Assembly (NCBI GenBank): GCA_001643675.2 | Contig: LSRY02000029.1 | Span: forward strand, 992,001-1,056,000 | From: Monocercomonoides exilis PA203 | Taxonomy: Eukaryota > Protista > Preaxostyla | Length of the DNA: 64,000 nt | Reading direction: 5' to 3' | Translations under genes and position numbers: made by a program | The notes under the pieces: model-generated | Told to the model about the DNA's origin: nothing | The model's input: the letters and a program-made list of their open reading frames with translations, nothing else | Database searches by the model: none | Part shown: positions 1 to 64,000 of the stretch, in pieces | How positions within the stretch are numbered: position 1 is the stretch's first letter | Layout of the letters: each line of letters begins with the position of its first letter

Positions 1-207
1 AAATAAAATAAGAATTCTTCTTTTGCTAAAAAGATATGGAATAAGCTATTTAATAAGCTTTTTGTGTACGAAGCAACATTCTATCAATCAATTGATGTTG
101 CAAAAATTAATTATTACAAAAAAAAAAGGTTATAAAAATTTCATGTGAGATTATAAACACTCAGGAAAGAGATGAATGACATAAATGCTATAGTTAATGA
201 ACTTTTG

Positions 208-1892
208 TCACTGAAGAGGGAAAATCTTGTTGAGAATTGCATACCACGCCACAAACACCGGAAAGACGAGGAAAAACGACTGCAGCACGATTGACAGAGT
301 AATCTCGCCTGAAAGCATGTTGAACTCCTTCGAAAGGGCAAATGTCACAACAGACAGAGGAAGTGCATTGATAAGCACAGCAGCGTGCTGCTGGTCTGTG
401 CGGAGGGAGAGAGGAGAAGAGATGTTTGAAGGGGAGAAGACTGGAATAAGGATGATTGCCAGCATCACAAGGGGAGATATCACAAAGCGGATGAGGGCGA
501 ATAGGATGACGAGGGGGATGTTGATGTGAGGACGAGGCGAGGCAAATGAGGAGGAAGGAGAAGGAGAAGCAGGAGGAGGAGAAGAAGAAGATGATGATGA
601 TGAAAATGGAGAAGAAAGAGGAAATGAAGATATTGCTTTGACCGATGCAAAAGGGGAAGAAAGAGAAGATTCAGATTGTTCTGTGGTTGAAGATTGCATT
701 TCTTGGTTGTGTTCATTTTCTTGTTCCACATGCACATTTTCATCGTTGCTTGCATCAGATATTTTATCGCTTGGAACATGAACGCTTTCCTTTTGACAAG
801 AATCATCCTCAGAAGAGGAAAAAGATTCTTTTTCTCTATCATTGTTTTCTTGAATGCCCCAATTTCCATCATTTGGCTGAAATGTCATTTCTTCCATTTT
901 GACATGGTTCATGTTGGAGCCCGCACTATGTGGCAAACGTTTTTTAAAGAAAGCTTTGACTTTTCCCCAATTTATCTTCAAAGCAGGAGCATGAGCACTT
1001 CCAAAACGAATTATCAATAAATGAAAAATAAGATTATATATATCAGCCAAATAAAAATAAATAAATCAAAAACCTGAATAGTCCAATGTTAAACATTACA
1101 ACTGAAAAGTTGCTCGAACTCGTTTGCTGAATAAAAGTCTTTAGCCAAAGTGGCTTTGTTATTCTGCAAAAATTCAGAATCAATCCAAGAAGCATGCCCC
1201 AAACAAGCATATTAGTAACAACACGGAAAATGACTTTTGGAACAAGTTTTAGAGCATCTATTGCATTAAAGTGGCCTTGCTTTGAAGGATTTTTTGCAAT
1301 TGTCTCTTTTTTCATCTTGTCAAATTCACAGATAAACAATGAAAAAGGGAAAATTCCAATGGAATCTGGAACCGCTGAGAGAACGCATAACAGTCCCATA
1401 TTGAATGAAGGATACATGCTAATAAGAAATGCACTGAACAATTTGAAATACAATCATCAATTTCAATATTAAAATGTAAATGAAACATAAAAACACAACA
1501 AACTTTCCATAGACAATATTATTCGAATAATTTGCATTCATCTGCAACATATTGTACACGCCCAGCGTGTATTTTTTAAGGAAAAATCCGGGTATAGCAA
1601 ATAGAAGAGCCATCACAGTTTTATGAATAAGAAAAGGAACTATAAATCGCAATTCTGAGACTTCAAAAAATCGTCTACCGCAAAAAGATTAGATAAGAAA
1701 AAGATGCATTTCAAACTGAGTTAATATAGAAGTTGCTGTCATTGGCAATGAAATCATCAAAGTATATCTATTAATTCCATCAACATGGTGAGGCAAAATA
1801 GTATCTGTAGTTCCAATTAACCATCCAAAGAAAAAAACAAGAAATGCAGGAACAAGAGCAATTTGTGCAACGTCAGCATAAGAGCCTGACAT
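208..1892 (-). CDS. Auxin-efflux-carrier (AEC/PIN-like, Mem_trans family) membrane transporter, ~498 aa, 4 exons
   Basis: Four ORF pieces join in frame through GT-AG introns 1675-1716, 1434-1503 and 998-1073 (1497 nt CDS). There are two hydrophobic multi-TM halves with AEC-like motifs (GINRYTLMISLP, SNNIVYG, NMLVWGMLLGLILN, MFNIGLF, RFVISPLVM, NALPLSVVTFALSKEF) and a Ser/Glu-rich loop. Confidence 0.8.
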
Positions 1893-1961
1893 TGACTTTT
1901 TTGTGATAAAAAATTTGAATATGCATTAGATCAAATCGGGAAGTTGTGGGGCTAATAAAAA
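1893..1961. promoter_or_regulatory. Putative bidirectional promoter (69 bp between divergent ATGs)
   Basis: ATG at 1892 (-) and ATG at 1962 (+) are head-to-head. No specific promoter motif was identified. Confidence 0.5.
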
Positions 1962-4900
1962 ATGAACGATTCTTCTAAAATCTCCAAAAACACCACACGA
2001 CAAGCAATTATAATTTTATGTGGAGATTCTATTGTTACCCCAGAAGTGCTTCGTGCTATCGATTGCGGGCTTAAGCCTCGCTATAAGCAAATTTCTTTAG
2101 ATAAATTAATTCTTGATGTATTATTTTAATCCTTTTTTATAATTAATATGATATTAATTTTTTGATGTATCTTAATAGAATACACAAGATAATGCACAAG
2201 TAGATGATCAATTAAGGATGCATATGGATTCAACAAATAATAAATCAAATAGTGAAATCGTCTTTCTCATTACAAATTTTGTTCGAAATGAATTTCGAAA
2301 ATTGCTTCAACCAACAAAAGACGTTTGACTTATTTATTTAATTTATTGCTTTATTTTTTGTTAAGGCAATAACTGGAGATAATAATTCTTCAAATATTCA
2401 ATCAGCTAGAAATTCCGTTGAAATGAGATCAATACCAAATAAAAACTCAGAAATATCAAAAAAGAAGGGAAAGCAAGATATTAGCTCAAAAACAAAATCG
2501 AAAAGTGGAGAAGAGAAAGCTCGCCAATCAGTGAATCTTGAAGAAGAACTTCATCCTGCTGTCCCTTCTGATCCTGATGACTCACCGAATATTCCATTTT
2601 TCCCAAAGCAGTTTCTTGTTTTTAGTGGACTTCCAGATCAACTCGCTTTTCTTATTGAACTGCAAAAGTCGCTTTTAACAATAGGACATCGAATTGATGC
2701 AGTCGTTCAGATTCGTCCTGTACCATATGTTCCACAGCCATTTCTGACAGCAATTTTACAATCAACAACACAAGTTCTATTTCCTCCCGCGCTATTTCCT
2801 ATAAAGGCAGAAGCAGATACGTCGAATGAAAAGCAAAACGAGAAGACAAAGGGAAAAGCCAAAGGAGGAAGCGAAAAGGAGAAAGAAAAAGAAAAGAGCA
2901 AAACAGGAAAAAAAGCAGCAGAAGCAGCCTCAGACAGCACAGCTACCGCCGTGCAGTATTCAATGACACCACTTGCCTCCACGCTGATCAATGCACCGAA
3001 GCTGCACCCATCAACTGGGTCAGCCAATGTGCTGGATGAGATTGGCTGTCTGACACCGCTGCTCCCTTCCTCCTCAGCTGCCTCGTGCAACTTCTCTCTC
3101 TTCGACCAGCTGATGCTCGTGCGGGCGCTGCTGGTGGATGCGCCAGGGGCTGTCTTCCACGACATCTTCCTGCTCGAAGTGCTCGGCGGCTCTCCTTTTT
3201 TCCCGTCTCGCCATCTTCTTCCACTCACTTCACAGAACACACCACAAACACCTGGCTTTTCTATTCCACCGCCGCCTGTTCCGATAGGCGCACTCAAAAA
3301 GGGATCGTCTTTTTCTCTAATGCCACAGCCATCGCCTTTGGCATCTTCTTCTTCCACTGCAACACTACAGGTACCTTCTCTTCTATCTTCTTCCTCTTCC
3401 TCGTCTTCTCTTTCTCCAGATGATTCATCTCCTCTTTCCTCCTCCTCCTCTTCTCTGACAGCAGACCGTCCAGATGCCCTTTCTGTAGTGTGTGGCGTCA
3501 CCCCCACCATCAACCCTCTTCCTGGTGCACCCTTTCAGATGCAGTCGGCAAACAACGCCCAACGCAGCTCTCTGCTTGCCCCTCTTCTCTCTCAGCACCT
3601 CCTCCGCCCTCCTCCCCCTCTTGTGCCTTCATCTGACCCTGTCACACAGCCCTTCTCCACACTCACTCCATTCAACCCTTCTTCTTCCTCTTCTGACTCT
3701 TTTCCATTAATGACTGCTCCTGCCAACCCTTCACAACCTCTTCCGTTTGCCAATCTCTTTTCTCCGCCCACACTTCTGTTTGTTCCAAAAGATGGGGTGA
3801 CTCTTCTTCGCGAGATTCATCTTCCTCTTTGTGCCTTCGCCACACGCTATGCTCTCTATCAGCAGTGGCTGACAGACATGCCAAGAACAGAAGTGCCTGA
3901 CGGAGCACCGTATGAGCTGATGATGGCAGCAGACAGCACACAAACAGAGAATGCCATTGCCAATGCAAATGCTTCAAATGCGAAAAATGAAGTGAAAGAA
4001 GCGAATGAGAATGCTGCTACTAACACAACAGAAGAGAAATCTGGTCAATTGAGTTCTTCTTCCTCATCACAAAAGCTTATCAAACCACCGCCTCTTCAGC
4101 TGAAACTGCTTCAACAACCAAATTTCTCTTCTGCCTCGACCACGCGCATAGCATCTATTCCACAGACACTTAGGCTGTCTCAACAGGAGCAGCAGTGGCG
4201 AGCAACAGCCTTTTTGCATCACAGACTGACAATCATGTCACTCACACAGACACTTTCACTGCCTTCGCCAGCAGCAGCGAATGGAGGAGAGGAGGAAGGG
4301 AATGCGATTGAGAGTGGGAAAGTAGGGAAGGGAGAGAAAGGAGAGAAGGGGGAGAAAGGAAGGATGGCAGGGAAAGAGAGCGAAAGAGAGAAGGAGAAGA
4401 CGAAGGAAGGGCAAAAAGCAAGTGAAAGAAAAGGTAAAAAGAAGAAGAATAGCAAAAAAGGAGAGAAAAATGAGACAGAAGATTCAGAAACTGAACAGAA
4501 TGATAAAGACAACACAAGCAGAAGTACTGATGAGGCAGGTGATGTTGATGCCTTCAACACAGAAATGGATCTTTCAGTGGACTCAGCGGCTGTGCAGGTG
4601 AAAGTGAAGGAGCTGAAAGAGATGATGAGAAGCGACATGGCAGCAGAGGTGCTGCAGATGGAGAGAGACAAAAGAGCGTCTGAAGAATCACAGCTGGACG
4701 GATCGCTTTCACTCGATTTGAGAAGATACAAGAGAACAGCAAATAAGTTTACAGTGATGCTGTCGGGGGAGCAGATGAAGGAGAGAGAAAGAGAAAGAGA
4801 AGGGAGGAAGGAGAAGAAGGACTCAGATGTTATTCCAATCATTCCACGCCCGGCTGCCAATGGATGGGAGCAGTGGTTCCAGCCACATGCAAAAGGAGCA

Positions 4901-7900
4901 TCAACTCTTCCCTTTGCACTCTCTACAACAACAGCATCTTCTTCTTCTTCTTCTTCTTCAGTCACATCTCGATACCCAACCCGAAACTCACCACAGCCAG
5001 CCACATTTCTTCCCTTCACCGACAGACTCACTGCTTCAATTGCCAAGCCCTCTCCGAAGTCAACACGAACACTCAGCATTCAGTCTAACCAGAACATTCA
5101 CAGCTATTTGATGGATGTTGGCCTATCGCCTTCGCTTGTGCTGCACAGTGTGGTTGATCAGATTTGCTTTGAAATGTCACCCGACGGAGAGAAAGTGAGG
5201 GGAATCACAAGAAGCAGACAGAAGAAGAAGAGAGATGGTAATGCAAATACTTCTTCTTTTTCTTCTTCTCTTTCTCATTTTTCCACCACAACAACTGTCA
5301 TGGAAGAAAATTCAACTACCACTACTACTACTTCTCCACAACCTCAGCCTCTTCAGCCACTTCCACCTTCCTCATTCCCCAACAGGCGTATTGATCCACT
5401 GGAAGAGCAGTCGATGGAAGACGGCAACAGAACACTCGAACGAGAGATGGATGCAGCATTCACAGGAATCATCAAAGGCAAACAGAAGCAGACACAACAG
5501 TCAACACCAAAACAGATAAAGTCCCCAAGATTGCAGGCTGTCACACTAAATCAGATGCAAATGAATGAAAATTCATCATCATCTTCTTCATCAACTAGTT
5601 CATCATCATCTTCTTCTTCACAGCCATCTTCATTCCAAACAAAAGAAGCCAAACACACAGCCTTGTCACTTATTCAATCTTCACCCAATTTCAAACAGTT
5701 TCTGACTTCTCCTCCACATCTTTCCTCATCCTCCTCCTCCTCCTCTTCTTCTTCGCCTACTCCCTTCTCATCTGATGCTCATCCACAACAAACAATCTCC
5801 ATTCATCCTGTTCTCAAGTCATCCATTTTCCCTTCTTCCTCTTCCTCTTCCTCCTACTCTTCTTCTTCTTCTTCCAAATCCCCCAACTCCATCCACACCC
5901 TCGCCCACTCTCCAACTGCTGCTGTGATGCCTGTTCTCCTTCACTCTGTCTCTTCTCTCACCTCTTCCACAAGCGCTCTTTCTCCTTTCGTCACCGACCA
6001 ACACCCTCAACCTTCGTCTCCTCCTTTGTTAACATCATCTTCCAGGCCTTTTGTTCAGAAGTCGCAGAATTCTTCATTCGGGTGGAATCACTACACAACA
6101 TCTGGTGCAACTTCAAACGCATCTACACCTTCAAACTCTTCTTCTTCTTCTGTTGGCAATTCATTTGGAATGCTTTCATCATCATCTTCTTCAGTTAATT
6201 CTGGCACACCCAGAAGATCAGCTGTTCCAGTGCAGAGTTGGCAGACATCAAGCCAGCAACATTCTTCTGCTCCTCTCTCTTCCATCCCTTCACCAACACA
6301 CAGCCCTTCTCCTTCTATTTCTTCCTCCTCTTCGTTCTTCTCATCATCCTCTTCTTCTTCCTCTGCCTCCTTCTCCAAGCTCGCCTCGTCTGCTCCTTTT
6401 GCCTTGCTGTCTGCCCTCAGCTTCTTCCACAACAACAACCGCTCTTCCACTTTCCTCCCTTCCTCCACCTGCTGCGTCTCTTATCTTTCTCGCCAGCTTT
6501 CCATTTCGCCTTCTCTCTTTGCCCTCTCTTCCAACACTGCCACAAACTCCTTCTCTTCCCTTCTCGCCCCTTCCTCTCATCCACACACCCCGTCAGGCAC
6601 AGCTGGCTCATCCTCTCCCCTTTCTCCCCTCTCCTTCGCCCCTCGTTCTCCTCTCCTGTTCACTCTGCAAAAGTCGCTGGAGCTGCCTTCTTTGCTGCAC
6701 ACACTCATCCCTCAGCCTCTCACTAACGCTGAATCTGTTGCTCTTTCCTTGTCATTCATCCATCCGCCTTCACCTGCCTTGCAGACTCTCCAAAGAACAC
6801 AGTCTCCTTCTTATCCATATTCATGTTCATCTTCCACCTCTTCCTCTTCCTCTTCCACTTGCCCCTCTACTTCACTCACCCCACCCCCCAATTTTGCTGA
6901 CAGCCCTTCTTCCTTCACACCTTCTGAGCAGTCAAACTCACCCAACTCTCCCTCTGCCTTCCTCAGCTCCCTCTCTGCACACAAGTCTCTCTCTGTCCGT
7001 GCTGCTGCCTCGCCTCTCAGAAGATCAGCTGATTCTTATTCAGAAAGTGGACTGCATCCAATCCCGCCAACACCTTCAGACAGAATTGAAGGCATCGATG
7101 GAGCAGTGGCAGTGCTGGAGACACTCAGCGAGGTCGATGAGGCACGAAGCCCTGGGTTCAAGACACGCACACAACAGTTCGATTATCAATATGAAAAGAT
7201 CACAACACTCGCCACACTTTCAGCAGAAGACAGCCATTATAATGCAGATGGAGCAAGTTATTCTTCTTCATCAGCATTCATGACATCACAATCACATGCT
7301 TCAAAGCCCATCCGTGCTCCAACATTTTCTTCACAGCAGATTCAGAACTTGTGTGGCATCTCCAACAGCTCTCCAAACACAGGTGCATATGCAGCTGTCT
7401 CTGCCACAACTGCCCTGCCTCTGTCTGTCCTCCTCTCCTCCCCCACCATCTGCCAGTCAGCTCTCTTCCCTCTCCTCTCTCCACTCACCAAGGATATCGA
7501 GCTGCTAATCACTCCAATTCTTTCCTTTGCATCGCAGCAGAAGGAGAGCAGAGCAGACAAGACAGCCAAGCAGCACGGCATGAACACCACAAACAGCAGC
7601 CAGCTGCCTTCTCAGCTGCTCAGCAGTGCTGGCTGGATGCTCAGCGGCGACCGCATTCGGAAGATCAGCGAGGCAGACAGCGCAGCCCCATCATCTCTGA
7701 TGCAGACGATGATGGACGAAGGCATCATCACCAGTGGCCCGCAGAAGGTGTTCAATCTGCTGGTCGATGCAGTCAATCCGATCCTGTCTCCACTCGCATT
7801 TCACAAGGCGATGACTTCTTTGGCACAGAAAAGATTGGCAGGGAAAAGCAGTGCTTTGGGCTATCCACAGTCTGCTTCATCGTCTTCGGCATTGCTGGCT

Positions 7901-10900
7901 CCTGTTATGCCAACTTCTCCTTCATCTTCTTCCTCCTCCTCTTCTTCTTTTGCATCATCATCCTCATCTCTTCCACCAACAACGATGTATCTTCCCCCTT
8001 CTTCTCCCAATGCTCTTCTCCCCTCTTTCTATTCCACCTTCATTTCCCAGCACCACTCCATCTCTTCTGTCCGTGATGCCCTCCTTCTCCTCTCCGACGC
8101 TGTCAAACAAGCCTCCTTCGAGCACCGCATCATCAGCGCTGCGCAAAAGAGGAGCTTTCCGGCTTCCATTCTTCCGCCTGACATGCTTTCTCTCCTCGAT
8201 ACAGAGGGTGACTTTGCAGAAAGCAAGGACTTCTTCTCGACGGTGGATGAAGGAGAGCTGAAAAGAGCAATTGGAAACGAAGATTCCCTCTTGTTAGCTT
8301 TGCTGTGTATGTCCTTCTCAGAAATGCTGGCGTGTGATTCAGATGCAAATGGATGCGACTTCGTGTGCTCGCATAATGTCTGTGGAGGAAGACATTTCCA
8401 CACAGATACTCCTCTTTTCAGTCAGAGCAGCAATTCACCGCAAACAAATAAGAATCAAACAGGAAATAACAATTCTTCTTCATCTGAGATGAGCATCAAT
8501 CCATTTGCTGATCCCTCCAACGAGATAATCGTTCCCTCTGAGCAGCAGAGGCAGCTTCAAGGAACAGTCGGAGGCTTTCTGTTTGTGGCAGACAAGAATG
8601 GAATGGACGGATTCCGCAAAGCAGCTGTTGTGTCTACGCAGCAGGCGAATGATCAGAGAGGGATGGGAATGATGGGGGGAGTATCAGCAGCAGCAGCAAC
8701 AGGGCTGTCGACGATGGGCATTGGGATGTCATCCTTCTCTGTAATGGCAACACAATCACAGGCAGCACTCGCATCCACACGCGACACACAGCAGTCTGTG
8801 TGTGTTCTTCCACAAACAGGCAGACAATCTTCGAGTGCTCCTCTTCCACTCTCCAATGTGCCCCCTGCGATGACTGTCTCCTCCTTCCCACGGGGAGTGA
8901 GGTGGGACGGTGATGGATGTAGTGAGCAGATCACACTTATCGACAATCTTGTGGCACTTGATGGCACTCGGAGGAGGAAAGCCAATCAGAGCCAGAACAG
9001 CAGCACCAGCGGGACAGGGAATGAGAGACTGCACTCTCGCTCGAACTCAACCGCCACTCCGTTTTCGGTGATGATGAAGCGGAGTGGGCTGGGCGCAGAG
9101 GCGATGGAGAGAGACATGCTGTGTGCCAATCTGAGAGCTCTTTTCAGTGCGCCTGTGGTTGATCCATCAGTTTACACTGTTGTGGAAGAGCTTCCTCCAT
9201 TCGAGCTGAACCAGCTGCTTCTGCACCTGTGCCTGTTCGACCCGCCCATCCGCACACGCGCTTTTCTGCCAGAAGATTCGCTTCTTGTTGCGATAGGGAG
9301 TGTGGGACTAGACGAGAACTGTCTTTCCAGTGTTGGCGATGTGCCCAGCAGCGACTGCTTCCACTGGCTCCATCGCTTTGGTGCTGTTCCTTCGTTTGGC
9401 GAGTGGGATGAGCAGTACACAGACAACATAAGCAGAATATACATTCCTCAGACGGCTGTGTCTGCTGCACCGCCTGCACAGTTCTTTGTGAACGCTACTT
9501 CCACTTCATCATCATCATCGTCTTCTTCTACAACTACTACTGCTTCTTCAACAGGTGTAGCTCCTTCTCGTTCAACTTCCACAGCGAAGTTAACAAACAC
9601 TTCATCTGACAGCACACCCCCTCTTCTTCACTCTTCCTCCACTTTGTCTGTCCCATTCGTTCGAGCAGCCACTTTTGTGACGCATCCGAACACATCCACA
9701 AAACCTCCATCTTCTTCCAGTGAAGAAAACTACACATCTGGCATCTCCCTCCGCCCACTCCCAACAACCACACAGCTTTCGCCTTATTCCTCTTCCTCAT
9801 TTGCCAAGCACTCTGCATTCAATGCATCTCATCCCACTTCTCTCCTCCCTCTTCATCCTCCTCTTGTTGACTTCGGTCGCCCATTTGTCGTTGAGCAGTT
9901 CACCTCATTCGCCACACCCAGGCAGCAGGTGACTGTGAAGGCGTCTTTAGAGCGGTGTGGGCAGTCGATGGAGGCGCGTATCACAGCCATGCACAGACGA
10001 GGCCACGTGTTCAGCATGGCAAGGAGATGTGTGTTCAGAATGGCAAGTGCTGCTTCATCAGACGGAAGAGTCGCTTCGGCAGGGATGTCAGCAGCAGCTG
10101 TGGCGAGCTTCGTATCAGCGCTGAGTGAGATTTTGGAAGGTGTGCCTGTGGGTGGGATGAATGTGGCATATGGATCAGCACTGAAGGCATGCTCTTCTGC
10201 TTCTCCACCAATCTCCAAGGCAGCTTTCAACAGTGATGATGATGAGAGTGATGATGATACATTGTTGGGAGACAAGGCATCGTCGGATGAAGGAAGGTTA
10301 TCTGTTCCTGCAAGTACACGCTCGTCATTGTCCATTTCTTCAACATCTCCTTTGAGATCATCCTCTTCTTCTGCTTCTATTTCTCCTCTCTCAAGTTCCA
10401 CAAATTCACTTGCTTTGTCTAAGGATTCTTCCATTCAGTCATCAATCACTCTTTCCCCTGTTTCCACTATTCCTTTCTCTCCCTTCTCCTCATTCTCTCC
10501 TCTTGTCCTTTCTCTTCTTGACACTCTTTTCACCTCTCCTTCTGTTGATCTTGCTCTTTCCTTCTGCCAGCTGGCACAGCAGGCAGCCGACTTCATCTCC
10601 CAGCGCATATCGCAGTTTGTGGTGACTGGCGGAGCGAAAGAGAGGCTGGCTATTTCATCTGGCAGTGGCAGCAGCAGCACATCTGAAGCAGCAGCAGGGA
10701 TGAGAGGAGGCAAAAGAGACGATGGAAAGAGCAGTGATTATGGTGATGATGATGAAGACGATGAATCAGCAGATGATTTGGCTACGAAGACGCGTGCAGA
10801 TCTGCCCGACGACCCAATCAAAAGCGGATTTGTTTCGCAGCAGCTGTCTCCGGCTGTGATTCTCCCCCGTGTGCAGCTGAATGACTTGGAGGTGCAGCTG

Positions 10901-13900
10901 AAGCGGATGCTGAAGATGCCGCTGCAGACGCTGTTTGTGTCGACCACTCGTCGCCCTCTGCTTCCACGTGGGTGGATGGGCTCAGCTGTAGCTGCACTGG
11001 CAATGGGGCAGCTGCAGCAGACGATGTTCAGAGAGCAAATGACAGGCAGTGTAGACTATGCAGATAGGAGAACACACTCACCATCTTTGCCTCTTTCGTT
11101 ATTGGCACCTCACAAAGAGCAGAATTCTGTGTCTTCATTGAGTGCAGTCCAACAGAAATCAGATGCTGTCTCTTTATCAGCAGTAGCTGAGCTCTCATCT
11201 TCTTCTGTACCAATTCCACCTCCACTGACTTCTGCTGATTCCTCCACCCAATCCACTCCTTCTCTATCTCTTATGGTACCATCTGTATCTCCTTCTGTAT
11301 CTCCTTCTCCCCCACCTCCTCAGCAACCTTCCCTCAGCTCTTCCGTCAACCAGCTGGCTAAACAGCTTCTGAACCCGTCGAATCTCTCAGCCACAAACCC
11401 AATTTCGAATGCCAATCAGCCAGTTGGCCTCGACTTTATCGCAACGCCCACACACATCTCTACATTCAGCGACAAAACAGCAGCATCTATGCGCTTCTTG
11501 CCAAAGCAACTGACCCAATCTTCTGTTTCATCAACTGCCAATTTGACTAACCAGACACAGAATCCGTTTGAAGTGACGTATTCGACAGTGAGCGGGCTGG
11601 TTGTGTCAGTCAACAGCGTCGATGGCACAATTCGTATGACACATGCACCGACGAGTGGAGAAGGGAATTATCTGTTTGGAAGAGGCAAAGGAGAGCTGCT
11701 GATGGCGAATGAAGATGAGTATCCGACACAGAAGCTGATTGCAGAGAGAGAAGAAGAATGCAGAAGGCTTGTGGAGAATGCTGTGTGTGAGGCAGAGGCG
11801 AAAGCAGAAGAAGGAATAAGAATGTTCAGAAAGGGAGAAGTTGTGCAAGGGATGAGAAAAGAAGTGGAAGTTGAAGTTGTTCCTGAGGAAGTGGTGGCTG
11901 AAACAAATGCACATCAGAAGAAGAAAGACGGAGCGAAAGAGGAGAAAAAGAAAGGGAATGAAAAGGAGAAAGGGAAAATGACAGAAAAAGAGAAAGCAGC
12001 AGAAAAGAAAGCCAACAAGAACAAAAACGAAGTTGTGGAAGAGCAAGCGCCATCAGAAGAGGAAACAAATGCAGCTGTTGATCCATCAACAATCACAGAA
12101 CAAGAGGCAGAAGTATTCAGAAGATGCTATACTCGCTCTCTGTTTGAATCTCTTGCCTCAACAGGATTTGAAACATGCTTTGTTCCATCTTCAAAGAAAT
12201 CAAATGGAATAACTCAACAAACTTCATCATCATCATCTTCTTCTTCTTCTCATTCTCCAAACAATCCAATGCATCGTGAATGGGGTGCTGTATGCCCCTC
12301 ACACTGCTACACCACCCTCACCCGCGAGCCTCGTTATTCGCCCAGTCAAACATCTCCTCCACACGAAGTGGAGCGTATTGTGAGTGGAATGGGCACATCC
12401 ATTGTGCGCCTGTCGAACGGTGCGGCGGCTGTTCTGCTGGCAAATGGAGACCTCTCAGCGTGCAATGGAGACGAGTGGGTGTCTGTGGGCAGAGACGGGT
12501 CGAGAGTGTCTCGCCCTCTCTTCAAGTTCCCATTGATAGACAGAACAAAGGATATTGTGCAGAAGTGCTTTGGGAGTGGAGATGAAAATGTGGAGGAGGT
12601 TCCAGTTGAATCGGAGGGATTACCAAAGTGGGTGAGAGAATGCTCACAGATGAGCGCGGAACACACAGAAAAAGAAGAAGCAGAAAAAGAAGCACAAATA
12701 GAAGATGATTCAAATCAGAAGACAGATGATGCGAATGAGAATTCAAATCAAACACAGAAAAAACAGACTGATCCACTTGGAACACCACAGAAACAGAATC
12801 AATCTTCAATGAAAACATCAGATATGGCTTTGAAGGGATATATTGAAACAAAACCTGAGCCATTGAATGCCAATCTGTCAAATACGTCCCTTCCTTCTAA
12901 TCGGCCCAATCTCTGTCGTCTTTCTCTTCCCCCACAATTCCCATGTTCGCAGCAGCTGCCTCCGATTGCGTCAGTCACCAGCACTGAAGCCGAGCTGTCT
13001 GCTGAGATCACCACAAGAGCAGACAGAGTGACCATCATCCAGCACAAGACAGGAGAGCGCCTGGTGCACCACGCAGACGGTACACGCGTCTTCCACTCGT
13101 TCTCGTTCTCGATGAATCCTGAAGCCATCTCGGCGTATGAGGCAGAGACAGGAAGCAAAGCACCAATGAAGGCAATCATCTGCATTGAACACCCGAATGC
13201 TGCAAGAGTGCTGATCTATCTGGTGCAGAAGAAGTTTGCAAGTATTGTTGGAGGGCAAAAGGGAGCATCTACTTCATCATCATCATCTTCTTCTTCTTCT
13301 CAATCATCTTCCTCTGCATCAGAAGTTGCATCATCTCCATCTCTTTCTCCACTCTCTACTACATCGTCAACAACTCAATCTCCATCTTCTTCCTCTTCCT
13401 TCTCTTCCTCTTCCTCATCGTCGTTATTAACGCCTGCTCCTCAGCTGTCTGACGTGTGGGTGCGTGACCGTGTGGTTGTCGTGCTTCCTGATGGTGCTGC
13501 GATGGAGTGGCTGGCCAACGAGCACAAAATCGTCCTTTCCAAGCCACACAACACGCATGTTCATTATGCCTCCTCTGGCTGTGTGAGCGTGTTTGTGGAG
13601 AACACAAACAAGCGCATTCCACCCACAGCTGGGCTGACAGGCAGACTTCCTTTGCTCTTCTTCAACACAAATGAAGGAACACTTGCTGTGAGACCATCCA
13701 AGCACTCGCTTCCAATCAATCCATCGTCTTCCAATGCAGACAGACCAATCACATCTGCCAAGCGCAACCCACCCAGCACACCTTCAGCCGCTGCTTCTTC
13801 TGCTCTCTCTCAGGTGTCTTCCACTCAATCAAGCTCATCATCATCATCATCAACAGCAAATGCAGCCAACAGACGCTCTTTCGGAAGGCGTGTGTTTATC

Positions 13901-16900
13901 ACCTCGTTCGAAGGCATTTCGCAGTGGGCAGTCGCAAAGAACATGCGCTCTGCCACAATCAGCAGACACATCCCAGGCGCCTTCTTGCCAGCACTCTTTG
14001 GACAAGCAAGCGATCTGTTGGGCGCCTCTCCTTCGATGCTGGCTGCCTCGTTTGGCACTCAGTCTGCTCTGAATGGTGTGAATGCAGCAGCAATGCTGGC
14101 GAGCATGCCAACAACAGCATCAGGAAGCTATCCATCTTCTGGCCTTCGATCTTCATTTGCTGCTTCTTCTATTTCTTCCTCTTCCTCTTCAAGCAATGCC
14201 TCCTCAGCGTTTGGTGCAATTAGCTCCATTTCAGATCTCCCGATGACATCTCCTTCATCTTGCAATACGGACAGTGTGTTGAGCAACTGTTCATTTGCCG
14301 AGTCGATCATGTCGCATCCATCAATTGAAGACAGAGACACGCTCGAATGGATGGAGAAAGTGGTGAAGGAGATGAAGCAGACAAAAGAGCAGCTTGAGGC
14401 TGACCTGCTGGAACACGCCAGGAAGCTGAAGAGGAAGTCGATGCAGCTGGCTCGAATGACAAAGATGAATGCATCGTCCACAATGTCCACTATGTCCTCT
14501 CTCGCCACCTCTGAGACAGCCAGCACTCACATCCCTGCTCCTTCCTCTTCCTCTGCCTCTTCTGCCCTTTCCTCCTCATCGTCTCCTCTTTCCTCGAGCT
14601 CAGGCACGGCCACAGGCACATCATCAGCCAATGGCAGTGGTACTCCTCTTTCACCGCGCAATGCCTCACCTGATGCTACTCCGAGTGGAATGCACATAGA
14701 CTCAGACACATCGACAATGAGGTTGAGTGCTGAGGAGATGTTTGAGATGGGGCAGAGAGGGAGGCAGAGGGGCAGTGTGGACGGGGCAGTCTCACTGAGA
14801 GGCAGTGAAGATGGGTCATACACAGAAGAAGTGATTCCATTTGCCAGACAGCGCTGGGTGGCACGGCTGGCAGCACTCTCGCTGCATCAGATGGAAGAAG
14901 TCGCTGCTCTTATGAGAGACTCTCGTATCTCCTTTGGTGATGATGCAAGCTCTTCTGCTGCATCGTCTTCTCTTTCTGGAGGAGGGATGATGAACACACC
15001 TTCATCTCAACCACCTCTTTTGTCACCAAACTCATCTCAACAGCCTTCTGCACAGAATTCCTCAAGAAAGACACCCAAACGTCCCATGCCGCGTCTCTTT
15101 GTCATTCGTTCTGATCGCTCTGGCTTTGAGCTTCTCCCCCGCTCTGCTGTCTCAAAACTTTATCCTCGTTCGAATGATCCTGTTCAGTCAGACTTCACAC
15201 GCCCCATCGTCACTCTTCCTCCTCTGATCACACAAAGCACACTCAACAACTTCAATCACCAAGAAGGAGATGGAGGAGCAGCCACACCAACTGGATCATC
15301 ATCATCTTCTTCTTCTTCTTCAATGTCTTTTTCTTCCCCTCCTTCTCCTGCTCTTGCAAGCTCCAGTCACAATCCTTCTGACACAAATGCTGGCTCATCT
15401 TCTACTGCTTCTTTCACTTCTTCATCTTCGTCAGCCTCAATTTCTTCAACAACAACAGCAACAACAACAAATACTTCATCATCATCATCTTCTTCGCCAA
15501 AAACTCTGTCAGATGTGGATGTTGCGGCCTTTGATATCATTTCATCTGTTGTCACCGATTTAACACCTCAAACTTCCTCCCAATCAGTCCAATCTTCTTC
15601 CTCTTCCTCTACTTCCTCTTCCTCTTCTCTCTCTCCACTCTCCAGCACTGCCAACATCTCTTCTCTGCGACAGAGCCAAGTGAATGAGATTGTCCGCAGA
15701 CTCTCTCAGCCTCTTCCTGCTCTCTCTGGCCATTCAGCATTGGGACTTCCTGTTGCTCTGCAGCACTTCTCCTCTTCTTCTTTGCCTTCTTCCTTTGTGG
15801 CTGCTGCAGCTGGACAAGATTTATCGTCTGCTGTGTCTTTGCTGAATGGAAATCAAACAAATGGAGAATTCAGCTCTTTTGCCCCTTCAACAAATCAGCA
15901 ATTATCTTCATCTGCGTCTCAACAGCACATCAGCACCCAAACGTCATCTCAGTCTTCATCCTCTCTTCCCCACTGGCTATCTTCTGTTGTGTTTGTGCCT
16001 TCATCCTCTTCTTTCCTGCCTGCCTCGATCGTTTCACCTGCCCGTCTTCCGCCTGAGCTCCTCTGCACAGCCGATCCACACCGCATGCCATTCGCCCAGT
16101 TCTACCAGCAGCACGCACACCCATCTAAAGTGAAGGTGGTGGAGCAGAAGACAGCAGCCGATGGGGAGAACAGTCAGAACGAAAAGGACGGTGATAAAAG
16201 CGCAGCATACACACCTTCTTCTCTTCGTGCCAGGCATTTTCGAACAGCTTCTGCATACAAATCACCAAAAGGCTCTCCCACACGCTCACCCACACGCACA
16301 CCGACCACACTGCACATCAGCAGGCAGCAGGAGAAGAGCAGAGGAGAAGAAACAGCACGCAGCCCGCAGCCGATTCAAGGCCTGTCATCACCAACACGCA
16401 GCAGCGAAACAGCAGGCAAAACAGCCTCTTCTCTTTTGGACTCACACAGCACTCGCACCAAGCGACTTCATCAGTCTGCCTTTGCCATCACACCATATCC
16501 GAATCCACCGCCTGCCCTGACCATCTGCACACCATTGATCAGGCCAGTCTCAACATCATCGTTTACTTCATCATCCTCCTCATCATCTTCAGAGCATTCA
16601 AGACATTCTGCCAAAAGACGCTCAGCAATGGTATCTTCTGCAACTTCACCGCTTTTACCACCTGTTGAGGCAATGGCAGAGGAGCAGTCATCTTCCACAA
16701 CTGACAGCATTTCTCCTTCTTCTGCATCATCATCTTCTTCTTCCACTATTAATCCTTCTCCTCTTCTCTCTGGAATCCCCGAAGAAATCAACTCGCCCAT
16801 GCCATCCTCCTCTTCCTCCATTCTTCCTCCTTCTGCTGCCATTCTCCACACAACCATCGTCCCTTGCACTTGCCCTCCAAACTCTCTGCGCTGCACCTGC

Positions 16901-19900
16901 CATCCTGTCAGCATCACAGGCAGATCTCAGCCATTCATCACATCTGCCTCGTATCAGTCCTCCACTCTCAGCAGAATCTCCTCTATGCAATCGCCTACTG
17001 GTTACAATCAGTACACTCACTCTGCATCTGACAATCTCCTCAGCTCAATTCCTTCTCCCATTGCATCTGCCAGCCCTTCAACTGCCTTCCCAACTTCTCC
17101 TTCTCTTTCCTCTCCTTCCCCAGCTGATCGGCAGATTCCTGTCTCTTCCTCTCCTCTGTCTGATAACACCTATCTCTTCTCTCAACCTCAGTGCACTTCC
17201 CTCCGCCCACTGTGGACACCTTATCATCCTGACCTCCTCCGCTTTGAGCCGCGCAACCTGAGAAAGACGTTCCTTCCGTCATATCTCGATCAGATGGGCA
17301 TCACTCGCACAGACATGCAGAGTATCATCGATGGAATGGCTCCTATTCCTCACCCACCTATCGTTTCGACTGCGCACTGTGATGATACACATTCTCATTC
17401 TCATTCTTCTTCTTCTTCTTCTTCTTCTTGCTTTACGGCTGAAAGTGGAATTAGCACTTCGAATCAATCATCACCAATCCACAGCCCCAAATCTTCACTT
17501 TCATCGTCTCTGCAATCTTCTCCTCAATCACAATCTGATCCATCTGCACAAACATCACAACTCCAGATGACTCTTGAACAGCTGCTCCAATCTGTTGAGA
17601 CACCTTCAATGACTTCTTCTGGCTCTCCTCATTCTTCCAATAGAGCAAGCATAAATATGACAAATGCATCATCTTCCTCTTCCAGCCAGTTTTCTTCAAC
17701 AGCCTCAATTGCTTTCACTCGGCAGCTTATTGAGCATCCGGCGCCTCCTCCTTTGCTTCTGCTGTTTCTGTTTGAATATCTCTCAGCTTCCACCTTCATT
17801 CTGTCAGCACGCGCAGACAAGCTGTACAGCAAGCTGAATGTGGGGCTGCATCGAGCGGTGGAGACAGCCTGGAGCACATTTGTTAGGTCAGTTGACTGGA
17901 TTGTACAGGCCTGTGCACACACACGCCTCAAGGGGACAGTACAGCAGCAGGTGATTGCTGTGGTGAAGGCGATGCTGAATGGAGATGTAAAGAAGAATTT
18001 GGAGAAGTCGAAGGAGCCAAATGAGAAGGAGAATGCGAATGACAATCGCTCAGACAAGAAAGGCGACAAAGAGAAAGCAGAAGAGCCAAAAAGGAAAGGC
18101 CGCTTTTCGTCACTTTTGAGCTCCTCCAAAGACGGCTCGTTGGGTGGACAGTCGAATATCCTGCAGACAGGCTCAGGCACCTCTTCGTCCTCTGCCTCCA
18201 GCTATGATCTTTCTCAGCTCATCAGCCAGCTGCCTTCTCTCCATCTCTCTTCGAACTCCATCAGAAATGATCCATACTTTGTGGAAGCAATGCTCACACT
18301 TGTGCGCACAGACCCTGTTCTTAGGCGTGTGGAGGAAGCCATCCAGGCACAGGAATATTCAGCTGCTCAGCTCGTTTCCGGCAAGTTCCGAGCAAACTGT
18401 GTTGTGGGAAACCCATCTTCGATGTCCCCACAACTGACACGCTCGCCACTCTCACAGACGTCTCATCTTCTTCTCCCAGCTTCAGCTGGCGTTGCTTCGC
18501 TGATGTCATCTACCAATTGTTCTGCTTCGTTTTATCCTTCATTTTCGCTTCTCTTCCCGTCGTTCAACGCATCCATTGCAACTCTTCCATCTGCATTTGC
18601 ATCTCGTGCGATCTCTCGCTTCGGAAAATGGAGAGGATGGAGCGGTTTTGGCGGATGGCGAGGAGCTGTTCATTTGCCAACAGGAGCACCGATGCCTTCC
18701 TCTCAGCAAGGGAAGACAGCTGGCGAGAAGCAAATGATCCGATTTGTTTCTTCGCTGCATCGTGAGAGAGCAGAATGTGTTGCACAGACGCAAAGACTTC
18801 TTTCACTGCCTGAGGTTGGTGGCGTCAGCAGCGCATACAATGGAGCTATTCTCGAGTGCAGCATCGCAACTGCTGCTGCAAGCAACGGTTTGTTCATCGA
18901 TGGCTATGGACTTCTGAACGATGCGCTGACGCAAAACCAAAGAGCTGTGCTTCTTTCGCAGCAAAATGACTTGGCTCTGTTCCCTCGTCAGGTCATAACC
19001 ACTCAGAATGCAGAGGGAGCAGCTGGTTCAAAACGACACTCTCGGTCATCCACAGTGGCTAAAGTGTATGGCACGTCTGGTGCTCTGAAGAAGCCTCAAA
19101 GCTCGTTCAAACTAAATGCACCTGCACAGAATCAGGCACATTCAACAGCAAGTGAAGGATCTTCAAGTGATGGTTGTGAAAAGGGAGAAGACAAGAAGAG
19201 ATCAGATGAAAGCACTTCAAGAATACAAATTGAAGAATGGATGGAGATGCAAAGGAAAGAGGAGATTCTCTACGAAAGACCAGAACCTGGCAAGAAGCTC
19301 AACTATTTCGAGTCTGCTGAAGGAATTGATGCACTTGCGAATGACACAGCCAGCATTGGAAGCCAGCGCAGTGCAACTTATGCGATGTCATCTGCCTCCA
19401 ACACACACAGATTTGTTTTGCCACCATTCGAAACACAGCCAGGCTCAGCGACAGCAAAACAGAGATCAAATCAAAACGGGAATGGACGAACTTCATCAGC
19501 CACATCGGCAAGGTCTGCATCGCAAGAGCCTTCAACCAGTCCTTCACCAGCACCTTCTGCAACTTCATCGAATGGAATGACAGGAGGAACTTCACAAACA
19601 AGAGGCGCCTCGTTTTCTGTTGTCGAGCGAGCAAAAATGGAAATTGCACTTCAACAGGTTCCCTCTCCTAATGTCACAATTGATGATGCGGCTTTCACAA
19701 GCACTGAACGAAAGAGACAAAGAAATGCGAAGTCTGCGTCGCCAACTGCATTCAACAGACTGTCAGTTCGACAGCTTCAAAGATCTTTTTCAGGAGAAGG
19801 AGATGCAGTTGATCTTTCTTCACAAAATGCCTCTTCTTCATCCTCTCGGAAGGAAATTCCTCGACTGCCAATGCTTCATTTCCTCAATCGCTCTGAACAA

Positions 19901-21064
19901 TCAACTTCTCTCACAATGCGAGAGGCTCCTCTATTCTCAACAACATCTCGTGCTGGTGAGTCATCATACAATCAGCCTGCAACAGAAAGATTGCGAGGAG
20001 GAATACAAACAACTCGTCGTGCAGCTACAAATCTTGGCTTCTATTCAGTTCAACCGAAAATCTCTTCACCAAGTGTCACACTTCCTGCTGCTCTCAACGC
20101 AACTGCTGCAACAGGAATGAAACATGGTGTGACACCACTGAACTTCGACGTTCTCCGCAAACGCGAAAACGGAAGCGAAGGAGATAGAACAAACAACGGA
20201 CTTCCTTCTGCTGCTGTCACATCAGATGGCAGGAGGGTGTCCAGTCAAATGATGGAGACAATTGGCAGACTGCAGCGTGCTGTGTGTGTATCGCCATCGA
20301 AAGCAGCGCGTATTGCCCAGCTGATGGAGAGTTCTCCAGCCGCACCTGTTCATCCACCGTCTGTGCATGTCAACGCTGTTGGTGAGCCGAGGCGGTCTCC
20401 GGTTGTTGTGAAGGAGTTTTCTAAGACGAAAGCACCATCAGAAGTGAATGTAGCACAGCTGATGACAACTGGGCTTGTTGAAAGGGAAACAAAGACATCA
20501 TCGGTTGGGCTGGCGAGAATGAAGGGAATGCCAATGAAGGACTTTGAAATAATTCCTGATTCACTCAACTTTGGTACAATTTCAAGTCTGGGCAAATACC
20601 AAATGACATTCGTTGTGAAGAACATTGGTGTGGATAGCTCTCGTTTCACTTACACTCTGTTTCCTGCAAAGGGAAGCTGCTTCCGTGTGAAAGGCGTTCC
20701 ATCACTTGTTGCGCCTGGAGTAACATATCAACTGGCTGTGGAGTGCGATGGATCAATGGCACAGACGATGCTTGCACTGAAGAATGAGCCAGCAGCTGCA
20801 CACCCGGGAATATCATCTGCAACAGTGGAGCAAGTGAATGACGAACACAACGGAGCAGCTATTTCTGTTTCGGATGTGCTGAAAGTTCAGACTCCTCTGA
20901 GTATCATTTCGTTATCTCTTCGTGCAATTATTGTTGAAGATGTTTCGCCTGCTTCACTCCGCTTGTCTCCATCAGTAAAATTTGTCAGCACGGTTGGAGA
21001 GCAATCGCATGCGCAAACAACAGATCAGTCAAATGCGACACAGCAAGCAACAATTCAGAAATAG
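1962..21064 (+). CDS. SPAG17: SPAG17/PF6-like axonemal central-pair (C1a projection) protein, ~6,330 aa, inflated by Ser-rich insertions
   Basis: Exons 1962-2117, 2179-2322 and 2366-21064 splice in frame. SPAG17-like blocks occur in the expected order: VEELPP..EDSLLV, EVERIVSGMGTSIVRLSNG..VLLANGDLS, ITTRADRVTIIQHKTGERLVHHADGTR, PRLFVIRSDRSGFELL, and a C-terminal PapD-like domain FEIIPDSLNFG..VVKNIGVDSSRF..VAPG. Confidence 0.85.
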
Positions 21065-21672
21065 TTTAAGCATTAAATTAAAATTTTCACTTTTAAGAAA
21101 GGGGAAAAAATTTTTTTTGAATTATTTAAAATAATATTGATGCCTTAAATGTTTTAATTGTTACATTGTCATAATAATAGTCTTATTTTATTTCACATTA
21201 TCGAAAATCAGTTCATTTTAACCTTTCCGTTTTGCTAATTATATTTTTTATAAAAATTTCCATTTCATCATTAACAAGAAAAATAAAAAGTTAATCAAAA
21301 ATACATCAATTCGAGAACACCATTTTTTTGTGATGAAAGAAAATAACAAATCTTCGTGCTTATTGCTTTCAAATGTTCTTGAAAAAATCAATTTATAATT
21401 ATTATATGGAATTTGTTGAGAACTCGAATAAAGACTGTTATGTTCTTGGATAAAAATAGCCTCCTTTTCTTGTCTCTACGAGGACTTTCAAAATTGTGTC
21501 ATTTGGCTCTGAACTTGTGTTGAAAAGATATTTTAAAATACATTTTCTTTGGTATTAACAAAGCTCAAAAAATCTTCATTTTTTTATCTCAAGATTGTTA
21601 TTAACAGAACTTTGAAATTATTGTGTAACTCACTCTTTATAAAAATAAACAAAAAAAATTAAGATTTATAAA

Positions 21673-22939
21673 TTACCCAAATAGTTTTGAATTATCGTCA
21701 TCATCATCGTCGTCGTCACCTCCCTTATGTTTCGCAAGAAAATCTAAAACTTGACTGGCAGAATCCTGATCATTCTTTTTCTTTCCACTTCCCTTCACCA
21801 ATGCAAACAGGTCATCATCATCGTCTCCATCGTCGTTGTGTTTATCATTTTTAGTCTCCTCTTTTGTCGAAGAACTTTCGCTCTTTTTTGATGTTAAAAA
21901 GTCGAAATCTTCATCATTGTCAAAGTCAAGATTAACTGTCTTTCCAGTTGAAGTTGGCTTTTTGGGTTCAACTTTAGGCTTTGATTGTGACTTGCTTTTC
22001 TTCTTCTTTTTGTCAGAAGTTGAAAGCAATCCATCCAATTTGGACATATCGGTCTCCAAACTGGTTAATTAGAAAGCAATTCAAAATGTCCAAAAATATT
22101 TATTTTTGATGAATAAAAAGTAAAGCAGAAATGAACAAACGATGAAATAAAATCTGTTGTGTCGGTCAACTGAGTATCCAAAAAACTTAAGTCTCTTTTC
22201 GGGCCTTCAGATCCAAGTAATTTTTGAATTGTCGTATCTCCTTTTGAATCACTAGCAAAAACGTTATAGTAGGAAATCTTATCCAACAAACAAAAAATTT
22301 TTAAATTGATACCTTTCAAACATCACCAATTGAGGTGCAGCCTTTTTCTTTGGAGATTTTTTGCTTGTTACATTCTTTTTTGTTTCTTTCAGTGCAACAA
22401 AAATATCTTCTTCATCTTCTGAATCGCTTTCGTCAAATTTTGATGATAACTTTAAAATATCTTTCGTTAAAGTTTAGTCATAAATATATAATATAATTTC
22501 TTTAAATACCTTCATCCTTTTCATCTGATGAAACATTTCTTTTCTCTTCCTTCTCTTTCTTTTCATCATTTTTTGAATTGTCTTTTGTGTCAATATTTGA
22601 TGTGTATTTCACGTTATCAGCAAGTGGATCATCGTCAACAGTTTCTTCTTCCTCTCTAAAAAGAGGCTTTTTTGTAGGCTTTTGTTTTGAGACAGTCTTT
22701 GATGATGGAAATAGGCAATCATCTTCACTTTCGTCATTCTTTGTTGGCTGCTTATTTGAATCTGATTTCAAAGTTTTTTCAATAAAACAATGAATTATAT
22801 TATAAGAAAAATAATATAAATGTTAACTTTGCTTTTTCTCTGATTGAGAAGGTTTTGAAATGTTGTTTGATTTTTCTTCACTAATTGATTCAACAGGTGC
22901 ATCTGCAGAAAGAGGATCGTAATCGTCAGAATTTTGCAT
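21673..22939 (-). CDS. Acidic/Lys-rich, probably disordered hypothetical protein, 5 exons
   Basis: ATG at 22939 (MQNSDDYDPLS). Four GT-AG introns (e.g. 22762-22827) join the ORF fragments in frame to the TAA at 21673. The protein has repeated acidic-LF motifs and ends in KLFG. Confidence 0.7.
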
Positions 22940-23083
22940 TAATGTTATTTCGTTTAATCAAAACGGTTTTTTTTAAGCCAAGCAGAAAAAAACTCTTTGA
23001 AGTTGATCTATTATATATCATTTTCTTTTGAAACGTGGTTAATTCAAAAATTCATCTTTAACAAATAAAGAAAAGAAAAGAAT

Positions 23084-24382
23084 ATGTCAAAAAGAGTAAA
23101 AGACGATTCCCAATTGACTTTTTTAAATTCGAAAAGGCCTTCGTTCGATGTTGATGTTTTTTCAGATACTAAAGATAAATCTGGATACTCAAAATATGTT
23201 GTTGGGGATGAGGAAGACGAGGATATAGTTATACCAGATAAAGCAGATTTATCTGTTGGAGATTGGAAAAGCGTAGCTCAATCTTACGGAAATGTTGATA
23301 AATTTAGAGACGAATTGGCAACAACTGCAAAGGAGCAAGATGTTTTTAAAAGTGCAAAGCCAAGGCGAATAGCAGAAAGAGAAGATTCATATCGATCAAG
23401 ATGGAGAGATAAAAAACTGAGCCCACCAAGGCAGGATCCCTTTGCAGTTAAACAAAATTCAGAAGAGAGAAGCTACAAAGACATTCTTAAAGAAACAATG
23501 CTCCAAAAAGAAAGAAAAGTTTGAAAAATTCATAATTACTATTGTTTGTATTATTTTCTTTAACACTATTCATTCAGGAGCTTTATAAGAAAATTGATGA
23601 TGAAAAACGAAAATCAAATGAAAAAACAATAACGGATGATGAAAGACGAAAAGTATTCGAAAATTTTTTGATCATTAACTTTTTATGAATTTTTCGATAT
23701 TACGTTTTAGATTGCGGAAGATCTAATTAGGAAGGCCAAAGAAATAGCATCTAATCAGAAAAAAGATCAGGAGGAGCAAACTCCCAGAAGTACTTCAAGA
23801 TGGGACACTGCTGGCGATTCTGTAAAAGACTCTGATAAAATGAAGCAAAAAGGGCGATCTTCAATGCGGAAAGAGATGCTGGAAAGAAGCGGATTCAAAG
23901 TGCCTCTCGATGCAGTTGTAGGAGAGCCAAGCAAATGGGTTGTGAACGTGTTGAGGAAGGGAATATTCCTCAACAAGCATCAGTTCCCACCATCATCTCA
24001 GACACACACTTCATCCACTTCACCTTCTTCATACGATGATTTCATGCTTTTTGGGCGCAATGATGAAGTTTGCGATGTTCACACAGACGATGTGTCATGC
24101 TCCAGAATCCATGCTGTGCTTCTCTTCAGGCACATTCACAATGAATCCAAGCGAACCTCCTTCAAACACGATCCCAGCGCCTTGCTATTTTCAGATGTTG
24201 AACAGAAAGAGGAAGGAAAAGAGGAGGATAGAATTGTTCCATGCATTTGTGACAATGGCAGCACAAATCAAACGTTTCTGAATGGAAGAGCGCTTCCTCC
24301 TCACACATTTGTGGAGGTGAGGGCAGGTGACATTCTGACTTTCGGCACTTTGGAAGAAGATTTTGAAATACAAAATAAATGA
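23084..24382 (+). CDS. Chimeric splicing factor: SF3B1(SAP155) N-terminal region fused to a SNIP1/Pml1-like FHA domain, 393 aa, 3 exons
   Basis: Exons 23084-23518, 23578-23652 and 23711-24382 are joined by phase-0 GT-AG introns of 59 and 58 nt. The N-terminal part RRIAEREDSYRSR..LSPPRQDPFA..RSYKDILKETMLQKERKEL..SRWD resembles SF3B1. The C-terminal part LFGRN..CDVHTDDVSCSRIHAVLLFR..DNGSTNQTFLNG..GDILTFG is an FHA domain. Confidence 0.85.
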
Positions 24383-25051
24383 TAAATGAAATGTTTCTTT
24401 TAGAACCCATATACAAAACGGTTTATTCGACTTTACTCAGTCTTGTTTTTTGTTCCCAAAAATTGCAGAACATATTTCATGAAATTGAGAACACAGAAAA
24501 ATTAAGAGCAAAAGAAATTGGTCCAAACAAAATATTGTTACAAACATTTCACGCATATCGCAGTATTTTGTTGTTATCCAAACAAACGTCAAACAGAATC
24601 GAAATGAAAAACTACTATTTAAAGATATTTCATTTACAATTTCACGTAATATAGAAGAACAATAAAAAGAAATGCGAAAAAGCCAAATTGCTAATTGCTC
24701 TGCTATTATCCAAAGAAATGGAGCTCAATAAACTCTCAAAAACAATAAACACAAATTTAAATAAAAGCAGTTTGAGTTCGATGAAAATTATAAAATGCAG
24801 AATAACTTCAAGAAAAAGAAGTTAAAAACGAAAAGCACTCAAAAAATAGGATATAAATCTAATCAATCTTAAACAGCAAAATTATACTCAAATTTTTAAA
24901 TAGATTTGCCATCAACCGAAGTATGGCATGAAAGAATCAGAACCAAAAAAAAGAAAATCCATTTAGAAAAACCACAAATAAAATGATAACAAAATTGGAC
25001 TATGTTTAGCAAGTGTCAGCACGCCTTGCCAGAAAAGTTATCAAAATACTC

Positions 25052-28000
25052 TTATTTTGCAGAATAATGTAATCTTTGATACTGTTTATCCTCTCCCCTT
25101 TGGCTGGTTGTTTCCTCGAAATGAAGGGTTTGTGGCTTACCTGCTTCATCTGAAATGACACAAGCATGCACACAAAGGAATGCAAACGATAAAACAAAAA
25201 AAGAACAATAATAAAAATATTATTATTGAATATAAGAAATATCAGACCTGTTATGAACAGCCGATTATCAGCCAAATAAGGCAACAATTCAATGGCAGTA
25301 TCGATCACTGCCAGATGAATCCCGTACGAAAGCTTCAATGTGCTGTTTTTCGGCTCCAGTGGGTGGATCAAGCCTTGCTGTTTCAGGTTGTTTTCTCTCT
25401 GATCTTCCAGTGCATCTTCAGCATCAGACAAAAGCAGATCGTTCTCTGAATCGTCATCGCGTATGAAGGAGCTGAACTTCAATCTGGAATCAGTCTTTTT
25501 CTGTTTGCAATTGCTCTTTGAATTGCATTCATTATCATTGCAATGGCAGGAACTGCTTGAAGAAGAGATTAGAGATGTCCGTGTTAATGGCGAAGGTGCA
25601 TGAGAAGATGAAGATTGAGCGGACAAAGAAGGAGAAGAGCATGATGATGATGCTGCAGATGATGACAAAAACATTTTCTGCGGTGTTGATTGAGAAAGGG
25701 TTGACATCTTTCTCATGATCACATCCCATTCTGTTTCCAGTCTTGATGGAATGCTGCAACACTCAAAGAACTCTTTTCTCCTTTTGAATGGAATTGATCG
25801 GGATAAGAATGTCTTTATCTGATACTGATTTGCATCAGAAGGAGTGGCAGATGAGAAGACGATGTTGTCTGTGCACATCGAAAAGGGCTTTTCAGACATC
25901 GCAATCTTCGCAATGTCTGCAACAATCCTATCGGCTGGCTGGTGTTCTGGTGATTCGTCAAAGCGTGTGATGAACGTGAGTGACTCTGGCAGTCTTTCAA
26001 CCACTGAAAGCAGAGTGGAGAGGAGGAAGAACGAGGAGCATGGGTCGCAGAACTGAGGGCAGCTGAGAATGAGTAGGAAGAGATCAACGCCACCTTCTTT
26101 CAGGAAGTCTCTTCCATTTGCTGAGTGCTTGTCAGTCAGATTGGCGACGGCGCAAGTGGCTGAAGGGAGAATCGAGGTGGATGCTTCCAAACGAGCTGGC
26201 TCGGCGGATTTTGATGAAGCTGCAGCAAGTGCCTTCTGCCTGTAATGCGAAGAGATCAGCTTCAGAATGACTGAAATAGTGCCCAGTTCGTAGAATGCGT
26301 CTTGAAGAAGCGAATTTGCATTGATGACTGATGCGATGATCCACAGGCAGTTGTCCAGTGTCTCGTCCTTTGCAAAGTCCACAAGTGAAATAAGATTTGA
26401 GAGAGAGGACTTCTCATGTGCAGCATCAATGGCCATTGAGTGTGTAACAAGTGACAAAATTGCTCGTGTCATGTTCAGCTGCACTTCTGGAATTGGAGAG
26501 CCCAGAAGATTGAACAGCTTGAATGAAGAATATTTCTCCACTTTGCGTCGAAGGCTATGATTATAATAAAACAAAGGGAAAAAATCATCAAATTTTCATT
26601 AATTCAAAATGATAAGGTAAATAAATAGTTAAACAAAAGAGAAATTAAATCATAAATTGACAAAAAAACAAAATTCATACTAATCTGTTCTTGACTCATA
26701 AGTGAACCCATCGAAAGTAATTGGATAAATTTCTTTGTTTCCTTCACCCTCGCAAAAGTGCACAATGATATACGACACAAGAATCAATATCTCAATTGGT
26801 GCTCTGTTTGATGCCAGCACATCTGCAATCAGCTCCACTCCATCTCTTATTCCGCTTGTGGTGTCATTCTCGTTTTCAGCGACGGGAGGTGGCTGGGATA
26901 TTTCAACGATGTGTCTGATTGTCTCGCTCCGCTGTGTGTCCACTGCCATCCGGTAGAGGATGTTCCAGCAGATGAGATCGTTCTCTGGAGTCTGCCTGCC
27001 AATGCGTGTGTCGTTCACCCAGCGCTCGAGGAAGAATGCGAACAGACGATAGTTGATGATCTTCCTGTTGATCCACACTGAATGCACATCAGGTGTCAAC
27101 AGCACATACTTTGCAGACGGCTGCTGTCCAGGCGTCAAGTTGTATGAGAGTGGGTAATACTCCGTCGCTGAGAACGGAGGGAGCTTCTCAATCGCTGAAA
27201 TCGGAGTGAGCGAAGGCGGAGACTGCATCGCAGTCAGAAATGACCCAAACTTCCCTTCGCCAACAAAGTTCAAGCGAGATGGGGCTTCTCTCTGCCAACG
27301 CGTGGGCACACAGCCAAAGGCTTTCTCTCTGTGTGTTGGAGGAAATCGCTCATTGGTAAGAACAGTGAAGGAAGGAGCTGGTCTGACGATGGTGGAGCAT
27401 AATGAGTTTAGAGCCAAAGTGTTGATGAAGTATGATAGGGAAAGAAAGATGAAGCGTTTTAGTGTTTTTACCAAATATTGCACATTTTCTGCTTTTGTAC
27501 TCAAAAGAGCAAATGCCCTTTGAACCACGCTCGTAAAAGTGAATGCCGCCAGATGAGGAGAAAAGAAAAGAGGAGAAGAAGGAAGCCGCTTTTCATGTTT
27601 GAATAACATTTCTGGATCGCTGAATGTGTCAAAATACATTTCTGACTGACTTTTGCCACTATCAAAAGATAAAGATGCGCCTCTTGTTTGTTGTTCGTTG
27701 TTGATTGGTCTTTTATCTACAGCTGCAGCAAGCACAATCATCGACAGCAACCGAACAGCAAAAGTCTTTGCAGTGATTGAAAACGGCGGCGGGCGCAAAA
27801 CGAAGGAATTTGCGAGATACTCTGCCTGTTGTTTCTTTGTATCGTTTCTGACATTTGTTCGATGGTTTGTTAAGTTCTCGTTTTCATTCAATTCTTCCTT
27901 TATGTCTGAGCAGCTATCTTCACATTCATCAAATGTGCCTCGTGACACAGCAGCAACAAACTGCTGTTGAGTGAAGAGACATGAGCCAATAATCGCAAAA

Positions 28001-31000
28001 GCATTTGGAATGGTGTTGAGAAGGATGCGAACAGATGAAGGATCCATCGAGCAGACAGAGTGGAGAGCAAAGAGCAGAGCACATCGAACTGGAGGAGATG
28101 GGTTGAAAGACGTGTGAGAGACAGCTGGGATGCTCAGAATGTGCAGCACATTGTGGAAGAAGAAGCGATCTCTTGCGACGTCTCGTGCATTCTGCGCATT
28201 CAACGCACAGAAGTATCCGATGCACAAAGCAGCCAGGAAGCATCTTTCTTCGGAGATGGACAAGACACACGAAGTCTGCTGGTATTCTTTGTTATTAGCA
28301 CACGATGCAGGGAGTGAGGATGGGCAGTGCGGAAGGCGTAGAAGAGAAACAAGAAGAGGGAACAGATTTGAAGTACGGACCTGCACAAATGAATAACCCC
28401 TTCTTCCCAATTCAACCAAAGTGTGGAGAGCAACCAGAAACGAAGCTGAGTAGATGCTGCTTTCAGAAGAAGACAGGACAAAAGGTGTGAGGCGAATGGC
28501 TGTACTGATCAGATTCACTCCTCCATTCACTTTCATTGACAAAGACATTTTGTCGCTGTGAGAGCGAAACGTGAGGCCGCCAAATGAGCAGCTCATGGCA
28601 ACATAGAGACCTCTTCCTGCAATGCAGTAGAACACAATGAGCTGGTTCAGGAACGAAAGGAACTGCTTTGTGGTGAATGTGCATGAGGGTTGTGTTGAGA
28701 AGTTAAACGATGGTAAAATCGGCTTCTGGAGCAGATCCTGCATCCTTTGTGTTGATGAAATGTGGTTTTGAATGGCAGTCACAACAGGCGCAATCAGCGG
28801 GTGTGCCTTGTTGACTGGTGGAAGTGAAGCAATCTGGCAGAAGGTATCGTCTTCGCTGTGGATGGAGCTGTAGAGCATCTGATAGAGCGGTGTGTCGCTG
28901 AGTGGGAGGATGTCGATGGCAGAGCAGGCAGACGAGCCTTTGTCGTCTGCACTCGACAGATCAGCTGCATTGCATATGCTTTTGATGCACTGCTGGGGCA
29001 TCGTCCTTCGCATTGCATCGCTCTTCTCCACGAGAATGACAACCAGCTTGGCAACCTCACAGCGGAGTGGGACGGACGCCAAGGGAGACACAAGCAGAGT
29101 GCACAGAGACTCCATCACATTCGGCAGCTGTGTGAGGCATTCACAAAGCTCTTCTCGTGTGCCCAGCGAAGGAGAATGCTCCAGTTTGTTGCTTTCTGCT
29201 TGATGTTGTGTCTTCGGAATGAGTGAAGTATTCCCACCAGATGTGACTGTCAGGAGAAGCGACTGTATCTGCCTGTCTTGTGTGGCAATAGATTCGATGT
29301 CTCTCTTTGCCTCGTTGACGACTTCTTCCATTGGAGCATCGCCTTGAGAGATGTAATACGTGGAGAAGGAGGAGATGACACCACAATAGTCAGATATGCA
29401 GACAATGAGGCGCCTGCAGACTTCACGTAAAGTGGCTGGGACGCTTTCAGAGAAAGGGACACAGGAAAGAGGAGGAGTGCAGGTGGAAGGGAGAGGCAGG
29501 GCAGAGAGGAAGATGCGCCCTCCGTCTGGCTGAAGAGGATAGGGCTGGTCGAGCAGGCGGGCAAAAGAGGACTTCAAGGAGGAGGCGGAGAAGGATGGGA
29601 CGAGAGAAGAAGAAGAAGAAGAAGGAGAAGGAGAAGGAGATGACAGAGAAGAAGAGGATGAGGATGAAGACAGTGAAGGAGATGAAGAGGAAGAGGAAGG
29701 AGAAATATATTGAGTGAATGAAGAATTAGAAGACACAGTGAGTGTAGAAGCAGATGAGGAAGACATTGACGGTGGTGGAGGAGGAAGAGAAAGTGCTAAG
29801 GAATGTGACACAGTTTGTTGGGAAGATGGCTTTGATGCTGAAGAAGATGAAAGAGCATTTAATTTCTGAGGATTTGTTTGAGGAAGAGGTGGAAGAGAAG
29901 ATAAAGAAGAAGAAGATGATGATGGAATTGAAGATGAAGGTGGCAGTGGAACAGAGGATATTAAAAGAGAAGAATGAGAATTCGAAAATGGAATACCATT
30001 TTCCTTTAGACTACTTTTAGGATGAAGTTTTTGAAGAGAAAATGAAGTAGAAAGAGGCATATTTGAAGAAGAAGAGGAGAAAGGAGAGGGAGAAGAAGAA
30101 GAAGAAGACGATTTTGTAGAGAAAGAAGGTTTTGGAGGGACAGGCAAGGCAGTTGGGTGAAGAGAGCCAGCCCAGCGAGGGATGGGTGGAGGAGGTGGAA
30201 GAGACGCCTTTTGGTTCTTGATGAGTGTCAGATACGAATAGAAGTTGCTTTCTTGTTCGTCTGTGAGGATGCCATTGGGAGCGGAGATGAAGGAGAAGTA
30301 TGGATGCAAAAGAAGAGAGAGGGTTGAGTTATAATGTGAAGATAATGAAGAAGAAGAAGAAGAAGATGATGATGATGAAGAAGCAGATGATGATGAAGCA
30401 GATGCAGATACAGACGCAGAATAGCATATCTGAGACAAAGAATCGTTCATTGCTTCCTTTGTGAAGAAGAACAGCTGAAGAAAAGCAGTTTTTCTGATCA
30501 GATTTCTGAGAGATCGTTGAACGATGGCAGAAGAGGATGAAGAGAACTTTTTGAAGATGGCATAATTTTGAGAATAGAACAAAGACAAAGTGGCTGGCAA
30601 TGAAATTTCTTCTGATTTGCTTGTTTCTTCTTCTTCTGGTGCTGCTTCTGCTTTTGTTTCTGCTTCTTCTTCTTCTTCTTCTTCAATCTCTTCAGCTTCT
30701 TCCTCTTCAACTTCTTCCTCAACTTCTTCATCTTCATCTTCATCTTCATCTTCATCTTCTATGTCTTCTTTCTCTTTCTCCTCTTCCTCTTTTTTCTCTT
30801 CTTTGCATTCATTTTCAATCATTAAATCTTCCTTCTCTTCCTCTTTTTTCTCTTTCTCTTCAACAAACTCATCTTTTTGGCTTTTCTTTCTCTCCAATGA
30901 ACTTTCCCTTTTCAACTTCTCTTCTTCTTCTTCTTCTTCTTCTTCTCTTATGACCATTTCATAATTCTCTTTGACATCTTCTTCCATTGGCAAAGGCTCT

Positions 31001-34000
31001 GGTTGAATGTTTCCTCTGTCTTCTTCTTCTGTTTCTGTCTTGTTTTGTTCAATGGAATTCTGTTCAATAACTTCTGGTTGAATGTGTTCGTTTTCTGATT
31101 CATTTGAAGAATTTAATTCTTTCTCTTCTTTATCATTCTCTTGTTGTTTTGTTTGTTCGATTTCCTTTGGTTTGTCATCTTCTTCTTCTCCTTCTCCTTT
31201 TTCTTTTTCTTTTTCTTTTTCTTTTTCTGTGTTTGATTCTTCTTTGTTGTCATTATTCATCTCTTCTTCAACAACTTCTGGCATTTCTTCGGTTTTGCAC
31301 TCATTTTCTGTATCAGTCAGATTTTCTCTGATATCTTCCGTTTCTTCGCTTTTTGCGTCTGTTATCTCTTCTGCTTGTTTTGTTTTATCGCTTTCATCTT
31401 CCTCTTTCTTTTCATCAACCTCTTCTTCTTTCTCTTCTTCTTTCACTTTTTCTTTCACTTCATTTTCCTTCTTCTCCTCTTCTCTATCTTTCAACTCTTC
31501 TGTTCCATTCTTTTCTGCCATCTCCTCTGTTGACATCTTCAATGATGGCTGCTCGTCCAAATTATCATTTTCTCCATTTTCTTCTTTCTGCTCCTTCTCT
31601 TTCTCATCTTCAATTGACGATTCAACGTCTTTTCTTTCTTCTTCTAATGAATCGTCTTCAATTGAATGCTTTTCTTCCATCTTTTCTTGGCTGTTCTTTT
31701 CATTGGCATCATCTTCAAGTTGCTCTTCTTTCTCTTCATTTTCTGACTTTTGCGCTAAATCTTTCTTTTCTTCTCCTCCTCCTCCTCCTTTGTTTTCTTT
31801 TTTTTCTTCACTTTTATTCTGTTCAGATTCAATAACCTTTTCTTTCTCTGATTTATCTTCTTTATCATTTAGTGTCTGTTTATCACGAATCTGTTCAGAA
31901 GATATATCTTCTCTCAAATTTGATGAATTGTTGTTTTCAGCTATTTGTTCATTGCTCATCACAAGCACTTCTGGTTTGTTCTCTTCTTCTTCTTCTTCTT
32001 CTTCTTCTTCTGACGATGACGATGATATAGTCTGTTCTTCTGCGTTATTCCTGTTAGATAGACTTTCTCCAACTTCCTCTTCTTTTTCATTTTGTTTGTC
32101 AACTTCTTCTTTTTCTTCACCTTCGCTTTCCTTTTTGCATTCTTGTATTTCACTTTCGTTTTCTGCCTTTTCTTGCTCATTTTCTGGTTCTTCTTTCTTT
32201 TCATTTGACTCATTTATTTCTTCTTCTTCTTCTACTTCTTTTGCATTGCATTTTTCTTCTGAAGCAGAAGCACAACTCCTCCTTTTTCTCCTAATAATCT
32301 TTTTGACAATTCTTTTCTTCTTCATCTGTTTCCTTTCAGATATCATCATCTTCTCCTCCTCCTCCTCATTCTTCTTCTTCCTCTTCTCTTCCATCATCCC
32401 ATCCTCTTCCTTCTCTTCCTTCTCCTTTCCTCTCTCACATCTTTTCCCTTCTTCCTCAAATGAATGACACGCAACCGCCTTTCCTATCACCACCACTGTC
32501 TGCTCATCCAGCAATGCACTCATAGCCTTCAGAGCACTCCTTTCAATCAGATTTCCCACTGAAACTGGATCTCTTCGACGGGAAGGCATTGCCAGCAGCT
32601 TCGCCACACGCTGAGGGAAGGAAAGAGGAGCAGGCGGAGGAAGGATGACGATGGAGCGGGTGAGTGGAAGGGAAGATGAATGGAGTGGATCAGAATGTGT
32701 GAGTGTTATGGCAGAGGGGGGAGGAGGGGGAGGTGGGAGAAACTGAGAGGAAGATGAGGAAGAAGAAGAGGAGGATGATGATGATGAAAAGGAAGAGGAA
32801 GATGAGGCAGAGGAATAAGAGTTGAAAGGACTGTTCATCGAAACAGAAGGATAAAAGATAGAAGAAGAAGAAGAAGAAGATGTTGATGATGATGATGATG
32901 GATGAGTGACTAATCGGAGCGTGTGTTCTGATTGAGTGTTGATGCTGTCGATGATTTGAGGATGCTGTGCAAGTGGAGAGAAAGGCAGGGGAGGAGACAT
33001 AACATTCAGAGGAGAAGGAGAAGGAGAAGAGAAAGGAGAGCTCCAACTAAATGGCTGAGGGATGGATGCTATGAAAGGGGCAGGTGAAGGTAGATGATGG
33101 GAAGAAGAAGAAGAGGAGGAGGAGGAAGAAGAAGAATAACAAGAAGAAGAAGAAGATTGTTCCATTGAAACGAGTGAGAGTTCTGTGTTTTTCTCAGCTG
33201 AGCGTGCGATTAGCTGCCCTCTCTTCATTGCCAGCACATCAGCATCTTGTTTGAGTATCCACAAGATGAGTGAGAAATAGTTCAGTTTTGCACATTCAGA
33301 ACGGAAGAAGGCGCTGACACTGGAGAGAGCAGCAGCAAAACAAAGGAGAGTGGCGAGGGAGGCGCCAGAGACAGAAGAGAGAAGCTCTTTGAGGACAATC
33401 TGGATGGAAGTTTCGTTGTTTGTGGAAGGATGCTTGAGAGATGAAGAGGAGGTTATATGGGCAATGATTCTTTTCTGTTTGGAGAAGTGGAGAATGAGAG
33501 AGGCTGCCAGCACAGACAGAGGAGTTGTGAGGGCTTCGCGCACGCAGAGCTCGTTGGTGGAGAGGAGGACAGGGGAAGTGGAAGGAGGAGGGGATGGGGA
33601 GATGGCTGAGAAGGATGATGAAAGAGAAGAAGAAGAAGACAAAGGTGTTGTTGGTGATGGAGATGGAGATGAGGATGGAGAACAAGAAGAAGAAGAAGAG
33701 GCTGAAGCAGAAGCAGATGATGAATAGTAATCTCCTTGTGTAGAAGCATCCAACTCGGTTGAGTAAGCAAGAAGCTCAATCACTTTGTAAAGTGCAGTGA
33801 AATCATACTTCTTTGAGCAAGTGAATGAAGAAGACACAAATGGAAGTGACTGGATACCCTCAAAATAATCAGAAGAATCAGAAGAACTTGATGAGTTTGA
33901 TGAGTTTGATGAATTTGATGAAGAAGCGCTGTCAGAACTGTCAGGCGATGCTGTTATCTTCTTCTTCATCAGGAAGTTTTCAGCGCCAATCCCAATCTCC

Positions 34001-37000
34001 GCAAACACAGTGATACACGCCACTGCCAATGAAACGATTGACTGGGGGTACTTCTTCTGGTCAACGAGCCTCAGAAGCGAAGAGAACGTCTCTGGAAACA
34101 TCTTCACTGCGAGCATCTGGTTGCTGTGGTCGAAGAGGATGCCATTGAATTCTCTGTCGCTCAGCTTCTGCACAGCTGTTGTCCTGAGTGAAGGAGGTGT
34201 GCGCACAGAAGACAGGAAGATGAGGTCGAATTCGCAGGATTTCTGAACAATCTCTGGGGGAAGAGAGCGAAGGCCAGCACACACCCAGTCACACGCATGC
34301 AGCTGCTCGAGGGTGATTCTTTCTCTCTCTCCTTTCTGGGCAATGGAGATGAGGATGTCGAGCACAGATGACTGCAGAGATGTGTTTGGGATGCCCAGGA
34401 GTGTCAGAATGCGAGGGAGGGCATTGAACACCACATCCAAGTTGACTGCAGACTCCATAAAGACAGGCACAAGCGTCGACGCCAGCGTCTGGTCAGCCAA
34501 CGAGAGGCGCTTCATCTGCTCGGCATTCAGCAGCTCTGGAAAGATGCCATCCCAGAGATCAAAGTATTTATCTGGTGGGTGTGTTTCAGAGAGGCGTATG
34601 AGAGCCAGCAGAACTGCGTGTTGGATGGTCGAATCGCCCACTCGTAGGCTTTCATGCACCCATCGCAGACCAGCAATGTCTGGATCATCAACAAGATCTC
34701 CTCCAGTGAAGAACACAACCAGCGCCTCTGTTGCTGCCTCACGTAAAAATGAATGATTGCTTGTGGTGGTGAATGATGAAAGAGTGTACAGACAGCCACG
34801 CACGTTGAGTGTGACGAACTGCTTCAGCCTCTCTCTCTCCTGCATGATGCTCTTCAGACAGCGCATGGTGCCTATGCAGAGCATCGGGTGTGTGTCTCTC
34901 ACTTTCGCCAGCATGTCCCCAAACAAGAAGCGGGTGAAGGAGGTCATTGAGTTCTTGTTGCGGATGGCGTGGTAGTTCAGATTGACCATCTCTGCAAAGA
35001 CAGTCGCACGCACGCGCGCTGCAGAAGGCACAGTGGGGGAGAGGAAGAGTGGGAGACAGGGGGCAGGCTGAGGGGCAGAGAGCGTCTTTGGCTGGAGGAG
35101 GGCAGAGAGAGGGAAGGGAGGCGTTTGGGCACTCAGGGCAATCACGTTGTAGATCCAGCAGTGCTCAGAGAAGGCCTTTGCGATCTTCTGCTCGTTGTTG
35201 AAGAAGAAAGGGTTGTGGGAGGAGAATGTGGTGAGAGGGGAGATGTCATTCATCGAAGAAGACGAGGAGGAAGAAGAGAAGGAAGTAGAAGATGATGATG
35301 ATGAAGATGAAAAAGAAGAAATAGCTTTTGTCTTCCCCTTCATCCTGCTTCCCGTCATCTTCATTGCAATACTTCTGTTTTCTGGAAGCAGCATCACCTT
35401 TGATGTCTTTGCAGCTGTTATCGCAAAGGGAGGCGGTTCAGAGTCCATCAGACGTGACATTGTCTCGTTCTTCTCCTTCTCCAGCATCTCTGCATCGTCC
35501 AGTGTTGTCCATGCATTGTGTCTTTTGAGTACTTCTTCCAAGACAAGTCTCATTACTGGCAGATCGAAGTGCAGGCGGAAGGGAGGGAGGAGGAGGAGGC
35601 GCATGATGAGGATGCCTGCTTCATAGAGGAAGCAGACAGGGAGGGATTCTGTGTCATCGGGGGAAGATGACGAGGAAAGAGAATGAGGGGATGGTGAGGA
35701 AGAGAGGAAGGGAGAGCGTTTGGAAGAGGAGTCGAGAAGAGGTTGAGAGGGAGAACGGTTGAAGGAGTTGGTTGTATTGAATGTGTTGTTTGTGTTTGTT
35801 GTTTTGGAAATGTTGGATGAATTGGGAAGAGGAGGAAGAGAAGGTGCATTAGACAGAATGTTTGTCTTTTGGGGAAGGGAAGAAAATTGAGAGGGGAAAG
35901 GAGGTGGAGGAGGAAGATTTTGAAGAGGGGTTGGAGGAGATGGCATAAATTGAGAGGAAGAAAAAGAAGAAGAAAGAGAAGGAGAAGAAGAAGAAGAAAT
36001 AGATTGAGAAGGAAGAGCATTTTGCTGTGTTTGATTCGGAATATGACATCTGGCTTCACCAAAATGAAAGAGCTGCCTGTTTGTTGGAGGATGGAATTCA
36101 AACAGATTCTCTTTCTGTTTTTCATTCTCTTCAAAAAACAAGCTTTCCAAATGTGTCTGTTCATATGTCTGCTCATAGGACTCTATCAGAAGCTCATCTT
36201 CTGTCTTCTCATTGTTCAGTCCACTCCCAAATGGAGGAGAAGACAATGAAGAAGAAGAAGAAGAAGAGGGAGAAGAAGAAGAAGATGCTGATGAAGAAGA
36301 AGAAGGAGAAAGAGAAAGAGAAGAAGGAGATGAAGAGTCAGCCAATCCATCATCTATCCCCATTGAAGATGTAGGTGCCACTGCAATTGAGAGTTCTGGC
36401 CCAGCCGACGACAAAACAGACAGCTGAGCAGCTGAAGGGAAGATGTCGCTCTGAGTGAGGGTGAGGGAGGAGGTGGAAGAGGTGGAAGAGGAGCCTTCGG
36501 CAGCAGATGGGCTGAAGGTGTCGTGGAGGGCATAGTCTGGAGATAAAGCTGGGGCAAGCTGACTTTGTGGGGATAGTTGAGATAAATCGTGTTGAGGCTG
36601 AGTAAGTGATGTTGGAGAAGGAGAAGGAGGAGGAGAAGAAGAAGAAGAAGAAGAAGAAGAAGAAGAAGAAGGGAAAGGAGAAGGAGAAGGGGATACAGGT
36701 GAAAGAGAAAGGCCAACACTTTGTTTGCCATCAGTAACTGATGAGTTGTTCACCTGTTGTTCCTCACTCTTCACAGCATTTCCATACGATGCCTCAGAAC
36801 TTGTGTGATTTGTGCTCTTCTTCTCGCTCACTTCGAACACGATGCTCAGCAGATGCAGAAGAATGCGCCACCAAAAGCCCAAATTGCTGGTGACGTTGAC
36901 TGTCGCCAGCATTTCATTCAGAAATGAGAAGAAGAAGGCAAAGCGGAGGTGTCTTCTTCTGTTGAGCTCTTTTGTTTTGAGGGAAGATTCAGTGTTTGTG

Positions 37001-40000
37001 GAGGAGAAGTGGATGGTGGCTGTTAAATGGGCAATGCGGGGGAGTGGGGTAGCTTTTAGAAGACGCAGTTGGAAGTGATCTTTGTCTGAAGAGAAGAAAG
37101 AGGAAGAGGAGGAAGAAGAAGAGGGAGAAGGAGAAGAGGAAGAAGAATGCAGTGAAAGTTCGTTTTGTTTGTGTTTGGACAATCCAATTGGGAGTTCGAA
37201 GTCAAATGCAGTGAAGATGTTGCTGATGAATGAGTTGGATGAGCTGTTATTCTGATTCTGTGTGTTTCCCTTCTTGATGTTGCTGTTAGCTGACGGCAGC
37301 TGTTGAATGAGATCGCACAGAAAGTAGTTCATCAGGCATCTCTTTGCACACTCACACACTTCATTCACTTCCTCCTTCAGCTGTGGACAATCAACAGGCA
37401 GAACAGCCCCTTCAAACAAGAAAGAATTGCTGTCCAAATACTTTGCAAAGGCATTTGTGTCTTGTTTGGCCTCAAAAGCTGTCTTGTTCTGTTGGAATGT
37501 CTCGTTCTCACTGACCATCAGCGCAATCAAGAAATCAACCAGAGCAAAAGGCGGCTGAGAGACAAAGAGATTCACATCACTTCGTGTGAGCTGCTCGATG
37601 AAGGAGGTCAATGAATGGCAGAGAACGGAGAATTCTTCTTCCTCAAGAACAAGAAAACTCTGAGGCTGCTGGCTGAGTGAAGGCGTCTTCAGCCTTTTGA
37701 AGACGATGAAACAGCGTTTTTTAACAAAGACTTCTTCGCAGAACAAGAAGAAAGGGTAGAAAGGAGAGCGGAGAATGGCAAAGGGGGAAAGGATAGGTTG
37801 AGGAAGAGAAGGAGAAGAAGAAGCAGAAGAAGATGGAAGAGAAGAAGAAGAAGGTTGAGGGGGAATGAAAGGGGCGATGAAGAAGACGGCAGAGGCAGAA
37901 GAAGGAGACATGGTATCGATAACGATGCTGCAGAGGAGACGAGTGAGAAGAAACTGGATGTGTCTCTGATGAGAGGGAGAGGAGAGGGCAAGATGGGAAG
38001 GAGAAGAGGAGGAGGAGGAAGATGACAGAGATAAAGATAATGAAGAGGAAGAAGAGTATGAGGAAGATAAAGAAGATAAAGAAGAAGAGGAAGATAAAGA
38101 AGAAGAAGAAGCAATGCTGTATAAGAAATGGAGGATGATTTCCTTTGCGTTGATGAGGAAGAAGGGGTGTAAGAAGGATGTCATTGAGCAGACGGTGCGG
38201 GCAGAAGGGGTGGAAAGGCGGGGGCATTGTGAAAGAGGAGCAGAGGAAATGTTTCCTGTCTTCAGAAGGGAAGAGAGGATGGTGTGGGAGAGATAGCACA
38301 TCTCAGAGGGATCGATTGATGGATAGGTGATGTTATTATTATTGAATGTATTTCTATTGCCATTCATTGAGTGTGATTGCATTGTATCCAAATGGCTGTC
38401 TAAAAGTGCTGTTTCTATCATCCAGCCAAGAATGTGATAGAAAGGAGAGGAGGAAGTGAACTTGTAGCGCCCTTTGATTGTCTCAGAGGGGATGACAGAA
38501 TTGGAGAATGGGGTGATGGAAGAGAAAGAAGAAGAAGAGGAAGATGAAGGAAAAGGAGAGGGAGAGGGAGAAGAAGATATAGAAGATATCTCCACAGCCG
38601 AATGCTCATCAAGAATAAACGACTTGATGATATCATGTGGAGCGAGGCAGAAGCAGAGGGAGAGGAGAAGCATGGATGGAAAGAGCTCCACACCCATCTG
38701 AATGCAATGTGCACAATATCGAACCAACCTCGTGAACATCAAAAGATGTGAATTGTCTTCTTTGAGCTCTGTTTTTCTCTGGCTTGTTCTTCTTCCTTCT
38801 CTTCCTCCTTCTCTTCTTATTCCTCCTTCTCTTTCTCTTCCTTCTCTTCCTTCTCCTTCTCTCATCCCATCTTCCCCTTCTCCCTTGTGTTGCTCCATGA
38901 ATGGCTGAGGGAACAGAAGCTGATGAATCTCAATGGAAGCCATTCGATACACTGCTCTTGCTGATCTGTTTCTTGTCAGATATTCCTTTGCCTCTTCTGT
39001 CAGCCCTGGGAAGGAGGAGAGAGAGGAAGAAGAAAGAGAAGAGGAGGAGGAGGAAGAAGAAGAAGAAGAAGAAGGCAATAAAGGTGATGGCAATGAAGGA
39101 GAAGAAGATGTGTTCAAAGAGAATGGAGTTGGATGAGCAAAAGTTTTATTCTGTTGAGTCAACCCAGCAGATGTTGAGAAAGAAGAGCTTCTTCGTTTTG
39201 TGTCTGAAGAAGAAGAAGGAGATGATGATGATGATGATGATGAACGGGGAGGAGGAGGAGGGATGTGAAGAGGAGAAGCAGAGACAGAACGATAGGAAGG
39301 AACAGAAGAAGAAGAGGAAGAAGAAGAAAAGGGTGTGATGCTGGATGAAGGGCGAGAGGTGAAAGAAGGAGAAGAAGAGGAGGAGGAGGAGGAGGCAATA
39401 GACGGAGGACGAGGGAAGGGAAGAGAATCGAAAGAAGGAGAAGATGAAGAAGAAGAAGAAGAATTAGAAGGAGATGAAGAATTAGAAGAAGATGAAGAAT
39501 TAGAAGAAGAAGAAGACAATTGTGAAAGATGATGTTGAGTGTGTTGTTGAGGATGATGAGGGTGTGTGGGTGTTGGATAAGAAATGCCTGATGAAACAGA
39601 GTCACTTTCTGATTGATCTTTGGTGGATGAATTGCTTTTGGCTCTTCTGCTTGAAGGAGGAGGAGGAGGAGGAGGAATAATGAAATATTGCTTGGAATCC
39701 TCAGAAAGCTCTTGCTTGGTGACTTTTGAAGAAATGCTTGTGACTTCTTTCTTTTCTCCTTCTGTTTGTTGAAGAGAATTGGCATTTTGTTCATTGGATT
39801 CTTGTTCTTTTTCCTGTTCTTCTTTTTCTTTTTCTTTTTCTTTTTCTTTTTCTTTTTCTTCTTCCTTCTCTAATTCTACCTCGTTTGTGGGAGAAACCAT
39901 TGCTATTTTGTTCTCTTCATAAAGCTGTTCATTTGATTCTTCTGTTGCTTCTTCTGTCTGTTCAGTTGGTTGTTGAGGTATTGTCTCATATTCCTTTTCT

Positions 40001-41074
40001 TCTCTTTCCTCTTCTTCTCCTTTTTCTTCTTTCATTTCTTCTTTTTGTACTTTTTGTGTTTCTTCTTCTTCTTTTGTTTCTTCTTTTTCTTCTTTTTCTT
40101 CTTTTTCTTCTTCTTTTCCAACTTCATTATCATTCTCTTCTCTTTCCCCTTCCTCAACATCTTCATCTCTCCCACTCTTTCTATCGAATTCATCACCTGT
40201 CTCTATGTTATGTAACATCTGTTGTTTATTCGAAGTATCCATTTCATTCAATGAACCTTCCAATTGAAGAGGAGAACTTCGAAGTTCTGGTGAATTGAAC
40301 GTTGAATCGTTGGATTCTGCTTCTTTTGCCTTCTCTTCTTCTTCTGCTGCTGCTTCTGCTTCTTCAGTTTTCTGATTGCTTTCAATAAGATTTTCATTTT
40401 GTTCTGTTTCTTCTTTCTCTTCTTTCTCTTCTTTCTCTTCAAGTTTTCCCTCTTCCTTATCCTCCAATTTATCTTTTTCTTTTTCTTCTTTATCTTCTTT
40501 ATCTTCATTCAAATTTTCTTTTTCATCTTTATCTTTTTCCTCTTCCTCTCCCTCTTCCTTTTCCTTTTCCTTTTCTTCTTCATCTTCTTCCTTTTCAGAT
40601 TTTCTGCTTTTTATTTCATTTAGCTCCGTCTCAACGTTCTTTTCTGTAACACATTCACGTTCTTCTATTCCTTCAGTTAATTTCTCCTTCTCTCTTCCTT
40701 CTTTCTCTTCAGTCAAAGCTAAGTCTTTCACTGAATTATTGGCTTCTTCTAATTCTTTAACTTCTTTATTTTCTTCTTCTCCTGCTTCTTCTTCTTCTTC
40801 TCCTGCTTCTGATATTTGCTCTGTTTGTTCTGTTTGTTCAACAATTGCCTCATCTTCTGTTTCATCTTTTGTGTCATTCGCATCCAAAAGTGATTCTCTT
40901 CTTGTTCTGTCTTGTTTCTCCTCCTGTTCCTTTTCATTGCTCTTGTCTTCAGATGGAGGTTGGCATTGTTGTGGAGAAAGTGAATGAAAGGAAGAACTAT
41001 TCACAGCTATATCAGAAGAAGAAGAAGAAGAGGAGGAGGAGGAGGAGGAGGAGGAAGAAGAAGAAGAAGAAGAA

Positions 41075-41112
<38 letters not shown>

Positions 41113-42448
41113 TGGCTTGTTAATTGATTTTGTGGAAGCTGGCTGAGAAAGAAAAGAGGTGTTAGGTGGATGAGGAGGAGGAAGATGAGGAGGAAGATGA
41201 GGAGGAAGATGAGGAGGAAGATGAGGAGGAAGAGGAAGAGTAACTGTGGCTGGTGGGGAAGAGGAGCCAAGAAGCCTTAATGGAGAAGGTGATGGTTGGG
41301 TTGTTTGTGATAGAAGAGAAGGAGCAGAAGAAGAGGAAGAAGAGGAAGAAGAAGAGGAAGAAGAGGAAGAAGAGGAAGAAGAAAAGGAAGAAGAGGAAGA
41401 ACGAGAAGGATTGGCAGTTGGAGGTGCAATTACAAATGGAGGCGGTGGAGGCAAAGGAGAAAAGGCTGGAGCTGCTTCTTTCTGAAGCATCGGAAGCGTT
41501 TTTGGTGCTGTTGATTGTGATGCGAGTAAATATGGATTGGATGAGCCCAATCTCAGCTGATTAGCATTCAATGGCAGTGTATTAGCAGGTTTTGGCAGTT
41601 GTATTTGATTTGGCGAGTTGGTGAGTCCAGCGTTTGGAGTGCTCATGTTAGCAGCCAATGGTGCAGCAGAACGTTTTATGTATTTAAGACTCAAGTTCCC
41701 AGTTGTTGAAGCAACAGGAGAGCACGAGTCAGATGAGGATATTGGTGGAATGGCGTTACTGTTAGGCGGAGGAAGTTTTGAGATCGTGCAATCCAAAGAT
41801 TGCGAAGAGCTGATGTTATCGTTATGATGCATTGACTTTAATAACTCGAAAGAAAAATCTGTTGGATAGGGAACGCTCAACGGCAAACGACTCAAAATCA
41901 TTTTCCCTTGGTTTTCAAAATAATTCATTTGAGACTTTGGTGGAGATACTTTTTTCTTCAACTCTGAAGAGTATGTTGAAGCCTGAAATAAGAACAGTAA
42001 AGCGCGAATGCTATTAGATTTGACTTCAATTGATTCTGTCGATTCTCCCAGTTTAATTATGTGGGAAATACGATTTGAAGAAAGAACTCTAACATTTGTT
42101 GCTTGTTTCAATCAAATATAAAATATTTACTAAATTAAATACGAAGGCACACTGCTTGCAAAAAGGATCCAGCAAGACGGACACACATTTAAAGTTTGAT
42201 CAGAAAACGATATTTCGCTTGTTTTGAGGCAACTTAATAAATTTTGCAAATTATTTGTTACATGGTCATTTTAAAAAATAAGATAATACACACGAGTTGC
42301 AAATTGAACGGTTACACGTTGGGCAAATCTTTTTCTCGTTTGGCAAAAAATGTGAACGTGCGCAAGTAGGACAAACCATATCCGATAAGCACTCGGTTAA
42401 CATTGGAGAAAAAGAAGGAAGTGATATTTTAAGAACATTTTCGGCCAT
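25052..42448 (-). CDS. Giant (~5,690 aa) protein with N-terminal FYVE-like Zn finger, armadillo/HEAT-like repeats and Ser-/Glu-rich low-complexity tracts, 5 exons
   Basis: Exons 42294-42448, 42153-42232, 26681-42101, 25248-26554 and 25052-25149 total 17061 nt in frame (last exon less certain). Cys pattern CPTC..ICPTCNRSICNSC..VCPSC. ARM-like segments include LFNLLGSPIPEVQLNMTRAILSL, CLWIIASVINANSLLQDAFYELG and ALPRILTLLGIPNTSLQSSVLDILISI. Confidence 0.75.
41170..41232 (-). repeat. 12-bp coding tandem repeat encoding (PPHL)x4
   Basis: The unit gaggaagatgag repeats on the + strand. The protein reads PPHLPPHLPPHLPPHLPPPHPP. Confidence 0.8.
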
Positions 42449-42679
42449 ATCCAAAGCCGAGCGCCGAATATTAATTCTTATCAAAGAATTAATAATGGAA
42501 TATTTCTTTCTTTCTTTTCATATTCGAATTTTGGAGAATGCGCTTATTGAAATTGCAAACAATTTTTGCTGAAAGTTTGATTTTTTTTTGCAGCCAAGAA
42601 ATTTTTAATTAATTATTGATCGTTAAATTTTATTTTTTTGTTATTTGTTTTTGAATTACCGGAGAAGATATTGATAATT

Positions 42680-43360
42680 ATGTTAACAGAAGATTCTAAT
42701 TATCCATGTATTTTACAAGGATTGGTTTTACCTGGACTTCAAATTGGAAAAGGAAAAGGATTTGCCACAGGTTTTTGAGGAATAAAATTTTGCAATTCTT
42801 CAATTTTTAAGAATTGTTGAAATTATTTTGATTGAAAGCAAATATTGATCCTTTAACGAATGAGAAAGTAATTGCTTCAATTGGACACGGAGTTTATTGG
42901 GGAATTCTGTGGATATGCAAAGATAAGCTAACCTGTTCAAGTCATGAAACTGGGTATGGAATAACAATTATAAATGAAAATTTTACACATTTCTTTAAAG
43001 ATTACGAACAGTGTTCAGTGTTGGGCTTTCCGTTGCGCATTCTGCACCAAGTATTGAAGCTCATATCATTGATCCAAGTTATTCTGGAGAAGATCTTTAC
43101 AACAATTATATATACATATTGGTTCTTGGAAAGTTAAGGAATATGATGAAAATATCAAACGGTTTCCTTTTTTAAGAAATATTATCCGTTTTTCTCTTTA
43201 TTTTTTTTTTTAACTTCCAGATTCAGAAGGATTTAAGCTTCTTGGAGAGCAGATAAAATCGGATGTTGCAAAAGCACAAGATTTAATTGACAAAAGTCCA
43301 TTTAGGTCCATGAATTATTCAACATTTTGCAACAACTTTTTAATGAAAACCGAAAAATAA
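42680..43360 (+). CDS. RFK: Riboflavin kinase (monofunctional flavokinase), 168 aa, 4 exons
   Basis: Exons 42680-42770, 42839-42953, 43001-43161 and 43221-43360 give 507 nt. Motifs GLVLPGLQIGKGKGFATAN, GVYWG, SVG, SIEAHI, DLY, GKLR and EQIKSDVAKA occur in flavokinase order. Confidence 0.85.
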
Positions 43361-43445
43361 TTAATATAACTTATCAAATTAAAATTATATTTTTGTACTT
43401 TTTTCGATGACTTAAAGAATAATTATATTTTGATGTTTAAACATT

Positions 43446-43624
43446 TGGGACGATATTTTTTGCATTATGAATTTTGTTCCACCAAATTATTTTTGATGTT
43501 TTGATCAATTTTCTTTTATTTTCTTCATATTTAAGCATGGGAATGTTTGTCTTTTTATAATATGACGGAGAAAAAGTTTGGAACAAAACAAAGTTTTATT
43601 CATAAAAGAAAATACTACGCACCA
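43446..43624. mobile_element. Degenerate small MITE-like element (TGGGAC-ended family)
   Basis: 43446-43481 (tgggacgatattttttgcattatgaattttgttcca) is nearly the reverse complement of 56811-56846. The opposite end near 43580-43624 is decayed. Confidence 0.45.
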
Positions 43625-43664
43625 TTTCAAATCAATTATTAGATAAACGAAAAATAAAAAGGTT

Positions 43665-43746
43665 CGCACTGAGCAGGATTTGAACCTACGCGGGATAAAC
43701 CCAACAGATTTCAAGTCTGTCGCCTTAACCACTCGGCCATCAGTGT
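43665..43746 (-). tRNA. tRNA-Ser (anticodon UGA), 82 nt
   Basis: A box TGGCCGAGTGG, anticodon arm ACAGA-CT-TGA-AA-TCTGT, long variable arm, B box GGTTCAAATCC, G73 discriminator and a downstream T-run. Pair 1:72 is A-C. Confidence 0.95.
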
Positions 43747-44346
43747 ATGTTAACAAAAAATTAATTAATCAATTTTATAAAAAAACTTGTTTCTTATTTT
43801 TTCTTTGATTATTTTTTTATTGAAAACAATCATCAAAGGATATAGATATATCGAAAATAATCACTAACTTCTGTAAGAACGTTTTTTTGTGTTCAAACAT
43901 ATTTCGTCAAATTATCAAACGTTTTCAATGATATTTTATCAAAAAGCATGTAGGTTTTTTTTTTTTTTTTTTTAAATCTTTCCTTTTGTTGAATTTTCAA
44001 AAACAATTTATTCTTCAAAAATTTATCAATTTTCTGTTCCCACTTACGAAGCTTCACTCAAATGGAACCAATAACATTGTCAAGATTTATTTTTCATGAA
44101 AGCGAAATTTGGAAAGTGGGAATAGAAAATTGATGACATTATGCAATTTTTGTATATTTTGGAAATTAAACAAAAGGAAGTTTTCAAAGAAAAATTTGCC
44201 TTATCGTTAGTGTTAACAAAGGTGGACACTTTCAATATCTGTATTCAGTGAAATGATTTCAACTTCCTTTGATAGTTGCATTTCGATAATTAACCCAAAT
44301 ATATATTCTATGTAACCAAACTCACACACGAAAAAATTATTTATTA

Positions 44347-44347
<1 letters not shown>

Positions 44348-44382
<35 letters not shown>

Positions 44383-44413
44383 AAAAAAAAGAAAAAAAAA
44401 AAAAAAAAAAAAA
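44348..44413 (+). repeat. Poly(A) tract (~65 nt)
   Basis: Near-pure A run with two G interruptions. Confidence 0.9.
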
Positions 44414-44680
44414 TTCAATTTCGATAATTATTTCAGACAGTATTTTTTCTATTTCATGATGATGGATTACAGAGAATAATACGTTGTTATTCATTTGGCA
44501 ACAAACAATCATTCTTTAATAAACATTTAATTAAAAAAAACAAAACGATTTTTTGAAGACTGTCAAAATATTTCATTGAAATGATCCTTTTGTCGAATAT
44601 GAAGAATTCCATTCACTCAACAAAAATTGTTTAACTCAAAATTTCATACTGTAAAATGATTTCTTTTGAATTGAATATAT

Positions 44681-44920
44681 GGGTAATTCTTTTTGAAAAG
44701 TCGCAAATGTTTAATTTTCAAATAAATCAAAAATTACATATTTTGCGAAATATTTTGTTAACAAATATCAAACTCAACTTTAATAGAATCTGTTTCTTGA
44801 AAATGCGATTTCAAACATTCTTGAGGAGATTTGTGAGCTGAAACAGAAATTTGAGCAATAAATGAAATTTTTGATATATTTGAAAATTGAACATTTGAGA
44901 CTTTTAAAAAAGAATCACCC
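44681..44920. mobile_element. 240-bp MITE (GGGTRATT termini)
   Basis: Imperfect TIR of ~60 bp: gggtaattctttttgaaaagtcgcaaatgtttaattttcaaat versus atttgaaaattgaacatttgagacttttaaaaaagaatcaccc. Confidence 0.75.
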
Positions 44921-45166
44921 AATTAGAATTATTATTTTTCGATTTTGAATTATTTTTGATGTCCGACATACGAAAATGAAATAATGAACTCCATTTTGAA
45001 AGAAAAAAAACATTTTCAATTCTTTGAGAAACTTGGAGAATCTTATTTCTCCGAATTTCTCCGAAAAGAAAAATTAATTCTTTTTATGAAATTTCATTGA
45101 GTTTGATGAATAACTTAAACTATTTAAATAAGCACTCATTCACTGAAGTAATTATTTGATTAATTG

Positions 45167-48100
45167 TAAACCTGTGTGACGTGATGAAATTTTTGTCTTC
45201 ACGTCCGTCAGTGAATTTAGGTCACGTCAGTGGCTTTTTTTTTTTTTTTTTTTTTATTTTTTTATTTTTTATTTTTTATTTTTTATTTTTTTCTATTAAG
45301 AAAAAAGATAACTTAATTATTAATAGTGAACATTTTTTATTTTTGAATAAAAAGTTTGCTTGAAATAATTTTTTGAATGGTGCAATTATTGATTTGATTT
45401 TTTTCCCATAAATCGATTTCAATTTAAAATTTAGAATGAGTTGCTTTTAATCAGAGATCCAACGCCTCATTTGCACAATAATGTTCATGATGTGTCACTC
45501 CACTACATTTTACATAACGATTGATGTATCTAGCACTTATACGGTTTAATATTATTTAAAACTCTCTGATTTTTCATTTTGTTGTTTTTTCTTTTTTCAA
45601 TCAAATTTTCATATCTCTGCCCACTATTCTCAAGTATTTCATTTCTTAATTGCTTATTTTAGACAATCACTGAATGCCTCTTATGTTTGTATGTTTGTTA
45701 AATTTTATCAAAGAATATTTTAAAAGATTTCTCTTTTTCATCATTTCCTCCGCATCCTTTCCTGTCCCCACGCTCTTTCATCGATTCAACCTTCAATTTA
45801 GAACAAACAACTTCATTTTTCAGACATGCTCTTCATCAAATGCTGCTGTAGTGCATGTTAGAACCGAAACTCAAAGATAAACACCAGGATGATTGATTTT
45901 ATTCGATTTAAACAGCCATCGCTTCGAATAGCGTGAATGGAATGATTCAAATGGAGGATCAAGTTGTGGTGGAGCACATAAAGTCAACTGCGCAAATGCA
46001 AATCTCTCAATCATTTCGTGTTCATTCGACAATTGTTACTGTACAGGAAATGGTGAAGGAAGAGCAATATTCTGTCGATATTTATTACAAATCAGCATTA
46101 CAAAATCTAATTTTTCGAATTGTCAGGCGAGACATGGAGGTGCTGTAGAAATATGGACTCCTCAATCTAATTCCGTTTGGGCATTCTCTGAAAACAGAGT
46201 GGAAAATTGTTCAATAACAGATTGGTGTGGAACTAGATGGTATTTTCATGTGTATGATATGGCCTCGGCTTGTCAATTCCTGTTTTCCAAATGCAAGTGC
46301 ATTTCAAATTCTGGTGGTGATGCTGCTGGTTCTTTAACATTTTATAATCCTCCAGGAAACAAACCAAACCATTTTTCTATCAATGAGTGTCAATTCATTA
46401 ATAACAAATTAACTGCCTCTGCCAATTATGGAGGAGCTGCGATTTGCTTCCTTCCACCATATTCCTGGATGAATGAAATTCGATTCATCACTTTCTGCTT
46501 CTTTGATGGAAACACCGCAGCTAATGGCAGAGGAAATGATGTGTTCTTCAATGGTAATTCCATCACCCAATCTCCGTTTGAGAATTGTGGATCAACAACC
46601 CTATCGAAAAGAGTGTGGAATAATGGAACGGCTGAAAACGCTGAATATAATGGCTGGCTCCCACTCATTGCCCAGAACAAAATCGTTGCCAGCAATGGAA
46701 CTGATGTCGACGTCTGTGGTAGACCCCAACAGACCCCATGTGCCACCATCGAGTATGCCCTCACTGGCTTCATTTCTCTCCTCCAAGACGCCTCTCTCAC
46801 CCTCCTCACCTCAACATTTGTTCCCATTCAAACACTCACCTTCAGCGCTGTTGATACAAAAATCACTGGAAATGGCACAACTGCCACCACCATCGCCTCC
46901 AGTGGCATTCCTCAACCACAAAACTCACATTCACACTCATCACAATCAACGTCATCATTTTCATCATTTTCATCAACATCAACATCTTCTTCGCCAGATC
47001 CATCTGCCTCGTCTGCCCTCTTCCAACAGACCCAGGGCTCCCTCACAGTCTCTGCCCTCGCCATCGCTCACAACTCCTCAAATCAAATCACCCCCATCCT
47101 CTTCCACCTCTCCCAAAACTCCCCTTCCCTCAAACTCAACACAACCACCATCACCGGAACAACCCCATCTTCATCATCAATCAAAACCCCCCTCTTCTTC
47201 CTCACTGCTGGCTCCCTCGCCCTCAACCACACAGCAATCACCAGTCTCACCCTCAACAGCCAAAGCATCTTCCACCTCACCTCCCTCACCGCTCCCCTCA
47301 CCCTCAACTCCTCCAGCATCACCCACATCACCTCCACAGCTTCCCCCGCCAGCTGTGTCCTCTCCTCTGCCACCTCCCCTGCCCTCTCCCTCTCCCTCGC
47401 CAACTGCACCATCACCAACATCAACTCAGAACAGTTGAGCCAACAGACTGCCACAGATGGCGGGTGCATCTCATTCGCCTCATCCCTCTGCCAACACATT
47501 TTCTGTGAGTGACACCAAATTCACTGAATGTGATATGAGCAAAGAAGAATCGAAGAATTAGAAAGAGAGAAAAGCGAATACTCAGAGATCGGAACATGTT
47601 GGTGGACATGAAAGGAAAACTCAAACGAAACCTGTTTCAAGCGGATCAAAGAGAATGACATTCTGCGGGGATGTTGCGAAAAAGAATGATACAAAAGATA
47701 ATAATTTAGAAACAAAAAAAATTTGAATTAAGAGAAAAGATGAAAAAGAAGATGATTGAATAAACCAGATAACTGTTTCATTTCGCAAGCTTTCAATGAT
47801 TTATAAGTTAATAAAAACAATGAAATATTATGTGTATATTTTTTAAATTTTCGAGATGAATTACAAAGTTTGTTTTTGAAAAAAAACAATAAAAAACAAC
47901 TGGCTTTCAAAATATCTTCTGTATATTCCTCGGATTTGATGTGAGACATTGAAAAAAAATATTAAAATTTTGATGTGCATTTGCTAATAATTAGAAATAA
48001 ATTTACTTAACAATGAATCCACTTTCAAAGCTATTAAGAAGTGTCAAACTTCTCAAAACATTTCATTCATTCGGACAACGATTCAGCCCTCATCTTCTGT

Positions 48101-49169
48101 TAAAAAAGAGAGAGAAAAAAGTTCTGCAAAGTTATAAAAGTCTTTTGTGCTTTTCACCATTCCATGCAAAATCTTTATCAAAAATTTCTGATCATCTTTC
48201 AATTCTTCCAGTAATGAATGATTCTTCCATTTCGCAATCGTTATTCTCGACGCAATTTGTTTCATGTTTATGATATCCAAAAAACTTTTTTCTATCACTC
48301 GTTTTCGAAGAAAAATTGTTCAGTCGTGATGTTCAGCAGGCGTTTCTGAAAAAATTACGCTCAATAATCAAGTGACGAAGATAAGGAAGGCAGGCGCTTC
48401 AAGTCGATCGAAGAAATTGATAAATACTTTTCAACGTTGTCGGCAAAGAAAGATGAATGAAAAAAAACGAAAATAACATTTTATTGAAAAGGAATTTGTT
48501 GAAGCCGAATCTTCCATATATTTGTGTGCGTAACAAAGATGAAGATAAACAATGAGGAGTTGGTTATCTGACTACTGGCTTTGGACATTTTAGTGAACTT
48601 TGTGAACTTGTTAATAAAAAAATAGTTTTATAAAATTTATCATTAAAAAAACAAGCCATTTTCTGACACTATTTCATTCTGGACAAATTGTTGAATTTTT
48701 TTGAGGTCAAGTTTTTTTTGTGTGTTCTCGCTGCACGTGTTCAATTTTGATTTGTTCAATAATTACTTGATAAAATAGTAAAAAAACTTCATCGCACCAT
48801 TCCATTTCACCTTCAGCATGGCAAAATGCAACTTATTCACCAATTAGTATTTATTTCAATTTTTTGTCCAACATTGAAATGCTGACTTGCCCTGACGGTC
48901 ATGACCGTCACCGACGATCTAAAATTCCTTTTTTGCCTATTCGTCAGTTTCCCATTGTAATTTTTTCATTGATTTAAAGTGATAAAAAAAGTTTTTTGAT
49001 TTTATTGTATAAATAATAATTTTAAAAATGAAATTAAATGAATTATTTGATTTTTTTTGAGCTTTCACGAAAAATTAAAACTTTAATAAATCACTGACGA
49101 GAATATTTTTGTTGAGTCCGTCAGAATTGAAAATTTTCACGTCAATGGTCATTACGTCACTCAGGTTTA
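45167..49169. mobile_element. ~4-kb inverted-repeat-bounded segment (possible non-autonomous, cargo-carrying DNA transposon)
   Basis: taaacctgtgtgacgtgatga (45167-45187) matches the reverse complement of 49149-49169 at 19/21 positions. TGACG/CGTCA motifs cluster subterminally at both ends. Confidence 0.5.
45827..47561 (+). pseudogene. Degenerate beta-helix (GGA[I/V]/FxxN, Pmp-like) surface protein gene fragment
   Basis: The frame is open from 45932 to 47512 with motifs GGAVEI, FINN..YGGAAICF, FDGNTAANGRGNDVF and PCATIEYAL. There are stops and a probable frameshift upstream, a frameshift near 47485, and no TM or kinase tail. Confidence 0.7.
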
Positions 49170-49523
49170 ATTAATTGTTGAAATCCAACTTTCAAAAGAT
49201 GCTAAAATTAATTTCTCTGTCCACAGTTATTGAAAATGTACACCATTATTAATAGAAACAATGTTTTTTATTAATCTCTATGATAAGTGACATTTCATAA
49301 AAATCATAATCACATTTAGTCTCAAAATGCCTGTGAAAAAAACCTATGTGATTGTATCCAATTTTGAAATTGTTAACATTAATTTTTGTTCATTCAAATA
49401 AAATTATGCGTTACATGTTCTTTTTCTGAAGAGGATGATAATTTTTGAAATCATGACATTTTTCGGTGTGTTGAATATCCAAAGATTTTCAGTCTTTATT
49501 CATATTATTTTCATCTACACCAT

Positions 49524-49698
49524 TTATTATTCAAATTTGGTAAACTTATTATTCGAAATTGTTAAACTTATTATTCAAAATTGTTAAACTAATTATTCGA
49601 TTTTGGTAAACTAATTATTCAAAGTTGTTAAACTAATTATTCAAAATTGTTAAACTTATTATTCGAAATTAATAAACTTCTTATTCAAAATTAATAAA
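49524..49698 (+). repeat. 8 x 22-bp tandem repeats in left TIR (mirrored at ~54471-54645)
   Basis: Consensus TWATTATTCRAAATTGTTAAAC. These are probably transposase-binding sites (inference). Confidence 0.85.
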
Positions 49699-50505
49699 AA
49701 TGCAATATCTGAATATGTATTTGAGCAATATTCAAAAAACTTTTTTCCCTCAAATATTCGATTTTTTGAGAAAGTATTTCTGCAATTTTCGCAAATTAAG
49801 AAAATGTTATTTTTTCTTCAAAATAAATATTGAATCAAAATCTTTTCTCTGTAATTCAAAACAATAAATTTTGTTCGTTGTTGTTGATTGTATTGTTTGA
49901 GAACTTTTCAATATTAAAATATTTAATTTAAAAAATACACCAATAATAAAATTCGGAAAGAATTGATTATAACCAATAAATTATCATCATTTTTTGTAGA
50001 AAAGAACGAGAAACATTTATTTGTTTACGAGGAGATTGATATTGGTAAGCAACAAAGAAGATTTCAATTTTAAATAAAACACATAAAAGTGCATCATATA
50101 ATTATGCTCAAAATCTTGAAAACAAATAATATAAAAATTCAAACTTCATATTAAAAAGCAACATATTATTTATTATTACGAAAACAAAAAATAAAATTTG
50201 AAATAACTCACATTATTTGAAACAAAGTTCATATTTTCGAGTGGGATATGATCGGAAATACGGGGATTAAAAAATTATCGAACAAATAGAAACTTCAGAC
50301 TCAAATATAAATTTTTGAAATTTTAAGTTCAATTGAAAGATACTAAATAAAGTGAGTCATAGAGTTGTGTTTAAATTATATTAACACTTAAAAAAATAAA
50401 CAAACCTAAAAGAAAAAAAAATACTACACAGTTGTAAATAATGAAAGCTTGAATGAAACAAATATGTAATTTGCCTTTGTAAAGAAAGTCGGCATGAAGT
50501 TAAAT

Positions 50506-50710
50506 GGTGCAGAAGTAGAAGACTTGAAGATTGAAGGCGCAGAAGAAGAAGACTTGAAGATTGAAGGCGCAGAAGAAGAAGACTTGAAGATTGAAGGCGC
50601 AAAAGAAGAAGACTTGAAGATTGAAGGCGCAGAAGAAGAAGACTTGAAGATTGAAGGCGCAAAAGAAGAAGACTTGAAGATTGAAGGCGCAGAAGATAAT
50701 GGCTTGAAAT
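50506..50710 (+). repeat. 30-bp minisatellite (~6.5 copies) inside the transposon
   Basis: Unit gaagaagacttgaagattgaaggcgcaraa. It reads (EEEDLKIEGA)n on + and (APSIFKSSSS)n on -. Confidence 0.9.
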
Positions 50711-51810
50711 ATGAAAAATATACAAACATCTGAATTTTGTAATATATGTGTGCATATTATTTGCACGTTTTTTGAAACACTTTTTTTTCAAATCAAATAG
50801 TTTGTGTGAAACAATTGAGAAAACATTTGAAAGCTAATTAGTATTTCAGTTGAAAAATAAATATATTGGATAAATATAAAGGAGTGTGAAAAAATGAAAC
50901 CGAAAATTGGGGATATTTTATCAATTCATTAGATTTTTTGCTAAGCATCGCTGATCGTGAAAGTCTTCGTTTGAATATAGTTTATCAGTTTGATTTAAGC
51001 TCTGTGGAATAATAATTCCGTTGATCACATTCGCAACTGTTGCCCATGGGGTTTGTTATTTTTCTCAGTTGTTATCTTTTAACATTCCGTGCTGGACACA
51101 ATTACGTAATGTGGAATGAGTGTGAGCTAGATTTTGCAATCGTCATTGTTTTAAGTTCCATTGTTCCAGATTGTTTTTGTTGAGGTCGTTGAGTCCGCTT
51201 TTCTAGAATGGAGATTGGGTGATATTGCTTCCGATGTGGAAAGGAATGAGATCTATATCATTCAAAACTGTGCAGCAATAAAAGATAAAATTAAAGTTGA
51301 AGAAATGTTCGCACATCATGAAAAATGTTCTTGTCCAACACAGTGTAGGACTACTGAATGAGAAAGGGACCACAAAGTTTATTCAAAAAAATACACAATA
51401 AAAAATTAAAACGACTCGGGTTTTATATATAGAGAGAAAAAAAGTGAGAAAACCAGTTAAAACGTTCACTATTGTTGTTATGCACTTTCACATCGGTAAC
51501 AAAAATCAAAAATTTGTTTCGTTATTTGTCATATACACAAAGAAATAATCTTTTTCTATTCCTTCTGCACTTTAATGAAAATAATCATCTTCCTTTTGTC
51601 CGTTCTTTTGTTCACAAACAAGCATTCAATTGTGTGAAGTTGTTCAATGAAACAAAATATAAAATACAAAGACGTCTTCTATACAGAATTTATGAATTTG
51701 ATAAGAATCTTTGATAAAAAATGAAAACAAAAGTGTTGATGTTTTAATCTTGTGGGGTGTTGATCACATCAAAATAAACAAACTTATTTTTTGCAAGGAA
51801 ATAATCAATC

Positions 51811-53439
51811 ATGTTTTTCGCTATTTTGAATACAAAACTGAGAAGAAGCGAAAATGAGTTGAATGCAGTTGTTGCAAACAAAGAGGCTTGTATCCGCCCT
51901 GCAACAATCCAAAATGATCATGTAACGAAAGTGATAGATTTGCATGAAGTTGATATTTTGCCGCTGTTGAAAAAAGGAAAGAGAGGGAGACCAAGGAAAA
52001 TCCAAGAGAAGAACGTTGAAAATTCAAAGGAAGAAGAAAAAGAGGAAGAAACAGAAAGCAGTCTTTCAAAAAGGCCAAGGAAGCAGCATGTTCAGTTATC
52101 AAATAAAGAAAGAGATTTACTTCGAGAAGATTGGAAACAAGGTCTTCACGTAGATACAATTACAAAAAGGTATCATGTGTCGAGATCAACATTGCAAAAT
52201 ATAACACGAATCAAAGATCCACCTAAAAAAAGAGGAGGGTTTGTGTATAGTAAAATTACGAAGGAAGCTTCAAACGTACTAGTCAAGTGTATAAAAAGAA
52301 ATCCAAGGATTTCTGCAAACGCTATGAGTAAAGAACTAAAGGAAATACTTGATATTTCCGTTCATCCTTCTTCAGTTTCAAGGCACCTCCGTTCAAAATC
52401 TATGACAGACCAAGGGTTTTCTATTTTCACTATGAAAAAATGCCATATTCAAGAAGAACAAAGAAATTCTGATCAAACAAAATTACGAAGAATTGAATAT
52501 GTGATGAAATATAGAAAGCTGAAAACAACAGGGTAAATATTTGTGTTTTTGGATGAAAGCCCTTGGAGCTGTATTCGACAGCCAGAAAGGGGTCGAAGCC
52601 CGGTTGGTCAGAGGTTAGTTGATAGAAGAAGAATAATTTCTTCGGAAAACATTACCGCTATTACTGCAATTAGTGATCAATGGGGAGTTGTCTTTTCCTC
52701 TTTTGTTCTCGGAGCTGTGAATGCATTAACTTTCAGAGCGTTTCTTTTGGATCTTTTCGAAGAGATTCACGAAAAAACAGAGGAATCAGTAATGCTTATT
52801 ATGGATAACGTAAAAATGCACCATGTTGAAGAAGTTATAGAAGATATTCACAAAACTCATCACAACATTCTATATACAGCTCCATGGTCATGTGAATTAA
52901 ATCCCATTGAGTATGTGTTTAGTATTTGGAAAAGCAGAATACAAATAAACTCAGAATCTTCCTCAATTATTGAAGTGATAAATCAATTACAGAAATCGTT
53001 TGAATCCATCAACCGTTTAGAAGTTTCAAAGTGTGTTAATTTCGTTGAAAATCGCTTATTTCCTTTGGTTATGCTAAAGAAAGATTTGCAGTTGAAGCAA
53101 TTTACAACAGAACTGAAAGAAAGTCAGCAGGAAGATTCGAAATCAACAGCTGTTGTTGTAAGAAGAAAAAGAAAGAGAGATTCTTTCATGCAAGATATAG
53201 AGTTCGAAGAAGATTCGGAAGATCCTGAAATGAAAGTCATCAAGCAAATTAGAAACACTGTTCGAATTACTGAAAAAGATGATGAAAGTGATGATACGGA
53301 AGAATCCAGAACTGAAAAAAACAAACAAAAAAGAGAATTAAATAACTTAGAATCAAATGATGAAAGCGATTGTTCAGAAAATTGCGAAAATAACATCCCA
53401 TATTCTTCTTCGGCAAGTGCTTCTTCTTCATCCAAATAA
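51811..53439 (+). pseudogene. DD34E transposase interrupted by a single in-frame TAA (52534-52536)
   Basis: The two ORFs share one frame: ..KTTG*IFVFLDES. There is an AT-hook (KRGRPRK), HTH regions, and the triad FLDES / IMDN / LNPIE with 34 residues between the second D and the E, followed by an acidic tail. Confidence 0.9.
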
Positions 53440-56400
53440 TTTTTTTTTTATTTTTGTCTATTTTCTTGTTTGTTCGTAAAATTTTTGCTTTTATTGAAAA
53501 AATCACCAAATTTTAATTTCATAAATAAATGAATTTATTTTGGTCATTTGAAAATATTCTATATTTTCTGATATCATAAGATATATCTGATCTATTCTTT
53601 TTATCCTTTAGAAAAAAATTTTTTTAGTTTGTATTTTTTTAATATAATTCGAAAGTTTAGCAATGAATTGTTTTGGTTTAAGAAAATTTGCTAATTTTTT
53701 TGACTGTTGAAAATTTTGCAAACAATTGAGTGAATTTTTTTTGTTTCATATACTTGGATTTTTATTCATAAGAAATTATCAGAAAAAAAAAAGAAAGAAA
53801 GAAAAGAAAAGAAAAATGAAATAAAAAAAAGAAAAAGAAAAAGAAAAAAAGAAGAAAGAAAATGAAAAAAGAAAAAGAAAAAGAAAAGAAAAGATTGTAT
53901 TTTTGCAATGAGAACGTCATGTGTGAGTTCTTCATTTTGAAAACTTAAAAGAAATATTTTTTATATATTAAAGAAGGAAATAAATGTATTAAATGAATGA
54001 CAGAAAAAGCCTAACAGAAAAAATATCAACTAATTTATCAAAAAGGAAGTTTATACACTTTGGACAAGCGCTGTTTAATAACAAATAGATATCAAATTAA
54101 CTTCTGTTAAATAGCAATTTCATTTTTTATCAATTCTTTTTATCAGATCGTAAAATGTTCACAAGAAGACGTAATAAATATTATATTAATCCAAAAATAT
54201 AATGTTTAAGTGGATTAACAGTCATCACTAACAAAAAAACAACATATAAAATTTTTATTGAAAAGTTCTCAAACAATACAATCAACAACAACGAACAAAA
54301 TTTATTGTTTTGAATTACAGAGAAAAGATTTTGATTCAATATTTATTTTGAAGAAAAAATAACATTTTCTTAATTTGCGAAAATTGCAGAAATACTTTCT
54401 CAAAAAATCGAATATTTGAGGGAAAAAAGTTTTTTGAATATTGCTCAAATACATATTCAGATATTGCATTTTTATTAATTTTGAATAAGAAGTTTATTAA
54501 TTTCGAATAATAAGTTTAACAATTTTGAATAATTAGTTTAACAACTTTGAATAATTAGTTTACCAAAATCGAATAATTAGTTTAACAATTTTGAATAATA
54601 AGTTTAACAATTTCGAATAATAAGTTTACCAAATTTGAATAATAAATGGTGTAAATGTCGAATGCATATGGGGGAAAATACGGACTTTCAAGCTTTTTTT
54701 GCGCAAGGCATTGAAAAATTACTTCACTTTTTTCTTTTTTTCACTTTCTCAGATTTCAAAATAAATTTGATTCTTTCATCCGAAAACATGCGTCTTTGAA
54801 ATCAAAAGTGAAAGGTTTCCAACATTTCACAAATGTTAAAAAATGTACCCATTTTTATTGTGTTTTTTGATCTCATTAAGTCAATTAAATGTACATAATT
54901 TTTCAATGAAAATGAAGAAAATATTTTGCCCAAAATAAGAACGAAAAATCGTTTATTCATTGAAAAATGAACCCATAAATATATAAAGTGCGATAATATA
55001 TAGTCACCACTATGATTTCATGCAATGGATAATGTATGAAAATTTTGCAAAATATACAGTTGCACAAAAAAATTTGATTAATAACGAATGTGATTATTCG
55101 ATGTTATTGCATCCAGTGTTGACTGTGGAATATTAACCAAAGTTAGGTGAGACATAATTGTTGTGACTTTATCAAAGAGACATGTCACTTTTCAGAAATC
55201 ATATATGCATATTCAAAACAAATATGCAAACAAAAAATTTCGATAGAAAGAATATGATTTCATAAATCATCGGACAAGCGTAAAAAAATACTTAATCATA
55301 TTCTCACATCAGTGGATTATAAAAGGGTGATTTCTTTTGAAATTATAATTCTTTCGGTGTGTTGATATCTAAAAGGTTTGTTGCCAATGAAAAGACACTT
55401 CATTTTCAAATGACAAATTCATCACACCTTTTTAAAAGCCAATGTTTTTGTTGCAATACTGATATGGATGGAATAAATTAGTATTTTCACTTATCGGTAT
55501 TCATTTATTGAAATTCAAGGGAATTTTTTGAACATCAAATTTTGAATAGAAAAACATGATTTGAAAAATAATCACTCATATTTTACAAAAATCCTCAAAA
55601 AAAGATTAAGGACAAAGTGAAAATTTTTTTTAAAAAAACTATATATGTGAAATTCAAATTTAATAAATATTCAAAAAAAAATTATAATGATTTGATGACA
55701 AAATTGATTAACAAATGCTCACAATGGACAATCCATTTCTTTGCACAGTGATGAACCAATTCCACAAATTTTCTTCTTTTTTAATGCACATTTCATCATT
55801 GAAATTGAGCTATCTTTTAAGATTTGATTTGTTTCAGCCATGAAAAATTGTTGATATTTTCCAAAAAAGGTGAATTGTTATTAATCTTATAATTTTCTTA
55901 ACATTTTTTATGGAGTTTCAATTCTATATTGATAGTTTTAAAAAATAAATATATTGAGAACTTCGTGAAATAAATTGATAACATAGATTTTTGAATGGAC
56001 TGTAACAATACACACAAATGAGCTTTTTTTTTCAGTTTTGAGAAATTCAATCATTTGTTCCATTCTTTTTTTGCTCTCATATCTCATTTCGTCTGACATT
56101 CCCATGGATAACAATTAAGAAAAAAAAATATTTGAGAAATATTAAAAGAAAAAATCGAGTGGAACAAAATTCATAAAACAAATAATTTCTTCACAAAGCC
56201 CAATTTTTGTTTATCACAATCATGATAAGTTTGACAATTTATTGCTTGGTAAATAAGGAAATAAGTAAAAGAAATCGATTTTTGCAAAAGATTTTATCTC
56301 TGGAAAGCAAATTGATGGTTTTTTTTGGAACTATCATCTCAGTCATTGGAAGCCAGCATTAATGTGATTGAGACGACTATGAATGAAATAATTGTGACAC

Positions 56401-56665
56401 CTTGCTTATCAGTGGAAATTATCAGTATTGATAATGAGCGAAATCGCGCCTTTTACAAAATCGCGAAGACAATCATCCTTGAAATAAGCGAATCAGAAAG
56501 GGAAATGAAATCACATCAAATAAGCAAAATATCAAATGAAATATTTATTATGCACGCTTCTCCTTGTCTTTATTTCGACAAAGCATCATCTCATAATTCT
56601 ATACTGCTTTTTTGGTATGAAAATGTTGAAAATCTATGGGAATGATCTGGATTGGATTGTAGATA

Positions 56666-56846
56666 TGGGACAGATTTTTTTTCAATTATGAAAAATTCAA
56701 TGATTTGTTCCAAATATTTTCTGAAATCGTAGAATTATAATTCAGAAATTATAGTGATATGTTGAATATAGAAATATAAATAATCAAGAAAAATCTTTGA
56801 AAGAACTGTGTGGAACAAAATTCATAAATCAAAAAATTTCGTCCCA
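56666..56846. mobile_element. ~180-bp MITE (TA-TGGGAC...GTCCCA-TA)
   Basis: tatgggacagattttttt at the left end and aaaaaatttcgtcccata at the right end. Related sequence occurs at 43446 and 56159. Confidence 0.6.
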
Positions 56847-56850
56847 TATA

Positions 56851-57252
56851 GTTAGTGTTAATAATGGTGGACACTTTCAATAACTCTGGACAGTGGAATT
56901 ATCTTAACAACCGTTGACAGTTGCTTTTTGACAATAAACCTGAATATTCCCTTATGGAATACAAACTCAAGTGAATTGTTAAAATGACTTATACAATGCA
57001 ATGAAATTACATAAAAATTATTTTTTCTTTTCGGAGAAACTCGGATAACCTTATTTCTCTGAGTTTCTCCGAAAATTATAAATGTGTTTTTCTTAATTCT
57101 GTTGAGCAAGCTGTTTCATTTCAGTATGTCTCATATGTTTGCATTAAATGAGGGAATAGTAAAGTTTATATCCTTAATGCAACTATCAACAGTTGTTGAG
57201 AAAATGCAACTGTCCACAGTTATTGAAAGTGTCCACCATTATTAACACTAAC
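56851..57252. mobile_element. 402-bp MITE with TA-flanked TIRs
   Basis: TA-gttagtgttaataatggtggacactttcaataact ... agttattgaaagtgtccaccattattaacactaac-TA, with a central palindrome ttcggagaaactc..gagtttctccgaa. Confidence 0.9.
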
Positions 57253-57410
57253 TATATCTGTTAGTGAGAAAGGAGAAATTCAAATATACTCATGAAAAAG
57301 ACATTGCACAGAAATCAACAATTGCAAAATGGAAGAGCGTGTGGTTGAAATATTCCTTTCAATCGGATTCAGAACAATCAATCAGAATTGTGAATAAAAA
57401 ATTGACATTA

Positions 57411-58670
57411 GGGTGATTTATAAACCCGAACATTTTCATAAACCCGGTTATTTTTTTTGTTCGTTGAAACAGAATAAATAGATTATAAAAATTAAAAAGG
57501 CAAACATTTATTTATATATTTAACTATTTTATGGCAGCACTAAAATTTTTTTGTTTCAATTTTTGTTTTTGATGAAGATCAAAGGAATTTTTAATTTATT
57601 TTTGATCATTTGTTTTGCTCATTTTTAACCAACTCTCTTTTTCTGTCAATTTTTAAGTATAATGTCATAAAACATACATAACGAAGTTTTATTATTCGAA
57701 ATGTTTTATGTTTTTATCTATTTTTTCTATTGTTTTTTTCATTTCATCATTTTTGACAAAAAGTGTGAAAAAATGAATATTATGAGCTGTACGATATTTT
57801 TTTCGTATAAAAAATGATGTTCATGAAAAGAAAAATATTTGCACAAAGCATTAACCATGTTAAAATTTTGTGAAATGTGGGTGATTATTTTTGAAATCAT
57901 ATTTTTTCTTACAAAAATTTCGGTTCAAAAATTACACTTGAATATATGGAAATAATGACAAAAATGTGAAAAGGCTTATTGTTAACATTTTAATCTTTGA
58001 TTCCGAAAAACCATTTGTTTTAAAAAACATTTATCATGTTTTTTCACTTTTGAATTAAAATTTTCTTTTATTTATCTGACAATCTCCAAAAACAGACACC
58101 CCGAAAAAAGATATGATTTCAAAAATAATCACCCATGTTGTTGCTTTCATTACACAAATCAATTTTTGAAAATGATAAACATGCTTATTTCATATTAAAC
58201 AAAACTTAAAATGACTAATTATTAAGAATACCAATGCATTATTATCTTATTTATACGTTATTGTTACATATAAATCTTGATATCAAATAAAAGCATAGAT
58301 AGTTTCATATTTTAATATTATTTGTCAAAAATGATGAAATGAAAAAAACAATAGAAAAAATAGATAAAAACATAAAACATTTCGAATAATAAAACTTCGT
58401 TATGTATGTTTTATGACATTATACTTAAAAATTGACAGAAAAAGAGAGTTGGTTAAAAATGAGCAAAACAAATGATCAAAAATAAATTAAAAATTCCTTT
58501 GATCTTCATCAAAAACAAAAATTGAAACAAAAAAATTTTAGTGCTGCCATAAAATAGTTAAATATATAAATAAATGTTTGCCTTTTTAATTTTTATAATC
58601 TATTTATTCTGTTTCAACGAACAAAAAAAATAACCGGGTTTATGAAAATGTTCGGGTTTATAAATCACCC
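57411..58670. mobile_element. 1260-bp non-autonomous DNA transposon with 350-bp TIRs, TA target duplication
   Basis: TA|gggtgatttataaacccgaac ... gttcgggtttataaatcaccc|TA. Arms 57411-57760 and 58321-58670 are reverse complements. No ORF. Confidence 0.92.
57879..58134. mobile_element. Nested 256-bp MITE (GGGTGATT termini)
   Basis: gggtgattatttttgaaatcatat ... atatgatttcaaaaataatcaccc, flanked by ATGT on both sides. Related solo ends occur at ~49432 and ~55325. Confidence 0.8.
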
Positions 58671-58944
58671 TATATGATTTTGCGAGAAATGGAGAGGATT
58701 TTTCGCACAAGCTCATCAAACCTTTTCTTAGAAAAGGAAAAAAAAATCGATCAAAATCCAAAGCATAAAAACGATCACAAAAATTGGTATTATACAAATG
58801 AATAGAAAATTTGAAGAACGATGATTGTCAGAAAGAGTTGAAAACTTAAAAAGAAACCCTATTTTTATATTGAAACAAATTATCCGTGAAAATTGACACT
58901 CGAGAAAAAGAAGTTTTATTGTTTATCTGGTGAAGTTAAAATGC

Positions 58945-61900
58945 CTATGAATCCTTCACACTGAAAATACCAGAAATATCTTCTGGGATGGAAGTTGCAT
59001 TGACATCTGAAGCATCTTCACTTTGGTGACAACAGCTTTCCACATCATTATCAACGGCATCTGAAATTGAAAGCACAACAGCTCCCTGAGGAAAGCGTTG
59101 GATGAACTCTCTCTTTGCGTCAACAAGGGTTGGTCTCTCGCCCATCTGCTGTGAAAAGCACAGGGAAACGAATCGACTAAGTGTTGACTCAATCACTCGA
59201 GTTGCATCAGGTCTTTCTCCATTCATAATCTTCTGTCCCGCCTCCTCTGCTTCATATTCTCCAAATGGAATATCCAACGTCAAGCACTCCCACAGCATCA
59301 TCCCAATCGAAAACACAACCGATTCCTTCGTTGCTCCCATGTTCTTGTTCATCATCAGCTCTGGCGCCTTCCATCTCAAACACTCTTTTTTGAAACTATC
59401 TTCATCCTCAAACGCGGATGAAGGAAGGGAGTCATTATCATCATCACTTGCAGAAGTCACAACAGTTGATGAAGAGATGGAAGAAGAGTCAGAATTATCA
59501 TCTGACAAAAAGTCAGAATGCATCATGATGCAGATGACCATGTGTTCAGAGAACAGTACAATGTGAGGACTCAAACTGGATAATGACTGAAGAGGATTTT
59601 CCATCTCATCAAAGGAGTGGAGCGCAAGATTGGCCACCCAGAACAGGATCTGAGCAGCTGTCATTTCTCTCTCCTGGAGAGTGCCTATTGCCATCTCCTT
59701 CTTCTCATTCCTTCCATGAAGCAACATGAACAGCGAATCCCTCAAATCCACAATAAACTTTTCATGAAGAGATGAACAGGCCATGGCATCCACCAAGTTC
59801 GACATGGATGAAGTGGTCGGGCACAGATCTTCCCCTCGAACAAAAGTTGAATCTGAGTCAGTTGTTGAAGTGGTTGAAGTTGATGAAATGGAAGGTGAAG
59901 GCGATCTCTTTCTTGTTTCTTCATCTTTCTCCTTCTCATCCACTTTCTCTAACATCCATTCTGGGATCTTGTCTGAATCTCTTCCAAGGATGTATTCAGT
60001 CGATCCACTCTCAGACAGAAGGTGCTCTGATGACTCTGAATGTCCCAAGCTTTTTTTATACACCCTCTTCTTTATTCTCTCTTCATTTTTCTTCTCTGCC
60101 TCTCTCTCTGCCCTTCGCCACTGCTCTTCTGGTGACATCTCCATTGTTGTCATTTCAATCAACTTTGGATCTTTTTTAATGTTATCATTCACAATCTCTT
60201 CTAATTCTTCTGTTCTTCTCTTTAGCTTTCTCCATCGAAGTGTTGAAATTACTGCAACAATTAAAATGAAAAGAAGCACAAAAGCCATGATTATAACAAT
60301 CAACAACCAATACGATTTCCCTTCTTTTCCTCCTTCAACAATTTTTTCATCTCCATTAACCTTGGGCTCACTTCTGTTCTTCAGAATGAAAGAATCAGTG
60401 GACGATGGATTATTTCCGTCCCCAAACAGAATGAGCACTCTCACCTCTGCATCATCTCCTGCTTCACGAATTATCTCCCTTTTCAGCCTCCCTTCGACTT
60501 CTGTCTCCGACACATATCCACTTTCACCAAATCCATGCTTCTCAATCTGCTTTTCTTCTCCCATCTGCTTCACAACCATGAATGACAAGTTGCAAGGTAG
60601 AAGCAGCTTTCCTTTGAATATAGCCTCCATTTCTTCTCCTTTCTCATTTGCTTCAGCGCTCTCCAACACTGGAATGAAAAATGAAGATGCTCTTTCAGAA
60701 ACAATCCTTTCAAGCAGACAACCCTCATTCAACATCCAAAGAGATGTATTTGGCAAAACCCCATCTCCTCCTATCAAACTGGAAATGGTCAATGAAGCAG
60801 AATCAGAGCAGATTATGTTTCGACGAAGAGAAGGATATTTCTCAATGAAAGGATTATTGTTTGAAAGCTCTCCTTTCTCAATCATCAAATATCCTCCACT
60901 CACAGTTAAACCTCCCTTTGAGGAGTTGCAGATTGTTATATCTTTCATCATCACAGAACTGCTTGAGATATCAACGACTGAACCATTCCACTGAAAAATA
61001 TCATTGGCAATTTCATTCATTTCTTTGACGTCGTTAACCAGGATCCCCTCAAACTGACATAAATCCATCAAAACATTCTCTGCCGATGTTATCGCCACTT
61101 GGCTCCCCTTTCGCAACTCTGATATGCACTCATGAAAAGAGCAGTTGCACATTTCAAATCCACTCATCCCATTTGTTGCACAAACAATGCAAGGCCCAGA
61201 TGATAATCGACTGATATTTGCAAACGATGACACCATCAATGATAAAACAAGTGAAGAATGGCTGTTTTCAAGTGATATAAGGCTTCTATCTTCCAAATCA
61301 ATTTTTGCGGCTTCCAACTTCGAAACACTCACTTTCTCACTTTTCCCACATTCAATCAACGTACTCTTGCATTGGACATCATCTACTACCAGCTCGTCAA
61401 ATATTGAACCTTCAAAATTCAACACCTGGAACACAGACTTTGAGAATTCCAAATTCCCAATATTGCATTTTTCTGTCTCAAATATTCCATCTTCAACAAC
61501 AATCAGAGAAAAGTCAAAAATGATCTGTGAATTCTCCATCGATCCGCTCTCCGACTGAAATGGAACAGATTCCAGAATGAGAGATCCATTCAATTGGTGT
61601 ATCAAGCACGAACAGACAATATTCTGCATTCCACCAAAAACAAATGAAATTTTCTCAATTCGAACAGACTCTGAAGTTCTTACAATTCCCTCATTCCCAA
61701 GCTCAATCTCTCTCACTTTTATCTTCCCATTCACACTTGCTTCCATTGACTTGATCGTCACTTTCTCAACTGAGCACGAACCAGTCAATTCTGTTTCATT
61801 CCAGATAAACAGCAGTGAATAATCTGATGGGATGATGTGACTCACCCCAACATTCATTGATCTGCATGTGTTCTTCATCTCTCCACACTGCTTGTTATCG

Positions 61901-64000
61901 CTGCTATTCTCCACAATGGAAGATACAAATATGAATTCATTCAAGAACCCGAACATCTTCCTCAGCAGATCCTCTTCATCACCATAATTGTTTGATGAAC
62001 AACCCCATATCGCCAGATCCTTCACAAATGGCTCTCCAAAGTTGATCAGGAACTGTGATTCACTTATCTGCGAGTCAAGATTTGTGCATTTCACAAACAC
62101 ATCTCTTCCTTTCAGTGCAACATTCCCCTTGAATGTGATGTTCGACAGCACAAATGGCAAAGTCTTCTGTGCAATACTCTGTGATTTCAAAAACAACCCT
62201 CCGCCTCTTCCAATGTTCGAGCAGAAACATTTTACCACATTCGTGTGGTTCATTTCCAGCTTTCCCCTCTCATTGAGGAGGGAAAACATTCCTCCTCCTT
62301 CATTCGAGCTTGTCGATCCACATTCATCAATCGTTGAGTTCTCAATTATCAATCTCACTTCATTTGTCATATCACAGTAAAGCAATGAAGGGTCATTAAC
62401 AACACTGTGTTTCACATTCAAAAATGAACATTGCTCAATTTAAATATTCCACATCTCTTCTGCATTATCATTCTCCATTCCAGAAATAACACTTTCACTC
62501 ATTTCAATTGCACTTTTTCTGCTCAAAGAAATATCTTCAAATGACACATTATTCATTGTTGTCACACAATCAGCAGATATGCTCATAATCTCATGCATCG
62601 TTGAGAATCCAGTTATCTTTGTCTTTTCAATCTCAACAATTTTTTTTGAAGCAGATATCAGCACAAATGACACTTCATCTTCAGCATTGTCACTCATGTG
62701 AATTGAACATCCTGCAACACTCGTTTTGATTGCATCTGAGCCTGTGTGGATGAGGATGTTTGCCCCATTATTAAAGGTTGTTGGAATCAGCATCCCCACT
62801 TCTTCAAATTGAACAATCCCTTTACATTCAATAACAGGATCCTCATCCCCTTCAAGTGATTGAATAAATTGGATTCTGTCTGATTCTCCATCTGTTCCTT
62901 CAACCTTCATCCCACTCACACTCATTTCACTCCTCACATCACAAACACCTTGAATCGTCATTAGCTCAAGTGATGAATTGCTTCCACGATTCAGCCCATA
63001 ATCAACAGCCTTGCACGGAAGATTTGGAAATCCACACACAACCACATTGTTTCCTTCCTCGGCAACATTCACACTCGATCCCACAGATTTCCAAAAATAG
63101 ATAAGTGGAATTGCGCACTCTCTGTTTCCTTCATCATACCCTCTAATCGAGTCTTCGGTCAGCAACTTCAATCTATCTTTAACAAATGGAAGTGTTTCGT
63201 TTTTGATGCTCGTGATCAGAGACGGAGATGAAATAAATAAATCTTTTCCATATTTAGCATTGTTCGGCTTCTCAAATGAAAAAACAGGTGATGATATCAC
63301 AAACACTGCTTTTCCTTCTTCTTCTTGTTTCAGTATCTTCAGCATTATTCCTCCACCATATCCAACACTTCCCTCTTCATGTGGTGCTGTGCAACAATAA
63401 AACGAACACATATTTATCAAAAGATTCGTTTTCGAAGATGCCTCACAAAAGAGTGCTCCTCCCCCACACTCTTCTTCCTCTCCAACAACAGCACATCCTT
63501 CGAATGTGCAGTCATTTATTTCCACTTTGTAATCTTTTCCATCATTATCATCCCCACTGTTTGCAATGCAGATGCATCCTCCACTTCCCTTCGAACGAGT
63601 GATCGATGAAAATGTGCATCCTGACATCTCTTCAATAATCCCCTCGTGGCACTCAATAACACACCCATCCCAAAATGTGATTTCGGAAAAATCACTTTGA
63701 GTCATGTTTATCGAAGGCACACTTTCAGTATCCCCTTCAACAACAAATATCGATGAATCTCCAATTTTCATATTCTTTGATCCAAATTCACTCGCCTCCA
63801 CAACCCCTCCAACAGCCATCACAAATACTGTCCAAATAGACTCAGTGCCTCCTTCTATCCCACATTCATTCAGTGTGAGCTTCCCAGAATGGCACTCAAA
63901 CACACTTTCATGAAAGGTCAGCGATTTCTTCAAAGAAAATATAACTCCAGTCACAGACACTGGAACCGACTTTCTATCAATCCATTTTGTGTTCCCTCTT
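58945..64000 (-). pseudogene. Receptor-like pseudokinase (beta-helix ectodomain, single TM, degenerate TKL-like domain), 5'-incomplete, with one in-frame TAA at 62440-62442
   Basis: The frame is open from the window edge and reads ..EMWNI*IEQCSFLNVKH.. across the stop. It has GGG(A/M/L)F repeats, the TM YWLLIVIIMAFVLLFILIVAVISTL, and the C-lobe motifs RWKAPE, VFSIGMMLWECLTLDIPF and ERP. No GxGxxG, HRD or DFG is recognisable. Confidence 0.8.

Follow-up and report, generated by a model that had tools for sequence, protein, structure and literature searches.

The closest described systems are the N-terminal domain of SF3B1 (human aa 1 to about 205) and the FHA-domain subunit of the RES complex (SNIP1, DDL or Pml1). 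Two papers from 2026 deal with these elements in human: the FHA domain of SNIP1 reads SF3B1 phosphorylated by CDK11, binding its TP repeats and recruiting RES (PMC13194972), and PRP8 is the docking site of the extreme SF3B1 N-terminus at an early stage of spliceosome activation (PMC13332222). According to the latter work, aa 30–100 of human SF3B1 dock on PRP8 RT in an early activation intermediate, the pre-Bact-1 map shows aa 121–177, and pT426/434/436 are located at the SNIP1 interface (PMC13332222). This early docking, on the RT/linker region of PRP8, positions the SF3B1 tail for the CDK11-type kinase. NIPP1 (PPP1R8) is a further FHA protein that binds phosphorylated SF3B1; its FHA domain is N-terminal and is followed by PP1-binding parts, with no SF3B1-like module. 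The FHA domain of kanadaptin (SLC4A1AP) belongs to a related subgroup.

Here we analyse the predicted gene MONOS_9353 from Monocercomonoides exilis PA203, which lies in a 64,000-nt stretch of contig LSRY02000029.1 (the window). The earlier note on this DNA, made without database searches, had read the gene as a Rosetta-stone fusion of an SF3B1 N-terminus with an FHA domain, possibly accompanied by an SF3B1 that lacks the corresponding part, and regarded the architecture as undescribed. Both homologies and a module-less SF3B1 gene were found, and our literature search retrieved no account of such a fused protein.

Gene model and the two halves of MONOS_9353

Reading of the sequence predicts MONOS_9353 as a gene of three exons (window 23084–24382, plus strand) separated by two GT..AG phase-0 introns (Table 1). 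The spliced translation is identical in a local comparison to the public 393-aa record P0001 (MONOS_9353, KAH7821620.1 / XP_067725478.1), annotated as "putative FHA domain", which bears out the three in-frame exons and the 393-aa product proposed in the earlier note. In the database searches the exons were used singly, and later the public 393-aa record. The AlphaFold2 (AF2) model, based on the family alignment, has a disordered segment (aa 1–60), short helices at aa 61–109, and a helix at aa 131–192 with pLDDT of about 90 that spans both splice junctions; the motif at the junction of exons 2 and 3 (KTITD.ERR.IA) is uninterrupted in the relative P0003. Exon 3 encodes the end of this helix, one TP with a ULM-like SRWD, a linker and the FHA domain.

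Table 1. Features of MONOS_9353, with nucleotide positions counted in the 64,000-nt window and residues numbered in the 393-aa protein
Feature	Position (nt)	Strand	Residues (aa)	Remarks
Exon 1	23084..23518	+	1-145	SF3B1-N-terminus-like; ATG at 23084, GT donor at 23519
Sub-motif 1, FDVDVF..GYSKYV..EEDED	23144-23224	+	21-47	Motif reading
Core, DVFKSA..RRIAEREDSY..SPPRQDPFA..RSYKDIL	23339-23488	+	86-135	Motif reading
Intron 1	23519..23577	+		59 nt, GTTTGA..ATTCAG, phase 0; excision reproduces the public protein
Exon 2	23578..23652	+	146-170	25 aa; part of the long predicted helix continuing the module
Intron 2	23653..23710	+		58 nt, GTATTC..TTTTAG, phase 0
Exon 3	23711..24382	+	171-393	223 aa, plus stop TGA at 24380-24382
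TP and ULM-like SRWD	23780-23806	+	194-202	TP at aa 194-195, SRWD at aa 199-202; motif reading
SNIP1/DDL-type FHA domain	23936..24379	+	about 246-393	PF00498, PDB matches, AF2/Foldseek

Among PDB sequences, aa 68–144 of exon 1 matched aa 84–165 of human SF3B1 (E-value 1.6e-5), and exon 1 also aligned weakly to yeast Hsh155. A profile built from 13 genuine SF3B1 N-termini and run against the M. exilis genome (82.3 Mb, 101 contigs, six frames) gave a single match, namely aa 17–145 of exon 1 (E-value 6.2e-25). When 18 fused proteins were used to derive an HMM of the module, it matched 167 of the 183 long proteins collected, nearly all of them SF3B1. Colinearity with the N-terminal domain of SF3B1 extends from the acidic YD..LY..GY..SI motif onward, and the two share DPF..IA(D/E)RED.Y..SP.R.DPFA, R(S/T)Y.D(I/V)M, a long helix, and a first ULM-like RWD with a TP. 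All SF3B1 motifs of the colinear region that the earlier note had placed at aa ~20–205 were recovered in SF3B1 order, and the region ends, as described there, in a single ULM-like SRWD with one TP. Unlike SF3B1, MONOS_9353 ends its similarity after this first RWD and carries a W after REDxYR.R as well as SPP. We also considered that the likeness to SF3B1 could be an artefact of charged low-complexity sequence; this is excluded by the profile E-values and the order of the motifs.

Pfam assigned no family to exons 1 and 2, and no Pfam family appears to exist for the extreme N-terminus of SF3B1. As the earlier note had observed, MONOS_9353 has no TP/ULM array, and Pfam detected neither the p14/SF3B6 site (PF08920) nor HEAT repeats in any of its exons. 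Lacking the p14 site and the HEAT repeats, MONOS_9353 is therefore not an SF3B1. Judged from its sequence, it is confirmed as a genuine fusion, in which a module from the SF3B1 N-terminus is joined to an FHA domain of the SNIP1 type.

The SNIP1/DDL/Pml1-like features noted earlier in the C-terminal half were substantiated at the level of family, sequence and fold. Exon 3 matched PF00498 with 49.1 bits (cut-off 20.7; E-value 7.8e-13), its best PDB sequence matches were DDL (2e-9) and SNIP1 (4.8e-7), with NIPP1, kanadaptin and Pml1 also retrieved, and the top Foldseek matches of the AF2 model were the FHA domain of DDL (1e-12) and SNIP1 in the human pre-Bact complex (5e-12). This places the domain in the same FHA subtype as SNIP1/DDL/Pml1, with which it shares a W-containing preamble (PSKW) and the S-C-S-x-x-H-A motif. 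NIPP1 resembles MONOS_9353 in the first half of the FHA domain (FGRN..CD..SCSR.HA) but is the weaker match overall (2.7e-6), and kanadaptin is recovered by Foldseek with 5e-12. The FHA domains of family members are clearly of the SNIP1/DDL type: P0005 and P0013 match kanadaptin with 1e-13 and NIPP1 with 1e-7 to 1e-12, as against 1e-21 to 5e-28 for SNIP1/DDL. Human, plant and yeast SNIP1/DDL/Pml1 are, for their part, devoid of the SF3B1-derived N-terminal module.

In the AF2 model the FHA sandwich occupies aa 246–392 and is interrupted by two low-confidence loop inserts (about 262–280 and 313–343). The FHA motifs are FGR (284–286), SCSRIHA (299–305) and GSTNQT (353–358), and all residues that are invariant in the 18-sequence family alignment (G285, R286, S299, S301, H304, N356 and T358) are retained; the predicted phosphothreonine pocket (Gly-Arg, Ser, His, Asn) is intact. 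By analogy, the ligand would be expected to be the same as that of SNIP1, i.e. the phosphorylated TP sites of SF3B1 (PMC13194972). We compared by eye in the alignments the residues K265, K301 and R365, with which human SNIP1 binds phosphorylated SF3B1: the first two seem to have counterparts in K245 (PSKW) and R302 (SCSR), whereas the position of R365 is occupied by E (GTLEEDF in MONOS_9353 versus GSTREY in SNIP1). This substitution, together with the two large loop inserts that SNIP1 does not have, indicates that the specificity of the FHA domain may have shifted.

About 16 FHA loci are present in the M. exilis genome. Near-identical pairs of FHA genes on different contigs (C23:460817-460972 and C44:670694-670849; C13:765066 and C6:1220466) suggest recent duplications.

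A family with the same architecture

An exhaustive search with exon 1 returned 70 matches, many of which are proteins of 280–460 aa with the architecture of MONOS_9353. We collected 22 fused sequences, with 11 named species from three groups: Preaxostyla (M. exilis MONOS_9353, Paratrimastix pyriformis, where the protein is annotated as SNIP1, and Trimastix marina P0008), Heterolobosea (Acrasis kona P0011) and Amoebozoa (Dictyostelium firmibasis, Acytostelium subglobosum, Tieghemostelium lacteum, Pelomyxa schiedti, Phalansterium solitarium, Paradermamoeba levis and Planoprotostelium fungivorum). A reading of the fusion as particular to one lineage does not hold. The sequences from Trimastix, Phalansterium and Paradermamoeba are transcriptome-derived single ORFs, and both halves are therefore contained in one ORF of one assembled transcript.

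The fused modules possess a signature of their own (REDEYRARWRKRKLSPPR.DPF), whereas that of SF3B1 reads REDEY..RR.NR.ISPER.D(P/A)F and continues into RWD/TP repeats. In a maximum likelihood tree of 68 modules, calculated from 94 columns and with a weak backbone that does not give the order of ancestral states, the labels grouped by architecture and not by species, and none of 500 label shuffles was as clustered. An arrangement with the 22 fused modules on one side of a branch and 17 SF3B1 modules on the other was not rejected by the AU test (p 0.39). The spread of the family and its own signature indicate that the fusion event is old, possibly with a single origin; on the same two grounds, a recent lineage-specific split was considered and ruled out.

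SF3B1, SNIP1 and Bud13 in M. exilis

The SF3B1 gene of M. exilis was located with PF08920 at G000:C69:406373-409720 (L005:4373-7718) and encodes 1029 aa. It begins with a first mini-exon (MSSSRWDKTPVVKS..), followed by an intron and a second exon that contains another SRWD, the p14 motif and then the HEAT repeats; the protein starts with MSSSRWDKTP.. and reaches the p14 site at aa 82. The public model P0081 (1029 aa) uses the same ATG. Between this ATG and the end of the upstream gene, which has the same orientation, lies an AT-rich spacer of 680 nt that contains no module-like exon. The question raised in the earlier note, whether the HEAT-repeat gene is without the first ~200 aa, is hereby answered: SF3B1 of M. 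exilis lacks the N-terminal module, the sole genome copy of which is on MONOS_9353. The remaining tail is minimal: ahead of the p14 site it has only two RWD motifs and four TP sites. Just after that site, the equivalents of the human TP sites T426 and T436 are retained (VPLMTPARRLTSTP). For comparison, human SF3B1 has 28 TP sites and that of T. brucei 13. A weak PF08920-like match was also seen at G000:C25:349895-350062 (L003), within another giant ORF of 5442 aa.

SF3B1 proteins with a complete N-terminus that lacks the module were found in M. exilis, in Trimastix marina (P0086, 1006 aa, starting in the TP/RWD repeats) and in Physarum polycephalum (1085 aa). An intermediate state is seen in SF3B1 of Sappinia pedata (P0194) and in the JGI sequence P0137, which retain sub-motif 1 (YD..LY..GY..SI, acidic) without REDEY..SPER.DPF..RSY, so that the module may be made up of two pieces that can be separated. 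The full module is found on SF3B1 in animals, plants, an ichthyosporean and several protists. Both genes were readable in two species, M. exilis and T. marina, and there the pattern is complementary, with the module on the FHA protein and not on SF3B1; in Amoebozoa, the seven species with the fusion are not those in which the short SF3B1 was seen. Complementary placement is suggested by SF3B1 of Trimastix and of Physarum, which is without the module, and by that of Sappinia, which has no more of it than sub-motif 1. More generally, and with confidence that stays short of even, we put forward the tentative idea that the module is a separable unit whose carrier depends on the lineage: SF3B1 would carry it in animals, fungi and plants, whereas in Preaxostyla, Heterolobosea and Amoebozoa the carrier would be an FHA protein of the SNIP1 family. 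On this view, placement on one protein would exclude placement on the other, and the split would lie near the root of eukaryotes.

A separate, canonical short SNIP1 gene of five exons is present in the same genome (G000:C47, about 849.0–850.2 kb, minus strand; L016:1069-2192), and a match to Bud13 was found on contig C22; a search for both as stand-alone genes had been proposed in the earlier note. The C47 protein starts just before the EPNYKQ-SGAL motif, and its FHA domain is much closer to SNIP1 than that of MONOS_9353: its last exon matches human SNIP1 with 9e-15, compared to only 4.8e-7 for the entire exon 3 of MONOS_9353. Because of this closer canonical SNIP1, MONOS_9353 is by sequence comparison a paralogue, and not the orthologue, of SNIP1 in M. 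exilis. With a separate SNIP1 and a Bud13 match in the genome, MONOS_9353 would not be the sole FHA subunit of RES, and the "rewired RES" of the earlier note finds no support. Given the canonical SNIP1, the target of the MONOS_9353 FHA domain could also differ. A different situation may exist in Acrasis (P0011) and in the sequences P0007 and P0032: behind the module they have the entire C-terminal half of a canonical SNIP1, with PN(F/Y)..SG.L, and the fused protein may well be the RES subunit there.

In the FHA motif of the C47 protein (HPSTSSQHA), the equivalent of human K301, which is needed for binding of phosphorylated SF3B1, is Ser; MONOS_9353 is basic at this position and is without an equivalent of R365.

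Proposed role and competing explanations

Residues 12–85 of MONOS_9353 correspond to the human SF3B1 segment 30–100 and aa 100–170 to the segment 121–177. Because SF3B1 of M. exilis is without the module and the single genome copy is on MONOS_9353, we propose that MONOS_9353 acts as a SNIP1-family spliceosomal adaptor that would supply the SF3B1 N-terminal module in trans while being tethered by its FHA domain to phosphorylated SF3B1, a reading to which we assign a probability of roughly 0.55. SF3B1 of M. exilis would either have lost the module or never have had it. The FHA domain would bind the phosphorylated TP sites of the short SF3B1 tail, presumably beside the p14 site, which is the position of SNIP1 in the human pre-Bact and Bact complexes, and through this tether the putative PRP8-docking module would be brought to SF3B1 without a covalent link. 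The RWD that has been retained may still serve to recruit a UHM protein. A predicted complex of the module (aa 1–130) with M. exilis PRP8 (human-equivalent 885–1660) scored 0.00, which speaks neither for nor against docking. The PRP8 gene itself was found at G000:C47:143806 to about 151100 (minus strand; L037) as an uninterrupted stretch of 2430 codons, and its product closely resembles the human protein (2948 bits).

The most serious competitor, which we regard as less likely, is that MONOS_9353 goes back to an old partial duplication and has become a regulator in its own right instead of a replacement, the module simply having been lost from SF3B1. Such a protein could be a competitor or decoy at the sites on PRP8 or on UHM proteins, or could have a role outside splicing, as has been proposed for plant DDL (miRNA processing) and for SNIP1 (transcription). 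An ancient paralogue with its own role would fit the fused modules' distinct signature (REDEYRARWRKRKLSPPR versus REDEY..RR.NR.ISPER) and the grouping by architecture (0/500 shuffles; AU p 0.39); the presence of a canonical SNIP1 in the genome also speaks for this reading. However, a module conserved in 167/183 long proteins, nearly all SF3B1, exists in exactly one genome copy, the pattern is complementary in both species in which both genes are readable, and the retention of the ULM-like RWD and of both sub-motifs argues for preserved original contacts.

It is improbable that MONOS_9353 is the working RES subunit of M. exilis, i.e. its functional SNIP1, with RES thereby carrying the SF3B1 N-terminus. 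The separate short SNIP1 has the EPNYKQ-SGAL motif and the closer FHA domain (9e-15 versus 4.8e-7), and MONOS_9353 has no clear copy of this Snu17-binding-type motif, even though its FHA domain is of the SNIP1/DDL type, the Paratrimastix orthologue is annotated as SNIP1, and the modules of Acrasis P0011, P0007 and P0032 are fused to a complete SNIP1 C-terminal half with PN(F/Y)..SG.L. Finally, an erroneous joining of a neighbouring SF3B1-N fragment and an FHA gene, for which one could cite the ATG at 23840 as a possible start of a 180-aa FHA-only ORF, is highly improbable, as both introns are canonical, short and in phase 0, the reading frame stays open from 23711 onward, a confidently predicted AF2 helix runs across both junctions, and the same colinear architecture recurs in the transcriptome single ORFs of Trimastix, Phalansterium and Paradermamoeba, with 22 fused sequences in all.

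The family unites in one polypeptide the two elements described in the 2026 papers, and in at least two species one of them is missing from SF3B1. The fusion is independent evolutionary evidence that these elements form a functional unit, and it shows that a part of SF3B1, although conserved in most of the lineages compared, can reside on another protein. Current annotations ("hypothetical", "FHA domain", "SNIP1") overlook the SF3B1-derived half. The dictyostelids with the fusion are tractable organisms for testing the poorly understood N-terminus of SF3B1.

MONOS_9353 is flanked by giant uninterrupted ORFs at window positions 2423–21064 (plus strand, 6213 aa) and 26680–42111 (minus strand, 5143 aa); Pfam returned no match for a 4000-aa stretch from each. 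On the opposite strand, a short ORF (window 22823–22939, minus strand) starts with an ATG that is 145 nt away from, and upstream of, the MONOS_9353 ATG, which, if this ORF is a real first exon, would suggest a short promoter region common to both genes.
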